Shown here one piece after another: positions 1 through 64,000 of a stretch of 64,000 nucleotides of DNA (positions within the stretch are counted from its first letter, which is position 1; each line of letters opens with the position of its first letter). The translations under genes were made by a program, and so were the position numbers. The notes under the pieces were generated by a model. It searched no databases. It saw only the letters and a list, made by a program, of their open reading frames with translations, and had not been told where the DNA came from. The DNA comes from Candidatus Saccharimonadaceae bacterium (GTDB lineage Bacteria > Eisenbacteria > RBG-16-71-46). Location of the stretch: contig DATJGS010000037.1 of assembly GCA_035494735.1 (NCBI GenBank), positions 81,637 through 145,636 of the forward strand, read 5' to 3'.

Positions 1-51
1 AGTGAGCAGAGACAATGCAACGACGGTGAGACCTCGGATCAGTGCTCTCAC
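1..51 (-). CDS. Possible 5' end of a minus-strand gene running off the window start. A GTG (plus-strand cac, 49-51) sits after a GGAGG-like SD and the first 17 codons are hydrophobic.
   Basis: SD-like cctcctc at 58-64 on the plus strand, in-frame GTG, hydrophobic N-terminus. Very partial. Confidence 0.2.
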   Translation of the reverse strand, partial: MRALIRGLTVVALSLLT

Positions 52-121
52 GGCGGCCTCCTCTGTTCCCGATCGCTACGGGATGCGGCCGGCGAGCGCC
101 GGCCCGATCATCGCCCGATCC

Positions 122-1477
122 CTAGGCCTTCGAGGCGGCGGCCGCCACCTCGATCTCCACGTCGAGTCCCAATCCGCGGTGCAGCAGGCGCACGGTCTTG
201 TCCGCTTCCTCCTCGCGCACGACGAACGACAGGTTCACGCGCGACGCGCCCTGCGAAATCATCTCGACGCCCACCCCGACGCCACCGAGCAGCGTGAACA
301 CGTGCCCGGCCAGACCGACGCGCTGCGGCGCGCCCTCGCCCACCACCGCGACGACGGCCAATCCATGCCGCACCTCCACGCGCCCGATTCCCTCCAGCTC
401 GGCGATCGCCGCATCCAGGTGCGCGAGATCGTCCACCGTGACCGAGATCGAGACTTCGGACGTCGTGACCAGGTCGACGACGACGTGATGGCGTCCGAAC
501 ACTTCGAACACGCGGGCCAGGAAGCCGTGCGCGAGCAGCATGCGCGTCGAGGCGATGGTCACCGCCGACACGCCCTTCTTGCTGGCGATCGACTTGACGC
601 GCCACGTCGCGTCGCTCTCCGGAGCGTCGGGCGTGATGAGCGAGCCCGCATCTTCCGGACGCTGCGTGTTCAGGATGCGCACCGGGATGTCGCGCTCGAT
701 CGCGGGCAGCAGCGTCTTCGGGTGCAGCACGCGCGCGCCGAAGTACGCGAGCTCGCTGGCCTCGGCGAACGAAAGCTGCGGCACGACGCGCGCCTCGGGC
801 ACGACGCGCGGATCCGCGCTCAGGAGCCCGCTCGTGTCCGTCCAGATCTGGATCTCGCGCGCGCCGAGCGCGGCGCCGATCAGCGCCGCGCTGTAGTCGG
901 AGCCGCCGCGCCCGAGCGTGGTGGTGCGTCCGTCCAGCGTCACGCCCACGAATCCGGTGACGACCGCGACGCGCGAGCGGTCGGCCAGCCCACGGCGCAG
1001 GCGCTCCGCGGCTTCGGGCAGCGGATGCGCGGCGCCGAAGCGATCGTCCGTGACGAGGCCGGCCACGCCGGCGTCGACCGCGCGCGCGGGCACACCGGCC
1101 GCTTCGAGTCCCGCCGCGAACAGTGCGGCCGAGCAGCGCTCGCCGAACGCCAGCGCGTGATCGCGCTCGGCGCCGGTCAACGCGGCGGCCGGGCACGCGG
1201 CCACGAACGCGTGCCACGCAGCGATCACCTCGGCCATCGCCGCCGGTGACACCCCGATGTCGCACGCGAACTCGAGATGGCGGGCGGTCAGCGTTTCGCC
1301 GAGCTCCGCGCGGCGTGCCGGGTCGCGGCACCAGTCGACGAGCAGGTTCGTGACGCCATGGAGCGCGCTCACGACCACGACCGGCGTCTCGGCGCGCCGC
1401 TCGGCCACGAGTCGGCAGGCCACGCGATAGTTCGCGGGTACGCCGACCGAAGTGCCGCCGAACTTCATGACGATCAC
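122..1477 (-). CDS. lysC: Aspartate kinase.
   Basis: N-terminal (M)IVMKFGGTSV kinase motif and a C-terminal ACT-domain region. Likely GTG start at 1477 with GGAGG 5 nt upstream; the ATG at 1468 is an alternative. Confidence 0.9.
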   Translation of the reverse strand: MIVMKFGGTSVGVPANYRVACRLVAERRAETPVVVVSALHGVTNLLVDWCRDPARRAELGETLTARHLEFACDIGVSPAAMAEVIAAWHAFVAACPAAALTGAERDHALAFGERCSAALFAAGLEAAGVPARAVDAGVAGLVTDDRFGAAHPLPEAAERLRRGLADRSRVAVVTGFVGVTLDGRTTTLGRGGSDYSAALIGAALGAREIQIWTDTSGLLSADPRVVPEARVVPQLSFAEASELAYFGARVLHPKTLLPAIERDIPVRILNTQRPEDAGSLITPDAPESDATWRVKSIASKKGVSAVTIASTRMLLAHGFLARVFEVFGRHHVVVDLVTTSEVSISVTVDDLAHLDAAIAELEGIGRVEVRHGLAVVAVVGEGAPQRVGLAGHVFTLLGGVGVGVEMISQGASRVNLSFVVREEEADKTVRLLHRGLGLDVEIEVAAAASKA

Positions 1478-1596
1478 GAACGCCTCCTGCCCCCGGGACG
1501 ACGGCGCGGCGCTTCGCCGGCCATTCGCATGCGTTGGAACGGGCAATCTACACCGCGCGCCTCGTCGCGCGTACGGCTTTGTGCTTGAATGCGCGC

Positions 1597-2838
1597 GTGG
1601 ATCGTCGCGTCTTCCTCGCCCGCTTCGCAGCGCTCCTGGCCGCCCCGGCCGTGGCCGGCCGCGCGTTGGCCGCGGCGCGCGTCGATTCGCTCGGCGCCGC
1701 GCCCGACAGCATCTTGGGCGCGCCGAACCCCGAGGTCGCGCTGCTCGCCGTGGGCGGCGACACCACGCTCGGCTACAACCTCGAAGCCCACGTCGACGAG
1801 ACGCTGGAGCTGGGGATCTCGCGCGAATCGCTGTTCCCCCTGTACCTGGCGAACGTGCGCCCGATCCTCGAGTGGGCCGACGTGGCGATGGTGAACCTCG
1901 AGTGCCCGTTCACGACGCGCGGCGACGCGATGCAGAAGAACTTCAACTTCCGCGCGCGCCCCGAGCTGGTCGAGATCCTGAAAGCCGGCTCCATCGACGC
2001 GGTGACGTTGGCGAACAACCACCTCAAGGACTACGGCGACGACGGCGTTCGCGACACGATCGCCACCCTGGACGGCGCCGGCATCGCGCACTTCGGCGCG
2101 GGCACGAACCTGGCGAAGGCGCGCCGCCCGCTCATCGTCGAGCGGCGCGGCGTCAAGCTCGGGTTCCTCGGCTACTACTTCCAGGCCGCGCCCGACATGC
2201 TCGAGCCCGAGGCCGTGTACGCCACCAAGCACGACCCGGGCGTGGCCGGCTGCTACAAGGACGCCGATTGCATCGAGCGCATGGTGCGCGAGGACGTGAA
2301 GCGCCTCGTGCCCAAGGTCGACGCGGCGATTCCGTTCTTCCACTGGGGCAAGGAGGGTTCGACCGACGTCCGCGACTACCAGACGCACCTCGCGCACCTC
2401 TGCGTCGACCTCGGCTGCCGCGCCGTGCTCGGCGCGCACCCGCATCGCTTCCAGGGCATCGAGGTGTACCGCGGCGCGCCGATCTTCTATTCGCTCGGCA
2501 ATTTCCTGTTCGGAGGCAACAAGGATCCCAAGGACAAGCTGTCGGCGATCGTGCGCCTGCGCGTCACGAAGAGCGGCCCGATCGAGGCCGACGCCGTGCC
2601 CATCCAGATCACGCGCTGGCCGGACGCGCCGTTCCAGCCGTACGTGCTCGAGGGCCCGGAGAAGGACGCGGCGCTGATCCATTTCGCCGAATTGTCGCGC
2701 GGCTTCCCGGCCACGCTGCCGCAGCTCGCCACGTACATGCCGCCGGCGTTCGACGCGAGCTCGGGCGCGGCGGGGGGCTCCGCGGACTCACTGCGCGGCC
2801 ACGCGCCGGCCGACTCGGCGGGAGCGCCGCGCCGCTAG
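1597..2838 (+). CDS. CapA/PgsA-family metallophosphatase (poly-gamma-glutamate capsule synthesis-like), Tat-type signal peptide.
   Basis: CapA-like motifs (GDxxLG ... NNH ... GAH.H) and an RRVFLARFAALLAAPAVAG twin-arginine leader. Start placed at GTG 1597. Confidence 0.75.
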   Translation: MDRRVFLARFAALLAAPAVAGRALAAARVDSLGAAPDSILGAPNPEVALLAVGGDTTLGYNLEAHVDETLELGISRESLFPLYLANVRPILEWADVAMVNLECPFTTRGDAMQKNFNFRARPELVEILKAGSIDAVTLANNHLKDYGDDGVRDTIATLDGAGIAHFGAGTNLAKARRPLIVERRGVKLGFLGYYFQAAPDMLEPEAVYATKHDPGVAGCYKDADCIERMVREDVKRLVPKVDAAIPFFHWGKEGSTDVRDYQTHLAHLCVDLGCRAVLGAHPHRFQGIEVYRGAPIFYSLGNFLFGGNKDPKDKLSAIVRLRVTKSGPIEADAVPIQITRWPDAPFQPYVLEGPEKDAALIHFAELSRGFPATLPQLATYMPPAFDASSGAAGGSADSLRGHAPADSAGAPRR

Positions 2839-2935
2839 CCCGTTGCCCCTTGGCCGGGGCGGCGCGGCTCTCTACAATTGAGCGCGCTCGACCAACTCGC
2901 CGCACGCCACGTCGCTCCTCGTCCTGGACTCCGCC

Positions 2936-5533
2936 ATGCGCCCAAGTCGTGCCCTCCCTCTCGCCCTGCTCGTGGCCCTCGCCTGCCTCGCCGCCGATTC
3001 CGCGACCCGCGTGCGGCTGGCGCCGGCCGAGCGCGACGCGCACGAAGCCGAGGATCCGGGCGACTGGTTCTTCGCGCAGCGCGCGTTCCCGGGCGCGACC
3101 GTGAACCAGGCCGCGTTCGACGCGGCGCGCGGCCAGGCGCTGGCCGATCGCGCGCGGCAGGCGCTGTCGACGAGCGCCACGCCGCTGGTGTGGACGCAGG
3201 CCGGGCCGTACAACATCGGCGGCCGCGTCACCGCGCTCGCCGTGCTGAACGGCGGCGTCACGGCCTACCTGGGCGCGGCCGACGGCGGCGTGTTCAGGTC
3301 CACGAACTCGGGCGTCAACTGGACGCCGATCTTCGACAACGCGTTCGGCACGCCGTCGATCGGCGCCATCACCATCGATCCGACGAACGCGAACACGGTG
3401 TACGTCGGCACCGGTGAAGCGAACGCGTCGGTCGACTCGTACGACGGCAGCGGGATGTATCGCAGCGACGACGCAGGCGCGACCTGGAGCCCGCTCGGGC
3501 TCGCGACGGTCGGCCGCATCGCGCGCATCGCCGTCGACCCGGCGAACTCCAGCCGCATCTTCGTCGCCGCGATGGGCTCCCAGTTCTCGACGGGTTCCAA
3601 CCGCGGCCTGTACCGCAGCGAGAACGGCGGCGCGACGTGGAGCCGCGTGCTGTTCGTGAGCGACAGCACGGGCGCGGGCGACGTCGTCGTGAACCCCGTC
3701 CATCCGGAGACGCTGTTCTGCGCGACGTGGGAGCGCGTGCGCCACCAGAACTACCGGCGCGCGTTCGGCCCCGAATGCGGCATCTGGCGCAGCGCGGACC
3801 ACGGCGACACGTGGACGCTGCTGTCGAGCGGCCTGCCCGCGCCCAGCGACAACGTGGGGCGCATCGCGCTCGGCATCGCGGCGTCGCGCCCGTCCACGAT
3901 CTACGCGCAGATCGGCACCGGCGTCGCCGGCGGCTACAAGGGGCTCGGCCTGTACCGCAGCCTCGACGCCGGCCAGACCTGGGCGCGGCGCGACGGCGCG
4001 GGCACCACAAGCACGTTCAACAACGCGTTCGGCGGCTTCTGCTGGTACTTCGGCTCGATGGGCGTCGACCCGACGAACCCGGATCGCATCTTCTGCCTCG
4101 GCCAGTCGCTGCTGCGCTCGCTCGACGGCGGCGCCACGTACGCGACCGTCACCGGCGCGGCGCACGTCGACGAGCACGCGATCTGGATCGACCCCACGAA
4201 CGTGAACCGCGTGTTCCTGGGAAACGACGGCGGGTTCTTCTCGTCCACGAACGGCGGCAGCGTCTGGACCAAGTCCGTCGACCTGCCGATCTCCCAGTTC
4301 TACGCGTGCGACGTCGACGCGTCGAACCTGGCGCGGACCATGGGCGGCACGCAGGACAACAACTCCATCCAGACGTTCGGCTCGCCGACCGGCTGGACCG
4401 TGATGCTGGGCGGCGACGGCTTCTACGCGCTCGTCGACCCCACGAACCCGAATATCGTGTTCGCCGAGTCCCAGTACTGCAACGGCGGAGCCGGCCCGGC
4501 CAAGGCCACGGACGGCGGCGTGTTCTTCGGCACGCCCACCGGCTTCGCGCCCAGCGACCGCTACAACTGGTGCACGCCGATCGTGCTAAATCCTCTGAAC
4601 CACAACGTCGTGCTGACCGGCAGCCAGCGCGTGTACCGCAGCACCGACAACGGCGACAACTACTCGACCCTGGGCGGCGACCTGACCACGAATCCCGTCT
4701 CCCAGCTGGGCTTCGGCACGATCTCCACGATCGACGTCTCGCGGGCCGACACCAGCCTGTACTACGTCGGCACCGACGACGGCCGGGTGTGGCGCTCGCC
4801 GGACCGCGGCTTCTCGTGGGCCGAGATCACCGCCGGGCTGCCGCTGCGCTCGATCACGCGCGTCACGGCGGACCGCACAGACCCGAACGTCGTCTACGTG
4901 ACGCTGTCCGGCTTCGGCAGCGACGAGCACGCGCCGCACGTGTTCCGCAGCGCGGATCGGGGTACGAACTGGACCTCGATCGCCGGCAACCTGCCGGACG
5001 CGCCGGCCAACGATCTCGTGGTCGACACGCTCGACCCGAACACGCTGTACCTCGGCACCGACGTCGGGGTCTACGCGACGCGCAACCTCGGGGCCGGCTG
5101 GTTCCCGCTCGGGACAGGATTGCCCATCCAGGCGGTTTTCGATCTCGCGCTGCACGCCGGCACGCACACGCTGGTGGTCGGCACGCACGGTCGCTCGCTG
5201 TGGAAGCTGGACCTCGGCGGCCTGCCGCTCGCGGTTCCACCCGCGCCGTCCGCGGCGCGTCTCGCGCTGTCGTTCCCTTCGCCGAATCCGAGTCGCGCGA
5301 GCGCTCGCTTCACGCTCGAAGTGTCGCGTGCCATGTCCGTGGAGGTAGCGGTGTTCGACGCGTCGGGTCGGCGCGTGGCGACACTGTTCCGAGGCGCATG
5401 TGGAGCGGGCCAAATCACTCTCGCCTGGGACGGCCGCGACGCCGCGGGACGTCGCGCGAGCGCGGGCGCGTACTGGGTGCGCGCGGCGAGCGCCGAGGGT
5501 GTCGCGACGCGCTCGCTCGTCCGACTCGAGTGA
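2936..5533 (+). CDS. Secreted BNR/Asp-box repeat beta-propeller protein (sialidase/GH74/sortilin-like) with a T9SS-type C-terminal sorting domain.
   Basis: Signal peptide, about 10 SxDxGxTW Asp-box repeats, and a C-terminal FlgD-Ig/Por-secretion-tail pattern (PNP...D.SGRRV...G.Y). Confidence 0.85.
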   Translation: MRPSRALPLALLVALACLAADSATRVRLAPAERDAHEAEDPGDWFFAQRAFPGATVNQAAFDAARGQALADRARQALSTSATPLVWTQAGPYNIGGRVTALAVLNGGVTAYLGAADGGVFRSTNSGVNWTPIFDNAFGTPSIGAITIDPTNANTVYVGTGEANASVDSYDGSGMYRSDDAGATWSPLGLATVGRIARIAVDPANSSRIFVAAMGSQFSTGSNRGLYRSENGGATWSRVLFVSDSTGAGDVVVNPVHPETLFCATWERVRHQNYRRAFGPECGIWRSADHGDTWTLLSSGLPAPSDNVGRIALGIAASRPSTIYAQIGTGVAGGYKGLGLYRSLDAGQTWARRDGAGTTSTFNNAFGGFCWYFGSMGVDPTNPDRIFCLGQSLLRSLDGGATYATVTGAAHVDEHAIWIDPTNVNRVFLGNDGGFFSSTNGGSVWTKSVDLPISQFYACDVDASNLARTMGGTQDNNSIQTFGSPTGWTVMLGGDGFYALVDPTNPNIVFAESQYCNGGAGPAKATDGGVFFGTPTGFAPSDRYNWCTPIVLNPLNHNVVLTGSQRVYRSTDNGDNYSTLGGDLTTNPVSQLGFGTISTIDVSRADTSLYYVGTDDGRVWRSPDRGFSWAEITAGLPLRSITRVTADRTDPNVVYVTLSGFGSDEHAPHVFRSADRGTNWTSIAGNLPDAPANDLVVDTLDPNTLYLGTDVGVYATRNLGAGWFPLGTGLPIQAVFDLALHAGTHTLVVGTHGRSLWKLDLGGLPLAVPPAPSAARLALSFPSPNPSRASARFTLEVSRAMSVEVAVFDASGRRVATLFRGACGAGQITLAWDGRDAAGRRASAGAYWVRAASAEGVATRSLVRLE

Positions 5534-5758
5534 GATTTCGCGTCCCGCACGCCGAGAGCGATTTCACCCGCAATTGGCGCGGCCCGGAATATGCATCGCT
5601 TTCGACCGCTCCAAATCGGGTCCGAATGACGCTCACCGCGAAAAAGACCTTTGAAAATGCGGGCGCCCTTGCTATACCCGCTCCTGGCTAAGGCGTGTCG
5701 CGACTCCGATGCGCCCGCCCGAAGCGCTCATAGACCTTCATAGGGAGAGGAAGGAACC

Positions 5759-6040
5759 ATGGCGAAGATGATGACGAAGTCCCAGATTGCCGGCTACATC
5801 GCCAACAAGTTTGAGCTCACCAAGAAGCAGAGCGTCCAGATTCTCGAAGAGCTCGCGACGCTGGCCGCCAAGCAGGCCAGAAACGGCTTCGTGTTCCCGG
5901 GCGTTGGCAAGCTCGTGGTCGTGAAGCGCAAGGCGCGTATGGGCCGCAACCCGCAGACCGGCGAGGCCATCAAGATTCCGGCCAAGACCGTGCTGAAGTT
6001 CCGCATCGCGAAGGCGATGAAGGAGCTCGCGCTCAAGTAG
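5759..6040 (+). CDS. hup: HU/IHF-family nucleoid DNA-binding protein.
   Basis: 93 aa; GRNPQTGE..I.IPA..V.KF HU signature; AGGAAGGA SD. Confidence 0.92.
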   Translation: MAKMMTKSQIAGYIANKFELTKKQSVQILEELATLAAKQARNGFVFPGVGKLVVVKRKARMGRNPQTGEAIKIPAKTVLKFRIAKAMKELALK

Positions 6041-6057
6041 AGCGAACCCGATTTGCG

Positions 6058-6098
6058 GAACGGCCCGGCGCCCGAGCGTCGGGCCGTTCTTGTTTGTG
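6058..6098 (+). terminator. Rho-independent terminator downstream of the HU gene.
   Basis: 10-bp stem GAACGGCCCG/CGGGCCGTTC with a 12-nt loop, followed by TTGTTTGTG. Confidence 0.7.
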
Positions 6099-6134
6099 CG
6101 ACACCGCGAGGCAACGCGACCGCGGGCGCCGTCG

Positions 6135-6246
6135 CGCGGTGGAGGCAGGCGCGAAAAGACGGGTAGGGGCCCGTCGCCCCTTCCCCACCCCCCCACCTCC
6201 CCGGGGCTCCCGCCCTCCCCGACTTTTCGCACCTGCCTCCACCGCG
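6135..6246. repeat. Large imperfect inverted repeat (about 29-bp arms, 27/29 paired) enclosing a roughly 53-nt C-rich loop. The minus strand of the loop is G-run rich.
   Basis: Arm cgcggtggaggcaggcgcgaaaagacggg at 6135-6163 pairs with cccgacttttcgcacctgcctccaccgcg at 6218-6246. The loop contains ccccaccccccc and ccccggggc. Confidence 0.6.
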
Positions 6247-6301
6247 CTGCGTGGCTCGGTCGCGTTGCCTCACCCTAGACGCTCTGTCACGATGGCCTTG
6301 C

Positions 6302-7231
6302 ATGACTACTGGGATCGTCGTCGATTCGGTCACCAAGACCTACCGCGGTGGCGCGGTGCGGGCGCTCGACAGTGTTTCGTTGAACATCGCGCCGGGTGAG
6401 GTGTTCGGGATCATTGGGCCGAACGGCGCGGGCAAGACCACGTTGTTCGGGTGCCTGCTCGGGTTTCTCCGGCCCGATTCGGGGCGCGTCACCGTGGATG
6501 GCCATGCGGTCGACGATCTCGAGATCCGGCGCGTGACCGGCTACCTGCCGGAGCGCCTCGTGCTCGATCGCTGGATGCGCGGGCGCGAGTTCCTCGCGTA
6601 CCACCACGCGCTCGCCGGGCTGCACTCGGGGGATCGTGCGCGCGACGTCGAGCAGAGCCTGGCGCGCGTCGGACTCGAGCCCGAAGCGGGCGCGCGGCCG
6701 GTGCGCAAGTATTCGCGCGGCATGCTGCAGCGGCTCGGGCTCGCGCAGGCGCTGCTCGGTCACCCGCGCTGGGTGTTCCTCGACGAGCCGGCCTCGGGCG
6801 TCGATCCGGCGGGCGTCGTGCTGTTCCGCCGGCTGCTCGCCGACCTGAAGGGTCGCGGCGTCACCGTGCTGCTCAACTCGCACCAGCTCGACCAGGTCGA
6901 GCGCGTGTGCGACCGCGTCGCGTACGTCAGCAAAGGGCGGGTCGAGGCCATCGAAACGGTGAGCGCGGGCGCCGGCGAGTCGCGCGTGCTGCGCGTGCGC
7001 TGGGCGGCCGGCGGCGCGACGCCCACGCCCGAAGCGCTGCGCGCGCTCGCGGAGCGCGCCGGTGCCACGCTCGAGAGCGCGGGCGCGACCGAACTGCGCG
7101 TCGCCGTGACCGACGACGCCGGCGCCGCGCGCCTCCTGTCCGCGCTCGTCGCGTCCGGCCTGCCGGTGACCGAGGCGGCGCCCGAGGAAGGGCGCCTCGA
7201 GCGCCTGTTCCTGGAAGGCGGCGCGTCGTGA
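6302..7231 (+). CDS. ABC transporter ATP-binding protein.
   Basis: Walker A GPNGAGKTT, signature YSRGMLQRL, Walker B VFLDEP. Confidence 0.9.
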   Translation: MTTGIVVDSVTKTYRGGAVRALDSVSLNIAPGEVFGIIGPNGAGKTTLFGCLLGFLRPDSGRVTVDGHAVDDLEIRRVTGYLPERLVLDRWMRGREFLAYHHALAGLHSGDRARDVEQSLARVGLEPEAGARPVRKYSRGMLQRLGLAQALLGHPRWVFLDEPASGVDPAGVVLFRRLLADLKGRGVTVLLNSHQLDQVERVCDRVAYVSKGRVEAIETVSAGAGESRVLRVRWAAGGATPTPEALRALAERAGATLESAGATELRVAVTDDAGAARLLSALVASGLPVTEAAPEEGRLERLFLEGGAS

Positions 7232-7944
7232 TCCATTCGACGCTGATCCAGGCGCTGCTCCGCCAGCGCGCGGCCAGCCCGGTGCGCATGGCGCTGCTGC
7301 TGTTCATGTTCTTCGCGCCGATCCTGATCACCGCCAGCGCGCCCGGGCTCGGGCTCGGCCCGCTGGGCAACGGCTACGGCATCGTCATCGTGATCGCCGC
7401 CGGCATGATCGGGCAGGACGTTTCGTCCGGCGTGCTGCAGCTGCTGCTGGCGCGACCGATCCGCCGCGACACGTACGTGCTGAGCCGCTGGCTCGGCGCC
7501 GCGCTCGGCGGCTTCGGGTTGATCGCGGTGCAGGCCGGACTGTGCACGCTCGTGCTGTGGATGCGCGGCGCGCCGCCCGACACACGCGACCTCGCGCTGC
7601 TGCTCGGCGACAACCTGCTGCTCGCGCTCGGCCTGTGCGCCGTGCTCGCGCTGTGTTCGTCGCTGCTCGGCGGCCTCGGCGACCTGGCCATCCTGTTCCT
7701 GGCGACGCTCGCCGCGAAGCTCATGGAGGGCGCGAGCCAGCTCGCGCACTCGCCGATCCTCGGCCGCGTCGGCACGGAACTCGAGAACGTGTGCATCCCG
7801 CAGATCCACCTGTTCGAATTCATGAGCCCGTCCGGCCCGCCGTGGTTCGCGATCGTGTCGTACGTCTCCACGGTCGTGCTGTGCCTGGCGCTGGCCATCG
7901 TGGTCGTGAATCGCAAGGAGCTGTCGTATGCCGCCGCCGGATGA
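7228..7944 (+). CDS. ABC-2 type transporter permease.
   Basis: GTG start overlaps the upstream stop (GTGA); six predicted TM helices. Confidence 0.7.
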   Translation: MIHSTLIQALLRQRAASPVRMALLLFMFFAPILITASAPGLGLGPLGNGYGIVIVIAAGMIGQDVSSGVLQLLLARPIRRDTYVLSRWLGAALGGFGLIAVQAGLCTLVLWMRGAPPDTRDLALLLGDNLLLALGLCAVLALCSSLLGGLGDLAILFLATLAAKLMEGASQLAHSPILGRVGTELENVCIPQIHLFEFMSPSGPPWFAIVSYVSTVVLCLALAIVVVNRKELSYAAAG

Positions 7945-8521
7945 CGCTCGCGGGCAAGGCACGCGGCAGACGCCGACCGTGCTGCTCGCGCTCGCCGCGC
8001 TGCTGCTCGTGGCGCGCGTCGTCGTGGGCGTGATGGACGCGCGGCACCCGCGCGAGAAGGCCGACCTCGTCGCGTGGCAGCCGATCGCCGAGGCCGGCTC
8101 GCGCGCCGCGCAGACCGGGCGCCCGGTGCTCTACGAATTCAGCGCCGCCTGGTGCGGACCGTGCCAGGCCATGAAGCGCGAAGTGTTCGCCGACCCCGAC
8201 GCCGCGGCCGAGATCAGCCGTTCGTTCGTGCCGGTCCAGGTCGTGGATCGGCAGCGCGAGGACGGCCACAATCCGCCCGACGTCCAGGAGCTGGAAGAGC
8301 GCTATCACATCGACGGGTTTCCCATGCTCGTCGTCGTCGCCCCGGGCATCGAGCCGCAGACGCTGAACGGCTACCCGGGCGCCGACGAGACGCGGCGCTG
8401 GCTGCAGGGCGCGATGATGCGCGCGAGTGTGGGCGGAGCGCGGCTGCAGCCAGGATCTCCGCTCGGCGGCGACGGCGCGAACGGCGCGAACGCGCCCGAC
8501 ACGTTGCGCCGCCTGCGCTGA
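7928..8521 (+). CDS. Membrane-anchored thioredoxin-like protein.
   Basis: N-terminal TM helix and a WCGPC active site; overlaps the permease by 17 nt. Confidence 0.8.
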   Translation: MPPPDDARGQGTRQTPTVLLALAALLLVARVVVGVMDARHPREKADLVAWQPIAEAGSRAAQTGRPVLYEFSAAWCGPCQAMKREVFADPDAAAEISRSFVPVQVVDRQREDGHNPPDVQELEERYHIDGFPMLVVVAPGIEPQTLNGYPGADETRRWLQGAMMRASVGGARLQPGSPLGGDGANGANAPDTLRRLR

Positions 8522-8540
8522 CGCATCGGCCCCCCCTCGT

Positions 8541-10952
8541 TCACGCCACCCGCCGCCCCGAGGCCGGGGTCGCGGTGCGGCGCCGCGCGCTCCACGCCAG
8601 CACCGGACCCAGCGCCATCAGCAGCGCCGCGAGCGCGGCCGCGAGCATGGCGCCGCGCGTGACGGCCGCCCCCGCGCTCCAGCCCGGCGGCTCGTAGCGC
8701 ATCTCGACGTGGTGCGCCCCGGCGGGCAGCGCGACGCCGCGCACGAGATCGTCGACGCGCACGAGCCGCGCCTCCGCCCCATCGACGCGCGCCGTCCATC
8801 CCGGCAACAAGGGATCGGCGACCACGAGGAACGCGCGATCGCCCGCCACGACGTCGAGCCGCAGCCGATCGGGACTGTCCTCGATCCAGCGCACGCGCGC
8901 CGTGCCGGAGCCGGGGTACGCGCCGGCCACGTCCGGCGCTTCGGCCACGGCTTCGCGGTCCGCGCGAAAGTCGGGCGCGAACAGCCGCGCGCGGGCCTCC
9001 TCGTCTCCCGCGGCGGAACTCACCCACGGCACGCAGTACGCGCGTGGCCGGGCGTGCGTGAGGCGGATGACGCTGCGCGGCCCGCTGGAATCCACGACCG
9101 TCCACACCTCCGGGTCGCCGGGCGTGTCGCGCTCGACCTCGGCGTAGCGCACCGCGAGCGCGCATAGCGCTTCGTAATGCGCCGGCAGGCCGGCCGCGAA
9201 CAGATCGCTCCATGCCCGGTCGACCGCGCCATGGACGCCCGTCACCGAGCGCGCGCGCCACGCGATCCAGTCGTTCGTCGAGACGAGCGCGGGGTCGAGC
9301 GGCAGGACGCGCGCCCGAGGATCCGCCGCCGCCACGCGCGCGAGCGCCGGCGGCGGCGGCGCGGCCAGACGCGCGGCCGGGGCCCGGGTGCCTGCGAGGA
9401 ACGGCACGCTCACCGACGCCAGGTCGAGCGCGTGCAGCGCGAGCGCCAACGGCAGCGGCCAGCGCCGCGCCGTGCCGTCGCGCGACAACAGCCACGCCGC
9501 CGCCGCGCCGCCGAGCAGCACGCCGCGCCACGCGAGATCGAGGCCCGCGGCGCTGGCCGCGGCTCGCGCCACGTCGGGCGCAATGCCGGGATGCAGCTGG
9601 CGGCTGAGCGCGGCGAGGCCGTCGCGCAACGGAAACGTCGCGAGGCTCAAGCCCGCCAGCGTTCCGAGCGCCGCCGCGCCGGCCATGCGCCCGAGCGCGC
9701 GGCGCGGCACGCGGCTCGCGGCGTACGCGCGGGTCGCGCGCTCGAGCCCCAGCGCCGACGCGAGCACGAGCGCGAACTGGGTGAGGATCAGCCACACCGA
9801 CGCCACGCGGAACCCGGCGAACACGGGCAGCGCGGCGCGCAGCCAGTGGTCGAGCGGCCCCAGGTGCGCGCCGAGCGCGAGCAGCACGCCGCACGCGCCG
9901 GCGCCGGCCAGCCACAGCACGGGACCGGACTCGCCGCGCCGCCTCGGCCAGGCGATCAGCGCGAGCGCAGAGACCAGGGTGCCCGCGAACGGTGGATAGT
10001 CGGTCTTGCCCATGCCGCCCCAGTACGCGGGCCCGCCGAAGCCCACGGCGCGCGGCCAGACGAGTGACACGAGATCGCGAAACGCGACGCTGTAGCGCTC
10101 GACCTCGGAGGCCGCGACGCCGCCCGGACCGCCGCGTACCGACAGCGCGCCGTAGGACAGCGCCGGCCACCACACCGCGGCGCCGAGCGCGAGCCCCAGC
10201 GCGGCCGCGGCGCCGGTCAGGAGCAGACGGCGCGGCGCGCGAAAGCGCCACGCGCGCTCGATCGCGAAGCCGGCGAGCAGCGCGCCTCCGGCCAGGACCA
10301 TCTGCGGATGCCCGGCCAGGATCTGGACGCCGAGCACGGCCGCGAGCGCGAGCGCGGCGCGCGCGGCCCGCGGCGTGTCGCGCGCCGCGAAGACGTGGTG
10401 CGCGAGCAGCAGCGGCACGGGGATGAGCGCGGCCGCGAACACCTGCGCGTCGTGTCCGAACGCGAGCGGCACGAGCAGGCTCGGTAGCAGCCCCCAGCCG
10501 ATGCCCGCCCACAGCATGCCCTCCACGCCGCAACCCCACAGCGCGCGCGCGAGCAGGGCCATGCCGAGCGTGCCGGCCAGGTGCGCGAGCAGCGGCGCCC
10601 ACAGCGGCGGCGCCCACGGCGCGCGATTCAGCGCCTCCCACGCGTCGAGCAGCGGATCGGGCAGGTACTGCGGCCGCGCGTCGGCGAGGCTGGCCGCGGA
10701 CGGCAGCCCGAGGAACACGTACGGATTCCAGAACGTGCGCGTGTGCGTGTCGCGCCAGCGCTCGCTCGAGTACTCGGCAAAGCGCCGGTACGAGGTCGCG
10801 TCGCCGGCCACGAACGCACGGTGCGCGAACAGTTCGGGCGCGAACAACGCGCTCCATCCGAGCGCGAGCACGAGGAGCGCGGTGGCCACGGGCCGCGCCC
10901 GCCCCCTACGCGCCGCTTCGACGTCTCGCGCCACTTCGATTCGTTTCGCCAT
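8541..10952 (-). CDS. Large polytopic membrane protein, YfhO/GT39-like putative glycosyltransferase.
   Basis: 803 aa, many TM segments plus a C-terminal periplasmic domain. Family assignment is by overall architecture only. Confidence 0.5.
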   Translation of the reverse strand: MAKRIEVARDVEAARRGRARPVATALLVLALGWSALFAPELFAHRAFVAGDATSYRRFAEYSSERWRDTHTRTFWNPYVFLGLPSAASLADARPQYLPDPLLDAWEALNRAPWAPPLWAPLLAHLAGTLGMALLARALWGCGVEGMLWAGIGWGLLPSLLVPLAFGHDAQVFAAALIPVPLLLAHHVFAARDTPRAARAALALAAVLGVQILAGHPQMVLAGGALLAGFAIERAWRFRAPRRLLLTGAAAALGLALGAAVWWPALSYGALSVRGGPGGVAASEVERYSVAFRDLVSLVWPRAVGFGGPAYWGGMGKTDYPPFAGTLVSALALIAWPRRRGESGPVLWLAGAGACGVLLALGAHLGPLDHWLRAALPVFAGFRVASVWLILTQFALVLASALGLERATRAYAASRVPRRALGRMAGAAALGTLAGLSLATFPLRDGLAALSRQLHPGIAPDVARAAASAAGLDLAWRGVLLGGAAAAWLLSRDGTARRWPLPLALALHALDLASVSVPFLAGTRAPAARLAAPPPPALARVAAADPRARVLPLDPALVSTNDWIAWRARSVTGVHGAVDRAWSDLFAAGLPAHYEALCALAVRYAEVERDTPGDPEVWTVVDSSGPRSVIRLTHARPRAYCVPWVSSAAGDEEARARLFAPDFRADREAVAEAPDVAGAYPGSGTARVRWIEDSPDRLRLDVVAGDRAFLVVADPLLPGWTARVDGAEARLVRVDDLVRGVALPAGAHHVEMRYEPPGWSAGAAVTRGAMLAAALAALLMALGPVLAWSARRRTATPASGRRVA

Positions 10953-11099
10953 GCACTCTTCACCACCCGGTCCGGTCGACGTTGGCTCTGGCGATGGAAG
11001 CGAAGCACGGCGCGTCCCGCGCGCGCCGCAGCGCGCTCACGCACGCGACATCCCGGCGACCGGCGTGGCGCGTACGCCAGCGAGCGGGCGAGCGGATGG

Positions 11100-11234
11100 G
11101 AGCGCGATCCCGACGCACGAGCGGACGAAGCGCGATCGCGGCGCGACGAGCGGACGAGAGCGCGATCGCGACGCACGGCCGGACGAGCGCGGGCGCGAAC
11201 GTCCGCGCCGAAAGCGTGGGCCGAAAGCGTGGGA
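11100..11234. repeat. Intergenic tandem repeats: about 30 bp x3 (GCGCGATCNCGNCGCNCGAGCGGACGA-like), then 14 bp x2 (gccgaaagcgtggg).
   Basis: Direct reading of the sequence; the units are directly tandem with no spacers. Confidence 0.7.
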
Positions 11235-11292
11235 CGGAGACTCGAAGCGGGAGTCGAAGGCGCGCCGCGCGCAACCGGATGTCGCGGCTTCG

Positions 11293-12147
11293 CTAGCGGG
11301 CGGCCACCCAGTCCGTGCCGCTGCGCGCGAAGCGCTCGATCAGGGACGCGAGCGCGTCCGGTCGATCGAGCATGATGAAGTGCCCGCAGCCCTCGAGGCG
11401 GGTCGGCGTCAGCCGCGGCACGCGCGCGTAGCCCAGCGATTCGGCGACGGCCGGCCACGCTTCGTCCTTGGCCCACGACCTCTCGGCGAGCACGGCGAGC
11501 ACCGGCATCCGGAGCCGCGCCGCGTCGCGCGACAGATCGGCGCTGAGCGCGAGGCGGATCCACGGCTTCACGTTCGCCGGGTCCAGTTCGCGCACCTCCT
11601 GATACAGCGCGAGCCCCTGCAGCGAGTCGCGTCCGAACGCGCCGTACGCGGTGCGCAGCACGTGATCGTAGTCGCCATCGAGTGCGCCGAGCAGCGCCGT
11701 GCGTCCGGCCGCGTCGACCTGCGGGCGCAGCGCGGTCTCGACCAGCACCAGGCACTTGACGCGCTCCGGATGATCGATGGCTTCCGCGGTGGCCACGAGG
11801 CCGCCGAGCGAGTGGCCGACGAGCACGACCGGGCCGCCGTCGATGCGCGCGAGCGCGCGGTCCAGCGCGGCCTCGGCGCGATCGAGGGAAAACGGATCGG
11901 GCATCTCGCTTTCGCCGTGGCCGGGCAGATCCACGAGCGTCACGCGCCAATGCGCGGCGAGCCGCCGCGCCATGGGCAGCCAGTGCGTGCTGCGGCTGCC
12001 GAGCCCGTGCACGAGCACGAGCGACGGGCCGCGGCCGAACGCATGGTAGGCCGATGGCGCGACCGGCCGCGCGCCCGAGAACGCGAGGGCGAGCGTGGCC
12101 ACGGCGGCAATCAACGTGAGCGAGAGCCAGAAGCGGGTTCGGTTCAT
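11293..12147 (-). CDS. Alpha/beta hydrolase-fold protein with a signal peptide.
   Basis: HGLG ... GHSLGG nucleophile elbow; start taken at MNRTRFWLSL. Confidence 0.8.
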   Translation of the reverse strand: MNRTRFWLSLTLIAAVATLALAFSGARPVAPSAYHAFGRGPSLVLVHGLGSRSTHWLPMARRLAAHWRVTLVDLPGHGESEMPDPFSLDRAEAALDRALARIDGGPVVLVGHSLGGLVATAEAIDHPERVKCLVLVETALRPQVDAAGRTALLGALDGDYDHVLRTAYGAFGRDSLQGLALYQEVRELDPANVKPWIRLALSADLSRDAARLRMPVLAVLAERSWAKDEAWPAVAESLGYARVPRLTPTRLEGCGHFIMLDRPDALASLIERFARSGTDWVAAR

Positions 12148-12240
12148 GGGCGGTTCGACGCGCGTGACGACGCGCATCGCCGCGGGGTTATCGGCAGGAG
12201 CGCGCCGGCGCTGAACCGGAACGACGGGCGCGATCCGGGC

Positions 12241-14202
12241 CTAGCGAACCGGCCGCGCGGCGGCGCCGGCGTCGTGGCGGCGCACCAGCTCGGCCGCGGC
12301 CGGCCACACTTCGGGGCGATGCCGGAGGTAGTCCTGCACCTCCGCGCCGGCGCCCGGCCGCCGGATCACCGCGCGCAGCGAGTCATTGGCCACCGCGGCC
12401 AGCTCGCTGTCACCGCGCGCCGTGGCCGCCCCGGCCAGGCCGAGCCAGCCCAGCGCGTCGCCGGGCGAGATGCCGAGCAGCGTGCGATACGCGCGCTCGG
12501 CGTCCGGCGGGTCACCGTCGCGCGTCGCGGCGAGCGCCCATGACAGGAACAGGCGCCGGGTCGGCGCGAGCCGTGCCGCGTTCTCGAAGCCGAGCCGCGA
12601 TTCCTTCCAGCGCCCGAGCAGATCGTTGCGCTGGCCCAGGTACTCCCACGTGCGCGCGCGTTCGAACGTGGGCCGGATCGGCGCTTCTTCCGCGAACGCG
12701 TGCGCGCGCTGCAGGCCGGCTTCCACGTCGTGCGCCATGAACAGCAGCTGCAGCGTGGGAACGACGGCGATGGCCGCGGCCGCCAGCATCAGCCGTGAAC
12801 GCTTGCGACGGACCGACGTCGCGAGGACCCAGGCCGAGAGCAACGCCAGCGTGGCGCCGAACGGCGCGAACACGTCCCAGTCGCGGAACAGCCCCTGCTG
12901 CGGCTCGACGAACAGGAACAGCGGCACCCAGCCGAGCGCGAGCGCGGCCAGCACGCGACCCGCCGGATCGCGCCACGCCGTGCGCACGACCGGCCGGGCC
13001 GCCAGCAGCAGGGCCGGCGCGAGCGGCGCGAGCACGATGATCGCGCTCAGCCGATCCAGCACCCACACCCCGCCGCCGACCGGCGCCGCGCCGCCGCCCA
13101 GCGCGGCCGGCAGGTGATGCCCGGCGTCGAACTTCGTGGCGATGCGCGCGAGCAGCGGCGCCAGCACGAGGGCGGCCAGCGCCGGAGGCCCGAACACGCG
13201 CCACGCGCCGCGCACGGCGCCGGCGCGCAGCCGGAGATGCGCGAGCACGGCGGCCGCGGGCAGCAGCGCGATCGCGGAACGGTGCGTCGCGAGGGCCAGC
13301 GCGATCGTGAGACCGAACGCCAGCGTGTGGCGGCCGTGGCGCGCGCAGCGCACCCCGAGCCACGCGGCCAGCACGGTGAGCACGACCAGCTCGCCGCTGG
13401 CCTTGGCGAATCCGGTGAGCAGCGCGAGGTGGCCTGCGAAGAACACGACGAGCGCGACCGGCACGCGCGCCGCGGCGTCGGCGATCTCGTGCGCGAAGCA
13501 CAGCGCGAGCACGGCCAGCGCCGCCGCCTCGAGCGCGCCCAGGACGCGGCCGAAGAGATTCGCGGCGCCCGCGTCACCGTGGGCCAGAGCCGGCGCGAGC
13601 AGGCCGTGGATCAGGCGATCGATGGGCAACGCCTGCGGGAACATGCGATCGAACGTTCCCGCGCCGTTCGCACCCTGGCGCAGCAGAAAATCGCCGAGGA
13701 ACCACGCGCGATCGGGCAGCGCGAGCACCAGCAGCGCGCCGGCCAGCGCCGCGAGCACGAGATGGACGACGGGCGGCGTGGGCGCGAGCGGCGGCGTGGT
13801 CGACGGCAGCCGCGGCGGCGCCGGCGTGAGAGACGGCGCGGTCGCGGGTCGCGCGGGCGCGAGTGTCGGCGCGGTCCGTGGCGGTGTCGGCGTTGGCGTC
13901 GGCGCGGTCCGTGGCGGAGCCGGCGCGGGCGGCGGCACCGCTCCGAGCGCGTGTCCGGCGGGCGCCGCGGACTTGGCCCCGCCCGCCGCCGACGTGGTTC
14001 GCGGCGTGCGGCTCGCGAGGAGCGCGCCGGCCACGATCAGCGCGAGGAGCAGCCAGCTCCCCCAGCCGAACGCGGGCGACAGGAAGCGCTGCTGCGCGAG
14101 CGCCCAGCCGGCGGTGCCGGGGAGCGGCGCGAGCGCGGCGCGCAGCAGGGTCGAGGCGATGGCCCAGCCCCACAGCGCGCGCTCGACGGCGCCGCGATTC
14201 AT
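12241..14202 (-). CDS. Polytopic membrane protein with a Pro/Thr/Ala-rich linker and a C-terminal TPR-like domain.
   Basis: Hydrophobic core and PTPTPTPPRTAPT repeats; C-terminal helical repeats. Confidence 0.6.
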   Translation of the reverse strand: MNRGAVERALWGWAIASTLLRAALAPLPGTAGWALAQQRFLSPAFGWGSWLLLALIVAGALLASRTPRTTSAAGGAKSAAPAGHALGAVPPPAPAPPRTAPTPTPTPPRTAPTLAPARPATAPSLTPAPPRLPSTTPPLAPTPPVVHLVLAALAGALLVLALPDRAWFLGDFLLRQGANGAGTFDRMFPQALPIDRLIHGLLAPALAHGDAGAANLFGRVLGALEAAALAVLALCFAHEIADAAARVPVALVVFFAGHLALLTGFAKASGELVVLTVLAAWLGVRCARHGRHTLAFGLTIALALATHRSAIALLPAAAVLAHLRLRAGAVRGAWRVFGPPALAALVLAPLLARIATKFDAGHHLPAALGGGAAPVGGGVWVLDRLSAIIVLAPLAPALLLAARPVVRTAWRDPAGRVLAALALGWVPLFLFVEPQQGLFRDWDVFAPFGATLALLSAWVLATSVRRKRSRLMLAAAAIAVVPTLQLLFMAHDVEAGLQRAHAFAEEAPIRPTFERARTWEYLGQRNDLLGRWKESRLGFENAARLAPTRRLFLSWALAATRDGDPPDAERAYRTLLGISPGDALGWLGLAGAATARGDSELAAVANDSLRAVIRRPGAGAEVQDYLRHRPEVWPAAAELVRRHDAGAAARPVR

Positions 14203-14203
14203 T

Positions 14204-15169
14204 TCATCGGCGCGCGAGCGCCTGCTGTGCGAACTGGGAGATCACGGTCGCGAGCGTGTCCGGCTGATCGGACGCGATGAGTCCCGCGGCCTTCGCGATG
14301 TGACGCGTCGTGACGCCGGCCGGGTCGTCCCAGCCCATGGCCTTGCTCACCTCCGGCCAGGTCTTGCCCTCGGGCAGCGCATGATCGGTGAGCACGAGCA
14401 GCATCGGCGTCTTCAGGCCCTTGAGCGAACGGCCGCCGTCCACGCTCAGCAACTCGCGCATGTACGACTTGATCGTGACCTGCGGCACTTGCGAGGCGAC
14501 GGCGTGGATGGCCACGCCCTGCGCCGAGTCGCGGCCCATCTTCATGAACACGAGGCGCAGCACCTGGTCGTAGTTCTGGTCCATGAAGTCGACGAAGTGG
14601 CTCTTCATCTGATCGTCGACCGGAATCGGCGAGCGCAGCGTGACGTCGATCAGCACGAGGCCGCGCTGGTGCTCGGGGTGCATGCTGGCCGCCATGAGCG
14701 CGAGCAGTCCGCCGACGCCCTGCCCAACGACGACCGTGCTCTCCGCGTTCTGCTTCGCGAGCACCAGGTCGAGGGACGCGGCCGCCGCCTCGAGCGAAAA
14801 CGGATCGGGCAACGCGCTCTCGCCGTGCCCCGGCAGGTCCACGAGCACGACGTGATAGTTCGCGAGCAGACGCCGCGCGGCCGGCATCCAGCCCATGCGC
14901 GCCGCGCCCAGACCGTGGACGAGCACGACCGTCGGGCCGTGGCCGAACTCCGTGGTCTTGAGCGCGACGGGCCCCGAGGCGGCGCCGGCCATGCCGGCCA
15001 GCGCCAGCGCGGCGAGCGCGAGCGGCGCGGCGGCGAGCGCGAGCGGCGCGGCGACGCGCGCGAAAAAACGGGCGGCCGGGCGCGCCCGCGGGTGCGGGGC
15101 GGCCGGCGACGAGGATGTCGGTTCAGCGGTCTCGGCGTTCTTCGCGTTCTTCGCGTGCTCGGCGTTCAA
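14204..15169 (-). CDS. Alpha/beta hydrolase-fold protein, paralog of 11293-12147.
   Basis: VLVHGLG...VDLPGHGES...GQGVGG. Start uncertain: TTG 15169 is proposed, and the table ORF extension to 15325 would read through the promoter palindrome. Confidence 0.7.
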   Translation of the reverse strand: MNAEHAKNAKNAETAEPTSSSPAAPHPRARPAARFFARVAAPLALAAAPLALAALALAGMAGAASGPVALKTTEFGHGPTVVLVHGLGAARMGWMPAARRLLANYHVVLVDLPGHGESALPDPFSLEAAAASLDLVLAKQNAESTVVVGQGVGGLLALMAASMHPEHQRGLVLIDVTLRSPIPVDDQMKSHFVDFMDQNYDQVLRLVFMKMGRDSAQGVAIHAVASQVPQVTIKSYMRELLSVDGGRSLKGLKTPMLLVLTDHALPEGKTWPEVSKAMGWDDPAGVTTRHIAKAAGLIASDQPDTLATVISQFAQQALARR

Positions 15170-15213
15170 TGAGTGCCTCCGTGCGGGCGCGATCTTACCC
15201 GCGATCTTTTCGC

Positions 15214-15242
15214 TTGCGAACTGCACGTATGTGCAGTACCGT
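15214..15242 (+). promoter_or_regulatory. Candidate sigma70-type promoter whose 17-nt spacer is filled by a perfect palindrome CTGCAC-GTAT-GTGCAG.
   Basis: -35 TTGCGA, -10 TACCGT, 17-nt spacer. The palindrome matches TGCNC-N4-GNGCA, which I recall as the Fibrobacter-type LexA operator. Confidence 0.5.
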
Positions 15243-15260
15243 GCCTCTCGCCAGGTCCCA

Positions 15261-15512
15261 ATGCGACTCGAAACCCTCGATGAAGCCGTCACCGTTCGCG
15301 CCGACTTCCAGGGCGGCGCCGTCACCCCGCTGGCTTTTCGCCGGCGGGGCCGCGAGCACCGGATCGTGCGGGTGAATGCCCGTTGGATCGACAGGGTGCC
15401 GCGGCATCCTCACTTCTATTTCTCGGTGACGGACGAGAGCGGGGACGTCTATCAGCTGCAGCTGCAGAGCGGCGACCTGGTGTGGTGGCTGGACTCGGTG
15501 ACGCTCGAATGA
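15261..15512 (+). CDS. Small hypothetical protein (83 aa), translationally coupled to the downstream Y-family polymerase.
   Basis: Protein-like composition (W, Y, F, D, E) and an ATGA stop/start overlap with the next gene. Confidence 0.5.
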   Translation: MRLETLDEAVTVRADFQGGAVTPLAFRRRGREHRIVRVNARWIDRVPRHPHFYFSVTDESGDVYQLQLQSGDLVWWLDSVTLE

Positions 15513-16987
15513 CGGGCGTCCCCTCCCTCACCGCGGCGCCGGGTGGAGCGCAACGTGCGCCTCACCCCTCTGCGACGCACAGGACGGCACCCGTCGAAGC
15601 AGAGCCGGGCGCCGCGGTGAAGGACGAAAACTCCGAGAGCGGTGCTGCGACCGACGCCGGTATCGCGGGGATCACCGGACCCGTCGGCGCAGCCCGCTCC
15701 GGAGCTGATGTTCCGGGCCGCCACGTCGGAAGCCCAGCCGCGCCGTCTCTGGCCGAAGCCGCGCCCGCCGCCGAGGCCGCGCGCGAAACCCTCGTGCTGC
15801 ACGTCGACATCGACGCGTTCTTCGCTTCGATCGAGCAGCAGCGCGACCCGCGCCTGGCCGGGCGGCCGGTCATCGTCGGCGCCGGCGTCATCGCGTCGTG
15901 CTCGTACGAGGCGCGTGCGTTCGGCTTGAAGGCCGGCATGCCGCTGTCCGAGGCCAGGCGCCTGTGCCCGAAGGCCGTCATCGTGGACGGCCACGCCCAG
16001 GTCTATCGCTGTTTCGCCGAGCGCATCTTCGAGCGCTGCCGCCAGATCGCGCCCGCGGTCGAGACGTACCTCGACGAGGCGTACTGCGACCTCTCCGGCA
16101 CGGAGCGCCTGCACGGCGACCCGCTCGCCGCCGTGGCCGCGCTCAAGCGCGACATCCGCGAGTCGACCGGCCTCGGCGTGACGTGCGGGCTCGGGCCGAA
16201 TCGCATGCTCGCGAAACTGATCGGCAAGACCGTGAAGCCCGACGGCCTCGCGCGCATCGCGGCCGTGGACGCCGAGGACTTCCTGACGGCGCGCCCGATC
16301 GAGCAGCTGGCCGGCGTCGGCCACGCGCACGCGCGCACGTTGCGCTCGATGAACCTGCACACCATCGGCGACCTGCGCGCGCTGCCGGTCGCCGCGCTGG
16401 AAGCGCTGTTCGGCGCGCCCGGACGGCAGCTCTTCCAGCGCTGCCGCGGTTTCGACACCATCGCGGTCAGCGAGCGCGAGGTGCCGGTCTCGATCTCGCG
16501 CGAGACCTCGTTCCACCGCGACACCGCCGAGCGCACGGAGATCGAAGGCATGCTCGAATACCTGGCCTCGCGCGCGTGCCGCGCGGCGCGCGACCTGGGG
16601 CTGCGCGCCCGCACCGTGGCGCTGCGCCTCCGCTACTCGGACGGCGAATGCCTCGAGCGCGCGCGTTCGCTCGGCATGCCGAGCGACGCCGATCCGGCCG
16701 TGGTCGACCTGGCGCGCGCGCTGCTGCAGCGCCTGTTCACGCGGCGCGTCGCGCTGCACGCGGTCGGGATGACGCTGTCCAGCTTCACGCGCACCGGCGT
16801 CGAGCAGGGCTCGCTGTTCGACGAGCCCGAAGCCGGCCGCCAGGCCGCGCTGTACCGCGCGTTCGACGGCGTGCGCGAGGCGTACGGCCACGGCGTGCTG
16901 GTCTCGGGACGCGCGCTGCACCTGAAAGGGCGGCTCGAAGAGGATCGCCATGGCTTCGTGCTGCGCACGCCGTCGCTGACCCGTTAG
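15509..16987 (+). CDS. dinB: Y-family DNA polymerase, DinB/Pol IV-like, catalytic carboxylates present.
   Basis: LHVDIDAFFASIEQ and YLDEAYCDL motifs. The first 95 codons or so are A/G/P-rich with lower GC3, so the true start may be GTG 15794. Confidence 0.85.
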   Translation: MTGVPSLTAAPGGAQRAPHPSATHRTAPVEAEPGAAVKDENSESGAATDAGIAGITGPVGAARSGADVPGRHVGSPAAPSLAEAAPAAEAARETLVLHVDIDAFFASIEQQRDPRLAGRPVIVGAGVIASCSYEARAFGLKAGMPLSEARRLCPKAVIVDGHAQVYRCFAERIFERCRQIAPAVETYLDEAYCDLSGTERLHGDPLAAVAALKRDIRESTGLGVTCGLGPNRMLAKLIGKTVKPDGLARIAAVDAEDFLTARPIEQLAGVGHAHARTLRSMNLHTIGDLRALPVAALEALFGAPGRQLFQRCRGFDTIAVSEREVPVSISRETSFHRDTAERTEIEGMLEYLASRACRAARDLGLRARTVALRLRYSDGECLERARSLGMPSDADPAVVDLARALLQRLFTRRVALHAVGMTLSSFTRTGVEQGSLFDEPEAGRQAALYRAFDGVREAYGHGVLVSGRALHLKGRLEEDRHGFVLRTPSLTR

Positions 16988-16997
16988 TCCACCCACC

Positions 16998-17023
16998 CCG
17001 CGCGCGCACTCGAGCGCGCGCGG
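16998..17023 (+). other. GC hairpin just after the dinB stop.
   Basis: 9-bp stem CCGCGCGCG/CGCGCGCGG with an 8-nt loop; no T-tract. Confidence 0.4.
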
Positions 17024-17042
17024 CAACGTCCCGGAGGATTCC

Positions 17043-17405
17043 ATGCCCGATCCCACGCTGCTCGGACTGCGCACCGTCGTCTACCGCACGCCCGACCTCG
17101 CGCGCGGCAAGGAGTGGTACGGCTCCCTGCTCGGCGTCGCGCCGTACTTCGACCAGCCGTTCTACGTCGGCTTCAACGTCGGCGGCTTCGAGCTGGGACT
17201 GCTGCCCGACGACGACGGCATGGCGGTCACGTATTGGGGCGTCGCCAAGATGTCGGCGGCGTGGCCGCGGCTGCTGGAACTCGGCGCGACCCCGGTCACG
17301 GCGCCCCAGGACGTGGGCGACGGCATCCTCGTGGCCAGCGCGCGCGACCCGTTCGGGAACCTGATCGGGCTCATCGAGAACCCGCACTACCCGAACACGG
17401 CGTAG
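17043..17405 (+). CDS. VOC/glyoxalase-bleomycin resistance family protein.
   Basis: 120 aa with the typical VOC-fold sequence pattern. Confidence 0.7.
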   Translation: MPDPTLLGLRTVVYRTPDLARGKEWYGSLLGVAPYFDQPFYVGFNVGGFELGLLPDDDGMAVTYWGVAKMSAAWPRLLELGATPVTAPQDVGDGILVASARDPFGNLIGLIENPHYPNTA

Positions 17406-17451
17406 CACGGCGCTCAAGGAGCGGGGGGCGACGTGCCGATACCACGGCATC

Positions 17452-18201
17452 ATGGTGTCTCCCGTCCGCAGGCCCCAACCGCCTCCACCGCCCGATCCGC
17501 TGCTGGTGCGGCTGTTCACGCAGCCGCTGTCCAGCCAGCAGGTCGAACGCCGTGCGCGCCAGACGCTGCGCCCGGCGGTGCGCGTGCTGCTCGTGATGGT
17601 GCCGGTGGCGCTGCTCGCCGGGCTCGGCTACGCCGCGTTCGACCTGTGGTCGCAGCTGCCGCCCACGCTCGTGCCGCGCCATCGCCCGGAAGCCCTGTGC
17701 TTCGCGCTGGCGGCGGCCGATCCGGTGACCGGCGATCATTTCCAGCCGCCCATGCACATCGAGCCGAGCGCGGCGCTGATGCGCTCGCGTTTCACGCCGA
17801 GCACGCCGGCCGGCGCGGCGCTGCGCGAGGTCATGCACCTCGACGAGAGCATGGTGCTGAGCGAGGCGTCGCGTCACGTCGGCGACTTCGACGTGTCCGT
17901 GCTGTGGCTGTACCTGCCGCCGGGCGCCGGCCCGGGCGACGGCTCGGACGACGCGCGCCACTGGCTCGTGCTGTGCTGGATGGAGGGCGGCGATCTCGCG
18001 GTGTGCAACTTCCGCTTCGCCGGCGAAGGCCGTCAGCTCGACGCCGACGAGCACCAGTGGGGCCAGCGCCTCGTCAATCGCCTGCTCGTGCCCGCGAACT
18101 TCGAAGCCGGCGTGCTCCCGACCGTGCGCCTGCGCATGCCGCGCGGCACGACCATGCCGGCGTTCGGCCCGCCCGCGGCGCAGTCGATCGCCGCGCAGTA
18201 A
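17452..18201 (+). CDS. Hypothetical membrane-anchored protein.
   Basis: One TM helix and a non-repetitive composition, unlike the overlapping ORFs. Confidence 0.4.
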   Translation: MVSPVRRPQPPPPPDPLLVRLFTQPLSSQQVERRARQTLRPAVRVLLVMVPVALLAGLGYAAFDLWSQLPPTLVPRHRPEALCFALAAADPVTGDHFQPPMHIEPSAALMRSRFTPSTPAGAALREVMHLDESMVLSEASRHVGDFDVSVLWLYLPPGAGPGDGSDDARHWLVLCWMEGGDLAVCNFRFAGEGRQLDADEHQWGQRLVNRLLVPANFEAGVLPTVRLRMPRGTTMPAFGPPAAQSIAAQ

Positions 18202-18245
18202 CCGATCGCGACGCGCCCGCCGGCCACCGCGAGCCCTATCGCGCG

Positions 18246-18728
18246 CTACCGGCTCGCGCCGACCTTCGCCCCGTCCGGACGGTCCTTGAGGCAGATCAAC
18301 GTCTGCGTGCCGAACGCGCAGCGCGACGCTTCGCCCGCCTTCAGCACCTCGACCTCGAGCATGCACACGGTGAGCGTGCGCCCCGAGCGCACGACGCGCC
18401 CGGTCGCGATCAGTCGCTCGCCGTCGGCCGGCGCCAGCAGGTGCATGCGGTACTCGACGCTCAGCACGGACGACTCTTTCGGCATGAGCGTGTAGCCCGC
18501 GTAGCCGCCGGCGCTGTCCGCGATCGTGCCGACGATGCCGGCGTGGAAGTAACCGTGCTGTTGCGTCAGGTCGTCGCGGAACGGCAGCTCGATCGTGCAC
18601 AGCCCGGGCTCGACGCGCGTCAGCTCGGCGCCGATCAGCGTCATGACGCGCTGGCGCACGAAGCTGTCGCGCACGCGGCGCGCGAAGTCGGGATCGCGGG
18701 GTTCGAGCGAGGGCATGGCCGCGTGCAT
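18246..18728 (-). CDS. PaaI/hotdog-fold thioesterase.
   Basis: Start taken at MHAAMPSLE; hotdog-fold pattern GYFHAGIVGTIADSAGG. Confidence 0.75.
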   Translation of the reverse strand: MHAAMPSLEPRDPDFARRVRDSFVRQRVMTLIGAELTRVEPGLCTIELPFRDDLTQQHGYFHAGIVGTIADSAGGYAGYTLMPKESSVLSVEYRMHLLAPADGERLIATGRVVRSGRTLTVCMLEVEVLKAGEASRCAFGTQTLICLKDRPDGAKVGASR

Positions 18729-18823
18729 GCTAGCACCGGCGCGGCGCGCGGCGCGCGAGTCCGGCGCGGCGTCTGCGCGTGGTGCGGCGACGGCGCGGGC
18801 GCGCGGTTCGCCGCGGGCGTCCG

Positions 18824-21800
18824 ATGACGCACACGCTCGCTCCCGCGTTCGTGCCGCTGCGCGTGCGCTCGCACGGCTCGTTGCTCGAGGGCACCGCCTC
18901 ACCCGAGCAGCTCGTCCGGACCGCGCTCGAGCGCGGCGCGCACGCGCTCGCGCTGACCGACCGCAACAACCTCTACCTCGCGATCCGCTTCTGGCAGGCG
19001 GCGCACGCCGAGGGCCTCGTGCCGCTGCCCGGCGCCGAGCTGGTGACGGCCGACGCGGCGGCCTTGCTGCTGCCGCTCGACCGCCGCGGCTGGGCGCGGC
19101 TGTGCGCGCTGCTCACCGCGCGGCATCTGGACCCGGCGTTCGATCTGATCGCGGCGCTCGGCGAAGGCGCGGCCGGGCTCCACGTGATCGTCGAGACGCC
19201 GGCGCTCGCGGCTTCGCTGCTGGCGGCCGGCGTCCCGGCGGCGCGCGCGACGGGCGCGGGAGCCTCCGGCGGGCTGTGGCTCGGCGTGCGCGGGCTTTCT
19301 TTCGAGCGCCCGCGCCTGGCCGAGCGGCTCGACGCGGCGCGCGCGCTCGGCGTGCCGGCGGTCGCGACCGGCGATTGCGTGATGCTGAATCCGCTCGACC
19401 ACGACGCGCACGCCATCGCCATGACCGCGGCGCGCGGCGAGCTGCTCGAGCGCATGCCGCCCGGCGCGTTCGCGACGCGCGACGCGTGGCTCGCGTCCCC
19501 CGCGGAGTGGACGCGCCGCGTGCGCGCGCTCTGCACGGGCGCCGGGCGGCCCGAGGCCGCGGCCGTGCTGCTCGCGCACAACGTCGAGCTGGCGGCGCGC
19601 TGCCGGCTCGAGCTGGAGCTGGGCACGCCGATCTTCCCGCGGCATCCCGAAGTGCAGGGCGCCGAGGGCCTGGCGCGCCTCCAGCGCCTGTGCGACGACG
19701 GCGTGCGCTGGCGGTATGGCGGGGGGCGGGCGACGGCGGGCGCGCACGGGCCGGCGGCGTACGCGGCGCCGGCGCCCCCCGCGTCGCCCGGCGCGCGCGC
19801 CACGACCGTCCGCGCCGCGGGCGCGCGCCTCGCGGAAGAGCTGTCGATGATCGCGCGCATGGGCTTCACCGATTACTTCCTGCTCGTCGCCGAGATCGTC
19901 GGCTTCGCGCGCGCGCGCGGCATCCCGACCGTGGGCCGCGGCTCGGGCGCAGGCTCGATCGTGGCGTACGTGCTCGGCATCACGAACGTCGACCCGCTGC
20001 GCTACAACCTGTACTTCGAACGCTTCCTCAATCCGTCGCGGCGCGACTGCCCGGATCTCGACATCGATCTGTGCTGGAAGCGCCGCGACGAAGTGATCGC
20101 GCACGTGTACGACGCGTACGGGCACGATCGCGTCGCCATGATCTCGACGCACGCCACGCTGGGCGCGCGCTCGGCGTTCCGCGAGACCGCGAAGGCGCTC
20201 GGCGTGCCGAACGCGCGCGTGAACGTGCTGGCGAAGCGCGTGCCGCGCGATCTCGAGGCGCCGTACGCGCCGAAGCTCGCCGCGTTCGCGGGCGGGCGCG
20301 ACGTGGATTGGCGCGAGCCGGTGCTGGCGCGCGCGCTGGCGCTGGCCGAGAAGCTGTCGGGCGCGCCGCGGCACCTGTCCGTGCACGCGGGCGGACTCGT
20401 GATCGCGGACCGGCCGCTCACCCACTACGTGCCGCTCGAGCGTGCGGCCAAGAACGTGGTCGTGACGCAGTTCGAGATGCGCGCGATCGAGGCGATCGGC
20501 CTGGTCAAGATGGACCTGCTCGGCAACCGCGCGCTGACCGAGATCGGCGACTGCGCGAGCCTCGTCACGCGGCGCGGCGGTCCGGTGATCGACGTCGACG
20601 CGATCCCCGACGACGACCCCGCGACCGCGGCGCGCGTCGGCGCGGGCGCGACGCTGAACTGCTTCCAGCTCGAGTCTCCGGCCATGCGCCACCTGCTGCG
20701 CATGATCGCGGCGCGCAACCTCGACGACACGATCGCCGCGGTCGCGCTCGTGCGCCCCGGGCCCGCCGGCTCACCGGGCGGCGAAGGGCGCGATCGCAAC
20801 ACGAAGGAGACGTTCTGCCGCCGCCAGCGCGGCCTCGAGCCCTCCGTGTTCGCGCACCCGCGCCTCGAGCCCGTGTTGCGCGAGACGCACGGGCTGATGC
20901 TGTACGAAGAAGACGTCATGCGCGTCGCCGCCGCGCTCACGCCGCTGACGCTGGCCGAGGGCGACGACCTGCGCCGCGCCATCGCCCACGCGCGCGACGA
21001 CGAGGAGTTCCGCGCGCTCGAGCGCGGCTTCGTCACGCAGGCCCGGCGCGAAGGCGTCGACGATGCGAGCGCCCACGCCGTGTGGCGCGAGCTGACGCGC
21101 TTCGCCGCGTACGCGTTCTGCCGCGCGCACGCCGCCGGCTACGGGCGCCTCGGCTGGCAGGCCGCGTACCTGAAGACGCACTTCCCCGCCGAATACGCGG
21201 TGTCGATCCTCAACCATCACGCCGGCATGTATCCGACGTGGGTGCACGTCGAGGACCTGCGCCGCCAGGGCGCGTGTTTCCTGCCGCCGTGCGCGGCGCG
21301 CTCGACGTGGGACTCGGCGTACGAAGCGGGCGCCGTACGCGTCGGGCTCGGGCGCGTGCTCGGGCTGTCGGAGGCGACGGGCGCGCGCATCGCCGGCGAG
21401 CGCGCGGCGCGGCCGTTCGCCAGCCTCGCCGACTTCGCGGACCGCGCGCGGCCCAGCTCCGACGAACTCGAGACGCTGATCCGCGCGGGCGCGCTCGACT
21501 TCGCGGGGCGCTCGCGGCCCGCGCTGTTGCTGGAAGCGCGCGTGGCCGCAGGGCGCGGCGGCGCGGCCGGAGGCGCGCGGGCGCTGGTACGCGCGCCGGC
21601 GCTGGCCGCGAACGACGGCACACCCGTGCTGCCGACGGCGGTCGCCACGGTGCTGACGCCCGAGCTGCCCGAGTTCTCGCTCGAACAGCGCGTGCGCGGC
21701 GAGCTGGAGGCGCTCGGCCTATGGTTCAGCGCGCATCCGCTCGACGTGATGCTGCCGCCGGGTGCGCGCGACGGCACGGTGCGCGCGGCGGCGTTGCCTA

Positions 21801-22105
21801 GGCACGCCGGGCGCCGCGTCGCGGTCGTCGGCATGCCGTGCGCGCAGCGCGGCGTCGAGACGCGCAGCGGCGACATGATGCTGTTCCTCACCGTCGCCGA
21901 CGAGAGCGGGCTCGTCGAATGCGCGCTGTTCCCCGACACGTATCGCGCGTGCGCCGCGGCGACGCGCGGCGAGATCGTGCGCGTGGAGGGTCGCGTCGAC
22001 GAAACGCTGGATTCCGTGACGCTGGGCGCGGAGCGCGTGGAAATGCTGTCCGCGTCGCGCGACACGCCGCACGGCCGCCAGGGACGCGGCCAACATCACC
22101 ATTGA
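18824..22105 (+). CDS. dnaE2: Error-prone DNA polymerase III alpha-type subunit.
   Basis: About 1093 aa; PHP domain, polymerase core and OB fold; shorter than DnaE1 and lacking its C-terminal region. Confidence 0.85.
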   Translation: MTHTLAPAFVPLRVRSHGSLLEGTASPEQLVRTALERGAHALALTDRNNLYLAIRFWQAAHAEGLVPLPGAELVTADAAALLLPLDRRGWARLCALLTARHLDPAFDLIAALGEGAAGLHVIVETPALAASLLAAGVPAARATGAGASGGLWLGVRGLSFERPRLAERLDAARALGVPAVATGDCVMLNPLDHDAHAIAMTAARGELLERMPPGAFATRDAWLASPAEWTRRVRALCTGAGRPEAAAVLLAHNVELAARCRLELELGTPIFPRHPEVQGAEGLARLQRLCDDGVRWRYGGGRATAGAHGPAAYAAPAPPASPGARATTVRAAGARLAEELSMIARMGFTDYFLLVAEIVGFARARGIPTVGRGSGAGSIVAYVLGITNVDPLRYNLYFERFLNPSRRDCPDLDIDLCWKRRDEVIAHVYDAYGHDRVAMISTHATLGARSAFRETAKALGVPNARVNVLAKRVPRDLEAPYAPKLAAFAGGRDVDWREPVLARALALAEKLSGAPRHLSVHAGGLVIADRPLTHYVPLERAAKNVVVTQFEMRAIEAIGLVKMDLLGNRALTEIGDCASLVTRRGGPVIDVDAIPDDDPATAARVGAGATLNCFQLESPAMRHLLRMIAARNLDDTIAAVALVRPGPAGSPGGEGRDRNTKETFCRRQRGLEPSVFAHPRLEPVLRETHGLMLYEEDVMRVAAALTPLTLAEGDDLRRAIAHARDDEEFRALERGFVTQARREGVDDASAHAVWRELTRFAAYAFCRAHAAGYGRLGWQAAYLKTHFPAEYAVSILNHHAGMYPTWVHVEDLRRQGACFLPPCAARSTWDSAYEAGAVRVGLGRVLGLSEATGARIAGERAARPFASLADFADRARPSSDELETLIRAGALDFAGRSRPALLLEARVAAGRGGAAGGARALVRAPALAANDGTPVLPTAVATVLTPELPEFSLEQRVRGELEALGLWFSAHPLDVMLPPGARDGTVRAAALPRHAGRRVAVVGMPCAQRGVETRSGDMMLFLTVADESGLVECALFPDTYRACAAATRGEIVRVEGRVDETLDSVTLGAERVEMLSASRDTPHGRQGRGQHHH

Positions 22106-22324
22106 CGAGGGCACGTGACGGGAGTGGAATGCGGACAGGCGTTCGCGGGCAACGAGACGCGGCGCCGAAAACAGCCCACGCTTGGACGCGGGCGCGGTCG
22201 AGTGCGGAACCTCTAAGGGGGACCGCCGGCCGGAAGATGCAGTCCGCCGACGCCGGTCGGGGAACGATCCCGAGCGCACAGCTCAGGGACCGAAACCTCG
22301 GGCGGCGTTCGGCTGTGGGAGTCC

Positions 22325-22978
22325 CTACTCCCGCGTCCGCTTCGCCTCGTCGGCCTTCTTCAGCTTGCCCACCTCGACGAGCAGATCCCACGCGCTGTTC
22401 GTGGCGCTCGCGAGCAGCATCGCGAACAGGGACACGAGCCAGTACATGCCGGCTTCGTCGTTGCTCATGAAGATCGAGTATCCGACGAGCGAGATCCCGA
22501 TGAAGCACAGGACCATGACGATGCTGCGCCGCCCGAGGCTGCCGGCGCGCGCGCGGGCGTGGCCGGCGCGCCGAGCGTTGATGAGCAGTGCGCCCGAGAA
22601 GATCGTCAGCGCGCCGCTTCCGGCCATCAGCTCGGCGCCGAGCGCGCGGCCGTGCCAGCCGGGCACGAGCATGAACAGCGACAGGATGAGCGCGCCCATG
22701 AACGCGAGCAGCGTGAGGCGCGCGTAGGCGAGCAGGTGCGCCTTCGTGTCGTGGAGCAGCGCGTCGAGGTTGAACGACAGCGCCACGAACAGGAGCCCGG
22801 CCAGCGTCACGGCGGCGGTGCCGGTCATCATGAAGTACTCGTGCCACTTCTCGACGAAGCCCGGGCCCATGATCGGGCCGGCGCCAGGCGGCAGGGAGCG
22901 GATGAAGTGACCGGCCGGGCCGATCGTGTCCGCGGCACCGACCGCCACCGAGATGGCGAGCAGCGGCGCGGCGCTCAC
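22325..22978 (-). CDS. Hypothetical polytopic membrane protein.
   Basis: 5-6 TM helices; GTG start overlaps the stop of the HD gene. Confidence 0.55.
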   Translation of the reverse strand: MSAAPLLAISVAVGAADTIGPAGHFIRSLPPGAGPIMGPGFVEKWHEYFMMTGTAAVTLAGLLFVALSFNLDALLHDTKAHLLAYARLTLLAFMGALILSLFMLVPGWHGRALGAELMAGSGALTIFSGALLINARRAGHARARAGSLGRRSIVMVLCFIGISLVGYSIFMSNDEAGMYWLVSLFAMLLASATNSAWDLLVEVGKLKKADEAKRTRE

Positions 22979-23544
22979 AGCCCCAGCTCGGTGTGCACTC
23001 CGCGCAGCGCTTCGAGCGTGAACTCGATGTGCGCCGGGAGTTCCACCCCGAGTTCGGCCGCGCCGTTCACGATGTCGTCGCGGCTCACGTTCTTCGCGAA
23101 ATCGGCGCGCTTGAGCTTCTTGAGCACCGACGGCGTCTGCAGCGACAACAGCGAGCGATCGGGCAGCACGAGCGTGCACGCGACGAGGAATCCGCACAGC
23201 TCGTCGCACGCGAACAGCGCACGCGCCATCGGCATGTCGCGCGGCACGCCGGTGTAGTTCGCGTGGCTCAGGACCGCGCGGCAGATGTCCTCTGGCCAGC
23301 CGATCGAGCGCAGGTACTCGACGCCCTTGATCGGGTGCAGATCCGCGGTGGGATGGCGCTCCCAGTCGAAATCGTGGATGAGGCCGGTCAGGCCCCAGCG
23401 CTCTTCGTCGCCGCCCGAGCTGCGCGCGTACGCGCGCATCACGGCTTCGACCGCGAGGCAGTGCTTGCGCAGCCCCGGGTTCTGGATCCACTCCTCGACC
23501 AACGCCAGCGCCTGGGCGCGGCTCGGCAGCGTGGCTTCGGTCAC
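22975..23544 (-). CDS. HD-domain phosphohydrolase.
   Basis: H...HD...D metal-binding motif pattern. Confidence 0.8.
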   Translation of the reverse strand: MTEATLPSRAQALALVEEWIQNPGLRKHCLAVEAVMRAYARSSGGDEERWGLTGLIHDFDWERHPTADLHPIKGVEYLRSIGWPEDICRAVLSHANYTGVPRDMPMARALFACDELCGFLVACTLVLPDRSLLSLQTPSVLKKLKRADFAKNVSRDDIVNGAAELGVELPAHIEFTLEALRGVHTELGL

Positions 23545-23623
23545 GGTCTCCCCCTCAAAGCATGCGAGGCCGCGCTACTGGAGCGCCGCCTCGGGAATCA
23601 CGCTCGAATCGCACTTCGACCGC

Positions 23624-23863
23624 TCAGGTGTTCTCGAAGTGCGTCCGATTCTTGTCGATGAATGTCTTCCATTTCTCGGGAACGCCGTTGTCCGGGAAGA
23701 TCGCCTGCACCGGACACGCCGCTTCGCACGCCTGGCAATCGATGCATTCGTCGGGATGAATGTAGTACTGGTCTTCGCCCTCGTAGATGCAGTTGACGGG
23801 GCACACCTCGACGCACGACTTGTCCTTCACACCGATGCACGGCTCGGCGATCACGAACGGCAT
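23624..23863 (-). CDS. fdxA: 7Fe-type ferredoxin (3Fe-4S plus 4Fe-4S).
   Basis: CIGVKDKSCVEVCPVNC ... CIDCQACEAACP cysteine pattern. Confidence 0.9.
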   Translation of the reverse strand: MPFVIAEPCIGVKDKSCVEVCPVNCIYEGEDQYYIHPDECIDCQACEAACPVQAIFPDNGVPEKWKTFIDKNRTHFENT

Positions 23864-24047
23864 GAGTTCCTCCGAGAAGGCCGGCGCTGACTGCCGGCGG
23901 ATGTTCTGCGATCGCTCGGAGTTTAGGGCCTCGCGGTGCGTGCGGCAAGACGCGAGGGGGGCCGGGCGCTCACGAGAGACGGGACGGCGCGGCCGTGCGG
24001 GCCGCCTCCGCCCCTCTCCGGTAATCGCCGGTATCCGTCGCGCGGCG

Positions 24048-25901
24048 TCAGCGCACGAGCACGGCCTTGCGCATGACGCTGTGTCCCGACTGGCTGAGCC
24101 GGATCACGTACACGCCGGCGCGCGAGATGGCACGCTCGTCGAGCCGCATGACGTGCCGCCCGGCACCGAGATCGCCGACCGCGCTCGACCACACGCGGCG
24201 CCCGGCCGCGTCCCACACGCTCAGTTCGGCCGGCGCGTCGCTCGGCAGCGAGAACGCGACGAGGCCGGAGCGCTCCATCGGATTCGGGCTCGGCGCGTCG
24301 AGCGCGAGTCCGAGGCCGCTCGGCACGTCGACCCACGCCTCGCCCGCGTACGCCGTCGCGCCGCGGTCGGCGATCGCGAGGCGATAGCCGTAGCGCGCGC
24401 CGGGCGTGACGTCGAGATCCTCGTACGTCACCGAGCCCGTGCCCGAAACCGCGCGGGCCGCGACCTCGGTCCACGCGCCGGACGGCGTGCGGCGCTCGAT
24501 CGAAACCATGCGCGACGCGAGCGTCGCGCCATACCATTCCAGCGCCACGCGCTCGGGAGTCGCGTCGGCCGAAACCAGCGACGCGAGCGTGGCCACGATG
24601 ACTTCGCAGCCGGCCGCGGGATCGGGCGCGGTCATGCCGCGGTTCACGAAGTCGCGGAGACCGTCCGCCTCGCAGCGCAGGTGAACGGTCGACGAGATGC
24701 GGTTGAAGCCCTGCGCCATGAAAATCGCCGAGAGCACGTCCTGCTCGCCGCCCGGGGCGAGCGTCACCGGCCCGCTCGACACGAGCATGCGGCGGTCCGA
24801 CGGGTTCGTGTCGAGCCAGCCGGTTCCCGCCTCGGGAGCGCCCGACACCATGAAGCGGGTGGGAAGCCCGTCCGTGGGATTGATGATCGGCGTGCCGTCC
24901 TGGTTGAGGCCGCGGATGTAGTTCTCGGTCTGGCTCGCCGTCGCCGGATCAGTCCCGTTGACGTAGCGGGTGAACGCGGTCATCGGCAGCGGCGGCCCGG
25001 AAGGCGGCTGGGCGCCGCGCAGCAGCTCGAAGCCGATGGCGGGCGGCGCCGAGCCGTACACGGCGTCGTCGTCGTCACCGTTGTACGCGTAGCCGAGCGA
25101 CCGCGTCGTGTCGCAACCGATGAGGTCGTCAACGTAGTCGCCGAGGTCGGGGTCCGACCACAGTCCGACGTACATCGAGTCGAGCGTGCTCGAGCCCCTG
25201 TTGAAGATGTGCCAACGCACGAACACCGTCTGTGCGAGCGCGCCGGGATGGTTGAACGCGAATACGGTCTCCTGCACCTCGACGCCGAGCTGCGCGGTCT
25301 GGCCCGCGTTGTTCGTATGGAACGTCGGGTCGCCGTCGTTGAACACCGCCCACAGCATCTGGTCGCCGGTGATGCTCAGCGAGCCATCTCCCAGCACGAC
25401 GACCGGCGGCGCGCCGTACGGCACGGCGCCCGCGTCGTAGTCGGCGAGCGCGGCGTCGCGCGTCGCGGCGTCGGAGTAGACACGCAGCAGCGAGTAGACA
25501 CGGTAGGCGGGATTCGCCGGGTTGTCGGGAAGGCCGAAGGGCATCGCTCCCGGCGCGAACTCGTCGCTGTACTCCGAGACCGCGACACGCGTCTGGCCGT
25601 CCACACGCGCGGCGAGCCAAAGGCCGGCCGTGTAGACCGCCGTCTTGCCGCTGCCCTTCGGGAACTCGAGCCCGGCGGTGCCGATCGGGCGATTGTTCGC
25701 GAGGCAGCCGGTGTTCGTCACGAACATGCTGATGTCGTTCACGTCGATCACGCCCGAATAATCGAAGTCCTGAGCGCGATTCGGCGCTGGGAGGCGCATG
25801 TCGGCCGAGAGCGCGCTCGGGCCGAACGTGGCCAGCAGCAGGGCGAATGAAATCGGGAACGCGGCGGCGAGCAGGCGGCGCGAAAACGAGGAGAGCGTCA
25901 T
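24048..25901 (-). CDS. Secreted hypothetical protein with a T9SS-type C-terminal sorting domain.
   Basis: Signal peptide, an Ig-like region, and a C-terminal SPNP...DAAGRRV...GVYVIRL tail. Confidence 0.75.
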   Translation of the reverse strand: MTLSSFSRRLLAAAFPISFALLLATFGPSALSADMRLPAPNRAQDFDYSGVIDVNDISMFVTNTGCLANNRPIGTAGLEFPKGSGKTAVYTAGLWLAARVDGQTRVAVSEYSDEFAPGAMPFGLPDNPANPAYRVYSLLRVYSDAATRDAALADYDAGAVPYGAPPVVVLGDGSLSITGDQMLWAVFNDGDPTFHTNNAGQTAQLGVEVQETVFAFNHPGALAQTVFVRWHIFNRGSSTLDSMYVGLWSDPDLGDYVDDLIGCDTTRSLGYAYNGDDDDAVYGSAPPAIGFELLRGAQPPSGPPLPMTAFTRYVNGTDPATASQTENYIRGLNQDGTPIINPTDGLPTRFMVSGAPEAGTGWLDTNPSDRRMLVSSGPVTLAPGGEQDVLSAIFMAQGFNRISSTVHLRCEADGLRDFVNRGMTAPDPAAGCEVIVATLASLVSADATPERVALEWYGATLASRMVSIERRTPSGAWTEVAARAVSGTGSVTYEDLDVTPGARYGYRLAIADRGATAYAGEAWVDVPSGLGLALDAPSPNPMERSGLVAFSLPSDAPAELSVWDAAGRRVWSSAVGDLGAGRHVMRLDERAISRAGVYVIRLSQSGHSVMRKAVLVR

Positions 25902-26085
25902 GGCGGCCTCGAAGGAGTCGGCGCGCTCGCGGCGCTGGGTGCGCGGCCTCACGCACGACTTGCCGGGAATGATAGCCCGACCCGTGCGCGAAGCGCTGCC
26001 TCAATCCTGCCCCGGACCGGCCAATCCTGGGCACGTCGGCCTGGACTCGCGCGGGCCGCGCGACCCCTTGCGAGGAGCGAACCCC

Positions 26086-26166
26086 ATGCCCCGGAGCGAC
26101 ATTGGCGCGATGCTCCGCGCGATCGCGGGCGCCGGACTGCCGGCCGTCCTCCTGCTCGTCCGATAG
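26086..26166 (+). CDS. Candidate 26-aa hydrophobic peptide upstream of the efflux operon.
   Basis: GAGGAG SD 9 nt upstream of the ATG, coding-like GC3, single TM-like helix. Speculative. Confidence 0.25.
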   Translation: MPRSDIGAMLRAIAGAGLPAVLLLVR

Positions 26167-26265
26167 AGCCGCGCCGCCGCGTCACGTCGCGAGGCGCTCC
26201 GTCCCCGCTTGACCCCTTCGCCGAGCGCGGCTTAGGTTTGCCCGCCAACTTCCGCGAAGGGCCCC

Positions 26266-27456
26266 ATGACCACGTCGCCGCCCGACCTCTCCAGCCTGCG
26301 TATTTCCCGCGACGCCGAGCCTTCGCGCGGCAGCGGACGCGGTCTGCTCGTGGGCGGGCTCGTCATGCTCGGACTCGTCGCCGTCGTCACGGCGACGTTC
26401 GTGTTCGTCTCGAAGACCCGGCCGCTGGCGGTCAAGTCCGGCACCGTCGTGGCGACCGGCGGCGGCACGGCGTCGAGCGCCGGCATCACGGCGAACGGCT
26501 ACGTCGTCGCGCACACCCACGCCTCGGTCTCCGCGAAGATCCTCGGGCGTCTCGCCACGCTGTCCGTGCACGAGGGCTCGCACGTGCGGACCGGCGAGAT
26601 CATCGCCACGATCGAGGGCGCGGACTACGCGGCGCAGCTCGCGGTCGCGCGCACCGCCGAGGCGCAGTTCGACGCGCAGCTGAAGCAGGCCGAGCGCGAC
26701 TTGAAGCGCGCTGAGGAGCTGCGCCGCCAGAACCTGACGTCCGACGCGGACCTCGAGAACGCCCAGACCAAGCTCGACGTGCTGCGCGCGCAGAAGGCCA
26801 GCGCGCACGCCGAGTCCGATCTGGCCGCCGCGACGTACGAGAACACCCGCGTGCGTGCGCCGTTCGACGGCACCGTGCTCAGGAAGGACGCCGAGGTCGG
26901 CGAGATCGTCGCGCCGTCGAGCGCGGGCGGCGGGCTCACGCGCACGGCGATCGTGACCATGGCGGATCTCAGCGCGCTCGAGGTCGAAGTCGACGTGAAC
27001 GAGGCGTACATCGCGCAGATCATGAACGGGCAGAACGCGCGCATCACGCTCGACGCGTACCCCGACACGTCGTTCACGGGCCGCGTGCGCCAGGTCGTGC
27101 CGACGGCGGATCGGCAGAAGGCGACGGTGCTGGTCAAGGTCTCGATCCTCGACCACGACCCGCGCATCCTGCCCGAGATGGGCGCGAAGGTGCTGTTCGT
27201 GCGCGACGCCGGCCACGCCGCGACTGCGGCACCGCGCCGCGTGATGGTGCCGGCGGCGGCCGTGGTAAAGGATGTGTCCGGCGCGCGCGTGTGGGTGATC
27301 GACAACGGCCGCGTCGCCGCGCACAAGGTGGACCTGGGGCCGACGCGCGACGACGTGATCGAAGTGCGGGACGGCTTGAGCGGCGGCGAGAGCGTCGTGC
27401 TCTCGCCTCCGGCGGGACTGAAGGACGGGACGCGCGTGCGCGTCTCCGGATCGTAG
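26266..27456 (+). CDS. Periplasmic adaptor (membrane fusion protein, HlyD/MacA family).
   Basis: N-terminal TM helix, coiled coil, beta-barrel architecture. Confidence 0.85.
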   Translation: MTTSPPDLSSLRISRDAEPSRGSGRGLLVGGLVMLGLVAVVTATFVFVSKTRPLAVKSGTVVATGGGTASSAGITANGYVVAHTHASVSAKILGRLATLSVHEGSHVRTGEIIATIEGADYAAQLAVARTAEAQFDAQLKQAERDLKRAEELRRQNLTSDADLENAQTKLDVLRAQKASAHAESDLAAATYENTRVRAPFDGTVLRKDAEVGEIVAPSSAGGGLTRTAIVTMADLSALEVEVDVNEAYIAQIMNGQNARITLDAYPDTSFTGRVRQVVPTADRQKATVLVKVSILDHDPRILPEMGAKVLFVRDAGHAATAAPRRVMVPAAAVVKDVSGARVWVIDNGRVAAHKVDLGPTRDDVIEVRDGLSGGESVVLSPPAGLKDGTRVRVSGS

Positions 27457-27517
27457 TCGGCGGACGGTCCCTGGCGCTCCGGCGCCGGGCGCGCTGCAAA
27501 CACGCATGGGAGGTGGC

Positions 27518-28189
27518 ATGGCGGCGGTCGAAGTTCGCGACGTGCGCAAGGTGTACCAGCGGGATCGCCAGAGCGTGCCGGTGCTCGACGGGCTGTCGCT
27601 CGACATCGCCGAGGGCGACTTCGTGGCATTGATGGGGCCGTCGGGCAGCGGCAAGACGACGCTGCTGAACCTGATCGGCGGCATCGACCAGCCGACGTCG
27701 GGCGCGATCGGCGTGGGCGGGACGAACATCGCCACGCTCAAGGGCGACGCGCTGTCGCGGTGGCGGTCGCGGCACATCGGCTTCATTTTCCAGCTCTACA
27801 ATCTGATTCCCGTGCTCACCGCGCTGCAGAACGTCGAGCTGCCGCTGCTGCTCGTGAAGATGAGCGGCGCCGAGCGCAAGAAGCGCGCGACGACGGCGCT
27901 GCAGCTGGTCGGGCTCGGCGATCGCATCGGGCACTATCCGCGCCAGCTCTCGGGCGGACAGGAACAGCGCGTCGCCATCGCGCGCGCGCTGGTGAGCGAT
28001 CCGACGCTGCTGCTGGCCGACGAGCCGACCGGCGATCTCGATCGCAAGTCGGGCGAGGAGATCCTGCAGCTGCTCGAGCGCCTGAACCAGGAGTACAAGA
28101 AGACGATCATCATGGTCACGCACGATCCGCACGCGGCCGAGCGCGCGAAGCGCGTCCTGCACCTCGACAAGGGCGTGCTGTCCAACTGA
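27518..28189 (+). CDS. ABC transporter ATPase, MacB/LolD-type.
   Basis: [35 protein letters not shown]. Confidence 0.9.
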
Positions 28190-28202
28190 GCGGGGGCTCG
28201 TC

Positions 28203-29396
28203 GTGAGCGTCTTTCGACTCGTACTCGTGAACCTGGGGCGCAACAAGCGCCGCACCATCCTGACCACGCTGAGCGTGATGGTCGGGGTGTTCCTGTTCTG
28301 CGCGCTCGGCGGCGTGCTCGATACGCTGCAGGATTCCATCAAGGTCGGCAGCCTCAGCCGCCTGGTCACGCGCAACAAGATCTCGCTCGTGTTCCCGCTG
28401 CCGATCTCGTACCGCGATCGCATCGCCGCGGTGCCGGGCGTCAAGCGCGTCGGCTACTCGAACTGGTTCGGCGCGCAGGATCCGAAGGACCCGCACAATT
28501 TCTTCGCGCAGTTCGCGTGCGACGACGTGTACCTGCCCATCTACTCCTCCGACTTCGACATCGTCGAATGGTCGAAGCCCCAGGTCGAGACGCCGCTCGC
28601 ACCGGGCGCGGATCCCAAGCTGCAGGCCTACGACCAGGAACAGACCGCGTGCATCTGCGGCGTGAAGCTCATGCAGAAGATGGGCTGGAAGCTCGGTCAG
28701 ACGATCACGCTGAGCGGCACCATCTATCCGGGCTCGTGGCCGTTCACGATCCGCGCCGTGTACAAGGCCAGGAAGCCGTCGCTCGGCGAAGAGACCATGT
28801 TCTTCCACTTCCGCTACCTGAACGAGAAGGGCATGGGCGGCGCGCAACTCGTCGGCATCTACGTGTTCGAGTTGAACGACCCCGACCGTGCGTCGGCCGT
28901 CGCCCAGACCGTGGATGCGATGTTCGAGAACTCGTCCGCGGCGACGCTGACCGAGAGCGAGCAGGCGTTCCAGGCCGGCTTCGTGAGCATGTGGGGCAAC
29001 GTCCCGTTCGTGCTGCGCGTGATCGGGCTGGCCATCGTGTTCGCCATCCTGCTCGTCGCCGCGAACACCATGATGATGGCGTTCCGCGAGCGCACGTCGG
29101 AGATCGGCGTGCTGAAGACGCTGGGCTTCCGCGACGGCACCATCTTCACGATGGTGGTGATCGAGGCGGCCGTGATCACGCTGGGCGGCGGCGCCCTCGG
29201 CGCGCTGCTCGCCAAGGCGCTGCTCGAAGGCGGCGGCTTCAACCTGGGCGGTTTCCTGCCGCCGATGCGCGTGTACTGGGGCACCGTCATCACCGGCATC
29301 GCCATCGCGCTCGTGATGGGCGCGGTGAGCGGCATTCTGCCCGCGATGAGCGCGGCTCGTCTCAAGATCGTCGACGCGCTGCGCCGGGTCGACTAG
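28203..29396 (+). CDS. FtsX-like ABC permease.
   Basis: MacB-type large periplasmic loop and C-terminal TM bundle. Confidence 0.85.
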
Positions 29397-29405
29397 GAGG
29401 ATCGC

Positions 29406-30578
29406 GTGGCCCTTCCACTCGTCTACAACCTGCGCAACATCCAGCAGCGCCCGCTGTCGACGCTGACCACCGCGCTCGGCGTCGGGCTCACCGTCATGAT
29501 CTTCATCGGCGCGCTCGCGCTGGCCGCCGGGTTCCGCGCGGCGCTCGTCAGCACGGGCTCGCCGAACAACGCGATCGTGCTGCGCAAGGGCGCGGACAGT
29601 GAGATCTCGAGCGGTGTGTCGCGCGAGCAGGTCGAGATCCTGCGTTCGAATCCGGCGGTGGCCGCCGGCCCCGACGGTCGCGCGCTGGCCACGGCCGACC
29701 TCGTCGTCGTCATCAACAAGGACCGTCTCGGGCAGAAGGGCTCGTCGAACCTCACGCTGCGCGGCGTCGACCCGACGGGCATCTCCGTGCGCGCGAACGT
29801 CCAGGTGCTGCCGGGCGGGCGCATGTTCGCGCCCGGCACGGACGAGGTCATCGTCGGGCGACGCGTCGCGGGGCGCTTCGCGAACTGCGCGGTCGGCGAT
29901 CGAATCACGTTCCAGCAGCGCACGTTCACCGTCGTCGGCCACTTCGCGGCGGGCGGGGCGGCGTTCGAATCGGAGATCTGGGGCGACGCCGCCGTGCTCG
30001 GGCCGGCGCTCAATCGCAACGACGTGTTCCAGACGGTCACGTTCCGCATGAAGCAGCCCGCGCAATTCGCGGCGCTCAAGGCCGAACTGGAGAAGGACCC
30101 GCGACTCCAGGTGCAGGTCAAGCGCGAGTCGGACTTCTACGCCGAGCAGTCGGGCACGTTCACGGGCCTCATCACCGGGCTCGGCGTGTTCATCACGCTG
30201 ATCATGGGCATCGGCGCCGTGTTCGGCGCGGCGAACACCATGTACGCGTCGGTCGGCGCGCGCACGCGCGAGATCGCCACGCTGCTCGTGCTCGGCTTCC
30301 GGCCCGGCGCGATCCTGCTGTCGTTCCTGATCGAGTCGGTGCTGATCTGCGTGCTGGGGGGCGTGATCGGCTGCATCCTGGCGCTGCCCATCAACGGCAT
30401 CACGACGAGCACGACGAACTTCCAGTCGTTCAGCGAAGTCGGCTTCGCGTTCCTCGTGACGCCGAAAGCGATGCTGGCCGGCCTGGTGTTCTCGGCGGCC
30501 ATGGGCCTGATCGGCGGATTCTTCCCGGCGCGCGCCGCGGCGCGTCAGCCCTTGGCGCGGGCGCTGCGCGCGATGTAG
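29406..30578 (+). CDS. Second FtsX-like ABC permease.
   Basis: Paralogous to the upstream permease in architecture. Confidence 0.85.
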   Translation: MALPLVYNLRNIQQRPLSTLTTALGVGLTVMIFIGALALAAGFRAALVSTGSPNNAIVLRKGADSEISSGVSREQVEILRSNPAVAAGPDGRALATADLVVVINKDRLGQKGSSNLTLRGVDPTGISVRANVQVLPGGRMFAPGTDEVIVGRRVAGRFANCAVGDRITFQQRTFTVVGHFAAGGAAFESEIWGDAAVLGPALNRNDVFQTVTFRMKQPAQFAALKAELEKDPRLQVQVKRESDFYAEQSGTFTGLITGLGVFITLIMGIGAVFGAANTMYASVGARTREIATLLVLGFRPGAILLSFLIESVLICVLGGVIGCILALPINGITTSTTNFQSFSEVGFAFLVTPKAMLAGLVFSAAMGLIGGFFPARAAARQPLARALRAM

Positions 30579-30650
30579 CGGAGGAGCGGCCGCGCGCAGG
30601 CGTTTGTCGCGCGCCCGGTCACGGGCGGCGTGGCGCGGGCCGGCGCCGCG

Positions 30651-32213
30651 TCACTCGATGCGCAGCAACCGCACCGTCGACGTCGCGCGCCCGGCGCTCA
30701 GCCGCACCAGGTAGACGCCGGCCGGGACGTGCGCCCCGCGCTCGTCGGCGCCGTCCCACGTCAGACGCTCTGCGCCCACCGCGAAGCGCACGTCGGCCAG
30801 CGTGCGCACCCGCCGCCCCTGCGTATCGAAGATCTCGACGCGCGCCGGCCCGGGCTCGCGCAGCGCGAACGAAACCTCCGTAGGCCCGGCGCTCGGATTC
30901 GGCGTGACGCGGAGCGCGAAGTTGCGCGGCGTCGGCTCGACCGCGTTCGGCGGCCCGGTGTAGCGAATGCGCCCGAACGCCCCGGTCGCGCCGCCGAAGC
31001 CGTCGTCGAACTGGCGCAGCCAGTACAGGCTGCCGTCGGGGCCGATCTGGTAGTCGCATTGGCTGTACATGCCGGTCATCCAGTTCACCGTATCGGGCTG
31101 TCCCGGCACATCCGCCGGCGCGACCCACGTGCCGCCGACCTTCTGCGCGCAGCGCAAGTAGCCGCCGTAGTAATCGCCGTAGAACAGAATCCCCTCGTAT
31201 TCATTCGGCCAGTTCGCGAGGCCGCCCACGGCGCCGCGGTGCACGCCGGCCGTGATGACGGCCTGGCTGCTGCCGTCGTGCGGGATGACGACGATCGGCG
31301 AGTCGAACGTCTGCGAGCCGCCGCCGCCCGGCTCCGGGCACTGCCCGACCGGCTCGACCGTCACGCCCTCGCGCCACGGCCAGCCCTCGTTGTCCCCGGC
31401 GGACACCTCGTCGACCTCCTCGAACGAGAAGTCGCCGGGGTCGGCGACGTACAGATTCTGGGTCACGCGATCGATCACGAATCGCCACGGATTGCGCAGG
31501 CCGAGCGCGAACACCAGGCGCGTCGTGCTGTCGCTCGACGCGAATGGATTGTCGGCGGGCGTGATCTGCGCGCGGAAGGCGCTGCCCGCGCCCGGCGGCA
31601 GGTTGCGCACGTCGAGCCGCAGGATCTTGCCCTTGAGTTGCGTCAGGTCCTGCGCCGCGCAACGGTCGAGGTCTTCCCCCACGGCCGCGTAGAGCATGCC
31701 ATCGAGCCCGAAACGCAGGCACCCGGCGTTGTGGCTGTCCGAGTTGTCCGGGATGTTGCCGATGATCACGTACGGCGAGCCGAGCACGAGGCTCTCTCCG
31801 AGCGGATTCGCGAGGTCGCCGCTGGCCGTGTAACGCACGATGATGATGAAGCCGCTCGTGCTCGTGTAGTCGAGATACACGTAGGGGCGCTGCGGCCACG
31901 CCGGATCGACCGCGACTCCCTGCAGCCCGCGCTCGCCGCTCGTCCCGGACGTGTTGAGCCCCGGCACGGTCAGCACCGGGTCTGTGGCAGCCACATGCGT
32001 GCCGACGATGAGTCGCACGCGCCCGGTCACCTGCTCCGTGAACAGCACGCGCCCGTCGGGCAGGAACGCGAAGCTGTTCGGCTGGGTGAGAGAGGGCACC
32101 AGCACTTCGGCTGCGAAGTTCGCGGGGACGACCGGATTGGTGGCGGCGGCGCGCGGGACGAGCACAAAGGCGAAGGCGGCCAGCAGCGGCGCCAGGCGGA
32201 GCGGACGCGTCAT
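30651..32213 (-). CDS. PQQ-dependent sugar dehydrogenase (glucose/sorbosone dehydrogenase family) with a T9SS-type C-terminal domain.
   Basis: GSDH beta-propeller motifs and a C-terminal TPNPSAGP...DTQGRRV...GVYLVRL tail. Confidence 0.8.
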   Translation of the reverse strand: MTRPLRLAPLLAAFAFVLVPRAAATNPVVPANFAAEVLVPSLTQPNSFAFLPDGRVLFTEQVTGRVRLIVGTHVAATDPVLTVPGLNTSGTSGERGLQGVAVDPAWPQRPYVYLDYTSTSGFIIIVRYTASGDLANPLGESLVLGSPYVIIGNIPDNSDSHNAGCLRFGLDGMLYAAVGEDLDRCAAQDLTQLKGKILRLDVRNLPPGAGSAFRAQITPADNPFASSDSTTRLVFALGLRNPWRFVIDRVTQNLYVADPGDFSFEEVDEVSAGDNEGWPWREGVTVEPVGQCPEPGGGGSQTFDSPIVVIPHDGSSQAVITAGVHRGAVGGLANWPNEYEGILFYGDYYGGYLRCAQKVGGTWVAPADVPGQPDTVNWMTGMYSQCDYQIGPDGSLYWLRQFDDGFGGATGAFGRIRYTGPPNAVEPTPRNFALRVTPNPSAGPTEVSFALREPGPARVEIFDTQGRRVRTLADVRFAVGAERLTWDGADERGAHVPAGVYLVRLSAGRATSTVRLLRIE

Positions 32214-32430
32214 GTCGCAACCTTTCGGGCGGCCGATAGAGGGGCGTGATGGAGGTCGGGAAGCCGTCTGCGCGCGTCGGGCGGGCTCGATGATAGCCTA
32301 GGCGGTCATCGACGCGCGAGCGGGCCGCGCGTTCCGCGGACGTGCCTGTGAGCATTTCCGGCGCACGCCGCGACAGAGTGTCGCCCCGAAACGATCCGGC
32401 AGCCGGGCCGCGGGGTCGCCGTCGATCGAA

Positions 32431-33156
32431 TCAGCCGCCGGGGTTTTCGATGGCCTGCCGGAGCCGCTCGCGCGACGGGATGACGAAGCGTCCTTCGCCG
32501 GTCACGAGCAATCCCTCGCGCCCCCAGCGCGACAACACGCGAATCGCGGATTCGACGGTCGTGCCCACCAAGTCGGCCACTTCCTGGCGCGTCAGCGTGA
32601 GCGGGATCTCGACGCCCGCGGGGCCCTCGCGGCCCATGCGCTCGGCCAGCGTGAGGAACAGCTGCGCGATGCGCGTGTCCACGCGCTGGCCGCGCATGTC
32701 CTCGAGCTTGCGCGTCAGCGACACGACGAGCTTCGTGAGTTCGCGAATGATGGCGCGCGCGAACTCCGGATGACGGTCCAGCAGCTCGAAGTAGTCGCGG
32801 CGCGGCAGCACGACCAGCGACACGGGCTCGAGACACACGGCGCTCGCCGGGTACGGCATGTAGTTGTACACCGCGATCGCACCGACCGGCTCGCCCTCGC
32901 CGAACAGCTCGAGGATCACGTCGCCGGCGTCGGCGTGGCGCACGATCTTCACGCGCCCGCGCACGATGACGGTGAGCTGCTCGGCCGGGTCCCCGGCGCG
33001 CCACAGGAAATCGCCGCGCGCGTAGTCGCGGAGGCTCGCGAGACTCGCGATGCGTCCCTGATCGTCGGCCGTCAGCCCGCGGAACATCGGGATGGAGCGG
33101 ACCGCGGCCAGGACCCGTTCGGATCGAGCCTCGGACGTCGCGCGCGGTTCGCTCAT
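32431..33156 (-). CDS. Crp/Fnr-family transcriptional regulator.
   Basis: cNMP-binding-like fold plus a C-terminal HTH. Confidence 0.85.
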   Translation of the reverse strand: MSEPRATSEARSERVLAAVRSIPMFRGLTADDQGRIASLASLRDYARGDFLWRAGDPAEQLTVIVRGRVKIVRHADAGDVILELFGEGEPVGAIAVYNYMPYPASAVCLEPVSLVVLPRRDYFELLDRHPEFARAIIRELTKLVVSLTRKLEDMRGQRVDTRIAQLFLTLAERMGREGPAGVEIPLTLTRQEVADLVGTTVESAIRVLSRWGREGLLVTGEGRFVIPSRERLRQAIENPGG

Positions 33157-33170
33157 ATGATGCGGATCAT
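33157..33170. promoter_or_regulatory. Crp/Fnr-type palindrome ATGATGCGGATCAT.
   Basis: TGAT-N4-ATCA core resembles the TTGAT-N4-ATCAA FNR/Dnr consensus; sits right next to the regulator's start codon. Confidence 0.45.
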
Positions 33171-33255
33171 AGTCCAGTCGGGCCGCGTGCTCCCACCCCG
33201 CTCGACGGCAACGATCTAGGCCGGAATTCCCGACCCCGTGAATCCACGACGCGCG

Positions 33256-33269
33256 TGATGCCGATCATG
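33256..33269. promoter_or_regulatory. Second Crp/Fnr-type palindrome GTGATGCCGATCAT.
   Basis: Centred about 72 bp upstream of the hemerythrin ATG, consistent with class II (-41.5) activation. Confidence 0.5.
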
Positions 33270-33333
33270 CCGCGCGCGGCGCGAACGCACGATCCTCCTG
33301 ATGGACGCGGTACCGACTTTGGAGGAGCGGACG

Positions 33334-33903
33334 ATGCCCAATACGGTGTTCGACAATCTGCGCGACGACCACCTGCGCGTGCTCGGCGACATCTCGGCCG
33401 TGGAACGCGCCCTCGAGCCCGCGAGCGAAGGGCGGCGCGACGCGCGCGGCGGCCGGGCGGTCCGAGCCAAGGCGATTCGGCCGTCGGCGACGTGGGAACC
33501 GCTGCGCCGCCTCGTCGCGTTGCTCGAGCGCCAGTTCGAGACGCACATGGCGGCGGAGGACAAGGTGCTGTTCCCGTCGCTCGAGCGGGCGCTGCCCGAG
33601 ACGAGCGGTGCGCTCCGTGAGCTCGAGGACGAGCACCGCGAACTGCGCGGCATGCTCGCCTCGGTCGCCGGCCTGCTCCAGCGCCGCGCGTCGCAGGCCC
33701 GCGACGAACAACTCGTCGTGCAGGGCCGCGATCTCGTGGACCTGCTGCGCATTCATATTCGCAAGGAAGAAGTCGTCGTGTTCCGCGTGGCCGAGCGACT
33801 GCTCAGCCCCGCGGAGCTGATGGGCGTCGCGCGCCGTCGGACCGGAAACGCGATGACCGAACTCGGCTCCGGTCGCATCCCCTCGAGAGGATCGAACTCA
33901 TGA
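33334..33903 (+). CDS. Hemerythrin-like (HHE cation-binding) domain protein.
   Basis: Four His plus Glu/Asp in H...E spacing; GGAGGAG SD; ATGA overlap with the cytochrome c gene. Confidence 0.7.
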   Translation: MPNTVFDNLRDDHLRVLGDISAVERALEPASEGRRDARGGRAVRAKAIRPSATWEPLRRLVALLERQFETHMAAEDKVLFPSLERALPETSGALRELEDEHRELRGMLASVAGLLQRRASQARDEQLVVQGRDLVDLLRIHIRKEEVVVFRVAERLLSPAELMGVARRRTGNAMTELGSGRIPSRGSNS

Positions 33904-34391
33904 AGACGACTCGACTCGTGACGCTCGCCCTGGCCCTCGCGGCTGTGGCCGCGGTCGCGGGCTGCGGCGGCAAGACGGCGGATTCGGGCACCACCACGGG
34001 CACGACGAACGTGTCGGCCTCGGGCGCGGCCGGCGGCGACGCTCTGCCCGCCGGGCTCGACGAAGGCCCGCGCGCCGCGACGACGCCCATCGACGAGAGC
34101 AAGGTCGAAGCCGGCGAGAAGCTGTTCCAGACGCGCGGCTGTTCGGCCTGCCACGGATTCGGTAAGCGCATCTCCTGCCCCGATCTCGATGGCGTGACGT
34201 CGCGCCGCACCGCGAAGTGGATCGAGACGCAGATCCTGCACCCCGACGTCATGACCAAGCAGGACCCGACCGCTCGCCAGTTGTTCGCGCAGTACGCGCT
34301 GCAGATGCCCAAGCAGGGACTGACGCCGGCGGAGGCCGCCGCCGTGCTCGAGTTCCTGAAGCACAAGAACCACGAATCGGCCGAGAAGTAA
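33900..34391 (+). CDS. Lipoprotein c-type cytochrome.
   Basis: LAGC lipobox and a CSACHG heme-binding motif. Confidence 0.85.
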   Translation: MKTTRLVTLALALAAVAAVAGCGGKTADSGTTTGTTNVSASGAAGGDALPAGLDEGPRAATTPIDESKVEAGEKLFQTRGCSACHGFGKRISCPDLDGVTSRRTAKWIETQILHPDVMTKQDPTARQLFAQYALQMPKQGLTPAEAAAVLEFLKHKNHESAEK

Positions 34392-34410
34392 CCCGGAAAA
34401 GGAGCGCACC

Positions 34411-36324
34411 ATGAAACGCTGGATCACGATCGTCGCCGCCGTTGTCGCTGGAGCCGTGACGCTCGCCCACCTGCCGGGATGTGCCGGCACGCGCGGCGGC
34501 GGAGGCCCCGGCGCCGCGGCCGGCAAGGTGTACGTGAAACCGGGCGAGCACGACGCGTACTACGCGTTCCTGTCCGGCGGACACTCGGGGCAGATCTACG
34601 TGTACGGCATGCCGTCGTGCCGGCACATCACCACGATTCCCGTGTTCACGCCCGAGCCCGCCGTGGGCTACGGCGTGGACGAGGAGTCGAAGGCCATGCT
34701 CGGCGGACTCACCTGGGGCGACGCGCATCACCCGGGCATGAGCGAGACCGACGGCGATTACGACGGTCGCTGGCTGTTCATCAACGACATGCCGAATGCG
34801 CGCATCGCGCGCATCGACCTGTCGGACTTCAAGACCCACGAGATCTACGGGCCGATTCCGAACGTGTCCGCGGCGCACGCGTGCCCGTTCCCGACGCCGA
34901 ATACCGAGTACGTGTTCGCGGCGTCGCGCTTCTCGATCCCGATCCCCTACCCAACCGTGCGCCCGATGTCCGAGTACGCGCAGGCGTTCAACGGCGTGGT
35001 GGCGGGCATCAAGGTGGATCCCAAGAGCGGTCATATGTCGATGGGCTTCGAAGTGCTGATGCCGCCGTTCGACTGGGATCTGGCCGACGCCGGCAAGGGC
35101 CCGAGCAACGGCTGGGAATTCTTCACGTGCTACAACAGCGAAGAAGCCCATGACTCGCTCGAAGTGAAGGCCTCGCAGAACGAGATGGACTACATCGCCA
35201 TGGTCGACTGGCGCGCGGCGCAGAAGGCGGTCGACGAAGGCAAGGCGAAGATGATCGGCGGCGCGCCGGTGCTCGATCCCAAGGACGTGAAGGGCATCGT
35301 GTACCTGTTCCCGGTGCCGAAGAGCCCGCACGGCGTCGACGTCGATCCGAGCGGCCAGTACGTGTGCGCCTCGGGCAAGCTGCAGGCGGAAGTCTCCGTC
35401 TACAGCTTCGCGAAGCTGAGCGCGGCCATCGCCGCCGGCAAGTTCACGGACGAGAAGGGCGGCATCCCGGTGCTGCCCTACGAGAACGTGATCGAAGCGA
35501 AGGTGCCGGTGGGCCTGGGGCCGCTGCACACGCAATTCGACGGCAAGGGCTACGCGTACACGTCGCTGTTCCTCGACTCGCAGATCGCGAAGTGGAAGAT
35601 CGGCCCGCCCTGGAACGTCGTCGACAAGATCGACGTGTACTACTCGATCGGCCACCTCATGGCGTCCGAGGGTGACACGCGTCACCCGACCGGCGACTAC
35701 GTCGTGGCGCTCGACAAGCTGTCGAAGGACCGCTACCTGTCCGTCGGGCCGACGCATCCGGAGGCCGCGCAGCTCATCGACATCCGCGGACCGAAGATGG
35801 AGCTGCTGTACGACTTCCCCACGTACCTCGAGCCCCACTACGCGCAGATGATCCGCGCTGAGAAGCTCAAGCCGTTCACCGTGTACCCGCTCGACAAGAA
35901 CGACAAACCGTTCGCGACCAAGCGGGCCGAGGACGCGCGTGTCGAGCGCAAGGGACATCGCGTGGACGTGATGATGATCGCCGTGCGTTCGCACTTCTCG
36001 CCCGACAACATCCAGGTGACGCAGGGCGACACGGTCTACTTCCACGTCACGAACGTCGAGCAGGACGACGACATCGCGCACGGCTTCGGCATTCTGTTCT
36101 CGAGCAAGAACATGCAGATCGAGCCGGGCGAGACCAAGACCATGCGCTGGGTCGCGGACAAAGCCGGCGTCACGCCGTTCTACTGCTCGAACTTCTGCAG
36201 CGCGCTGCACCAGGAGATGCAGGGCTACATCGAAGCGTTGCCGGCGGGCGCCCACGTGGCCGCCGTGCAGCGTCCCGATCCGGCTCGCGTCGCCGAAGTC
36301 GCGGCGCTCATGAAGCACCCATAG
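34411..36324 (+). CDS. nosZ: Nitrous-oxide reductase, clade II (Sec/lipoprotein-type).
   Basis: Seven-bladed propeller region and a C-terminal CuA site HGF...FYCSNFCSALHQEMQG. LPGCAG lipobox and no twin-arginine. Confidence 0.92.
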   Translation: MKRWITIVAAVVAGAVTLAHLPGCAGTRGGGGPGAAAGKVYVKPGEHDAYYAFLSGGHSGQIYVYGMPSCRHITTIPVFTPEPAVGYGVDEESKAMLGGLTWGDAHHPGMSETDGDYDGRWLFINDMPNARIARIDLSDFKTHEIYGPIPNVSAAHACPFPTPNTEYVFAASRFSIPIPYPTVRPMSEYAQAFNGVVAGIKVDPKSGHMSMGFEVLMPPFDWDLADAGKGPSNGWEFFTCYNSEEAHDSLEVKASQNEMDYIAMVDWRAAQKAVDEGKAKMIGGAPVLDPKDVKGIVYLFPVPKSPHGVDVDPSGQYVCASGKLQAEVSVYSFAKLSAAIAAGKFTDEKGGIPVLPYENVIEAKVPVGLGPLHTQFDGKGYAYTSLFLDSQIAKWKIGPPWNVVDKIDVYYSIGHLMASEGDTRHPTGDYVVALDKLSKDRYLSVGPTHPEAAQLIDIRGPKMELLYDFPTYLEPHYAQMIRAEKLKPFTVYPLDKNDKPFATKRAEDARVERKGHRVDVMMIAVRSHFSPDNIQVTQGDTVYFHVTNVEQDDDIAHGFGILFSSKNMQIEPGETKTMRWVADKAGVTPFYCSNFCSALHQEMQGYIEALPAGAHVAAVQRPDPARVAEVAALMKHP

Positions 36325-36337
36325 TTCCCGCACGTCG

Positions 36338-36362
36338 GGGGCCGGCCCGAGCGGCCGGCCCC
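36338..36362 (+). other. Perfect 10-bp GC hairpin between nosZ and nosB.
   Basis: GGGGCCGGCC-cgagc-GGCCGGCCCC; no T-tract. Confidence 0.5.
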
Positions 36363-36376
36363 GACGGGAGGCAGTC

Positions 36377-36988
36377 GTGCACTATCTCGCCGATCGATTT
36401 CAACCGCGTGAGCGCCGCCTGATCTGGCTCGCCGCGCTCATCCTGGTTCCCGTCTTCTTCCTTCCGATCCTGCCGATCTGGGTCATGAAGCTGTGGGCCC
36501 CGCAGTATCGCGAAGGGCTGACGCTGACCATCTTCAGCAACACCATCAAGGGCAACATCGAGAGCATCAACATCCTCAATCACTACGTCGGCATGCACGC
36601 GATCTCGGCGAATGACTTCAGCGAATTCAACTACCTGCCTCAGGCGCTCAGCCTGTTCGGCGTGCTCGCTCTGCTCGCCGCGCTGCTCAACCGGCGCTGG
36701 CTGGCGATCGCGGGATGGCTCGCGTTCACCGCGTTCGCCGCGTACATGTTCAACGACTACGCGCACTGGCTGTGGCACTACGGGCACGACCTCGACCCGC
36801 GGGCGCCGATCAAGCTGCCGCTGTTCACGCCGCCGCTGATCGGCTTCAAGCAGATGGCGAACTTCCGGGTGTTGAGCGTGCCCGGCCCCGGCACCCTGCT
36901 CCTCGGCGTCGCCTGGCTGCTGGGTCCGCTCGCGATCTTCTTCGAACGGCGCGCCGCGCGTGACACGCGGAAGGCGCACGCGGCGTGA
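36377..36988 (+). CDS. nosB: NosB-like transmembrane protein of clade II nos clusters.
   Basis: Polytopic membrane protein immediately after nosZ; GTG start. Confidence 0.6.
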   Translation: MHYLADRFQPRERRLIWLAALILVPVFFLPILPIWVMKLWAPQYREGLTLTIFSNTIKGNIESINILNHYVGMHAISANDFSEFNYLPQALSLFGVLALLAALLNRRWLAIAGWLAFTAFAAYMFNDYAHWLWHYGHDLDPRAPIKLPLFTPPLIGFKQMANFRVLSVPGPGTLLLGVAWLLGPLAIFFERRAARDTRKAHAA

Positions 36989-38451
36989 ACGCCGTGGACC
37001 GCGTGACGGGCCTCGCGCCAGGCCGGACCCCGGCGCCGTGGCGCGCCGCGAGACGGGGCATCGCGGCCCTTCGCGCCGCCGCGCAAGGGTTGGGGCTGTC
37101 GGCCGCGCTGGCCCTGGCGCTCGTACCCGGCGCCGCGCATGCGCGGACGACGCGCGTTCCCGCCGTGCGTGGCGCCGCGCAGGCCGCGATCTCCGCGGCC
37201 GCGCCCGGCGACACGCTGATCCTGGAGGCGGGGGTCCATCCCGGGCCGCTTCTCGTCGATCGAGCGCTGACCGTGCGGGGGGAGCGCGGCGCGATCGTCG
37301 ATGGAGGCGGTTCCGGATCGACCCTGACCGTGACCGCGTCCGGGACGCGCGTCGAGGATCTCGCCGTCCGCCATTGCGGCACGCGCGTCATCACGGTCGA
37401 CGCCGGCGTGCGCGTGCTCGAGGCCGCGAACGTCACGTTGACGCGGCTCGCGCTCGGCGACGTGCTGTACGGCGTCGACGTCGAGCGCTCGCCGAACCTC
37501 GTCGTGCGCGACTGCGTCTTGCGCGGCCGCGTTGCGGGCGGGGGCGACGACGGCGAAGGCAACGGCCTCCACGTGTGGTACTCGACCGGCGCAACGCTCA
37601 CCGGCAACGACGTCAGCCACTTCGAGGACGCGGTCTACCTGTCGTTCGCGAACGACGCGCGCGCGATCGGCAATCGCCTGCACGACGACGGGCGCTACGG
37701 CTTCCACACGATGTACTGCCAGGGCAGCGTGCTCGAACGGAACGTGTTCACGAGGAACGCGGCGGGCTGCGCCATCATGTTCTCGAACCACCTGCGCGTC
37801 GCGCACAACCGCTTCGAGCACAACCGCGGCCCGCGCACGTACGGCTTGCTGCTGCGCGACTGCTCGGACGGCACGTTCGAGGGAAACGCGCTCGTCGACA
37901 ACACCATCGCCATGTTCCTCGACAACTCGAACCGCAATCGCGTGCGCGAGAACCTGCTGCTCGACAACGGCTGGGGCGTGCTGATGTTCTCGTCGTGCGC
38001 CGGAAACGAGTTCACGCGGAACGCGTTCCTGCACGACGACTACGCGGTCGCGATCGACATGAAGTACACCGACAATCGCTTCGACGATGGGCGCGTCGGC
38101 AACTACTGGAGCGATCACGCGCCGTACGACCTCGACGGCGACGGGCTGGGTGACGCGCCGTATTCGCCCGTCGGCACATTCGCGTTCCTGTCGAAGCAGT
38201 ACCCGGACCTGTCCGTGCTCGCGAAAAGCCCGGCGGTCGCCGCGCTGTCGGTGGCCGAGCAGGTGCTGCCCGCGATGCGCCCCAGCGAGGCCATGGATCG
38301 CCACCCGCTCGTGGCGCCGCCGCCGCTCGCGCGCCAGGGCCTCGTCGCCCTGCCGCGCGGCCGGCGCGCGACGCCGTGGGCCGCGGCGGCATTCGGCTCC
38401 ATCGCGCTCCTGTCGCTGGGCGGCCTCGGCGTCGGACGGTGGCGCGCATGA
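36985..38451 (+). CDS. nosD: Periplasmic right-handed beta-helix protein.
   Basis: Parallel beta-helix repeat pattern and position in the operon. Confidence 0.8.
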   Translation: MNAVDRVTGLAPGRTPAPWRAARRGIAALRAAAQGLGLSAALALALVPGAAHARTTRVPAVRGAAQAAISAAAPGDTLILEAGVHPGPLLVDRALTVRGERGAIVDGGGSGSTLTVTASGTRVEDLAVRHCGTRVITVDAGVRVLEAANVTLTRLALGDVLYGVDVERSPNLVVRDCVLRGRVAGGGDDGEGNGLHVWYSTGATLTGNDVSHFEDAVYLSFANDARAIGNRLHDDGRYGFHTMYCQGSVLERNVFTRNAAGCAIMFSNHLRVAHNRFEHNRGPRTYGLLLRDCSDGTFEGNALVDNTIAMFLDNSNRNRVRENLLLDNGWGVLMFSSCAGNEFTRNAFLHDDYAVAIDMKYTDNRFDDGRVGNYWSDHAPYDLDGDGLGDAPYSPVGTFAFLSKQYPDLSVLAKSPAVAALSVAEQVLPAMRPSEAMDRHPLVAPPPLARQGLVALPRGRRATPWAAAAFGSIALLSLGGLGVGRWRA

Positions 38452-39359
38452 TCCGCGTGTCGGGCCTGGTCAAGCGCTTCGGCGCGATCCGTGCGGTCGA
38501 CGATCTGAGCTTCGAAGTCGAAGCCGGCGAGACGTTCGCCGTCATCGGCCCGAACGGCGCCGGCAAGACCACGATGCTCAAGACGCTGCTCGGGCTGACG
38601 CGGCCGGACGCGGGGAGCATCGTTGTCGGGCCGCACCACCTGGCGCCGACGGATCCGCGCGCGCGCCACGACCTCGGCTACGTGCCGCAGCGCGTCACGT
38701 TCCCGCCCGGGCGAAGCGTCGAAGAGGTGTTGGGCTTTTTCGCGGCGCTGCGCGGGCTCGACGGCGGCGCCGCACGCGCGGCGTTGCGCCGCGTCGGGCT
38801 CGAGTCGCTGGCGGCGCGGCGCGCGAGCGAGCTGTCCGGCGGCTACACCCAGCGCCTGTCGCTGGCCCAGGCGCTGCTCGGCGAACCCGCGCTGCTCGTG
38901 CTGGACGAGCCGACCGCCAGTCTCGACCCCGAGGCCACGTGGGAGTTCCGCTCGTTGATCGAGCAGCAGCGTCGCGACGGCAAGACCATCCTCCTTTGCT
39001 CCCACCTGCTCGCCGAGGTCGAACGCGTCGCGGACCGCGTGCTCATCCTGGTCGAGGGCCGGCGCGCCGCGCTCGAGCGGCTGTCCGAGCTGAGGCTGCG
39101 CCAGATGCGCGCAACGCAGCTCGTGATCGAGATCCGTGAGGCGGAGCCGTCCGTCGCGGCCGTGGTCTCGGGCGCGGCGCCGGGCGCGGCGTGGCTCTCG
39201 CCCACGCGGCTCACCATCGACAATGTCGACGGTGTGGGCCTCGACGCGCTGGACGCGCTGCGTCGCGCGGGCGTCGCGGTGCGCTCGTTCGAGATCCAGC
39301 GGCCGACGCTCGAGGAGCTGTTCCTCCAGGTCGTGCGGCGCGGGAGGCACCATGCGTAG
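38448..39359 (+). CDS. nosF: ABC ATPase.
   Basis: GPNGAGKTT, LSGGYTQRLSLAQAL, LVLDEPT. Confidence 0.85.
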   Translation: MIRVSGLVKRFGAIRAVDDLSFEVEAGETFAVIGPNGAGKTTMLKTLLGLTRPDAGSIVVGPHHLAPTDPRARHDLGYVPQRVTFPPGRSVEEVLGFFAALRGLDGGAARAALRRVGLESLAARRASELSGGYTQRLSLAQALLGEPALLVLDEPTASLDPEATWEFRSLIEQQRRDGKTILLCSHLLAEVERVADRVLILVEGRRAALERLSELRLRQMRATQLVIEIREAEPSVAAVVSGAAPGAAWLSPTRLTIDNVDGVGLDALDALRRAGVAVRSFEIQRPTLEELFLQVVRRGRHHA

Positions 39360-39846
39360 GCCGTGGGCGCAGTCGTTGGTTCGAGGCGACGGTGGCCGGC
39401 CCGGCACCGGGCTGGCCGCGCCGTTCCTCGCCCGACTCGCGCTCACCGCACTGCTCCTTGTGGCGTTCGCAGGTTGCGCGCGGCGCGCGGGACCGCCGTC
39501 GATCGCCGGTGGCGTCGAGTGCACCCGCTGCAGCATGGAGACCAGCAGCCGGCACTTCGCGTGCGAGCGCGAGGTCTCGGGAAAATGGCTCGTGTACGAC
39601 GCGCTCGAGTGTTTGGCTCGCGACGCGGGACGCGAAGATCCGACGGCCATCTGGCTGCCGGACTACGACGAAGGAACGCTGCACCGTGCGGACTCCCTGT
39701 GGATCGTGCACGGCGACCTCGCGACGCCGATGGGCGGCGGACTCGTGGCGTTCATGAGCCGCGCCGCGGCGGACACGATCGCGGCTTCCTCTCACGGCGT
39801 GGTCGGGCGCTGGCGCGAGATCGCGCCCGGGATGGCCAGGCCATGA
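39352..39846 (+). CDS. nosL: Copper-chaperone lipoprotein NosL-like.
   Basis: Lipobox LVAFAGC; about 164 aa; position in the operon. Confidence 0.65.
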   Translation: MRRPWAQSLVRGDGGRPGTGLAAPFLARLALTALLLVAFAGCARRAGPPSIAGGVECTRCSMETSSRHFACEREVSGKWLVYDALECLARDAGREDPTAIWLPDYDEGTLHRADSLWIVHGDLATPMGGGLVAFMSRAAADTIAASSHGVVGRWREIAPGMARP

Positions 39847-40256
39847 CGCGGCCCTACGTCGTGCTGCTCGTCGTCGCGGTCGTCGCCGCCGTCGCGCTCG
39901 GCGTGATCGGCCGGCGCCGTCCGTCCCCGCGCGCGGCGGTCACGGCGCCGATCACGCTGCCCACGGTCGCGCTCGGCATCCAAGTGCGGGACGGCGCGGT
40001 CGAACCCGCGAACGCGGCCGTGCCCAAGGATCACCGCGTCGAACTGGACGTCGTCAATCGCGGGCGCGCCACGGTCTCGGTGCGCCTCGCCGGCTACGAG
40101 GACCACGTGGCGATCGATTCGCTGGCCGCGGGCGCGTCGCGCCACGTCACGTTCGACGCGGATCGCCCGGGCGAGGACTTCGCGTGGCTGCTGGACGGGC
40201 GTCCGGTCGGGCGGCTGTCCGTGACCGGCTCGCACCTCGCGGAGGGACGGCGATGA
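39843..40256 (+). CDS. Small membrane-anchored cupredoxin-like protein with no obvious Cu ligands, inserted between nosL and nosY.
   Basis: N-terminal TM helix and a roughly 100-aa beta-sandwich with a V.L.VVN.G.....F.A..PG.Y..W-type pattern; ATGA overlaps on both sides. Confidence 0.5.
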   Translation: MTRPYVVLLVVAVVAAVALGVIGRRRPSPRAAVTAPITLPTVALGIQVRDGAVEPANAAVPKDHRVELDVVNRGRATVSVRLAGYEDHVAIDSLAAGASRHVTFDADRPGEDFAWLLDGRPVGRLSVTGSHLAEGRR

Positions 40257-41092
40257 GCCTGCGCGCGAAGTTCGTGCGCGTGCGCGTGGTCGGTGCCGAG
40301 GAGTACCGGCGCGCGCTCGAGACGCGCTGGTTGTTCGGCTTCACGACGCTGTTCGCCGCGCTGGTGCTCGGCCTGTCCTACTTCGGCCTCGCGCAGGGCC
40401 ACGAAGTCGGCTTCCAGGGGTTCGCGCGCACGACGCTGAGCCTCATGAACCTCGTGCTGCTCGTCGTGCCGCTGTGCGCGCTCCTGCTCGGCGTCACGAG
40501 CCTGGCGGGTGGCGGCGACACGCTGCCGCTGCTGCTGGCCCAGCCGGTGTCGCGCGGCGAGGTGCTGGCCGGCAAGTTTGCCGGGCTGGCCGCCGCGCTC
40601 ACCGTCGCGCAGGGCCTCGGCTTCGGCGTGGGCGGACTCGTCGTCGCGCTGAACGCCGGCGCCGACCAATTGCCCGGGTTCGTCGCGCTCACCGTGCTGT
40701 CGATGGCGCTCGGCTGGCTGCACCTCGCGGTCGCGCTGGCCATCGGCGCGATATGGCCCGACCGGCTGCGCGCGATGTCGATCGCGCTGCTTCTCTGGCT
40801 CGTGCTGGTCGTCGCGTACGACCTGATCGTGCTCGGCGCGACGACGCTGCTGAGCGGCTTCCCGCTGCAAAGCGTTCTCGTACCCGCCCTGCTCCTCAAT
40901 CCCGTGGACCTGGCGCGCGTGCTCGTCACGATCGCGGTCGGTTCGGGGGCGCTGTTCGGGCCCACGTCGGCGGTGCTGGTCAAGACGTTCGGCGCCACGC
41001 GCGGCGTCGCGCTCGGCGTCTTCGTGCTCGTGGTCGAGACCTTGGTGCCGCTGGTGATCGCGGCCCACGTCTTCCGCCGCCGCGACTGGTAG
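40253..41092 (+). CDS. nosY: ABC-2 type permease.
   Basis: Six TM segments and position in the operon. Confidence 0.8.
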   Translation: MSLRAKFVRVRVVGAEEYRRALETRWLFGFTTLFAALVLGLSYFGLAQGHEVGFQGFARTTLSLMNLVLLVVPLCALLLGVTSLAGGGDTLPLLLAQPVSRGEVLAGKFAGLAAALTVAQGLGFGVGGLVVALNAGADQLPGFVALTVLSMALGWLHLAVALAIGAIWPDRLRAMSIALLLWLVLVVAYDLIVLGATTLLSGFPLQSVLVPALLLNPVDLARVLVTIAVGSGALFGPTSAVLVKTFGATRGVALGVFVLVVETLVPLVIAAHVFRRRDW

Positions 41093-41238
41093 CCGAGCCG
41101 GCGCGGCAACGGCCGCCCCCGCCCCGCTCCCTTCCCGGCCCCGCCTCATCTGAAGGGCGTTCGAATCGCGTTTCGCGCTCCGCCGGGGGCTGGACTAGAA
41201 TCCCCGCCGCCCCTGCGAACCCCATCGAGGAGAGTGTC

Positions 41239-42222
41239 TTGTCCCGCGTTTACGATGTCTTGATCCTGGGCACCGGCCCTGCTGGATATACCGCCGCGCT
41301 GTACGCGGCCCGCGCGAACCTGAAGCCGCTCGTGATCTCGGGCTACCAGCCGGGCGGCCAGCTCACCATCACGACCGAGGTCGAGAACTACCCAGGCTTC
41401 CGCGAAGCCATTCTCGGCCCCGAGCTGATGGAACGCATGCGCGACCAGGTGCTGCGCTTCGGCGCCGAGATCGTGTCGGCCGCGGTCGACAGCGTCGACC
41501 TCACGAAGCGCCCGTTCATCGTGAGCGCGGACGGTCAGGTGTATCGCACGCGCGCCCTGATCGTGGCGACCGGGGCCTCGGCCAAGCTGCTCGGGATCGA
41601 GAGCGAGCAGAAGCTCATGGGCTTCGGCGTGTCGGCGTGCGCCACGTGCGACGGTTTCTTCTTCCGCGACAAGCCGGTGATGGTGATCGGCGGCGGCGAC
41701 ACGGCGATGGAGGAGGCCACGTACCTCACGCGCTTCTGCCATGAAGTCGTGGTCGTGCATCGCCGCGATACGCTGCGCGCTTCCAAGATCATGCAGGAGC
41801 GCGCGCTCAAGAATCCGCGCATCCGCTTCATCTGGGACAGCGAGCTGGTCGAAGTCCTCGGCGTCGAGGACAACAAGGTGCGCGGCGTCCGCCTGAAGAA
41901 CCTGAAGACCGGCGAGATCAGCGAGCACGCGACGGCCGGCGTGTTCATCGCCATCGGCCATCAGCCGAACACGTCGTTCCTCGTCGGCCAGCTGCCGATG
42001 GACGAACGCGGCTACCTGACCGTGGAGCCCGGCAGCACGCGCACCGGCGTGCCCGGCGTGTTCGTGGCCGGCGACGTGGCGGACCCGACGTACCGCCAGG
42101 CGGTGACGGCGGCGGGCACCGGCTGCATGGCCGCGATCGATGCCGAGCGCTGGCTCGAGGCCGAGAACCACGCGCACGCCGCAGAAGCCGAAACGGAGTC
42201 CGTCCCGGCGCGTCGCGCCTAA
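41239..42222 (+). CDS. trxB: Thioredoxin reductase.
   Basis: GxGxxG FAD and NAD motifs and a CATCDG redox-active site; TTG start assumed. Confidence 0.9.
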   Translation: MSRVYDVLILGTGPAGYTAALYAARANLKPLVISGYQPGGQLTITTEVENYPGFREAILGPELMERMRDQVLRFGAEIVSAAVDSVDLTKRPFIVSADGQVYRTRALIVATGASAKLLGIESEQKLMGFGVSACATCDGFFFRDKPVMVIGGGDTAMEEATYLTRFCHEVVVVHRRDTLRASKIMQERALKNPRIRFIWDSELVEVLGVEDNKVRGVRLKNLKTGEISEHATAGVFIAIGHQPNTSFLVGQLPMDERGYLTVEPGSTRTGVPGVFVAGDVADPTYRQAVTAAGTGCMAAIDAERWLEAENHAHAAEAETESVPARRA

Positions 42223-42255
42223 CCCAGAGAAGCGCCGCTCTTCGATCGGAAGACC

Positions 42256-43965
42256 ATGGAACGCGAAATCCTCGAGTTCGACGTCCAGTTCGTCGGCGCC
42301 GGCCCGGCCGGGCTGGCCGGCGCGATTCATCTCTCGAACCTCATCGAGCGCCACAACCAGTCGGTCGCCGCGGGCGCGCCGGGCACGTCGCTCGGCGAGG
42401 TCACGATCGCCGTGCTCGAGAAATCGGCGACGGTGGGCGCGCACGGCATCTCGGGCGCGGTCATGGACCCGCGCGGCATGCGCGAGCTGATCCCCGACTA
42501 CCTCGAGAAGGGCTGCCCGGTCTCGAGCGACGTGACGAGCGACGATGTGTACATGCTGTGGCACGACGGCCACGTGCGGCTGCCGCTGACGCCGCCGATG
42601 CTCGCGAACCACGGCAACCACATCCTGTCGCTCGGCCGGCTCGTCGCGTGGATGGCCGAGATCGCGGAGCAGAAGGGCGTGCTGATCGCGACCGAGACGC
42701 CGGCGGCGCGCGCGCTGGTCGAGAACGGCCGCGTCGTCGGAGTGATGGCCGGCGACAAGGGCGTCGACAAGTCGGGCGCGAAGAAGTCGACGTACCAGCC
42801 CGGCGCCGAGTGCCGCGCGAAGGCCACGGTGCTGTGCGAGGGCCCGCGCGGCACGATCGCCAAGCAGCTCGAGACCCAGCTCGGCCTCACGATCGGCCGC
42901 AACGCGCAGGTCTACGCGACCGGCGTGAAGGAGCTGTGGGAGATGCCGGCCGGGCGGGTGCAGAAGGGCCGCGTCATCCACACCATGGGATTCCCGCTGT
43001 CCGTGGACACGTTCGGCGGCGGATTCATCTACGGGCTCGACGAGACGCACTGGGCGATCGGCTGCGTCACCGGGCTCGACGCGCACGATCCGACGAACGA
43101 TCCGCACGCGAACCTGCAGCTCATGAAGACGCACCCGCTGGTGCGCGCGCTGCTGGAAGGCGGCAAGCCGGTCGCGTACGGCGCGAAGGCGATCCCGGAA
43201 GGCGGCTACTGGGCGATGCCGAAGCTGAGCGCGGACGGCGTGCTGCTGTGCGGCGACTCGGGCGGGTTCCTGAACGGCGGGCGCCTGAAGGGCGTCCACC
43301 TCGCGATCAAGTCGGGGATGATGGCCGCCGAGACCCTGTTCGAGTGCCTGCTCGCCGGCGACTTCGCGAAGGAGCGCCTGGCCGGCTACGAGAAGCGCTT
43401 CGAGTCGTCATGGGCGGCCGAGGAACTGCGCGGCATGCGCAATTTCCACCAGGGCTTCGAGCACGGCATGTTCGCGGGCATGGCGAACGTCGGCTTCGGG
43501 ATGGTGTTCGGCGGCCGCGACTGGCTGCTGCGCGATCGCGTGCCGAACGCGCCCGGGCACGAGCGCATGCGCAAGCTCGCGGACGTGCATCCGCAGGGCA
43601 AGCCGGCGCCGTTCAAGGCCGACGGCGTGCTCACGTTCGACAAGCTCGCGGACGTGTACCTGTCGGGCACGACGCACGACGAGGACCAGCCGGTGCACCT
43701 GGTCGTGGCCGACACGACTATCTGCGCGACGCGCTGCCGCAGCGAGTACGGGAATCCCTGCCAGCACTTCTGTCCGGCGAACGTGTACGAGATGGTGCCC
43801 GACGAATCGAAGCCGGCGCCGGCGGGCGGGCCGCAGCCCCTCAAGCTGCACATCAACGCGTCGAATTGCGTGCACTGCAAGACCTGCGACATCGCCGACC
43901 CTTACCAGATCATCACGTGGGTGACGCCGGAGGGCGGCGGCGGGCCGGACTACAAACAGCTGTAG
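42256..43965 (+). CDS. Electron-transfer flavoprotein-ubiquinone oxidoreductase.
   Basis: FAD-binding N-terminus and a C-terminal 4Fe-4S ferredoxin-like CxxCxxC...C region. Confidence 0.88.
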   Translation: MEREILEFDVQFVGAGPAGLAGAIHLSNLIERHNQSVAAGAPGTSLGEVTIAVLEKSATVGAHGISGAVMDPRGMRELIPDYLEKGCPVSSDVTSDDVYMLWHDGHVRLPLTPPMLANHGNHILSLGRLVAWMAEIAEQKGVLIATETPAARALVENGRVVGVMAGDKGVDKSGAKKSTYQPGAECRAKATVLCEGPRGTIAKQLETQLGLTIGRNAQVYATGVKELWEMPAGRVQKGRVIHTMGFPLSVDTFGGGFIYGLDETHWAIGCVTGLDAHDPTNDPHANLQLMKTHPLVRALLEGGKPVAYGAKAIPEGGYWAMPKLSADGVLLCGDSGGFLNGGRLKGVHLAIKSGMMAAETLFECLLAGDFAKERLAGYEKRFESSWAAEELRGMRNFHQGFEHGMFAGMANVGFGMVFGGRDWLLRDRVPNAPGHERMRKLADVHPQGKPAPFKADGVLTFDKLADVYLSGTTHDEDQPVHLVVADTTICATRCRSEYGNPCQHFCPANVYEMVPDESKPAPAGGPQPLKLHINASNCVHCKTCDIADPYQIITWVTPEGGGGPDYKQL

Positions 43966-44065
43966 GGCGGCGACAGGCGAGGCGGCTCGCGGCGGGCGGC
44001 CCGGGGACCGATCGGCGGGCCCAAGTGTCGGGGAATCTTTGGACGGCTGGGGAGTACTACCCCTC

Positions 44066-45013
44066 ATGAAGCGCTGGCTGCCCCTCTGTCTCGGCCTCGT
44101 TCTCGCCGCGTCGCTCGCCTCGTGCGCGACCGTGGACCTGGTGCCGGCCGACGTGTCCATGCCGGCGGCGCGCGCCGCGCTGGCGCCCGACGTGCGCTTC
44201 TTCTACGACGCGCTCGCCGACGAGGGCGACTGGATCCTGATCGAGCCCTACGGCTACGTGTTCCGCCCGCGCGTGAACTTCGTGTCGTGGCGCCCTTACG
44301 AACAGGGCTTCTGGGTGCCGAGCGACGTGTACGGCTGGACGTGGATCTCGACCGAGCCGTTCGGCTGGGCCACGTATCACTACGGCCAGTGGATCTACGA
44401 CCGCTTCGACGGCTGGGTGTGGATCCCCGGCTCGGAGTGGGGCCCGGCGTGGGTCGCGTGGCAGGAAGGCGACGGTTTCGTGGGCTGGGCTCCGCTGGGT
44501 CCGGTCGGCGCCACGGGCTACGACGCCGTGCCGGGCGGGGCGTACACGTACGTGCCGACGGGCCAGATGGCGAGCACGAATCTCCCGCCGAATCTCAAGC
44601 ACGCGTCGGACCTGGTCTCGCGCCGCCCCGACCTCCAGCCCGTCGAGAACTTCGCCGAGCAGGCCGGCGTGCGCGTGAATCTCGGCCCGGTGCTCGGTGA
44701 CGTCGAGCGCGCCTCGGGGCACAGCATTCCGACCGTGCAGATCTCGGACCTGCTGCCGCAGCGCGGCCCGTCCGCGAACGCCCCCAAGCGTGGCGGCGGC
44801 CTGATGCCGCAGAACGCGGCCGCGGACACCGTGTCGCTCATCCGTCAAGTGGCGCAGCAGCAGACGCAAGAGGCGCGCGCGCTCGTGCGCGCCGGCGCGC
44901 CGCCGCCCGCCAAGCTTCCGCTGCTGCGCGTGAAGCGCCACGAGCACGCCGCGAAGCCCGGGCTGCTCCCGGCCGGCCGCAGCGCCCAGGCGCCCGCCGA
45001 CTCGACGCGCTAG
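44066..45013 (+). CDS. Lipoprotein with Trp/Gly-rich repeats.
   Basis: Lipobox LASC and repeated W..YGW.W / GW.W units. Confidence 0.6.
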   Translation: MKRWLPLCLGLVLAASLASCATVDLVPADVSMPAARAALAPDVRFFYDALADEGDWILIEPYGYVFRPRVNFVSWRPYEQGFWVPSDVYGWTWISTEPFGWATYHYGQWIYDRFDGWVWIPGSEWGPAWVAWQEGDGFVGWAPLGPVGATGYDAVPGGAYTYVPTGQMASTNLPPNLKHASDLVSRRPDLQPVENFAEQAGVRVNLGPVLGDVERASGHSIPTVQISDLLPQRGPSANAPKRGGGLMPQNAAADTVSLIRQVAQQQTQEARALVRAGAPPPAKLPLLRVKRHEHAAKPGLLPAGRSAQAPADSTR

Positions 45014-45040
45014 ACCGCGCTGGACGAGCGCCCGCCGCGC

Positions 45041-46225
45041 ATGAGTCCGTCCGAGACCGCCGAGGCCGCCGAGGCGGCGAGCCGCATCAAGTCGCGCGCG
45101 CGCGAATTGGGCTTCGAGGCGGTCGGCATCGCCTCGGTCGCGCCGCTCGAAGCCGCCGAGCACTATCAGGCATGGCTCGAGGCCGGTCGCCACGGCGACA
45201 TGCGCTATCTGGCGTCGCCCAAGCACCGCGCGCGACGCGCCGAGCCCGAGCGGCTGCTGCCCGGGCTGCGCGCCGTCGTGTGCGTCGCGATGTGCCACTC
45301 GCCCGCGCGCGATGACGCGCGCGACCGGCGACTCGGGCGCATCGCGCGCTACGCCGCCGGCGAGGACTACCACCACGTCATGCGCGACCGGCTGCGCGTG
45401 CTCGAGCGCTTCATCGAGCGCGACGCGCTGCCCGGCTCGCGCGCGCTGTGGTACGCGGACACCGGCGCGATCCTCGAGCGCGGCTGGGCCGAGCGCGCCG
45501 GGCTCGGCTGGATCGGCAAGCACTCGGGATTGCTGTCGCGCGAGCGCGGCTCTTGGTTCCTGCTCGGCGAGCTGCTCGTCGATCGTGCGCTCCCCGCCGA
45601 CGCGCCGGTGGACCGCGAGCACTGCGGATCGTGCACGCGCTGCCTCGACGTGTGCCCGACGCGCGCCATCATCGCGCCGTATCAGGTCGACGCGCGGCGC
45701 TGCCTGTCGTACCTCACCATCGAGTTCCGCGGCGTCATCCCGCGCGAGCTGCGCGCGTCCATGAGCGACTGGATCTTCGGCTGCGACCTGTGCCAGGACG
45801 TGTGCCCGTGGAACCGCTTCGCGCCCGAGTCGCGCGAGGCGCGTCTCGCGGCGCGCGACCTCGACGGCTGGACGCTCGAGCGCTTCCTCTCCCTCGATGA
45901 GCCCACGTTCCGCGAACTGTTCGCGACGAGCCCGATCCGCCGCGCGGGCCGCGACGCGTTCGTGCGCAACGTCTGCGTGGCCCTCGGCAACCGCGCGGAG
46001 GCGTCGGCCGTGCCGGCGCTCGCGCGCACGCTGGGCGCGGACACCTCGCCGCTCGTGCGCGGTCACGCGGCCTGGGCGCTCGGCGAGATCGCGCGGCTCC
46101 TGGGCGCCGAGAGCGCGGAGTGTTCCGTGGACGACATCCGCCGCGTGCTCGAGCGCGCCGCCGCCCAGGACGCCGACGACGCCGTGCGCGAAGAAGCGCG
46201 CGCGGCGCTGGCGCGCGTCGTGTAG
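45041..46225 (+). CDS. queG: Epoxyqueuosine reductase.
   Basis: Two 4Fe-4S clusters (CxxCxxC...CP) and C-terminal HEAT-like repeats. Confidence 0.85.
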   Translation: MSPSETAEAAEAASRIKSRARELGFEAVGIASVAPLEAAEHYQAWLEAGRHGDMRYLASPKHRARRAEPERLLPGLRAVVCVAMCHSPARDDARDRRLGRIARYAAGEDYHHVMRDRLRVLERFIERDALPGSRALWYADTGAILERGWAERAGLGWIGKHSGLLSRERGSWFLLGELLVDRALPADAPVDREHCGSCTRCLDVCPTRAIIAPYQVDARRCLSYLTIEFRGVIPRELRASMSDWIFGCDLCQDVCPWNRFAPESREARLAARDLDGWTLERFLSLDEPTFRELFATSPIRRAGRDAFVRNVCVALGNRAEASAVPALARTLGADTSPLVRGHAAWALGEIARLLGAESAECSVDDIRRVLERAAAQDADDAVREEARAALARVV

Positions 46226-46234
46226 GCTTGGGGC

Positions 46235-46654
46235 GTGAACATCACGCCCATCGACGACGATCAGCGCCTCTACGTCTCCGCCACCATCGACGACTGGAGC
46301 GAGATCCAGACGCTCGGCATCTCCGTGGTCGTGGACCTCGAGGGCACGATCGACTCCGGTATCCCGTCCGCGAACGGCGCGCTGCTCTACCTCTACTATC
46401 CGTTCGAGGATTCCGCCATCCCCGACGCGGAGCTGATCGAGTCGCTGGCCGTGTTCCTGGCCGACCTCGTGCGCCGCGGCCATCGCGTGCTCGTCCACTG
46501 CAGCATGGGGCTCAATCGTTCGCCGCTCGTGGCCGGCGCCGTGATGCGGCGCATGGGCTGGGGGCCGGAGGCGCTCATCGAACGCCTGCGCGAGCGCCGT
46601 CCCGGCGCGCTGTTCAACGAGGCGTACTGCGAGTATCTGCTGAAGAGCGTGTGA
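46235..46654 (+). CDS. Dual-specificity/tyrosine protein phosphatase.
   Basis: HCSMGLNRS CX5R P-loop; GTG start. Confidence 0.8.
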   Translation: MNITPIDDDQRLYVSATIDDWSEIQTLGISVVVDLEGTIDSGIPSANGALLYLYYPFEDSAIPDAELIESLAVFLADLVRRGHRVLVHCSMGLNRSPLVAGAVMRRMGWGPEALIERLRERRPGALFNEAYCEYLLKSV

Positions 46655-46690
46655 CGCGGCACGGACCCCGGCCGCGGCAACGCTTCGCGT

Positions 46691-47110
46691 CTACTCGAGC
46701 TTCGCGCCTTCCACCCACGCCGCGCCGCCGTCGTCGAAGATCTCCTTCTTCCAGATGGGCACGCTGCGCTTGAGTTCGTCCATGGCCCAGCGGCACGCGT
46801 CGAAGGCGGCGGCACGATGCACGGCCGTGGCGAGCACGACGACGCTGGCCTCGGAGGGCGGCACTTCGCCGAGCCGATGCACGATGCGGCACGCGGCGAT
46901 CGCGAAGCGCTCGGCGGCAGCGCGCTCGATCTTCTCGAGCGCGGCGATGGCCATCGGCGCGTAGGCCTCGTACGCGAGGCGCACGACGCGCCGGCCTTCG
47001 TGATGATCGCGCGTCGTGCCGAGGAACACCGCGACCGCGCCGCAGTCGGGGCGCGACGCCTCGCGCGCGAGATGGGCGACGTCGATCGGGTGTTCGGTCA
47101 GTTCAGCCAC
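46691..47110 (-). CDS. moaE: Molybdopterin synthase catalytic subunit.
   Basis: MoaE fold pattern; GTG start at 47110; the upstream ORF extension was judged spurious. Confidence 0.8.
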   Translation of the reverse strand: MAELTEHPIDVAHLAREASRPDCGAVAVFLGTTRDHHEGRRVVRLAYEAYAPMAIAALEKIERAAAERFAIAACRIVHRLGEVPPSEASVVVLATAVHRAAAFDACRWAMDELKRSVPIWKKEIFDDGGAAWVEGAKLE

Positions 47111-47837
47111 GGTGCGGTCCTCGCAGGGCGACCCGCCGCGTCGCGCGCGGCACGGCGACGGAGCCGGCGCGGCGCGAACGCACGCCGGCCAGCTCCCGGC
47201 GCATGATGGGCCGCGTCGCCGAACGCCGCGCGACTTCACGGAATCCCGCGGCGCGGAACGACGCCGCGAGGCCGTGCCACACGAACGCGGCGGGCATGCG
47301 GTCCGCGGGATCGACGGGATAGCCTTCGAGGCGCGGCGCGCCCCGCTTCGCGGCGTACGCGCACGCCGCCTCGAGCAGCGCCACCGTCAGACGCCGGCCC
47401 CGCTGCGTGCGATCGATGAAGAAGCACGGCACGGACCACGTCGGCAGTTCGTCGACCGGCAGCAGAATGCGCGACGATTCGTAGCGCCGGTATGTGGCAC
47501 GGGGCGCAAGCGCCACCCAGCCGACGGCACGCCCCCCTTCGTATGCGAGCAGCCCGGGCGGATCGCCCTTCGCGACGATCTTCCGGAACGCGGTGCGATT
47601 GTTCGCGTGCTCGGCCTTCCACTCGGCCGCGGTGCGCCGTGGGAACATGCACCAGCATCCCGCGCACGCCCCGCGCGGCCCGAACAGCCGCACGAGATCG
47701 TCCCAGCGATCGGGCGTGAGCGGGTGGAACGTCCACGGCGTGCGCGCCGGACGCTTGCTCGCGGAGGCGCGCGCAAGGCCGCGTCTCGCGCCCGTGCGCG
47801 CGGCAGGCTTCGCTCCCCTCCTGCGCGTCGCGCTCAT
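47103..47837 (-). CDS. GNAT-family N-acetyltransferase embedded between moaD and moaE.
   Basis: CxGCWCM ... acetyl-CoA-binding fold; ATGA overlap with moaD and an 8-nt overlap with moaE. Confidence 0.7.
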   Translation of the reverse strand: MSATRRRGAKPAARTGARRGLARASASKRPARTPWTFHPLTPDRWDDLVRLFGPRGACAGCWCMFPRRTAAEWKAEHANNRTAFRKIVAKGDPPGLLAYEGGRAVGWVALAPRATYRRYESSRILLPVDELPTWSVPCFFIDRTQRGRRLTVALLEAACAYAAKRGAPRLEGYPVDPADRMPAAFVWHGLAASFRAAGFREVARRSATRPIMRRELAGVRSRRAGSVAVPRATRRVALRGPHRG

Positions 47838-48079
47838 CCGCCGCTCACCGGCGGCAGCAGCGCCAGCTCGGCGCCGGCCGCGAGCGGCGCCTCGGGTTTG
47901 ACCAGCCGCCCGTCGACCGCGAGCGCGAGATGCGCGACCAGCGCGTCGAGCCCCGGGTGCAGGCGCACGAGCGCGGCGAGCGCGTCGGCGACGCGACTCG
48001 ACTCGGGCAGATCGAGTCGCAGCGTGGACGCGCCCGCGCGTTCACGGGCCTGCGCGAAGAGGAGAACGGTGATGGTCAT
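47834..48079 (-). CDS. moaD: Molybdopterin synthase sulfur-carrier subunit (ends in GG).
   Basis: 81 aa; ubiquitin-like fold; C-terminal ...PPVSGG. Coordinates are +/-1 because of the local sequence/table discrepancy. Confidence 0.8.
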   Translation of the reverse strand: MTITVLLFAQARERAGASTLRLDLPESSRVADALAALVRLHPGLDALVAHLALAVDGRLVKPEAPLAAGAELALLPPVSGG

Positions 48080-48117
48080 GATGGACGCGTCAGCGACGCG
48101 CACACTATGCTGGCGTG

Positions 48118-49335
48118 ATGGACCATCAGAATCAAGCCTCCGACGATCCGGAACGTCCCGGGACGACGCCCGGCCCGCCGCCGGACGCGACGCACGAGAC
48201 CGCCCCCGGAGCACCGGACGCGGCGCCCGACGCGACGCATGACGCCGCCACGGGCGCGCCGGACGCGGCGCCGAACGCGCACGACGCCGGGTCCGACTTC
48301 GGCGCCCCCACGCCCCGCCTGCCCGACTTGCGCCCGGCGCTCATCGGGTGGCTCGCGTTCATCGCGGTCGCGGGCATCGCCGGCATCGCCATCGGCGCGC
48401 AGGAGCTCGCGCTCATGGTGGCGCTGGCCGGGCTGTTCGTGGCGGCGCAGGCCGCGGATCTCGATTCGCGCTGGACGCTGTTCTACTGGCTGCTCGGCGC
48501 GGCCGTGCCCGTCGGCGGTGCGCTCGCGTTCAGCGCGCTCACCACGCTGGCCAATCAATCGGCGCTGAGCGGCGCGCCGCGCGTGATCGCGATCGGCGTG
48601 TCGATCTTCGCGGCGCTGGTGTCGCTCCTGACCGCCGTGCGGCCGTTCGCCGACGAGCTGGTCTCGCTGCTGTTCCGCAGCGATGCGCCGACGCACACGC
48701 TGCGCCTGGCCGCGCGGCTCGTGCTGCTGACGTTCCTGTTCTCGATCCCCGGCTACTTCCTGGTGCCGGATCTCATGCAGAACATGCTCGACGACGCGAA
48801 GGGCTTCTTCGCCCGCGTGTCGCTCGGGAGCGAACTGATCGGCTACGTCGCGCTCGCGCTCGGCTCGGTCGGGTTCCTGGTGCGCCGCGGATTGCGCGAC
48901 GCGCTCGCGCGCCTCGGCGTGACGCGGCTGCCGCGCAGCCAGTGGTGGATCGTCGTGGCCGGCGTGGTGGCAATCATCGCGTTCAACAATCTCGCGGACT
49001 GGGCGCAGCACCGCTGGTTGCCCGCGGCGTGGGCGCACGACAGCGACATGAACAAGAAGCTGTCGCGCGGGCTCGGGCCCATGCGCGTGATCCTGCTCGG
49101 CCTCGCGGCCGGCATCGGCGAAGAGATCACGCTGCGCGGCGCGCTCCAGCCGCGGCTCGGCATCGTGCTCACGGCGCTGCTGTTCGCGTCGCTGCACGTC
49201 CAGTACTCGTGGTCGGGAATGATCGTGGTCGGTGTGATCGGGCTCGTGCTCGGTGTGATCCGGCGCCGCGCGAACACGACGGCGTCCATCGCCGTGCACA
49301 CGCTCTACGACATCGCGGCGGTGTTCGGAACGTAA
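48118..49335 (+). CDS. CPBP-family (CAAX) intramembrane metalloprotease.
   Basis: EExxxR, FxxxH and HxxxD motifs. The N-terminal approximately 70 aa are a repetitive D/A/P/T-rich low-complexity stretch, so the true start may be near 48330. Confidence 0.75.
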   Translation: MDHQNQASDDPERPGTTPGPPPDATHETAPGAPDAAPDATHDAATGAPDAAPNAHDAGSDFGAPTPRLPDLRPALIGWLAFIAVAGIAGIAIGAQELALMVALAGLFVAAQAADLDSRWTLFYWLLGAAVPVGGALAFSALTTLANQSALSGAPRVIAIGVSIFAALVSLLTAVRPFADELVSLLFRSDAPTHTLRLAARLVLLTFLFSIPGYFLVPDLMQNMLDDAKGFFARVSLGSELIGYVALALGSVGFLVRRGLRDALARLGVTRLPRSQWWIVVAGVVAIIAFNNLADWAQHRWLPAAWAHDSDMNKKLSRGLGPMRVILLGLAAGIGEEITLRGALQPRLGIVLTALLFASLHVQYSWSGMIVVGVIGLVLGVIRRRANTTASIAVHTLYDIAAVFGT

Positions 49336-49410
49336 CGGGCGTTCGCGACGTGGGACGCACGGCCGTCCGCGGCGCCGAACCATCGCGCGGCGCGGAGGCC
49401 GCGAAAGCGC

Positions 49411-50130
49411 CTAGCTCAGCGTCTCACCGGGGCGCAGCGCCACGACGTCCGCGGTGACACCGAAGCGCTTCAACTCCTCCTTCAGCGCGTCGGGCGTCCC
49501 GGTCAGCCCGGGAGACGTGCCGTGGTGCATGGGCACGATCCACTTGGGCTTGAGCATGCGCGCCGCGACCGCGGCTTCGCGCGGGCCCATCGTGTACAGA
49601 TCGCCGATCGGCAGCAGCACGATCTCGGGCGCGTACAGCTCGGCGATCAGCGCCATGTCCGGAAGCAGCCCGGTGTCGCCGGCGTGATAGATGCGCGTGC
49701 CGTCCTCCAGCGTGATGACGAAGCCGCACGGCTCGCCGCCGTAGACGACCTGGCCGCCGTCCTCGATGCCGGCCGAATGCGTGGCGTGCACCATCGTGAA
49801 CTTGAGCCCGCCCACCTCCTGCGTGCCGCCCTTGCCCATCGGCGCGACGCTGGGAACGCCTTTGCGCGTGAGGTAGAGACCCATCTCGTAGATGCACACG
49901 ACCGTGGGCTTGAACTTCTTGCCGAGCGTGACCGCGTCGGCGGCGTGATCGCCGTGGCCGTGCGAGATCGTCATGATGTCGATCTTGTCGAACGTCTTCA
50001 GCTCCTTCGGGCACGCCGGATTGCCCTCGATCCAGGGGTCGAGCAGCACGGTCTTGGCGCCGCGCGTGACCAGCTTGAACGTCGAATGGCCCAGCCAGGT
50101 CAGGGCGAAGCCGCGATTCAGGTTCGGCAT
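49411..50130 (-). CDS. MBL-fold metal-dependent hydrolase (UPF0173-like).
   Basis: HGHGDH motif. Confidence 0.85.
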   Translation of the reverse strand: MPNLNRGFALTWLGHSTFKLVTRGAKTVLLDPWIEGNPACPKELKTFDKIDIMTISHGHGDHAADAVTLGKKFKPTVVCIYEMGLYLTRKGVPSVAPMGKGGTQEVGGLKFTMVHATHSAGIEDGGQVVYGGEPCGFVITLEDGTRIYHAGDTGLLPDMALIAELYAPEIVLLPIGDLYTMGPREAAVAARMLKPKWIVPMHHGTSPGLTGTPDALKEELKRFGVTADVVALRPGETLS

Positions 50131-50192
50131 GTGGATCCCGTTCTCCCGAGGCGCCGCGCGGCGTGTGGCGCGCGGCGACGACGTCGTGTCGA

Positions 50193-51593
50193 TCAGCGCG
50201 CCGGGGCCGCGGCCTCGGCGTCCTTCAACTCTTCGAGGCGCGCCGTGAAGTGCCTGAGCACCGGCGCCTCGTACGTGATGCGCAGCCCCTTCATCTCGTT
50301 GCGCCGCCGGTACAGGTCGATCACCGATTCGCCGACGTAGCGCATGTGCTCGGTCGTGTACACGCGCCGCGGGATGGCGAGACGCACGAGTTCGAGCTGG
50401 GGGTACACCATGTCGCCGCGCGCGTCGCGGTGCGCGAACATCAGCGAGCCGACTTCGACCGAGCGGATGCCGAACTCACGATACAGCGCCACGACCAGAG
50501 CCTGCCCTGGATACTGTGACTGTGGCAGGTGCGCGAGGAAGCGTCGTGCGTCGAGGTACACGGCGTGTCCCCCGACCGGCTTCACGATCGGCACGCCCGC
50601 GCGATCGAGCTGGTCGCCGAGCGCGGCCACCTGGCCGATGCGGAACGCCAGGTAGTCTTCGTTCAGCACCTCGCGCAGGCCGCGCGCGATCGCTTCGAGG
50701 TCGCGCCCGGCGAGGCCGCCGTACGTCGGGAAACCCTCGACGAGGATCAACAGGTTCGTCACCCGCTCGGCCCACTCGGCGTTGTTGAGTGCGAGGAACC
50801 CGCCGATGTTCACGAGCCCGTCCTTCTTCGCGCTCATCGTGCAGCCGTCACCCAGCGCGAACGTCTCGCGCGCGATCTCGGCCACGGCCTTGTTCGCGTA
50901 GCCGGGCTCGCGCTGCTGGACGAACCAGCTGTTCTCGGCGAAGCGGCACGCGTCGAAGATCAGCGGGACGCCGTGGCGACTGCACACTTCGCGCACGGCG
51001 CGCATGTTCGCGATTGAGACAGGTTGTCCCCCACCTGAGTTGTTCGTGATGGTGATCATCACCATCGGCACCCGGGCCGCGCCGAGCTCACGGAGCGCGT
51101 TGTCGAGCTTGAGTGGGTCAAGATTGCCCTTGAACGGATGCTGGAGCGTCGGGTCCAGGCCTTCGTCGATGACCAGGTCCAGCGCTTCGGCGCCCTGGTG
51201 TTCGACGTTCGCCCGCGTCGTGTCGAAGTGAATGTTGTTCGGTACGACGTCGCCCTTCTTGAGGATGGTCGAGAACAGCAGGTTCTCCGCAACGCGGCCC
51301 TGGTGGGTCGGAATGACATGCTTGTAGCCAAAAATGTCCCGTACCGCGTCCTGGAAGTGAAAGAAGTTCCGGCTCCCGGCGTACGACTCGTCGCCCATCA
51401 TGAGCCCAGCCCACTGGTGGTCACTCATGGCCGAGGTGCCTGAGTCTGTGAGCAGGTCCACGTAGATGCTGTCCGCCGGGACCGCGAAGATATTGAGGCC
51501 CGCCTCGGTGATCAGCCGTTCACGCTCTTCGCGTGTCACACGGCGCAGCGGTTCGACGACCTTGATGCGGAAGGGCTCTGCGGGAAATCGCAT
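50193..51593 (-). CDS. Beta-eliminating lyase: tyrosine phenol-lyase/tryptophanase family.
   Basis: N-terminal PAEPFRIKVVEP, SDHQWAGLMMGDESYAGS and a PLP-lysine region, with high identity to known TPL/TnaA sequences recalled from memory. Confidence 0.9.
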   Translation of the reverse strand: MRFPAEPFRIKVVEPLRRVTREERERLITEAGLNIFAVPADSIYVDLLTDSGTSAMSDHQWAGLMMGDESYAGSRNFFHFQDAVRDIFGYKHVIPTHQGRVAENLLFSTILKKGDVVPNNIHFDTTRANVEHQGAEALDLVIDEGLDPTLQHPFKGNLDPLKLDNALRELGAARVPMVMITITNNSGGGQPVSIANMRAVREVCSRHGVPLIFDACRFAENSWFVQQREPGYANKAVAEIARETFALGDGCTMSAKKDGLVNIGGFLALNNAEWAERVTNLLILVEGFPTYGGLAGRDLEAIARGLREVLNEDYLAFRIGQVAALGDQLDRAGVPIVKPVGGHAVYLDARRFLAHLPQSQYPGQALVVALYREFGIRSVEVGSLMFAHRDARGDMVYPQLELVRLAIPRRVYTTEHMRYVGESVIDLYRRRNEMKGLRITYEAPVLRHFTARLEELKDAEAAAPAR

Positions 51594-52029
51594 GGGATCG
51601 GCAGTCTAGTCGGAGGCGACGCGGTGCGCGAGCATTTTAGGCATTGCAATCGAGGCGATGAGGCTCCTACTCTTGAGTCGTCCCCAGGAATCCTCCCCTC
51701 GCAACAGCAGCAGCGTAGGCTCGCCGAGCGCCGCCCCCCCGAGCGCATTCCGCGGTGTATCGCGGACGGGCCGCAACACCTCATCGAGAGCAGGGCGGAT
51801 GGACCGGAACTCGACTTTCGCTTCGCGTCGCGATGGCGTGCAACGCATGCGCTGTGGATCGGTTGGGCGTCTGTGGGATCGGGGGACTCCAACGCTCGGA
51901 TCGTGAAGCAGCGCAGTTTGAGCCGCGCTGGGGCGGCATAGGGGTCGGTGCCAGGCCGAAGTCGGCGCCGAGGCGAGCAGGGACTCGCACCTCGCGTGTG
52001 TCACCGCGAACGACCCAAGGTTGTGCGAA

Positions 52030-52060
52030 GGGCCGGTCGAGAGACCGGCCCTTTCGCGTT
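52030..52060 (+). terminator. Orphan intrinsic-terminator-like hairpin in a 600-bp spacer.
   Basis: Perfect 9-bp stem GGGCCGGTC-gaga-GACCGGCCC followed by TTTCGCGTTGGGGATTTTGG; no upstream plus-strand CDS. Confidence 0.55.
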
Positions 52061-52195
52061 GGGGATTTTGGCTGTCGAGCCAGATGCAAGCGACATTAGA
52101 ATCATGGCTCGCGGATTGGGCTGTCCATCGCATCGAGTCGTTGCCCCTGCACATCGGCTGCGCCGGCGTGCGTCCCGATCGCCGGTTGGAGGTGC

Positions 52196-55100
52196 GTGAT
52201 GACACGACCCTCGAGCGCCCTGTCGCGACTGATCGCGTTCGCCTTCATTCTTGTTGCCTGCCCGACGCTGGCACGGTCGGATTGCCCGCCGGGCACGCTC
52301 TTCCAAGATGGTGTGCCGTACGCCGCGGGACCCCAAGCACACGGAATCGTCACCGCCGATCTGAACGGCGACGGAATTCTCGACGTCGTCGTCGTCTCGA
52401 GCCTCGGCGTTCCGGGCAGTCCATCGGGCTCGATCGCCGTCTACCTCGGTCACGGATCGAATGGAACCGGCGACGGGACGTTTTCGACTCCCGCCTACTT
52501 CGCCGCGAACAACTATCCGACGGACGTCGCCGCCGCTGATCTCGACGGTGATGGGTACACAGACCTCGTCGTGGCTTGTGCATTCGCGGATGTCGTCATC
52601 ACGCTGAAGGGTAACGGGAACGGAACGTTTGCTCCGGCGGTTGCACACGCGACCGGGCACGTGCCGTTCGGCCTTCGCGTGGCCGACTTCGACGGCGACG
52701 GCGTGCCGGACATCGCGGTCACGAACAACAGCGCATCGAGCATCAGCGTGTTCGCGGGCGTGCGAACGGCGGGTGTCTTCGACGTGGGCCCCCGTCACGA
52801 CTACACCGTGGGCGCGGTGCCTCTGGGCCTCACGTCGGGCGACTTCAACGGCGACGGAATCCAGGATCTCGCCGTCGCCGCGTACAACCCGGGCGCCATC
52901 GTCGAGCTCGACGGCATCGCGCCGGGCGGCACGTTCGGCCCGGCCATCAATCATCCGATTGGAGCACATCCTTGGAACGTCGTCGCAACCGACGTGAATA
53001 TTGACGGCCACCCGGACTTGGTCGCCTCGACTGGGGACAACGTCGTCTGCACGCTGCTGGGTGCGCCGGGCGGCGGGTTCCTTTCTCCGCTCACCTCGAC
53101 CACGGCCGGTGTCACAACCGGAATCGTGATCGCCGACTTCGATCTCGACGGAGTCCTCGACGTCGCGCTGACGAATGTGAACAGCACGTCGGTCTCCGTT
53201 CTCCTCGGCAATCACGGAGGCTCGGGAGGCAACGGCACCTTTACGAGTGCTAGCTCCTCGGAAGTGGGCTCCCAGCCCATCGCGATCACGTCGGCTGACT
53301 TCAATGGTGACGGCCATCCCGATCTGGCGACGGCGACGTTCGCGAGCGGGCAGCTCGTCGTCTTGTTGTCGGGGTGCACGCTTCACACGCCGCCCTCGCT
53401 GATTGGCCAGTGGCAGGCGCGAGGGGTCCTCGTGACCCAAGCCAGTGGAGACCAGTTGTCGCCGTGCATCGCGGCCGACGACGCTGGAGGAACTTTCGTC
53501 GCGTGGTTGGACAGACGATCCGCGGTCCCGGGACAGCCGGGTCCTGGGATCTACGTCCAGCGTCTGACGGCGGCCGGCACGGTCGCGGCGGGATGGCCCG
53601 CCGGTGGACTGGCGGTCTCGCAAGGCGGCGGTGAAAGCGTCCTAAGCATCACTCAAGACACGGCGGGTGGGATCTTCCTGACCTGGCTCGACTCGATCAA
53701 CGGAGCGCGCGTCGTCCGGGTGACAGCGAGCGGGCAGCTCGCGCCCGGGTGGACCCTCGGAGGAATTCTCACGAGCAATCTGGGTGCCGGTGGATGCTCG
53801 TCTTGCCCCGACCCGCTCTTTGCGGGTGTCGAGTCCGTCGCGGACGGACTCGGCGGCGTGTTCGTTGCCTTTGCAGCGGCCCGATACATCGCGGTCGAGC
53901 ACGTGACTCCCGGAGGCTCGCTCGATCCGGCGTGGGGCACGGACGGCCTACTCTTCGGTCCTTCGAACAAGCCCCTGGGGAACTGTCACATCGCAACCGA
54001 CATGAATGGCGGTCTCTACCTCGTCTGGCTCGTGTTCAGTTACTCGTGTCTCATCGAATCACCGTTCACGTGCTTCAACACCTCGACCACGGAGCGACGG
54101 CATATTTCGATCGTGGGGGCAGTCGACCCGGCGTGGTCGGGATCCGAGGGCGCAATTCGACCGCGGATCGCGAGCGATGGCGCTGGAGGGGCGGTCGTCG
54201 TTCGATCCAATCTGCCGGCGCCGTACTCGGACTCATACGTCGTCCGCTATGGTCCCACAGGCTCGAAGATCTACGACGTGAACGAACACACGAACATCAC
54301 CGTCGCGGGCGAGATCATTCCGAAGCCCGACGGTCAGGGCGGCACATTGCTCCTCTGGCAGGCCTACTACGGCAAGGATTTCTACACGCTGAGGCTGGCA
54401 GCGAACGGCGCGGCACAGGGTGGGTGGCTCACACCCGGCGCGTCACTCGGAGGCTATCCCGCAGCGATCGACGACGCGGCGATCGCCCCGGACGGCACCG
54501 GTGGCGCCTGTTACGCGTGGGCCGATGGGCGGAACGCGCAATACGACGTTTACGCGACGCGCCTGACGCCGAGTGGCTCGCTGGCGCCGGGATGGACGGT
54601 GAACGGGGACCCGGTAGCCGACGGACTTGCGGATCAATCCCATGTCGCCATCGCCCGCGACATCGCCGGCTCCTTCGTCGTGTGCTGGCAGGACCATCGC
54701 AATGGCACGGACTACGATGTCTACGCTCAGCGCCTCACGCCCGACTCGCCGGTCGCGACGACGACGTCCTTGATCTCCGCGGACGCCACCCCGTCGAGCG
54801 TGACGATGTCCTGGCAGTCGAGTGGAGATCCGGTTGTCGGCGGCGTCGTGCAACGCCGGCAGGGCGGCTCGCCGTGGGCGGCCATCGGCTCCGTCAACAG
54901 CGACGGAACCGGGCGCATGCGCTTCGAAGACGCGAGCGTGGCGCCGGGAGCCCGCTACGCCTACCGACTCGGTTACCGCTCGGACGGCCAGCAACTGTTC
55001 ACGAGCGAGACGTGGGTGGACGTGCCGCTCGCGGCCGTGCTCTCACTCGAGGGCGTGAGACCGAATCCCGCCGTCGATCGGATGACCGTGAGCTTCTCGC

Positions 55101-55300
55101 TGGCCGACGCTTCGCCGGCGACGCTCGTGCTCGTCGACCTCGCGGGTCGCGCGATGCTGCGCCGCGACGTCGGAGCGATGGGGGTGGGGCGACATGTGCT
55201 CTCGCTCGACGTCGGGACGAGGCTCGCGCCCGGCATGTACTGGCTACGGCTCACCCAGGGCGGGCGCATGCTGCACGCGCGGGCGGTCGTGATTCGCTGA
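52196..55300 (+). CDS. Large secreted FG-GAP/VCBS-repeat protein with a T9SS-type C-terminal sorting domain.
   Basis: Signal peptide; repeated DLNGDG/DFDGDG FG-GAP calcium-binding units; C-terminal VRPNP...DLAGRAM...GMYWLRL tail; GC3 clearly lower than in neighbouring genes. Confidence 0.8.
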   Translation: MMTRPSSALSRLIAFAFILVACPTLARSDCPPGTLFQDGVPYAAGPQAHGIVTADLNGDGILDVVVVSSLGVPGSPSGSIAVYLGHGSNGTGDGTFSTPAYFAANNYPTDVAAADLDGDGYTDLVVACAFADVVITLKGNGNGTFAPAVAHATGHVPFGLRVADFDGDGVPDIAVTNNSASSISVFAGVRTAGVFDVGPRHDYTVGAVPLGLTSGDFNGDGIQDLAVAAYNPGAIVELDGIAPGGTFGPAINHPIGAHPWNVVATDVNIDGHPDLVASTGDNVVCTLLGAPGGGFLSPLTSTTAGVTTGIVIADFDLDGVLDVALTNVNSTSVSVLLGNHGGSGGNGTFTSASSSEVGSQPIAITSADFNGDGHPDLATATFASGQLVVLLSGCTLHTPPSLIGQWQARGVLVTQASGDQLSPCIAADDAGGTFVAWLDRRSAVPGQPGPGIYVQRLTAAGTVAAGWPAGGLAVSQGGGESVLSITQDTAGGIFLTWLDSINGARVVRVTASGQLAPGWTLGGILTSNLGAGGCSSCPDPLFAGVESVADGLGGVFVAFAAARYIAVEHVTPGGSLDPAWGTDGLLFGPSNKPLGNCHIATDMNGGLYLVWLVFSYSCLIESPFTCFNTSTTERRHISIVGAVDPAWSGSEGAIRPRIASDGAGGAVVVRSNLPAPYSDSYVVRYGPTGSKIYDVNEHTNITVAGEIIPKPDGQGGTLLLWQAYYGKDFYTLRLAANGAAQGGWLTPGASLGGYPAAIDDAAIAPDGTGGACYAWADGRNAQYDVYATRLTPSGSLAPGWTVNGDPVADGLADQSHVAIARDIAGSFVVCWQDHRNGTDYDVYAQRLTPDSPVATTTSLISADATPSSVTMSWQSSGDPVVGGVVQRRQGGSPWAAIGSVNSDGTGRMRFEDASVAPGARYAYRLGYRSDGQQLFTSETWVDVPLAAVLSLEGVRPNPAVDRMTVSFSLADASPATLVLVDLAGRAMLRRDVGAMGVGRHVLSLDVGTRLAPGMYWLRLTQGGRMLHARAVVIR

Positions 55301-55478
55301 CGGGGGCGGAGCCCCATCGCCTCAACACTGAGACCCGGTCGCGCCCATAGCAAGCGCCGCAGTCCTCAGGTGGCCCGGACACGCTATACTTCGTTCGGAA
55401 TCTTGCGCATCGCGCGCCTGGGTGACGCTGTCGGTGTCGCCTTGGCGTCCGACCCTCCACCCCCGGGCGCGGCCGACC

Positions 55479-56936
55479 GTGACCTTCACCACCGTCACTT
55501 TCATCCTGTTTCTCGTTGTGGTGTTCGCGCTCCACTGGTCCGCGCGCGACCGGCGGGTGCGCAACACCGTGCTGCTCGTCGGCAGCTACGTCTTCTATTC
55601 GTGGTGGGACTGGCGATTCAGCGGGCTGATGCTGGCTGCGAGCCTGATGGACTACGTGGCCGGCGTGTGGATGGACAGGGTCGGCGCGAGCCCGTGGCGG
55701 AAGCGGATCCTGCTGATGAGCATGGTCGGGAACCTCGGCATGCTCGGCCTCTTCAAGTACTTCAACTTCTTCGCGGCCAACCTTCAGGCCCTCGCCGGCG
55801 CGCTCGGACTCCATCTCGACGCGGTGACCCTCCACGTCGTGCTACCGGCGGGCATCAGCTTCTACACGTTCCAGACGATGAGCTACACGATCGAGATCTA
55901 TCGCGGCCAGCTCAAACCCACGCGCGACCTGCTCAGCTACCTCACGTTCGTGTCCTTCTTCCCGCACCTGGTGGCCGGGCCGATCATGCGGGCGCACAAC
56001 TTGCTGCCCCAGATCCAGGCCGAGCGAACGTTCGATTACGAACTCGCCCGGGACGGTTGCCGGCAGATGCTGTGGGGCTTCTTCAAGAAGATCGTGCTCG
56101 CCGACTCACTCGCGATCGTCGTCGATCGTTATTACGCGCAGCCGGCCAGCTGGGGCGGGCCGCAGCTCGCGTTCGCGACGTTGTGCTTTGCGTTCCAGAT
56201 CTACTGCGACTTCTCGGCGTACTCCGACATGGCGAGCGGCACCGCGAAGCTGTTCGGCGTCAGGCTCATTCGCAACTTCGCGTATCCGTACTTCAGCCAG
56301 AGCATCCAGGAATTCTGGCGGCGCTGGCACATCTCGCTGTCCACGTGGTTTCGCGACTACGTGTTCATTCCGCTCGGCGGCAGTCGCAGTTCCGGGCCGC
56401 GCACCGCGTGGAACGCCATGCTCACGTTCCTGCTCAGCGGCTTCTGGCACGGCGCCTCGTGGAATTTCTTGTTGTGGGGCGGCATCAATGGAGCGGCGGT
56501 GACGCCAACCGTCCTGCGCGGCGAAGCGCACCGCATCACGCGCACGGACGTGCCGGGCGGCGAGCGGAACATTCCAGACGCCGGCACTCTGGCGCGCATC
56601 CTGGGGACGTTCGCCGTCACGTGCCTGGCGTGGGTGTTCTTCCGAGCACGCACGCTGTCGGATGCCGTTCTGATCCTGAAACGCGTTCTGACCGGACTGT
56701 TCGATGTCGCCGACTTCCACGCTCTGCTGGGCGTCGTGTCGGCCGAAAAGAAGACGCTCGCGGTCCTGGTCGCGTTCGTCGTCGTCGAATGGCTGGCCCG
56801 CCGCCACGAGCACCCGCTGCGCGAGATCGGCCGCTGGAACCCGCCGTTGCGCTGGGTCACGTACACCGCGCTGATCTGGGGCACGCTGTATCTCGCGCCC
56901 TACGTTCCCGGCCACTTCATCTACTTCCAGTTCTGA
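55479..56936 (+). CDS. MBOAT-family membrane-bound O-acyltransferase (AlgI/DltB-like).
   Basis: Polytopic, with a conserved His in the ...FWHGASWNF region; GTG start assumed. Confidence 0.85.
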   Translation: MTFTTVTFILFLVVVFALHWSARDRRVRNTVLLVGSYVFYSWWDWRFSGLMLAASLMDYVAGVWMDRVGASPWRKRILLMSMVGNLGMLGLFKYFNFFAANLQALAGALGLHLDAVTLHVVLPAGISFYTFQTMSYTIEIYRGQLKPTRDLLSYLTFVSFFPHLVAGPIMRAHNLLPQIQAERTFDYELARDGCRQMLWGFFKKIVLADSLAIVVDRYYAQPASWGGPQLAFATLCFAFQIYCDFSAYSDMASGTAKLFGVRLIRNFAYPYFSQSIQEFWRRWHISLSTWFRDYVFIPLGGSRSSGPRTAWNAMLTFLLSGFWHGASWNFLLWGGINGAAVTPTVLRGEAHRITRTDVPGGERNIPDAGTLARILGTFAVTCLAWVFFRARTLSDAVLILKRVLTGLFDVADFHALLGVVSAEKKTLAVLVAFVVVEWLARRHEHPLREIGRWNPPLRWVTYTALIWGTLYLAPYVPGHFIYFQF

Positions 56937-56941
56937 ACGGG

Positions 56942-57898
56942 ATGAAGCGCTTCCTCGGTCGCCTCGCCGCGTTCGTCGCGATTCAGATCGTGATCGCCGC
57001 TGCCGTGTTCGCGCTCTATCACCCGAGCCCGCAGAACATCATGGCGAGCACGATCGACAAGCATCGGCTGCTCGACGAGACGCCGTCGCCCCGGCTCGTC
57101 CTGATCGGCGGCTCGAGCGTGCTGTTTGGAACCATCTCCGACACGCTGGCCACGCGGCTTCCGTACCACCCCGTCAACATGAGCATCGCCGCGGGGCTCG
57201 GCGCCGGCTTCATGCTCAACGAGGCGCGCGACGGGCTCCGGCCCGGCGATGTTGCGTTGGTGTCGATCGAATACGAGGAGTTCGGCATCACCGGACGACC
57301 CGAGACCGTGCTGCGACTCTTGTCGTCGCGGCCGCAAAGCGTGCGGTACGTGCCGCTCGACTACTGGCCAGCGATCCTCGACTTCGGCCTGTCGTACACC
57401 GGGATCATCGTGCGGTCATCGGTCGGGGGTTTGCACGGCCGCCAGGAACCGCTGATCCCACCGAACGTGCGCTTCGCCCTGAACACGTTTGGCGACGACT
57501 CGCTGCGGCCGCCGACTCCCAAGGTGCCGCCGGTCGGAATCGCCGTCTACGCGGATGGACGGCTCCCGTCGCACTTCGGTGCGGTGCTCGAGCAGATCAA
57601 TCGGTTCGCCGACTTCTGCAGAGCCCGAGGCGTGCGCGCTTATTTCATCCATCCGCCCGTGCCCGAAACGCGTTGGCGACTGCACGCGCCGGAGATCGCG
57701 CTGGCCGAGTCGGTGTTCGTGAAGCGCATGCGGATGCCGCTGCTCGACACGCAGGACGGCGTCATCTTCCCCGACCGCCTGTTCTACGACACCGAGTATC
57801 ACCTGACTGCCGAGGGCGCGGCACTGCGCACGCAGATGCTCGTGAAGGAGCTCGGCTCGCGCCTGGCCGCGGATGGAGTGACGGCTTCCGGTCATTGA
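56942..57898 (+). CDS. Membrane-anchored accessory protein for the MBOAT (AlgJ/AlgX/DltD-like, SGNH-like).
   Basis: N-terminal TM helix and a periplasmic domain; gene order after MBOAT is typical of glycan O-acylation pairs. Confidence 0.55.
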   Translation: MKRFLGRLAAFVAIQIVIAAAVFALYHPSPQNIMASTIDKHRLLDETPSPRLVLIGGSSVLFGTISDTLATRLPYHPVNMSIAAGLGAGFMLNEARDGLRPGDVALVSIEYEEFGITGRPETVLRLLSSRPQSVRYVPLDYWPAILDFGLSYTGIIVRSSVGGLHGRQEPLIPPNVRFALNTFGDDSLRPPTPKVPPVGIAVYADGRLPSHFGAVLEQINRFADFCRARGVRAYFIHPPVPETRWRLHAPEIALAESVFVKRMRMPLLDTQDGVIFPDRLFYDTEYHLTAEGAALRTQMLVKELGSRLAADGVTASGH

Positions 57899-57957
57899 TT
57901 CGCGAGCAGAACCATCTTCCTACGACCGCGGAAGGGTCCGGGTCCGGGTCCGGCTCC

Positions 57958-58623
57958 CTAATTCAGCTCCCCACCTCTCGGGTCCTCGCGCTGTGGCCCT
58001 TCGCGGAGTCGGCGCTCGACCATGTCGCGCACGCGGTGGCCGCGGTCGATCACGCTGTCCAGGGCGAGCAGTTCGAGCTTGCGGCGCGCGTTGACGGCGA
58101 GGCCCATGCACACCGCGTTGACGAGCGCTTCGTACGTGAGCCCGTCGCCGAATGGCGGCGTCGGGCGCACTTCGCCGGCGCGCGCCTCCGCGTTTGCCCA
58201 GCGCGCGCACACGTCGAGCAGCGCGCGGCGCTCGATCTGGACGAGCGGATCGTCCTCGGTCAGGGGATCGCACGGCAGGATGCGCACGGGTGCGGCGCGG
58301 TACGGGTACTCGCGCACCGGGCGCTCGAAGCGCACGCGCGAGACGCCGAGCAACTTCAGGTCGTAGCAGTCGTCGGGCAGCCAGCGCACGTCCTCGAAAC
58401 GCGCCAGGCAGCCGAGTCGGTAGAACTCGGGGCTGCCGTGGTAATCGCGCTCCCAGCCGGGCTTCAGCATGGCCATGGCGATGAGACGCTCGCCGGACAG
58501 CGCGTCGCGCACCATCGCCCGGTAGCGCAATTCGAAGATGTGGAGCGGCACGACCGTGTGCGGGAACAGGACGAAGTTCGGCAGGGGAAAGATCGGCACC
58601 GGTGCCTTCGGCGGTTCGATCAT
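57958..58623 (-). CDS. LON N-terminal substrate-binding domain protein.
   Basis: LON_N pattern PLFPL...VLFP. Confidence 0.75.
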   Translation of the reverse strand: MIEPPKAPVPIFPLPNFVLFPHTVVPLHIFELRYRAMVRDALSGERLIAMAMLKPGWERDYHGSPEFYRLGCLARFEDVRWLPDDCYDLKLLGVSRVRFERPVREYPYRAAPVRILPCDPLTEDDPLVQIERRALLDVCARWANAEARAGEVRPTPPFGDGLTYEALVNAVCMGLAVNARRKLELLALDSVIDRGHRVRDMVERRLREGPQREDPRGGELN

Positions 58624-58671
58624 GCTGCGCCCCTCGTGCCCCGCGGCTCCCGGGCGCCGGCGCAGGACACC

Positions 58672-59151
58672 TCAGTCGTCCGCGACGAACTCCAGCAGAT
58701 CCTGAATGTGCCCGTCGACCTTCACCTTGGGATAGATCTGCGCGATGCGTCCGGTCTTGTCGACGACGAACGTCGTGCGCTCGATTCCCATGTACTTCTT
58801 GCCGTACAGATTCTTCTGTTTGTACACGCCGAACATCTTGGACACCGTCGCGTCTTCGTCCACGAGCAGCGGAAACGGCAGTTTGTGCTTCGTGATGAAG
58901 TGCTGGTGCGATTCGAGATTGTCGGTCGATACGCCGAGGATCACCGTGTTGTGCTTCTCGAACTCCGCCGTGTGATCGCGGAAGTCGCACGCCTCGCGCG
59001 TGCAGCCGGGCGTCTCGTCCTTCGGATAGAAGTAGAGGATGACGGTCTTCTTCCCCTTGTATTGCTTGAGCGAGATGTTCTCGCCCGTCGTCGACGGCAG
59101 CGTGAAATCCGGCGCAGGTCTGCCGATGATCGGCAACAGGCTGATTGCCAT
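58672..59151 (-). CDS. bcp: Peroxiredoxin, Bcp/PrxQ type.
   Basis: FTLPSTTGE...YFYPKDETPGCTREAC peroxidatic Cys motif. Confidence 0.9.
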   Translation of the reverse strand: MAISLLPIIGRPAPDFTLPSTTGENISLKQYKGKKTVILYFYPKDETPGCTREACDFRDHTAEFEKHNTVILGVSTDNLESHQHFITKHKLPFPLLVDEDATVSKMFGVYKQKNLYGKKYMGIERTTFVVDKTGRIAQIYPKVKVDGHIQDLLEFVADD

Positions 59152-59229
59152 GCATCCTCCGAAAGCGGTGCCGGGCCCCTCTCGGGGCCCGGCGTCGAGG
59201 GGCGGCCGACCGCCCCGGAACGAACCGAA

Positions 59230-59847
59230 CTACTTGCTATGGACCGCCGACATGGCGAGCGCGCGCTCGAGATTCTGCTCGACCACGCCCCAGTCCAGAT
59301 TGTTGAAGAACGCCTCGATGTACTTGGCCCGCAGGCGGCCGTAGTCCAGCCAGTACGCGTGCTCGTACACGTCGAGCGCCAGGATCGGCGTGGCGTTCCA
59401 CAGCGGGAACGTGTTCTGCGCGTCGCCGACCACCGTCGTCAGCGTGTTCCAGTCGTGATCGTAGGCGAGCCACACCCAGCCGCGCGCCGCGATGCCGGAG
59501 GCCTTGAAGTCCGCGAGCCACGCGTCATAGGACGGGAAATCGCGCTTGATCAGCTCGGCGGTCTTGGCGCCGGGCGCCCCGCCCTTGCCGCCCAGGTGCG
59601 CGAAGTACAACTCGTGATTCTTGACGCCGCCGGTCGCGAACGACAGGTCCACGCGCAGCGCGCGCAGGTCGCTGTAGATCTGGTTCGCGCTCGCGCGATC
59701 GACGTTCGCGAGCTTCTCCTGGATCTCGTTCGTCTTGCCGACGTAGCCCTTGTACAACTCGTAGTGCTCTTCCATGGTGCGCTGCGAAATGCCGTTCAGC
59801 TCGCGGATCGACGCGAACTTGCGGGCTTCGAGTTTCGGGAAGGGCAT
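59230..59847 (-). CDS. Fe/Mn superoxide dismutase.
   Basis: DVYEHAYWLDY metal-ligand region and an N-terminal helical hairpin. Confidence 0.9.
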   Translation of the reverse strand: MPFPKLEARKFASIRELNGISQRTMEEHYELYKGYVGKTNEIQEKLANVDRASANQIYSDLRALRVDLSFATGGVKNHELYFAHLGGKGGAPGAKTAELIKRDFPSYDAWLADFKASGIAARGWVWLAYDHDWNTLTTVVGDAQNTFPLWNATPILALDVYEHAYWLDYGRLRAKYIEAFFNNLDWGVVEQNLERALAMSAVHSK

Positions 59848-59946
59848 GACCGACCTCCTGCTGGAAAGACGCGGGCCGCTCGAGGGTCCGCATCGAGGGA
59901 TGTGCGGTGGGAACGAGCCGAAGGTAGCCCCCGCTCCCGAGCACTG

Positions 59947-60447
59947 TCAACCGCTGGACTTGGGTCGCGCGCGCACGCCGCGCGCGCTCGTAATGCGTCC
60001 CGTGCGCACCGAATCGAGCAGCGCCTCGAGACGTCCGCCGCTGATCTCGCAGCTCATGTCCGAGGCCTTGCACCCGGCGAGCGTGTAGCCGCAACCGCAC
60101 GTGCAATGCTGCGCGTTCGCATAGCGCAGGAACAATTCCTTCTGACGCCCGGGCAGCCCGCCGAGATCCATGCCGCGCACCTCGTCGAGCCAGCGATTCT
60201 TGTATGCGGTCGAGTCGATGGTTGCTCCCGTCGCGCGGCGCGCGGCGCCCAGCGCCTGATCGATCGGGGCGTCGCTGCTCGTGTCCGGCATGGCCGCGAC
60301 GGGCGGCGCGGACGCGCTCGAGACCTGAGCCGCGGTGGGCGTGCGGCGCCACGACACGTACCAGGCGGCGAGGCCGAGAATGAACAGGCCGAGCACCGCG
60401 AGGGCGATGATGTGGACGCGGCCGTCCTGCCGAGAGCGCGGGAACAT
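59947..60447 (-). CDS. Single-pass membrane protein with a C-terminal Cys cluster (HCTCGCGYTLAGC...C).
   Basis: TM helix and a Cys-rich extracytoplasmic domain; unknown family. Confidence 0.5.
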   Translation of the reverse strand: MFPRSRQDGRVHIIALAVLGLFILGLAAWYVSWRRTPTAAQVSSASAPPVAAMPDTSSDAPIDQALGAARRATGATIDSTAYKNRWLDEVRGMDLGGLPGRQKELFLRYANAQHCTCGCGYTLAGCKASDMSCEISGGRLEALLDSVRTGRITSARGVRARPKSSG

Positions 60448-60594
60448 GGCGCCCAGTCTAGGCGGAGCGGCGCGCCGGCGCCACGCGGGCGTGGCCGCGC
60501 AAGCGCCGCGGGTCGCGCCATCGCGTTGACCGAGCGGCGTCCCGCCTCCTAGGATTCGGCCATGTCATCCCGAACCCCCTCCCTCGGAGAGAAC

Positions 60595-61167
60595 ATGTCC
60601 TGGATTCGATCGGTGCCCCCTGAACAGGCGACCGGTCCGCTCAAGGCGCTGTACGCGCGCATCGCGGAACGCTCGCCGAACGGCCGGGTGAGCGCGCTGT
60701 GGCAGGCGTGCGGGCTCGACCCCACGCCTCTCGAAGGCCGCTTCGCCCACTACAGCGGCATCATGGACGATCCGACGCCGCTGACCCGCGCGCAGGCCGA
60801 AATGGTGGCCGTCGTGGTGTCGGCGACGAACGGCTGCGGCTACATGGTCGCGCAGGCCGGGCCACGCCTCGCCGCGGCGCTCGGCGACGAGACACTGGCG
60901 CGCGCCATCGCGCTCGACTATCGCGAGGCGAACATCGCGGCGCGCGACCGCGTGCTGCTGGACTTCGCGGTGGCGCTGTCGTGCGAACCGGGCGAGCGCA
61001 CACAGGCCGACGTCGAGCGGCTGCGCGAATACGGCTTCGACGACCAGGCGATCCTGCGGCTCACCGGGATGGCGGGGCTCATCTGCGCGGTGAATCGCGT
61101 CGCGAGCGGGCTCGGCGTCGAGCTGGAGCCCGACATGACGCCGTGGGAGTACGGGGCGCAGAAGTAG
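60595..61167 (+). CDS. Carboxymuconolactone decarboxylase/AhpD-like peroxidase-related enzyme.
   Basis: MSWI... N-terminus typical of the peroxidase-related subfamily; CMD fold. Confidence 0.7.
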   Translation: MSWIRSVPPEQATGPLKALYARIAERSPNGRVSALWQACGLDPTPLEGRFAHYSGIMDDPTPLTRAQAEMVAVVVSATNGCGYMVAQAGPRLAAALGDETLARAIALDYREANIAARDRVLLDFAVALSCEPGERTQADVERLREYGFDDQAILRLTGMAGLICAVNRVASGLGVELEPDMTPWEYGAQK

Positions 61168-61180
61168 TCGCGGCGATTTC

Positions 61181-61879
61181 CTACCAGCCGCCGGCGATCA
61201 GCTCGCGGGTCTCCTCGACCGCGACGCGCCACAGCGCGAACACGTCGTCGTCCGGGCGCTGGTAACGCCCGCCGAAATTGCCGTCGCCGAGATAGGCGCG
61301 CGTCGCCGCCGGATCGAGCGCGCCGAGCTTCGCGAGATCGACCATCGGCTTCTGCGCGTCGGGCGACTTGGCGCCGGCGAGGCGCGTCCACGGGAAGTTC
61401 TCCATCCACGACGCGTGCGACGCGACCGGGTCGATCTCCTGCACCTTCTGCCACACCTTGGGCGCGTTCCACCAGTTGTGCAGCTTGACCGTGACACCCG
61501 GCCGCTCGCCCATCCATTCCGCGATCCCCGAGGCGATGGGCTGGTTGCCGCCGTGCCCGTTGACCACGAGCACGCGCTTGAAGCCGCTGCCGGCAAGGCT
61601 GTCGAGCGCGTCACGTACGACCGCGAGCAGCGTCTCGACGCGCAGCGACACGGTGCCGGGATACGCGCGGAAGCGCGGCGTGATGCCGTAGGCGATCACC
61701 GGGAACACGGGCACCGAGAGCGGCTCGGCGGCCTCGACGGCGACGCGCTCGGCCAGGATGCTGTCGGTCGCGAGGCTCAGGAACGCGTGCTGCTCGGTGC
61801 AGCCGATGGGCAGCACGGCGCGGTCGTCGCGCGCGAGGTACTGCTCGACCTGCATCCAGTTCAGCGTGGCGACGTGCAT
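61181..61879 (-). CDS. Creatininase-family amidohydrolase.
   Basis: Creatinine amidohydrolase-like motifs (EQH...GHGGN); start at MHVATLNW. Confidence 0.75.
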   Translation of the reverse strand: MHVATLNWMQVEQYLARDDRAVLPIGCTEQHAFLSLATDSILAERVAVEAAEPLSVPVFPVIAYGITPRFRAYPGTVSLRVETLLAVVRDALDSLAGSGFKRVLVVNGHGGNQPIASGIAEWMGERPGVTVKLHNWWNAPKVWQKVQEIDPVASHASWMENFPWTRLAGAKSPDAQKPMVDLAKLGALDPAATRAYLGDGNFGGRYQRPDDDVFALWRVAVEETRELIAGGW

Positions 61880-61934
61880 GCGCGCATTCTCGGCGAAACG
61901 CGGAGGCTTCCGCAATCGACGGTCTCGCGGACCC

Positions 61935-63182
61935 CTAACGGGCGACGATCGCCTCTTTGTAGATCGCGAGCAGGCCGTTGACGTGCGCGGCCGGATTCGC
62001 GACGCGACGCACGCGCTCGGAGCCGGCCGTCGCCCAACGCGGCGCCGCGGCATCGGCGAGCGCGCGGCGCGCGCCGGCAGCGAAGCCGGCGGCGTCGCCG
62101 GGCTCGGCGAGGAGCCCGGTCACTTCGTGCTCGACGAGCTCCGGGATGGCGCCGATGCGCGCGGCGACGACCGGGCGCGATTCGAGCAGCGCTTCGGCGG
62201 CGGCGTAGCAGAAGTGCTCGTAGAAGCGCGACGGCACGAGCACGACCGCGGCCCGCGCGCGCAGGCGCGCGAGTTGTTCGTCGCTCAAGTGACCGAACAC
62301 GTGCAGCGACGGCGTGCGGCGCGCGGCGTCCTCGAGCGACGCGCGCAACGGCCCGTCGCCGGCCACGAGCAGCGGCGTGTCGCCGAGCGCGGCCGCGATC
62401 CCCGGCAACAGCGCGACGCCCTTCTCCTCCGACAGCCGCCCCGAGAACAACGCGAACGGGCGATCGGCCACGGGCGCGACGGCGTCCCCGCCATCCGAAA
62501 CCGGCGTGCGTTCCAGACCGTGCGGGAGCAGGCGCACTCGCGCGTCGGGCAGCCCCCACGCGCGCGCCTTCTCCTCGACGAAGCGCGACGGCGCGATCCA
62601 CAACTTCACGTGCCGGTACGCGCCGAGCGCCTCGTGCAGATACGCCTCGACCGTGCCGACGACGCTCTTCGCGCGCGAGCCCTGCACGCACCCGGTTGCG
62701 GCCGCGTGCCAGTGCCCGCCGCCTCGACAGCGCTCGCACGGCGCGCCGTGCGCGTACAGGATGCGATTCGTGCACCACGGTTTGAAGTCGTGGAGCGTCA
62801 TCACCGTCGGCACGCCCGCGCGCTCGAGAGGCCTGAGGATCGACGGCGTGAGATAGCGGCTCGGCGCGTGCAGGTGCGCGACGTCGGGCTTGAACGCCGC
62901 GAGCGTCGTTTCCATCGCGCGCTCGGCCGGTCGCGACCACAGGGCGTTCGGCAGATGGCGCAGTTGAGCGCCGAGCGCGCCGCCCTCGGTGAAGTCCACG
63001 GCCGGCGCGAACGAATCGGCGGTCGGGCTCGGCAGGTTGCGCGGGTCTTTCGTTGCCAGATGCGCGACTTCGTGCCCCGCCTCGGTCAGCCAGCGCGATT
63101 CGTCGAGGTAGGTGCGCTCGACGCCGCCCTTCAAGTAGTGGAACGCGTTGACCAGGAGGACGCGCAACGGGGCTCTCCGCAC
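61935..63182 (-). CDS. GT4-family glycosyltransferase.
   Basis: GT-B fold and an E...E C-terminal motif region. Confidence 0.85.
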   Translation of the reverse strand: MRRAPLRVLLVNAFHYLKGGVERTYLDESRWLTEAGHEVAHLATKDPRNLPSPTADSFAPAVDFTEGGALGAQLRHLPNALWSRPAERAMETTLAAFKPDVAHLHAPSRYLTPSILRPLERAGVPTVMTLHDFKPWCTNRILYAHGAPCERCRGGGHWHAAATGCVQGSRAKSVVGTVEAYLHEALGAYRHVKLWIAPSRFVEEKARAWGLPDARVRLLPHGLERTPVSDGGDAVAPVADRPFALFSGRLSEEKGVALLPGIAAALGDTPLLVAGDGPLRASLEDAARRTPSLHVFGHLSDEQLARLRARAAVVLVPSRFYEHFCYAAAEALLESRPVVAARIGAIPELVEHEVTGLLAEPGDAAGFAAGARRALADAAAPRWATAGSERVRRVANPAAHVNGLLAIYKEAIVAR

Positions 63183-63291
63183 GTTGGAGGCGCTCGAGGG
63201 GCGGCCGCCCCGCCCGGAGCGCCGAGCACACTAGCACACGCGCCAATTGCGGCCGCGGACCCCCGCAGGCTATGATTTCCCTCGCGCGATC

Positions 63292-64000
63292 ATGCTCCCC
63301 CGCTCCGGCATCGGCTTCCTACTGGGCTTGAGTCTGGCCCTCTCAGCGACCTCCATCAACGCCGCATCGATGGAGGCGAATTTGGTGCACGATTCGGTGG
63401 ATTTCCCATCGACCATTCGCTTCGCGCCCGATGGCCGGATGTTCATGCTCGAGACTTTTACCGGTCGCGTCATGGTCTATGCGGACTCCCTCGCGGACAC
63501 GGCGTCCGTGTGGGCCACACTGCCCGTGTATTCGAACGGCGAGCGCGGCTTGCTCGGCATGGCGTTCCACCCGCAGTTTCCGGATTCGCCGTTCGTCTAC
63601 CTGTTCCACACGAATCCGTCGCCGCTCGAGAACCGCATGGTGCGCATGCGCGACTCCTCGGGGGTCGGCGTCGACTATACGATCCTGGTGGGCGGTCTCT
63701 CGGCTTTCTCGTCGACGCATCAGGGGGGCCGCATCGCGTTCGGCCCGGACCGAATGTTGTATTTCAGCCTCGGCGATCAATTGGGACCGTACGCGTCGCA
63801 GGATCTGTCCGTGCCGTACGGCAAGATCCAGCGCGTCACGACGACTGGCCGCCCCGCGCCCGGCAATCCCTTCGGGCCGAGCAGTCCAGCCGTGACGCTG
63901 GGGAATCGCAACGATTTTGGACTGTGCTTCGATCCGCTCACGGGTCAGGGCTACTTCACCGAGAACGGCCCCGACTGTGACGACGAGTTGAACTTCCTCC
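63292..64000 (+). CDS. PQQ-dependent sugar dehydrogenase (glucose/sorbosone dehydrogenase family), 3' end truncated by the window edge.
   Basis: Signal peptide and GSDH N-terminal motifs (HDSVDFP...FAPDGRMF...GERGLLGMAFHPQF). Confidence 0.75.
   Translation, partial: MLPRSGIGFLLGLSLALSATSINAASMEANLVHDSVDFPSTIRFAPDGRMFMLETFTGRVMVYADSLADTASVWATLPVYSNGERGLLGMAFHPQFPDSPFVYLFHTNPSPLENRMVRMRDSSGVGVDYTILVGGLSAFSSTHQGGRIAFGPDRMLYFSLGDQLGPYASQDLSVPYGKIQRVTTTGRPAPGNPFGPSSPAVTLGNRNDFGLCFDPLTGQGYFTENGPDCDDELNFL

Follow-up and report, generated by a model that had tools for sequence, protein, structure and literature searches.

A conserved promoter palindrome ahead of an ImuA-less imuB-C/polY/dnaE2 cassette as a probable LexA operator of Candidatus Eisenbacteria

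In the 64-kb stretch of Eisenbacteria DNA analysed here (hereafter the window), a palindrome embedded in a putative promoter is predicted to be a real and strongly conserved repressor-binding site. Its recurrence in the promoters of lexA and in front of imuA-like, radical SAM, helicase, polY and dnaE genes makes it very probable that LexA of this bacterium uses the palindrome as its operator, a reading to which we assign a probability of roughly 0.8. The genes behind it were described in the sequence-only reading as an SOS-regulated translesion-synthesis unit. A translesion or mutagenesis unit is upheld and can be refined, beyond a lone DinB gene, to an imuB-C/polY/dnaE2 cassette, which by its predicted gene content belongs with the imuA-imuB-dnaE2 cassettes as a variant devoid of ImuA. 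Candidatus Eisenbacteria is a phylum of soils and sediments with, to our knowledge, no cultured member. The regulation proposed here would be of a well-known kind, in a phylum for which the searched literature describes no SOS system.

The predicted operator ACTGCAC-GTAT-GTGCAGT is a perfect inverted repeat of 7+4+7 nucleotides (arms at 15220-15226 and 15231-15237, 4 nt between them) and extends the 16-mer CTGCACGTATGTGCAG at 15221-15236, with its core CTGCAC-N4-GTGCAG, by one base on each side. The palindrome had been called perfect and single in 64 kb, and both statements hold, with even arms of 7 nt: the exact sequence matched once in the window, versus 0.00 matches expected from 100 dinucleotide shuffles. 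At up to one mismatch there was again one match, versus 0.23 expected, and 20 of the 100 shuffles produced one. A weight matrix made from 72 orthologous sites scored the window box at 34.1 bits, the runner-up position in the window at 0.9 and shuffled sequence at 9.6 at most; across the 64 kb it revealed no second box, and none ahead of dnaE either. The further claim that the palindrome occupies the full 17-nt gap separating TTGCGA from TACCGT agrees with the coordinates and with the geometry of 73 orthologous sites. The spacer is made up of an A and the 16-mer, the last base of the palindrome is the first base of the -10 hexamer, and the palindrome lies 24 nt upstream of the 83-aa open reading frame. 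A promoter scan of positions 14900-15600 with the E. coli consensus called no promoter, because TACCGT matches that consensus at just 3 of 6 positions. It is conservation that backs the putative promoter at 15214-15242, whose -10 hexamer is weak by E. coli standards. The leader motif CGCCAGGTCC possibly acts as a weak AGGT Shine-Dalgarno sequence; it also occurs in L262, an imuB-C/polY cassette of independent type. For the conserved leader of one sub-clade, no Rfam family was matched and no covariation was seen on consensus folding.

Table 1. Coordinates of the predicted promoter elements and genes of the cassette and its neighbours in the window.
Feature	Position	Strand	Basis
Divergent alpha/beta-hydrolase gene	14204..15169	-	Abhydrolase_1, Abhydrolase_6; TTG start 15169 preceded by GGAGG
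-35 hexamer TTGCGA (predicted)	15214..15219	+	direct reading; conserved at fixed distance from the box in 73 orthologous promoters
Predicted LexA operator	15220..15237	.	repeat, uniqueness, weight-matrix score, 69/74 loci, box in lexA promoters
-10 hexamer TACCGT (predicted)	15237..15242	+	T1, A2 and T6 95-97% conserved, 73 sites
Leader motif CGCCAGGTCC, possible weak AGGT Shine-Dalgarno	15250..15259	+	conserved before ATG in most orthologous loci
imuB-C, 83-aa free-standing ImuB C-terminal domain protein (DUF6504)	15261..15512	+	DUF6504 matches of homologs
polY, Y-family DNA polymerase with intact catalytic residues	15794..16987	+	IMS, IMS_HHH_1, IMS_C; core from GTG 15794
VOC/glyoxalase-bleomycin-resistance family gene	17043..17405	+	Pfam Glyoxalase, E = 9e-7
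Accessory gene, 249-aa protein	17452..18201	+	no Pfam or NCBIfam match
dnaE2-like C-family polymerase gene	18824..22105	+	PHP, Pol3 core, HhH, OB; no C-terminal tau-binding domain

We compared 74 related genome loci, almost all of which carry the label Candidatus Eisenbacteria. In 69 of them CTGCAC-N4-GTGCAG (at most one mismatch) precedes the ortholog of the small ORF with unchanged promoter geometry, and the promoter consensus is TTG..-tACTGCACAnnTGTGCAGTA-nnnT. All 73 sites differ in sequence; their arms are 91-100% conserved, and the 4-nt centre and the flanks are variable. In the -35 region of the 73 promoters a T (95%) is followed by T/G and then G/C, and the register of the TTG to the box is fixed. 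TTG together with the T, the A and the final T of TAnnnT is conserved at 95-97%. No compensatory changes were seen in the arms of the 73 sites, and the predicted transcription start comes after the box; both observations are more in keeping with a site bound by a protein than with an RNA hairpin. Additional boxes in Eisenbacteria loci stand ahead of a second polY (L019), of an open reading frame plus polY (L027) and of dnaE (L048).

LexA autoregulation is classically recognised by a box in the lexA gene's own promoter. Such a box, with identical -35/-10 geometry, was found in lexA promoters at no fewer than 13 independent loci. On contigs labelled Candidatus Eisenbacteria by NCBI the promoters follow the pattern TTGACAg-CTGCACAAATGTGCAG-TATCGT: L318-L320 carry exactly CTTGACAG-CTGCACAAATGTGCAG-TATCGT, 32 bp before the ATG, and L317 carries a box with one mismatch. 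The earlier reading's assignment of the palindrome as a LexA box, by its fit to the operator of Fibrobacter succinogenes, is thereby strengthened, as the same motif sits between -35 and -10 of lexA on all four contigs. Further lexA genes with the box in the same geometry reside on other long contigs (L315, L325-L327 and L289). The L318 protein scored 187 bits against the NCBIfam LexA equivalog (cutoff 111) and contains the AAG cleavage site, the GDSM serine and the VKR lysine.

A blind scan of metagenomes for ACTGCACNNNNGTGCAGTA yielded 122 sites, which were counted if they lay at most 450 bp upstream of a gene reading away from them. Forty of the 122 head a gene: imuB-C in 20 cases, lexA in 8, a Rv2578c-family radical SAM gene in 6, a Hel308-like helicase gene in 3, an ImuA-like gene in 2 and polY in 1. 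None of 120 control sites in viral contigs heads such a gene, and the viral matches are at chance level. The box also precedes a TcmP gene, among genes unlinked to the lexA operon. The members of the predicted regulon seen so far are lexA, imuB-C, polY, dnaE2, the Rv2578c-type radical SAM protein and helicases. Of the damage-response genes considered, lexA, polY and dnaE (L048) have the box ahead of them, and none of the 122 metagenome sites precedes recA. As the motif was seen ahead of no recA, the LexA in question may be either global or cassette-centred.

Neither lexA nor recA was found by tblastn in the window or the 74 loci with the E. coli and B. subtilis LexA and RecA proteins as queries, and an Eisenbacteria LexA query returned nothing there either (within 6 kb of the cassettes). 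No SOS genes were recognisable elsewhere in the 64-kb window. The link between the box at lexA and the genome of the window would therefore run through the taxonomic labels of the MAG contigs. A search with an N-terminal LexA fragment (L220) recovered only 20 short or fragmentary proteins of 67-143 aa and one unrelated protein with a LexA DNA-binding domain (L316), whose gene has no box.

A second, cassette-centred LexA, as reportedly exemplified by LexA2 of Pseudomonas putida or Xanthomonas, could bind the box and keep the unit LexA-controlled yet outside the general SOS regulon. Each box-bearing lexA found heads its own lexA-imuB-C-polY-DUF72-helicase operon, a tyrosine integrase adjoins three of these operons (L318, L320 and L327), and L315 contains a truncated duplicate. 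The lower GC content of the lexA contigs with the box (62-68%, where the cassette loci have a median of 72%) and the lack of a box ahead of recA at the 122 metagenome sites point the same way. However, the operon sits inside contigs of 0.7-3.1 Mb and is presumably chromosomal. Moreover, the regulon extends beyond a single operon, since the box also precedes unlinked radical SAM, Hel308-like helicase, imuA-like and TcmP genes as well as the lexA-less cassette of the window. Among the lexA genes encountered, no second type turned up. We therefore regard a cassette-centred LexA as unlikely.

Far less probable still is that a dimeric regulator of repair genes other than LexA owns the palindrome. 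LexA binding is deduced from sequence and lexA is unlinked to the cassette in the window, which would leave room for such a protein; yet the box occupies lexA promoters in identical geometry at 13 or more independent loci, and no other regulator gene recurs beside it. A chance occurrence, or a DNA or RNA hairpin that involves no regulatory protein, for instance a terminator of the divergent gene, could appeal to the single instance per window and to the one-mismatch matches in a fifth of the shuffles, but the phylogenetic footprint in effect disposes of this reading. The expected number of exact matches is 0.00, the site recurs in 69 of 74 loci and in unrelated promoters, its arms are conserved without compensatory changes, no T-run follows it, and it lies between a conserved -35 and -10.

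Under the preferred reading, in which the box is the LexA operator, a LexA dimer on ACTGCAC-N4-GTGCAGT would extend over the entire spacer into the start of the -10 hexamer and make the promoter unusable for RNA polymerase. Upon DNA damage, activated RecA would stimulate self-cleavage of LexA and the promoter would fire. The transcript would give rise to the free ImuB C-terminal domain protein and, if polY is co-transcribed, to the catalytically intact Y-family polymerase. Together with the DnaE2-like polymerase lacking the C-terminal domain, these two might assemble into an ImuA-less translesion or mutagenesis complex. We infer LexA binding, repression, damage induction and complex formation from the comparisons described here, and the window dnaE2 may be under the control of the same operator.

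The small open reading frame is, on homology, a free-standing ImuB C-terminal domain (ImuB-C). The window protein itself scored 19.2 bits against DUF6504, below the cutoff of 24.2, and 22 of 24 homologs matched this family, which one canonical ImuB carries at residues 430-501. The protein has more than 200 homolog clusters at 73-92% identity, its AF2 model is all-beta, and it is homologous to the 98-aa protein linked to lexA (E = 1e-11). The adjacency of imuB-C and polY is conserved across loci. In the window, the stop codon of the small gene overlaps ATG 15509 in the polymerase frame; a start there would give PolY a 95-aa extension without codon periodicity (GC1/2/3 of 15509-15793: 0.79/0.71/0.74).

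PolY is apparently catalytically active. Its best solved match is an active Pol IV (7yll, E = 1.9e-50), with the DxD...E and DE motifs aligned, and all 56 homologs share D5, D7, E14, D94, E95 and F10 without exception. Domains and alignment thus agree with the earlier description of an 83-aa ORF and, behind it, a Y-family polymerase whose catalytic carboxylates are intact. Among homologs, a QG[AS]LF clamp motif and the C-terminal tail are conserved, the latter as AALYRAFDxVRxxYGHGVLVSG. The tail was placed by hhalign on residues 6-28 of E. coli RecA, a weak similarity (P = 0.0085, probability only 4.7%). DUF4113 was not reported in PolY by hmmscan. In fold and catalytic motifs PolY resembles DinB/Pol IV, from which it differs by a conserved 50-aa C-terminal extension and by the obligatory ImuB-C partner gene. 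PolY scored under every NCBIfam Pol IV equivalog cutoff (best NF002751, 278 versus 371 bits), so that an assignment as Pol IV ortholog is not supported. A canonical ImuB with fused ImuB-C was ruled out by the five catalytic acidic residues (D, D, E, D, E), invariant in all 56 homologs, and by the separate DUF6504 protein.

The dnaE2-like gene lies 1.8 kb downstream of polY in the window. Its product stops straight after the OB fold and scored under both the DnaE1 and the DnaE2 cutoffs of NCBIfam; we call it DnaE2-like by the criterion of a C-family polymerase without tau-binding C-terminal domain (PMC3919608). Synteny of dnaE after polY is seen in most loci, and the two genes directly adjoin in L070-L073. 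The VOC gene and the gene of the 249-aa protein are recurrent accessories, each lying between polY and dnaE at roughly 20 of the orthologous loci. The alpha/beta-hydrolase gene shares a 91-bp intergenic region with the cassette and is likewise syntenic, divergent and upstream in most loci. A tblastn search with two ImuA proteins detected no ImuA in the window or the 74 loci.

Imu-type cassettes are known to be LexA-regulated (PMC3919608, PMC6511836). With canonical imuA-imuB-dnaE2 (ImuABC) the window cassette has in common a DnaE without C-terminal domain, a Y-family partner, a DUF6504/ImuB-C module and predicted LexA control. In contrast to ImuABC, it lacks ImuA, encodes ImuB-C on a separate polypeptide and has a Y-family protein with a complete set of catalytic carboxylates, unlike the catalytically dead ImuB. 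It comes closer to the ImuA-less class which Timinskas and Venclovas (2019) outlined as standalone ImuB-C and PolY with or without DnaE2; the examples given there include Kyrpidia, with ImuB-C, DnaE2 and an inactive PolY, and Geobacter, where ImuB-C accompanies an active PolY but DnaE2 is lacking (PMC6511836). As in that class, a standalone ImuB-C gene stands directly ahead of an apparently active PolY gene with no imuA nearby, PolY has a clamp motif and a tail weakly resembling the RecA N-terminus, and LexA control is predicted. Unlike those examples, the window cassette has no lexA of its own, unites ImuB-C, an active PolY and a DnaE2-like polymerase, and has the VOC and 249-aa accessory genes between polY and dnaE. 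A Geobacter-like lexA-imuB-C-polY operon itself also occurs on Eisenbacteria-labelled contigs.

With LexA operators generally, the predicted site shares a palindromic dimer site that overlaps the promoter and precedes lexA and translesion-polymerase genes. The LexA operator of Fibrobacter succinogenes is reportedly of the type TGCNC-N4-GTGCA (Mazon et al. 2004, Microbiology 150:3783), in a looser form TGCNC-N4-GNGCA, and TGCAC-GTAT-GTGCA of the window would fit both; the string was not found in the open-access full texts searched. The 20-bp Eisenbacteria consensus TACTGCACAnnTGTGCAGTA also has the TACTG-N10-CAGTA frame of the E. coli consensus TACTG(TA)5CAGTA (PMC9578287), from which it differs in the inner bases (CTGC-AC in Eisenbacteria, CTGT-AT in E. 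coli).

More tentatively, and with somewhat more against it than for it in our estimation, the cassette may be a working three-part mutasome without ImuA and the box a natural hybrid of the E. coli frame and the N4-spaced TGCAC/GTGCA core. Such a mutasome would match the intermediate toward ImuB postulated by Timinskas and Venclovas, in which DnaE2 has been recruited, ImuB-C is unfused and the active site is kept. If the box is such a hybrid, TACTGCACAnnTGTGCAGTA would be informative on the drift of LexA specificity between phyla.

Our analysis defines, for the first time at the level of sequence, a probable LexA box of Candidatus Eisenbacteria together with part of the regulon it would serve, and leaves the general picture of SOS regulation unchanged. 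The widespread and highly conserved combination of a free ImuB-C, represented by more than 200 protein clusters, with a predicted active Y-family polymerase and DnaE2 bears on the evolution of ImuB-type mutasomes, and the cassette offers a simpler system to probe the role of ImuB-C. As a separate observation, of the four T9SS-type tails that had been noted in the window, type A tails were confirmed on at least two proteins.

The palindrome CTGCAC-N4-GTGCAG (here called the box), which the sequence-only reading had taken for a LexA operator controlling an SOS-regulated translesion unit, is perfect and unique in the window. Direct reading of positions 15213-15242 gives CTTGCGA-ACTGCACGTATGTGCAGT-ACCGT, in which ACTGCAC/GTGCAGT forms a perfect inverted repeat (arms 15220-15226 and 15231-15237) exceeding the originally noted 16-mer by one base per side. 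It occurs once in the 64 kb of 70.7% GC, with no exact match expected from 100 dinucleotide shuffles and 0.23 expected if one mismatch is allowed. As proposed, it fills the 17-nt gap between TTGCGA (15214-15219) and TACCGT (15237-15242). A promoter scan with the E. coli consensus called none at the box because TACCGT agrees at only three of six positions, and the promoter assignment from the window sequence alone is weak. With a weight matrix built from orthologous sites, the window's site scored 34.1 bits and the runner-up position 0.9, a value within the range of shuffled sequence. The box fits what we take to be the LexA pattern of Fibrobacter. A possible minus-strand promoter, TTCGCA-17-TAAGAT, abuts it. 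Between 1 and 5 nt 5′ of the imuB-C start codon, CGCCAGGTCC (15250-15259) is kept across Eisenbacteria loci and is present too in another imuB-C/polY cassette type (L262, L202); its role may be that of a weak ribosome-binding site (AGGT) or a more specific one.

A one-genome-per-species scan yielded 74 orthologous loci, nearly all from Eisenbacteria MAGs and one from Phycisphaerales. The box, with at most one mismatch, precedes the small-ORF ortholog in 69 of them, usually by about 25-45 bp and in one sub-clade by 150-350 bp. No two of 73 box sites are identical in sequence. Their consensus is cTTGcn(n)tACTGCACAnnTGTGCAGTAnnnT, with arm positions conserved to 91-100%, variable centre and flanks, and TTG and TAnnnT in fixed register with the box. 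Changes in the arms are uncompensated and transcription is predicted to start downstream of the box, a pattern that marks a site for a dimeric DNA-binding protein rather than an RNA hairpin. In one Eisenbacteria sub-clade, the box promoter and imuB-C are separated by a strongly conserved leader, about 95 nt long (TGCGCTTGGATGGCGGCCG...GTCCCGCACGCGCCAGGCGC), which the window does not have. It has a possible closing helix (GCGCTTGG/CCAGGCGC), no covariation and no Rfam family (26-bit match vs a gathering score of 181).

No cassette locus has lexA or recA within 6 kb, and the window contains neither gene. Metagenome contigs were therefore scanned for ACTGCACNNNNGTGCAGTA, with viral contigs as control. 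Forty of 122 metagenome sites lie at most 450 bp upstream of a gene reading away from the site (Table), whereas none of 120 control sites precedes any such gene. In L318-L320, lexA is preceded by CTTGACAG-CTGCACAAATGTGCAG-TATCGT, 32 bp 5′ of the ATG; L317 has a one-mismatch version, and the same promoter heads lexA in L325-L327 (contigs of 0.7-3.1 Mb), L315 and L289. The L318 protein scores above the NCBIfam LexA equivalog cutoff and contains the cleavage site and Ser/Lys dyad. A search with the L315 LexA retrieved close relatives (P0187, P0208) named 'transcriptional repressor LexA [Candidatus Eisenbacteria bacterium]' by NCBI, on contigs with lexA-(98-aa DUF6504)-polY operons. Further boxes within Eisenbacteria cassette loci precede a second polY (L019), an ORF plus polY (L027) and dnaE (L048). 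Presence of the box on lexA's own promoter and ahead of repair genes constitutes the standard comparative-genomics case for a predicted LexA operator with autoregulation, and thus bears out the LexA-box reading on comparative grounds. Radical SAM, Hel308-like helicase and ImuA-like genes, as well as a TcmP gene of an Eisenbacteria contig (box at L269:11890), are candidate regulon members. A small zinc-ribbon ORF precedes two of the three box-headed Hel308-like helicases.

The motif recurs ahead of lexA, polY and dnaE; none of the 122 metagenome sites precedes recA. Since, in addition, lexA loci have a GC content of 62-68% vs a median of 72% for cassette loci, and a tyrosine integrase adjoins three of them (L318, L320, L327), it is possible that the box is bound by a cassette-centred LexA instead of the global repressor. 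The lexA operon keeps its order in L315, L317, L318, L320 and L325-L327: lexA, imuB-C (98 aa), polY, DUF72, an optional ORF (386 or 411 aa; L315, L317), an HRQ1/MZB-type DEAD helicase and an RNaseH-like/PolB-exo protein. L315 also contains a second, truncated lexA, headed by the same promoter. On two contigs of 58-63% GC (L244:172, L246:2079), the box occurs as ACTGCACATATGTGCAGT immediately upstream of a transposase-like ORF (…ATYEPRDPSRTVLYTVIADHLETFLASLDA…), which may represent an SOS-controlled mobile element.

The 83-aa ORF was correctly described as the first one downstream of the palindrome, and its identity can be refined. The window's protein matches DUF6504 weakly (19.2 bits), and at family level 22 of 24 homologs match it. 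A canonical ImuB encoded in an imuA-imuB-dnaE2 cassette carries this domain at residues 430-501; the ORF thus encodes a free-standing ImuB C-terminal domain. This ImuB-C module, a proposed DnaE2-binding module, was described by Timinskas and Venclovas (PMC6511836), who predicted an all-beta fold. The AF2 model agrees; it has no relative among solved structures.

The imuB-C stop overlaps ATG 15509, in frame of the Y-family polymerase ending at 16987; across loci, the imuB-C-polY spacer ranges from 9 nt to several kb. From 15509 to 15793 (95 codons), codon periodicity is absent (GC by codon position 0.79/0.71/0.74 vs 0.74/0.50/0.95 in the core), this annotated 95-aa N-terminal extension is low-complexity, and the lengths called for the protein on near-identical contigs differ (492, 456 and 443 aa). 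Translation probably begins at GTG 15794. PolY aligns with active Pol IV 7yll (E = 1.9e-50), catalytic motifs in place, and scores below Pol IV equivalog cutoffs. All 56 of 56 homologs keep the carboxylates noted as intact (D5, D7, E14, D94, E95) as well as the steric-gate F10. A clamp motif, QG[AS]LF, and a 50-aa tail, whose first half gives a weak alignment with the N-terminal motif of RecA, are also conserved.

Features of the cassette and genes downstream of the box
Feature	Location or sites	Context
imuB-C	window 15261-15512	first ORF downstream of box, 83 aa
VOC/glyoxalase-bleomycin-resistance family gene	window 17043-17405	between polY and dnaE in ~20 orthologous loci
249-aa gene, no family match	window 17452-18201	between polY and dnaE in ~20 orthologous loci
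Conserved leader	L007:1292-1420	equivalents in L009, L010, L014, L017, L021, L022, L024, L025, L027-L029, L033, L035
imuB-C downstream of box	20 sites	metagenome scan, 40/122 sites
lexA downstream of box	8 sites	metagenome scan, 40/122 sites
Rv2578c-family radical SAM downstream of box	6 sites	L205, L213, L225, L256, L281, L298
Hel308-like helicase downstream of box	3 sites	L232, L236, L309
ImuA-like downstream of box	2 sites	L226, L200
polY downstream of box	1 site	metagenome scan, 40/122 sites

The conserved gene order is a divergent alpha/beta hydrolase, box and promoter, imuB-C, polY, optional genes and dnaE. The optional genes are, in order, the VOC/glyoxalase gene, the 249-aa gene and an opposite-strand thioesterase; the first two suggest themselves as accessory cassette parts. 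In the most divergent loci and the Phycisphaerales locus, imuB-C, polY and dnaE are contiguous. In the window, no box precedes dnaE, and an opposite-strand gene lies between polY and dnaE. The dnaE product stops directly after the OB fold, which is the DnaE2 architecture (PMC3919608); NCBIfam scores favour neither DnaE1 nor DnaE2 decisively. The nearest plasmid relative of the window's DnaE (39% identity) belongs to a lexA-DUF72-polY-dnaE operon of Desulfosarcina ovata (L321, NZ_AP021877.1). ImuB-C is missing from that operon, and the region upstream of it differs, being AT-rich and devoid of the box. In most orthologous loci, the secreted-looking hydrolase (14204-15169, minus strand) diverges from the box promoter, and a second hydrolase (11293-12240, minus strand, in the window) frequently follows it; co-regulation of the divergent gene with the cassette is conceivable.

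The predicted regulation is the classical SOS scheme. Bound across the spacer and into the start of the -10 element, LexA would occlude the promoter; upon damage, RecA* would trigger LexA self-cleavage and free the promoter, and ImuB-C and PolY would be made. PolY could reach stalled forks via its clamp motif and may use RecA in ImuA's place, as proposed for ImuA-less variants (PMC6511836). With the E. coli LexA consensus (PMC9578287), the box has the frame TACTG-N10-CAGTA in common. The dead ImuB and the ImuA that define canonical ImuABC are both absent from the window's cassette, and imuA was found neither in the window nor in the 74 loci. The cassette is of the ImuA-less type outlined by Timinskas and Venclovas; ImuB-C with an active PolY and DnaE2 falls within their generic description but is not among their text examples (PMC6511836). 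The literature searched contained no paper naming both Eisenbacteria and LexA. The original interpretation is correct and its comparative support unusually clean. The surprise is modest, as SOS-type control and ImuA-less cassettes are known and the Eisenbacteria example adds to them.

The 83-aa protein has homologs in more than 200 clusters (73-92% identity); those with a name are from Candidatus Eisenbacteria, which NCBI files among candidate phyla. Eisenbacteria are usually placed in the FCB superphylum. From four T9SS-type tails claimed in the window, type A sorting tails were recovered on two proteins (24048-26000 and 30651-32297, both minus strand), and a third (2882-5533) is a borderline match. 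Some MAGs have two imuB-C cassette copies on separate contigs, each with its own box (L011 and L013 in CAVSAC01; L068 and L070 in JBKJOC01). Elsewhere in the window, a nitrous-oxide reductase cluster (34360-39359; nos propeller protein, NosD and ABC ATPase) is preceded by genes for a Crp-family regulator (32431-33264, minus strand) and a hemerythrin (33259-33903).

Follow-up and report, generated by a model that had tools for sequence, protein, structure and literature searches.

Mutasomes are responsible for damage-induced mutation and, where pathogens are concerned, for drug resistance. Split-ImuB variants without ImuA have so far come to light solely through computational surveys of complete genomes. 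One of these, the DnaE2B-PolY-[ImuB-C]-RecA mutasome, is a computational prediction of Timinskas and Venclovas (NAR 2019 and 2026; PMC6511836, PMC12926913) that is experimentally uncharacterized and that has been reported "only in Actinobacteria" (PMC12926913), with examples in Tessaracoccus lapidicaptus, Janibacter, Kineococcus, and Nocardioides (PMC12926913). Here we describe a locus whose predicted components fit this type, previously seen only in Actinobacteria, in another phylum. Since the type has been reported only from Actinobacteria, the Eisenbacteria locus appears to represent a known, uncharacterized kind of system in a new phylum.

Organization of the locus and comparison with described mutasomes

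The window, by which we mean the whole stretch of DNA analyzed, comprises 64,000 nt from Candidatus Saccharimonadaceae bacterium (GTDB Eisenbacteria; RBG-16-71-46; assembly GCA_035494735.1, contig DATJGS010000037.1, positions 81,637 to 145,636 of the forward strand). The sequence is ~72% GC, and GC3 frame analysis backs all gene calls. The features of the locus are as follows.

15214 to 15242, plus strand: predicted promoter with an embedded LexA-type operator, read from the sequence
15261 to 15512, plus strand: predicted standalone ImuB-C protein (Pfam DUF6504), 83 aa, all-beta; GC3 signal, homologues, and hhalign
15509 to 16987, plus strand: Y-family polymerase (PolY), DinB/PolY-core-like, catalytic residues intact; Pfam and active-site alignment
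17043 to 17405, plus strand: VOC/glyoxalase-family protein; Pfam Glyoxalase
17452 to 18201, plus strand: hypothetical 249-aa protein, one membrane helix predicted, no Pfam or NCBIfam match
18246 to 18728, minus strand: hotdog-fold (4HBT) thioesterase; Pfam 4HBT, TIGR00369, and minus-strand GC3 signal
18824 to 22105, plus strand: DnaE2-type C-family polymerase; Pfam domains and alignment with Taq and E. coli Pol III alpha

Much of what the initial annotation had described was borne out. The D-x-D and DE residues that it ascribed to the Y-family protein align with those of solved Pol IV structures, the C-family domains and DnaE2-like features of the last gene confirm a DnaE2 in the same neighborhood, and Pfam and helix prediction recovered the VOC protein, membrane protein, and divergent hotdog thioesterase between the two polymerase genes. 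The claimed lack of imuA and imuB stood only in part. LexA, RecA, ImuA, and ImuB queries gave no tblastn match at E ≤ 0.1 in the 64-kb window, and none of the neighboring ORFs matched an ImuA family, but the 83-aa ORF upstream of PolY encodes a predicted free-standing ImuB-C. Position 15221, given as the start of the region, is not a gene start and falls within the operator palindrome.

The locus and the DnaE2B-PolY-[ImuB-C]-RecA type have three encoded parts in common: ImuB-C/DUF6504 as a protein of its own, a PolY-core-type polymerase that appears to be active and carries a RecA-NT-like tail, and a DnaE2 whose PHP domain is inactive. In both, imuA and a dead ImuB are missing from the neighborhood. 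Apart from the phylum, here Candidatus Eisenbacteria, the differences lie in the details. The gene order is ImuB-C, PolY, and DnaE2, whereas that of Tessaracoccus, judged from consecutive accessions, is ImuB-C, DnaE2, and PolY. The window ImuB-C is shorter and without the WW-containing insert, and its stop codon runs into the start of PolY, whose N-terminal linker is variable. The DnaE2 N terminus is nearer to those DnaE2B proteins that go with inactive PolYs of the gbDinB2 type.

With the canonical, LexA-regulated imuA-imuB-dnaE2 cassette of Caulobacter, Mycobacterium, Pseudomonas, and Myxococcus, the locus has in common SOS-box control, an ImuB-C barrel, a Y-family scaffold with clamp-type and RecA-NT-type motifs, and an error-prone DnaE2 whose PHP domain is dead, whose polymerase site is intact, and which has no tau-binding domain. 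In contrast to that cassette, there is no ImuA, and no ImuA/RecA homologue was found in the window; the Y-family protein is intact and DinB-like, with a match of 21 bits to Burkholderia ImuB; and ImuB-C is encoded separately and upstream, whereas it is fused at the C terminus in the cassette. The absence of imuA from the window, the intact PolY active site, and the unfused ImuB-C led us to reject a canonical ImuA-ImuB-DnaE2 cassette.

A standalone ImuB-C protein

Profile comparison identifies the product of the ORF at 15261 to 15512 as homologous to the C-terminal domain of ImuB, here in free-standing form. Its 208 homologues are ~84 aa long with 73 to 92% identity, and a search at E ≤ 0.001 returned 364 cluster representatives, with the 150 matches listed all being short (29 to 135 aa). 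Alignment of this family with ten published standalone ImuB-C proteins by hhalign gave a probability of 96.5% (E 9.8e-10, 80 columns). Pfam DUF6504 scored 19 bits for the window protein and 25 to 26 bits for close homologues. A DUF6504 scan that took in seven of the ten published proteins detected the domain at E < 0.01 in 5/7. The three ImuB-C proteins of DnaE2B-PolY-ImuBC-RecA systems scored 52 to 74 bits, above the cut-off, and two from DnaE2B-ImuBC dimers scored 17 to 21 bits; both DnaE2X-type proteins in the scan were without a match. In a decoy test, all three published ImuB-C proteins tested beat 900 shuffled decoys.

An AF2 model of the small protein was all-beta with five strands (pLDDT 79), and a PDB fold search with this model returned no match. 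The predicted all-beta fold and an invariant C-terminal Trp (W75) agree with descriptions of ImuB-C (PMC3765255, PMC12926913). Neither the ImuB-C profile nor hhalign gave a significant link from the small protein to the proteobacterial ImuB C terminus, and it is through the superfamily's standalone branch that the small protein is assigned as a predicted ImuB-C. Among the subunits of the locus, ImuB-C is conserved best, which fits a role as a central adaptor.

A Y-family polymerase that appears to be active

PolY contains the Pfam domains IMS, IMS_HHH_1, and IMS_C. Alignment with solved Pol IV structures places the catalytic D-x-D, the FF steric gate, and the D-E residues in the PolY motifs HVDIDAFFASIE and YLDEAYCDLS, and HxDIDAFFAxxE is retained in all 56 PolY orthologues. 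Judged by these alignments, PolY is a catalytically intact and apparently active polymerase. Its sequence is DinB/PolY-core-like and not ImuB-like, with 199 bits to Caulobacter DinB versus 21 bits (E 0.54) to Burkholderia ImuB. All ten NCBIfam Pol IV models fell below their cut-offs for PolY, the best reaching 278 bits against 371. We rejected PolY as a housekeeping DinB/Pol IV, as it falls short of the curated equivalog score and its gene overlaps, and is conserved with, that of ImuB-C.

The start codon of PolY is uncertain; the most likely is the ATG at 15509, which forms an ATGA overlap with the ImuB-C stop. Of 57 loci, 30 have a start codon overlapping or adjoining this stop. The polymerase core begins at ~15785 and is preceded by a low-complexity N-terminal linker of ~92 aa. 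PolY also carries a beta-clamp-type motif (QGSLF), a RecA-NT-like tail, and an additional conserved tail at the C terminus. The RecA-NT-like sequence SLFDEPEAGRQAALYRAFDGVREAYGHGVL can be aligned to the corresponding tails of four published PolYs, the D and G being invariant; DUF4113, the Pfam model for RecA-NT, was undetected in the PolY tail.

A DnaE2-type polymerase with a degenerate PHP domain

The dnaE2 product contains Pfam PHP, NTPase, finger, HhH, and OB domains, and an alternative GTG start is present at 18779. With NCBIfam, the DnaE1 model scored 674 bits (cut-off of 1002) and the DnaE2 model 557 bits (cut-off of 939). In alignments with Taq Pol III alpha, PDLDIDL and GLVKMDLLG coincide with the catalytic Asp residues, so that the polymerase aspartates are intact, and PLRVRSH and TDRNN stand in place of the His ligands of the PHP metal site. 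The polymerase site is accordingly predicted to be intact and the PHP proofreading site to be dead. The protein stops ~35 to 43 residues past the OB domain and has no tau-binding C-terminal domain relative to Taq and E. coli Pol III alpha. Visual inspection of the corresponding region in the Taq alignment revealed no QxxLF-type clamp motif.

BLAST scores place the DnaE2 N terminus nearest to DnaE2B-type references, with 180 bits to Desulfosarcina DnaE and 133 bits to Treponema DnaE2B, compared to 102 bits to Burkholderia DnaE2A and 65 to 96 bits to actinobacterial DnaE2B proteins. DnaE2 is thereby nearer to DnaE2B proteins with inactive PolY partners (Desulfosarcina and Treponema) than to the actinobacterial ones with PolY and ImuB-C. 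DnaE2 also diverges faster than its partners, with a median identity of 63%.

A candidate LexA operator upstream of ImuB-C

A 20-bp palindrome, AACTGCAC-GTAT-GTGCAGTA (positions 15219 to 15238), lies between a -35 element, TTGCGA (15214 to 15219), and a -10 element, TACCGT (15237 to 15242), that are spaced by 17 nt. Its form, TACTG-N10-CAGTA, resembles the E. coli SOS box, and the ImuB-C gene comes next. CTGCAC-N4-GTGCAG occurs as a single perfect site in the whole window, and TGCAC-N4-GTGCA occurs once per related locus, always 5' of the small ImuB-C ORF. In ~65 loci, essentially every one, the operator between the -35 and -10 elements has conserved arms and a variable 4-nt spacer. When insertions have split the genes, PolY (L026 and L033) or DnaE2 (L053) has its own copy of the operator.

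The palindrome is very probably a LexA box because the identical 20-mer precedes lexA directly (by 20 to 140 nt) in 11 metagenome contigs, possibly not from Eisenbacteria. We examined lexA in three of the 11 contigs, and all three exceed the TIGR00498 cut-off. The same 20-mer is also found 5' of imuA-like/dnaE2 genes and of Rv2578c-family radical SAM genes. The sequence TACTGCAC-N4-GTGCAGTA, probably the SOS box of this lineage, is usable for mapping its SOS regulon.

Conservation of gene order in Candidatus Eisenbacteria

For linkage, we counted species-level Eisenbacteria loci whose downstream flank extended for 6 kb or more (n = 27). ImuB-C, PolY, and DnaE2 occur in this order on one strand in 25 of the 27 species loci. 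PolY follows ImuB-C in 50/51 loci, and one relative (L075) retains ImuB-C alone. The genes between PolY and DnaE2 vary among Eisenbacteria loci. The VOC gene is found there in 17 related loci, and homologues of the 249-aa membrane protein occupy the same position in 12; both appear to be variable passengers. The hotdog thioesterase gene lies between PolY and DnaE2 only in the window, L010, L052, and L055. Due to this opposite-strand insertion, dnaE2 in the window is without a LexA box and uncoupled from the SOS promoter, and the sequences of L010, L052, and L055 indicate the same. 

The initial annotation had left open a non-canonical mutasome or an independent dinB placed beside dnaE2. The linkage in 25/27 loci and the shared LexA-type operator support the former and leave the latter unsupported. 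The mutasome reading was correct in being non-canonical but incomplete, as it overlooked both the operator and the gene for the standalone ImuB-C; with these two included, the arrangement is not unprecedented and matches the published predicted DnaE2B-PolY-[ImuB-C]-RecA system (PMC6511836, PMC12926913).

A predicted translesion-synthesis module and alternative explanations

We consider it likely that the locus specifies a translesion-synthesis module of the DnaE2B-PolY-[ImuB-C]-RecA type that LexA represses and DNA damage induces, with a "split ImuB." Counting against this reading are the undetected DUF4113, the lack of a significant link from the small protein to the proteobacterial ImuB C terminus, the closeness of the DnaE2 N terminus to DnaE2B proteins with inactive PolY partners, the relative that retains ImuB-C alone, and the boxless window dnaE2 cut off by an opposite-strand gene. 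AlphaFold models published for the actinobacterial counterparts, together with work on mycobacterial ImuA'-ImuB-DnaE2, suggest how such a module may operate. DNA damage would cause RecA-stimulated cleavage of LexA and derepression of the operon. The ImuB-C barrel would link PolY to DnaE2's PHP domain, and PolY would anchor the assembly to the sliding clamp and RecA, standing in for ImuA. Either active polymerase, or both, would then bypass the lesion at the cost of mutations. That the sampled genomes of an uncultivated phylum conserve this component set as one unit under LexA-box control suggests a wider distribution of this type.

Two separate systems may instead lie side by side without forming a three-way complex, ImuB-C and PolY (with RecA) being one and DnaE2 standing apart, although we regard this as unlikely. 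ImuB-C and PolY would then suffice by themselves as an SOS polymerase, as in the Geobacter-type lexA-imuB-C-polY units, and DnaE2 would act alone or with ImuB-C only, like the Arthrobacter-type DnaE2B-ImuB-C pair. Compared by description, the Geobacter-type operon (GSU0042-like; Aravind et al. 2013, PMC3765255; GeoPolY-like group, PMC6511836) shares LexA control and a small standalone ImuB-C immediately 5' of an active DinB-like polymerase, whereas our locus has no lexA in the operon and has a linked DnaE2 that the Geobacter type lacks. ImuB-C and PolY do pair under the same operator with no detectable DnaE2 in more distant contigs (L122, L154, L167, and L187), PolY-ImuB-C-RecA and DnaE2B-ImuB-C dimers are among the published variants, with an active PolY a second polymerase is no longer logically required (PMC6511836), and the boxless, uncoupled dnaE2 genes of the window, L010, L052, and L055 also fit separate systems. 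However, DnaE2 adjoins PolY in nearly all Eisenbacteria species loci (25/27) despite turnover of the intervening genes and acquires its own operator copy once split off (L053), and confident tetramer models exist for actinobacterial systems with the same three components (PMC12926913).

That a housekeeping dinB merely neighbors a functionally unlinked dnaE2 by chance is extremely unlikely because of the synteny, with an order conserved over dozens of species around variable intervening genes. PolY groups with DinB/PolY-core sequences, and between it and the window dnaE2 lie three genes unrelated to either, one of them on the opposite strand, but the shared operator, the overlap of the ImuB-C stop and PolY start, the failure of every NCBIfam Pol IV model to reach its cut-off, and a C-terminal RecA-NT-like tail typical of multisubunit PolYs all argue against coincidence. 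We also find it very improbable that the DnaE-like gene encodes replicative Pol III alpha (DnaE1) and not an accessory DnaE2. The NCBIfam DnaE1 model is its best match, ahead of the DnaE2 model, and its polymerase active site is intact, but both scores are far below the cut-offs. Furthermore, the lack of a tau-binding domain, the degenerate PHP ligands, the lack of a visible clamp motif, the N terminus nearest to published DnaE2B, the faster divergence relative to its partners, and the location in most relatives within an SOS-box operon with a TLS polymerase point to DnaE2.

Relationship to DnaE2B-iPolY-RecA systems

The closest available DnaE2 proteins belong to DnaE2B-iPolY-RecA systems (gbDinB2-like), such as those of Treponema caldarium and of a Desulfosarcina ovata plasmid (lexA-DUF72-iPolY-dnaE; L006), with 37% identity to Desulfosarcina over the N-terminal 400 aa and the 133-bit match to Treponema noted above. 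These systems share the SOS link with our locus, whereas their PolY is inactive and they are without ImuB-C.

We tentatively raise the possibility that Eisenbacteria assembled a two-active-polymerase mutasome on their own, separately from the actinobacterial version, although we doubt it on balance. A gbDinB2-associated DnaE2B, normally accompanied by a dead PolY, may have come to partner an active DinB-like PolY, and translational coupling may supply the free ImuB-C adaptor in fixed proportion. If assembled independently, the two polymerases would form an inserter/extender pair analogous to eukaryotic Rev1-Pol zeta. The related loci supply ~60 natural sequence variants for co-evolution and modeling work.

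Gene content of the region

The window has a G+C content of about 72%, and raw lists of open reading frames (ORFs) are therefore mostly noise; genes were called by third-position GC. These calls agreed with the genes listed in the initial annotation, which had described a DinB-like polymerase and a DnaE2 in one neighborhood. Two features had been overlooked there, a small ORF and a palindrome ahead of it, and the start coordinate given for the region, 15221, lies inside that palindrome. The features are as follows.

Ends near 15000, minus strand: alpha/beta hydrolase
15219-15238: palindrome AACTGCAC-GTAT-GTGCAGTA, directly upstream of the small ORF (hereafter ImuB-C)
15261-15512, plus strand: small ORF, 83 aa
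15509-16987, plus strand: Y-family polymerase (PolY); the frame opens at ATG 15509, overlapping the TGA of the small ORF (ATGA)
17043-17405, plus strand: VOC/glyoxalase protein
17452-18201, plus strand: 249-aa protein, matching no family, with a single hydrophobic helix
18246-18728, minus strand: hotdog/4HBT thioesterase
18824 (or 18779)-22105, plus strand: C-family polymerase (DnaE2)

We found no imuA, imuB, lexA, or recA gene within the 64-kb window, which bears out the earlier statement that the neighborhood lacks imuA. Rfam and tRNA scans across the window gave no matches.

The small ORF as a free-standing ImuB-C protein

A total of 208 close homologues (about 84 aa, 73 to 92% identity) of the small ORF were identified, and most of those with a source name come from metagenome-assembled genomes (MAGs) of Candidatus Eisenbacteria. 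An exhaustive search with its profile matched 364 cluster representatives, and the 150 listed were all short (29 to 135 aa). The AlphaFold model of the protein contains five beta strands (pLDDT 79) and had no significant neighbor in the PDB by Foldseek, and one tryptophan near the C terminus is invariant in 107 diverse family members. The ImuB-C superfamily has been described as all-beta with a conserved C-terminal tryptophan, forming a novel barrel, and sited upstream of DinB-like genes (PMC3765255; PMC12926913). The fold, invariant tryptophan, and position of the small protein agree with this description.

Comparisons with proteobacterial ImuB were less informative. The family gave no hmmsearch match to the proteobacterial ImuB C terminus, hhalign produced a plausible, nonsignificant alignment (P = 0.043), and with a reverse ImuB-C profile real sequences exceeded shuffled ones by a weak margin only. 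A tblastn search of plasmids with the small protein found no match. Pfam DUF6504 matched the window protein weakly (19 bits) and its close homologues at 25 to 26 bits, relative to a cutoff of 24.2, and did not match Burkholderia ImuB.

Sequences of standalone ImuB-C proteins given in PMC12926913 (supplementary table) made a better test of family membership possible. All three published ImuB-C proteins tested ranked above 900 shuffled decoys with the window-family profile, and hhalign against ten published standalone ImuB-C proteins gave 96.5% probability (E value of 9.8e-10) over 80 columns, the whole protein. A Pfam scan covered seven of these ten proteins, five of which matched DUF6504: three from DnaE2B-PolY-ImuBC-RecA systems at 52 to 74 bits, over the cutoff, and two from DnaE2B-ImuBC dimers at 17 to 21 bits. 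The two DnaE2X-type proteins scanned had no DUF6504 match. Together with the hhalign result, these matches indicate that DUF6504 represents standalone ImuB-C, or at least its actinobacterial branch. By these profile comparisons, we assign the small ORF to the standalone ImuB-C family, and the earlier claim that no imuB is present therefore needs qualifying: the window indeed lacks a dead Y-family ImuB, but the hhalign and DUF6504 results place an ImuB-C module there as a separate gene.

Conservation of ImuB-C, PolY, and DnaE2 as a set

When one genome per species was scanned with the alignment of close relatives of the small protein as the query, 69 loci were recovered (related loci and contigs carry L numbers here), nearly all labeled Candidatus Eisenbacteria. 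Among the 51 loci whose sequence extends 2 kb or more past the small ORF, PolY lies on the same strand in 50, and among the 27 extending 6 kb or more, PolY and DnaE2 are both present in 25. The exceptions are L033, where an insertion shifted DnaE2 past the fetched DNA, and L075 (7961-9378; genome MFD04716.bin.1.114), which kept the palindromic box and ImuB-C with no PolY or DnaE2 within 8 kb. A quinone-oxidoreductase-like gene and efflux genes follow ImuB-C in L075. Of the three proteins, ImuB-C shows the strongest conservation, with a median identity of 78% (75% for PolY and 63% for DnaE2).

What lies between PolY and DnaE2 differs from locus to locus: 17 loci carry the VOC gene and 12 the 249-aa protein; the hotdog gene is restricted to the window and L010, L052, and L055. 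These intervening genes are passengers rather than core components. In 30 of 57 loci, the PolY frame has a potential start codon overlapping or abutting the ImuB-C stop codon (TGATG or ATGA), with a low-complexity linker after it that differs in length among loci; this suggests that the two genes are translationally coupled. The possibility that ImuB-C and PolY are fused by frameshifting was rejected as unsupported, since at 72% GC long open frames are expected by chance.

Some Eisenbacteria genomes carry a TcmP-like gene (three-Cys-motif partner protein, TIGR04474, 111 bits) between ImuB-C and PolY (L014, L016, L021 with two copies, L040, L041, L048, L067, and L094; e.g., L094:12071-12871), and in L094, L081, L129, L175, and L190 this gene has its own LexA-type box. 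More distant ImuB-C and PolY pairs (30 to 53% and 31 to 59% identity, respectively) with the same operator occur in L110, L122, L154, L167, and L187; DnaE2 accompanies the pair in L110 (44% identity) and was not seen in the available DNA of the other four.

PolY and DnaE2 features

PolY contains IMS, IMS_HHH_1, and IMS_C domains. Alignment to solved Pol IV structures verified the earlier observation that this protein retains its D-x-D and DE residues: HVDIDAFFASIE supplies the catalytic D-x-D and an FF steric gate, and YLDEAY supplies the D-E. The HVDIDAFFASIE motif was found in all 56 PolY orthologues open to inspection. PolY fell under the curated cutoffs of all ten NCBIfam Pol IV/UmuC models (best, 278 bits versus 371), and it scored 199 bits against Caulobacter DinB, 191 against a mycobacterial DinB3-like protein, 169 against Tessaracoccus PolY, and 21 (E value of 0.54) against Burkholderia ImuB. 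By these scores, PolY is DinB/PolY-core-like.

The PolY C terminus contains QGSLF, a beta-clamp-type motif, followed by DEPEAGRQAALYRAFDGVREAYGHGVL. This segment can be aligned to the RecA-NT tails of RecA-binding PolYs in the literature, and Pfam DUF4113 gives no match there. Beyond this stretch, a conserved extra tail ends in RTPSLT[RK]. This tail, HLKGRLEEDRHGFVLRTPSLT[RK] (window 16910-16984 and orthologues), is missing from the published PolYs in the alignment and could be a docking site for ImuB-C.

DnaE2 has all three catalytic aspartates, with PDLDIDL and GLVKMDLLG aligning with the catalytic residues of Taq Pol III alpha. The histidines of the PHP domain are lost, with PLRVRSH and TDRNN in their place, and because the protein stops about 35 to 43 residues beyond the OB fold, it lacks a tau-binding domain. 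Such features are the ones that PMC12926913 describes for accessory, error-prone DnaE2 proteins. DnaE2 fell below both NCBIfam cutoffs (674 versus 1002 for DnaE1 and 557 versus 939 for DnaE2).

A putative LexA operator upstream of ImuB-C

The palindrome lies between TTGCGA (-35) and TACCGT (-10), which are spaced 17 nt apart. Its arms are kept in related loci while the 4-nt spacer and flanks drift, giving the consensus TACTGCAC-N4-GTGCAGTA, which has the TACTG-N10-CAGTA form of the SOS box in E. coli. Each locus has a single copy of the core TGCAC-N4-GTGCA, always upstream of ImuB-C, except that loci in which insertions split the genes carry a further copy ahead of PolY (L026 and L033) or DnaE2 (L053).

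Scanning metagenome contigs for the 20-mer identified 120 loci, about a third of which were the ImuB-C operon itself. The exact 20-mer TACTGCACANNNGTGCAGTA also precedes other gene sets in contigs of 49 to 72% GC. In 11 contigs (L085, L086, L090, L109, L119, L127, L149, L166, L174, L181, and L195), it lies 20 to 140 nt upstream of a lexA gene heading a lexA-PolY operon, and the three of these lexA genes that were checked scored over the LexA equivalog cutoff. Elsewhere, it precedes an ImuA-like gene and then dnaE2 (L084 and L182), Rv2578c-family radical SAM genes (L091, L100, L106, and L150), or a TcmP-like gene (L094). These findings point to a LexA box type common to several lineages. Since placement ahead of lexA is a hallmark of autoregulation, we infer that the 20-mer is a putative LexA operator and that the ImuB-C operon is under SOS control, with the lexA contigs themselves perhaps not from Eisenbacteria. 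The ImuA-like protein of L182, used as a search query, had 14 metagenome protein matches, which were uninformative on imuA in Eisenbacteria.

The 20-mer was also seen near CobN-like cobaltochelatase genes (L082, L118, L161, L171, and L178) and TauD-like dioxygenase genes (L112 and L147) in contigs that look unrelated, with genes named by eye from N-terminal sequences; these occurrences may be chance matches or sites of another regulator.

In the window, the divergent hotdog gene stands between dnaE2 and the operator promoter, and the 95-bp gap ahead of dnaE2 contains no LexA box or near-variant. Because none of the four hotdog-carrying loci (window 18246-18824, L010, L052, and L055) has a LexA box ahead of dnaE2, this gene appears to be no longer under SOS control in the sublineage.

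Relation to predicted ImuA-less mutasomes

The initial annotation left two readings, a noncanonical mutasome or an independent dinB placed beside dnaE2. The latter is not supported, as PolY and DnaE2 are kept together across related loci. The former is supported, and its type can be specified, with a conserved set of a standalone ImuB-C, a PolY with an intact active site, and DnaE2. The original observation was real but incomplete. Timinskas and Venclovas (2019; PMC6511836) described ImuA-less mutasome variants that couple a PolY, either active or inactive, to a standalone ImuB-C and/or DnaE2, with RecA proposed in place of ImuA, and in AlphaFold models the ImuB-C barrel touches the DnaE2 PHP domain (PMC12926913). 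The window encodes the same three parts (ImuB-C, PolY, and a DnaE2) as the predicted DnaE2B-PolY-[ImuB-C]-RecA type, but it differs in phylum (Candidatus Eisenbacteria rather than Actinobacteria), in gene order, in its shorter ImuB-C, and in the overlap of the ImuB-C and PolY genes. The DnaE2 N terminus is nearer to DnaE2B proteins partnered with inactive PolYs (Desulfosarcina and Treponema) than to the actinobacterial ones; the Desulfosarcina match is a plasmid locus, lexA-DUF72-iPolY-dnaE (37% identity in the N terminus).

Judged from its encoded proteins, the locus is a further member of a kind of mutasome known so far only from prediction, and it extends that kind to a new phylum. By analogy, LexA derepression in such a system would lead to expression of the operon, ImuB-C would bridge PolY and DnaE2 into one assembly, and this assembly would be anchored by the clamp and RecA.

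Other features of the window

A nitrous-oxide reductase cluster occupies 34411-39359, comprising a nosZ-like protein with a nos_propeller domain (34411-36324), NosD (36985-38451), and an ABC ATPase (38439-39359), with a Crp-family regulator, hemerythrin, and cytochrome c just upstream (32431-34391). Positions 122-8521 are syntenic with L004/L012, from a MAG labeled "Candidatus Udaeobacter sp." (DATJEP010000095.1), sharing aspartokinase, PGA_cap, a BNR/sortilin protein, HU, an ABC transporter, and a thioredoxin-like protein. Because that MAG also carries the Eisenbacteria-type locus, its label may reflect a binning or taxonomy error.

Follow-up and report, generated by a model that had tools for sequence, protein, structure and literature searches.

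In the window, i.e., the whole stretch of DNA that was analyzed (64,000 nucleotides), a small gene named imuB-C is followed by a gene for a Y-family DNA polymerase, and a promoter-like region with a predicted LexA box is located upstream of both. A gene for a DnaE2-like polymerase lies further downstream. The features of the locus are the following, with locus numbers (L001 etc.) denoting stretches from other genomes:

15214..15242, plus strand: promoter-like region with a -35-like hexamer TTGCGA (15214-15219) and a -10-like hexamer TACCGT (15237-15242), 17 nt apart
15219..15238, no strand assigned: predicted LexA box AACTGCAC-GTAT-GTGCAGTA, a perfect inverted repeat (7+7) whose arms are separated by 4 nt
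15261..15512, plus strand: imuB-C, coding for an 83-aa protein, very probably a standalone ImuB-C family protein, GSU0042-like and related to Pfam DUF6504
15509..16987, plus strand: Y-family DNA polymerase, DinB-like, 492 aa, with the motifs DIDAFF and LDEAY intact
15509..15784, plus strand: N-terminal extension of the polymerase (about 92 aa), rich in Ala/Pro/Gly and of low complexity, opening with PS[LI]xAAPG
16805..16819, plus strand: beta-clamp-binding-like motif QGSLF of the polymerase (residues 433-437), assigned by pattern only
16844..16909, plus strand: tentative RecA-NT-like motif AALYRAFDGVREAYGHGVLVSG of the polymerase (residues 446-467), with position and pattern as in UmuC and Geobacter PolY
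16952..16984, plus strand: conserved C-terminal tail GFVLRTPSLTR of the polymerase, from comparison with L001, L005 and L007
17043..17405, plus strand: glyoxalase/VOC-family gene, 120 aa, with 54% identity to the L001 gene in the same place
17452..18201, plus strand: conserved 249-aa ORF with 52% identity to the 240-aa ORF in the same place in L017 (9866-10588)
18779..22105, plus strand: DnaE2-like C-family polymerase, 1108 aa as listed, with a likely start at an ATG near 18824

The small ORF runs from the ATG at 15261 to a TGA at 15510-15512. This stop codon overlaps the polymerase ATG at 15509 in the sequence ATGA, and the polymerase ORF ends at 16987. The original prediction, which was made from the sequence alone, had described an 83-aa ORF translationally coupled to the polymerase through ATGA and had judged its composition to be protein-like rather than a GC artefact. 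Both points are borne out by the overlap itself, by the codon-position GC, by dN/dS and by the homologs. The GC contents of the three codon positions are 0.72/0.43/0.83 in imuB-C and 0.74/0.50/0.94 in the polymerase core. In metagenomes, 208 close homologs were found with 75-92% identity and a length of mostly 84 aa; source names are given for few of them, and those are mostly Candidatus Eisenbacteria MAGs. When 1.8 billion representative proteins were scanned in full with HMMER (E ≤ 0.001), 167 clusters at 50% identity were obtained, nearly all of them 81-87 aa long, across which the amino acid sequence is kept down to less than 30% identity. A profile search of a large protein database with the imuB-C alignment mainly returned the same close relatives again, and a tblastn search of plasmids with the 83-aa protein gave no match. 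The pairwise dN/dS between imuB-C of the window and five orthologs is 0.08-0.26. Across most imuB-C pairs it is 0.08-0.39, the exception being the pair L001/L018 with 0.95. imuB-C is a real gene on which purifying selection acts.

The window has a GC content of about 70% and contains many long spurious ORFs, and an overlap of stop and start allows coupling regardless of the product. The ORF might therefore be a product of chance in GC-rich DNA, or a leader whose translation, and not whose product, delivers ribosomes to the polymerase start. The probability of such an origin is negligible. Both versions are effectively refuted by the dN/dS values and by the conservation in all 167 clusters at constant length, and the fold of the protein is predicted with confidence. 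Two loci, L007 and L019, in which imuB-C is found apart from the polymerase, also speak against them.

The family of the small protein was determined with a profile built from 104 diverse homologs of the window protein. This profile matches the Geobacter sulfurreducens protein AAR33377 over the full length (73.7 bits, E 6e-25), followed by proteins of Calditerrivibrio (ADR18603, 62.7 bits), Deinococcus deserti (ACO47649, 22 bits) and Herbinix (CUH93807, 18.7 bits). By BLASTP, the window protein and AAR33377 share 32% identity over 79 aa (E 2e-7). An HMM search had been proposed with the original prediction, and it points to ImuB-C, a family which was named in 2013 by Aravind et al. after small GSU0042-like proteins (PMC3765255). 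The Pfam family DUF6504 (PF20114) matches the window protein with 19.2 bits (E 0.0014), which is below its gathering threshold of 24.2 bits, and it matches 62 of the 104 relatives at E ≤ 0.01 (lowest E 8.7e-9). Published ImuB-C proteins are matched by the same model with 61.4 bits (QBR94233) and 30.0 bits (ACO47649), so DUF6504 can be regarded as an ImuB-C model; on a plasmid from Abditibacteriota, a small ORF flanked by a PolY-like gene and dnaE2 reaches 35.1 bits. Since the window protein stays below the gathering score while 62 of its 104 relatives match, it is placed in a sister branch and is not a strict DUF6504 member. Judged by these profile scores, it belongs to the Geobacter-type (GSU0042-like) sister branch of ImuB-C. 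No papers using the name DUF6504 were found in the literature.

The AlphaFold2 model of the 83-aa protein has a pLDDT of 96.3 and consists of six beta strands without helices. In the PDB, no close fold was found for this model, nor was a match to a nucleic-acid-binding fold. Among the 104 sequences, the near-invariant C-terminal tryptophan W75 is conserved in 99%, and lysine or arginine is present at position 31 in 76% and at position 45 in 68%. The remaining conserved positions are hydrophobic or aromatic, together with E8, P23 and G19; the aromatic residues include W42, W75, F16 and F54. The tryptophan and the two basic positions agree with the hallmarks given for ImuB-C in 2013 (PMC3765255). 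The connection to the C-terminus of proteobacterial ImuB is based on the HMM and PSI-BLAST result published there, with E values of about 1e-4 to 1e-5 (PMC3765255). In this study, an hhalign comparison with Burkholderia ImuB aligned residues 36-67 of the window family with the right region of ImuB (441-471); this match is weak (E 0.005-0.016, probability 3-7%) and was obtained with a shallow ImuB-C profile of 22 close fragments. HMMER scored the family profile on Burkholderia ImuB with 4.5 bits.

Taking the observed and the inferred parts jointly, the best explanation, considered highly probable, is a standalone ImuB-C as the product of the ORF. ImuB-C is a small all-beta domain without catalytic function which also makes up the C-terminus of ImuB in ImuA-ImuB-DnaE2 mutasomes. 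A UmuD/LexA-like S24 identity was rejected, as no Peptidase_S24 hit was obtained with Pfam and the protein is all-beta with 83 aa. The original prediction was right that the protein has no S24 peptidase and is too short for UmuD; Pfam gives only the sub-threshold match to DUF6504. An identity with YolD/YqjX was rejected as well, because YolD was absent from the Pfam hits at E ≤ 0.1 and the model lacks a free N-terminal arm. The match to the 4047-aa protein P0153 (E 1.5e-11 over six stretches) is a spurious beta-repeat match and does not point to an ImuB-C fusion; P0153 is a giant repetitive surface protein with SdrD_B, CarboxypepD_reg and DUF11 repeats.

The protein had been called uncharacterized and possibly a new subunit. 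This stands only for the biochemical role of standalone ImuB-C, as both the family and its pairing with DinB were published in 2013. Standalone ImuB-C was then described as occurring "most frequently" alongside a DinB gene, and often with LexA as well (PMC3765255), and the ImuB-C/polymerase pair was described again in 2019 (PMC6511836) and in 2026, with AlphaFold models of the complex (PMC12926913). The locus is a further instance of this known pair and not a new kind of protein.

The polymerase downstream of imuB-C is matched by the Pfam families IMS (142 bits), IMS_HHH_1 and IMS_C, and among the NCBIfam models by those for Pol IV best (278 bits, below the cut-off). Its catalytic motifs LHVDIDAFFASIE and YLDEAYCD are intact, the stretch DIDAFFASIE is present, and the protein is predicted to be catalytically active. 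The identity to its orthologs is 67% in L001, 55% in L005 and 48% in L007, and 33% to the Geobacter polymerase GeoPolY (AAR33378). The N-terminal extension always begins at the overlapping ATG and has a length of 8 to about 104 aa among the relatives. Its GC periodicity is uninformative (0.79/0.72/0.75), but the extension is probably translated, since the overlapping ATG and the N-terminal motif are both conserved.

Three short elements were found in the C-terminal region of the polymerase. The clamp-like motif QGSLF is kept as Q-x-x-L-F in L001 and L005. It is followed by AALYRAFDGVREAYGHGVLVSG, in the same order as in UmuC and GeoPolY, which suggests a RecA-NT motif; this assignment is tentative. 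The DUF4113 HMM gave no hit on the window polymerase, with UmuC as control at 34.3 bits and Geobacter PolY at 13.9 bits. Finally, the C-terminal tail is kept as GFVLRT(P/A)SLT(K/R) in L001, L005 and L007, i.e., down to 48% overall identity, and GFVLRTPSLT could be a peptide on which ImuB-C or some other partner docks.

The gene order around imuB-C was compared in related loci, given here with the identity of their small protein to that of the window:

L017, 84%: small gene, polymerase, 240-aa ORF, DnaE2-like gene
L001, 78%: small gene, polymerase, glyoxalase, DnaE2-like gene
L018, 75%: small gene, polymerase, DnaE2-like gene
L005, 65%: small gene and polymerase in another genomic setting
L019, 58%: lexA followed by the small gene; polymerase located 3.4 kb downstream
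L007, 37%: small gene, one gene on the opposite strand, polymerase overlapping the DnaE2-like gene
L009, 33%: small gene, polymerase
L010, 31%: small gene, polymerase, radical-SAM gene

A Y-family polymerase adjoins imuB-C or lies near it in all nine distinct loci with usable flanks; five of these nine have a DnaE2-like gene and one has lexA. Co-occurrence of the pair in related genomes had been suggested as a check of the original prediction, with missing conservation beside dinB homologs as the result that would speak against it. The pair is kept in relatives from 84% down to 31% identity. The overlapping polymerase start is present in five of five close loci, as ATGA in the window and L005 and as TGATG in L001, L017 and L018, and this overlap is kept although the N-terminal extension which follows it varies from 8 to about 104 residues. 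In L019, the polymerase has been pushed 3.4 kb downstream of imuB-C by cell-envelope genes.

The region 15214..15242 is a putative promoter according to its two hexamers. Between them, and 24 nt upstream of the imuB-C ATG, the palindrome ACTGCAC-GTAT-GTGCAGT is located (15220-15237). It is the one exact site within the 64-kb window, and the only other site with at most four mismatches to the box is found at 55269 (four mismatches). The layout with CTTGC(G/C), the palindrome and TAnnnT is also present in L001, L017 and L018. In these three loci and the window, the arms of the box are identical, the spacer varies (GTAT, GAAT, ATGC, ACTT), and the box precedes the small gene by 40-86 nt.

A scan for exact matches to TACTGCAC-N4-GTGCAGTA, covering a single genome of each bacterial species, resulted in at least 120 stretches (L020-L139). 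Among the matches listed, 28 are labeled Candidatus Eisenbacteria, and each of the 28 directly precedes imuB-C, lexA or a SplB-like gene. imuB-C follows the box in 19 of these 28 listed loci, with the polymerase visible behind it in 11; lexA follows in eight, one of them counted under imuB-C too, and a SplB-like radical-SAM repair gene in two. Overall, imuB-C is present at 26 of the at least 120 box matches listed. Beyond the Eisenbacteria, further listed matches, from Ignavibacteria, Zixibacteria and other MAGs, precede lexA, ImuA-like genes and a DnaE2 gene. Going by the genes that follow it, TACTGCAC-N4-GTGCAGTA seems to behave as the LexA box of Candidatus Eisenbacteria. It precedes lexA itself, as is characteristic of a LexA box, and the operon of imuB-C and the polymerase is therefore predicted to be an SOS operon. 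We know of no earlier description of this box. With the LexA box defined, the SOS regulon of the phylum could be read from sequence. In L019 (7170-8255), lexA is located directly upstream of imuB-C, and a classical CGAAC-N4-GTTCG box occupies the same promoter position. Neither recA nor lexA nor imuA was found within the 64-kb window.

The DnaE2-like gene begins 1.8 kb downstream of the polymerase gene, and two genes as well as one opposite-strand gene (thioesterase) lie between it and the operon. Its product has the Pfam domains PHP, DNA_pol3_alpha, finger, HHH_6 and OB, with the OB fold at its very C-terminal end and without a tau-binding tail, and it scores below the NCBIfam cut-offs for both DnaE and error-prone polymerase. 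The gene is syntenic in four relatives, on the following stretches:

L001, 10102-13359: DnaE2-like gene
L017, 10677-13973: DnaE2-like gene
L018, 9827-13096: DnaE2-like gene
L007, 8425-11544: DnaE2-like gene

The genes in the same place in L001, L017 and L018 are orthologous, with 62-66% protein identity to the window, and the L007 gene, which overlaps its polymerase gene, shows 39%. The identity to DnaE2 of Burkholderia, Thermomicrobium and Abditibacteriota is 31-33%. A LexA box was not found in front of the DnaE2-like gene of the window, and the flanks of L005, L009 and L010 contain no DnaE2. Based on this, and on the separation of the gene from the operon, the link to DnaE2 appears to be lineage-specific and may not be functional.

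The 249-aa ORF between the operon and the DnaE2-like gene had no significant hit in Pfam or NCBIfam; it has a probable membrane segment. Upstream of the operon, two alpha/beta-hydrolase paralogs are encoded on the minus strand (11293-12177 and 14204-15325), as is also the case in L001 and L017. The 373-aa hydrolase ORF listed at 14204-15325 overruns the promoter and the start of imuB-C, and its true start is probably located further in.

[quoted passage not shown] The small proteins are of one family, as seen in the 73.7-bit match, with 82 aa in Geobacter and 83 aa in the window. In both cases the small gene lies directly 5′ of a Y-family polymerase which is active or predicted to be so, SOS control is known or predicted, and a clamp-like motif is found in the polymerase, with a RecA-NT-like motif (tentative in the window) behind it. 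The two systems differ in phylum (Desulfuromonadota and Candidatus Eisenbacteria), in lexA, which is part of the Geobacter operon but not of that in the window, and in the LexA box, as CTGCAC-N4-GTGCAG of the window is not that of Geobacter. In addition, the N-terminal extension of the window polymerase is long and disordered, its conserved tail is distinct, and a DnaE2-like gene is located nearby, whereas the Geobacter-type module is described as lacking DnaE2.

A survey published in 2026 distinguished 11 module types, among them PolY-ImuBC-RecA and DnaE2B-PolY-ImuBC-RecA (PMC12926913). The latter, e.g., in Tessaracoccus lapidicaptus, was reported only in Actinobacteria (PMC12926913), unlike the window. 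The actinobacterial protein QBR94233 from this module type is of the DUF6504 type, with 61 bits in Pfam and 17 bits with the profile of the window family. A further difference is that the DnaE2-like gene of the window is not contiguous with the operon. For DnaE2-PolY-ImuBC-RecA modules in general, the survey names Actinobacteria only (PMC12926913). The gene content of the Eisenbacteria loci and of L007 suggests that the combination of DnaE2, PolY and ImuB-C ranges beyond the Actinobacteria.

The ImuA-ImuB-DnaE2 mutasome of Pseudomonas, Caulobacter and Mycobacterium shares with the window the ImuB-C domain, a DnaE2-type polymerase, LexA control (predicted for the window) and a Y-family module in which a clamp-like motif and, tentatively in the window, a RecA-NT-like motif are present. 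However, in this mutasome ImuB-C is part of a fusion with a Y-family domain that is catalytically dead, and ImuA is needed, whereas in the window ImuB-C is separate, the catalytic residues of the polymerase are kept and imuA is absent. The ImuY cassette has a standalone ImuB-C of about 80 aa as well, is SOS-induced and contains DnaE2; its ImuB-C from D. deserti is the one matched with 22 bits. There, ImuY is an inactive polymerase and imuB-C is located between imuY and dnaE2, whereas in the window imuB-C comes first and the polymerase is predicted to be active. In UmuD'2C (Pol V) and in YolD/YqjX-UvrX/YqjW, the gene directly upstream of a RecA-using Y-family polymerase codes for a small subunit that is SOS-induced, and the comparison of the position of the ORF with that of umuD and yolD, drawn in the original prediction, fits its upstream placement with an overlapping start. 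The small subunits themselves are unrelated to the window protein, which has no S24 peptidase, SH3-like YolD fold, autocleavage motif or N-terminal arm.

ImuB-C is among the least understood recurring parts of the bacterial systems for damage-induced mutagenesis, a process which drives mutation under stress and the evolution of resistance to drugs. The locus adds a clean, tightly coupled pair of ImuB-C and a polymerase predicted to be active from an uncultivated soil phylum, and it provides evidence that the module with a DnaE2-type polymerase close by is not limited to Actinobacteria. As the pair is small and soluble-looking, it might serve as a model for the role of standalone ImuB-C.

The first idea about the protein, an accessory or regulatory partner of the polymerase, is well supported by the conserved neighborhood, the overlapping start and the predicted shared SOS control. 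DNA damage would lead to LexA cleavage and to derepression of the imuB-C/polymerase operon, and translational coupling would yield both proteins in a fixed ratio. ImuB-C would then act as a non-catalytic adaptor which binds the C-terminal region of the polymerase, comprising the clamp-like motif, the RecA-NT-like motif and the tail, and which forms, with RecA, a PolY-ImuB-C-RecA translesion complex. Since this lineage retains a DnaE2-like gene close to the pair, ImuB-C probably docks on the DnaE2 PHP domain too, as modeled in the mycobacterial mutasome, and this would join two active polymerases in a single SOS mutasome. For an adaptor on polymerase, RecA and DnaE2, we rely on published AlphaFold models and on data for mycobacterial ImuB-C. 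Models of PolY-ImuBC-RecA reached an ipTM of 0.75-0.84 (PMC12926913 supplement), and the interface of ImuB-C with the DnaE2 PHP domain was modeled too, with ImuB-C at interfaces with ImuA, RecA and DnaE2 PHP (PMC12926913). In M. smegmatis, removal of ImuB-C weakens the binding of ImuA' without abolishing it (PMC11791113). It is a possibility, put forward here tentatively, that in Candidatus Eisenbacteria and some relatives standalone ImuB-C ties the DinB-type and the DnaE2-type polymerase, both active, together in one LexA-controlled mutasome, with the N-terminal extension and its PS[LI]xAAPG motif, the tail and the 249-aa ORF as lineage-specific extra interaction elements. If so, a two-polymerase mutasome of a type reported only in Actinobacteria would here be built with a Geobacter-type ImuB-C.

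Two other roles have to be weighed against that of an adaptor. According to a proposal from 2013, ImuB-C mainly binds DNA or senses lesions or photoproducts and thereby guides the polymerase. The two conserved basic positions and the aromatic residues W42, W75, F16 and F54 could contact DNA, standalone ImuB-C is also encoded next to genes for Ku/ligase and SplB-like photolyase where a polymerase is absent (PMC3765255), and in L010 a radical-SAM gene follows the polymerase. Nevertheless, this role is rather unlikely to be the main one, given that the model matches no known nucleic-acid-binding fold, that the 2026 AlphaFold models place ImuB-C at protein interfaces (PMC12926913) and that its loss in M. 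smegmatis affects the binding of a protein partner, ImuA' (PMC11791113). Sensing and adaptor function are not mutually exclusive, and both may hold. Much less probable is a function analogous to UmuD' or YolD, in which an N-terminal arm, possibly after processing, would reach into the cleft of the polymerase and tune catalysis. The upstream, co-translated position and the predicted SOS control are the same as for umuD and yolD, but S24 peptidase and YolD hits are absent, the model is structured from residue 2 and thus has no free N-terminal arm, and the ImuB-C barrel is unlike the SH3-like barrel of UmuD' and YolD (PMC12926913). The adaptor function of ImuB-C is therefore the preferred reading.

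Some further loci were noted during the comparison. A DUF72 gene is located beside the pair of polymerase and DnaE2-like gene in two unrelated loci, L007 (11541-12249) and L016 (1163-1969). On a Desulfosarcina plasmid, the gene order is lexA, DUF72, PolY-like gene and DnaE. On the Abditibacteriota plasmid AP024153 (L015, 224-6295), lexA is followed by a 78-aa ORF, a 417-aa protein with a weak IMS match, a 111-aa DUF6504 protein and dnaE2. The three middle genes are all annotated as 'hypothetical protein', and the 111-aa one is an unannotated ImuB-C.
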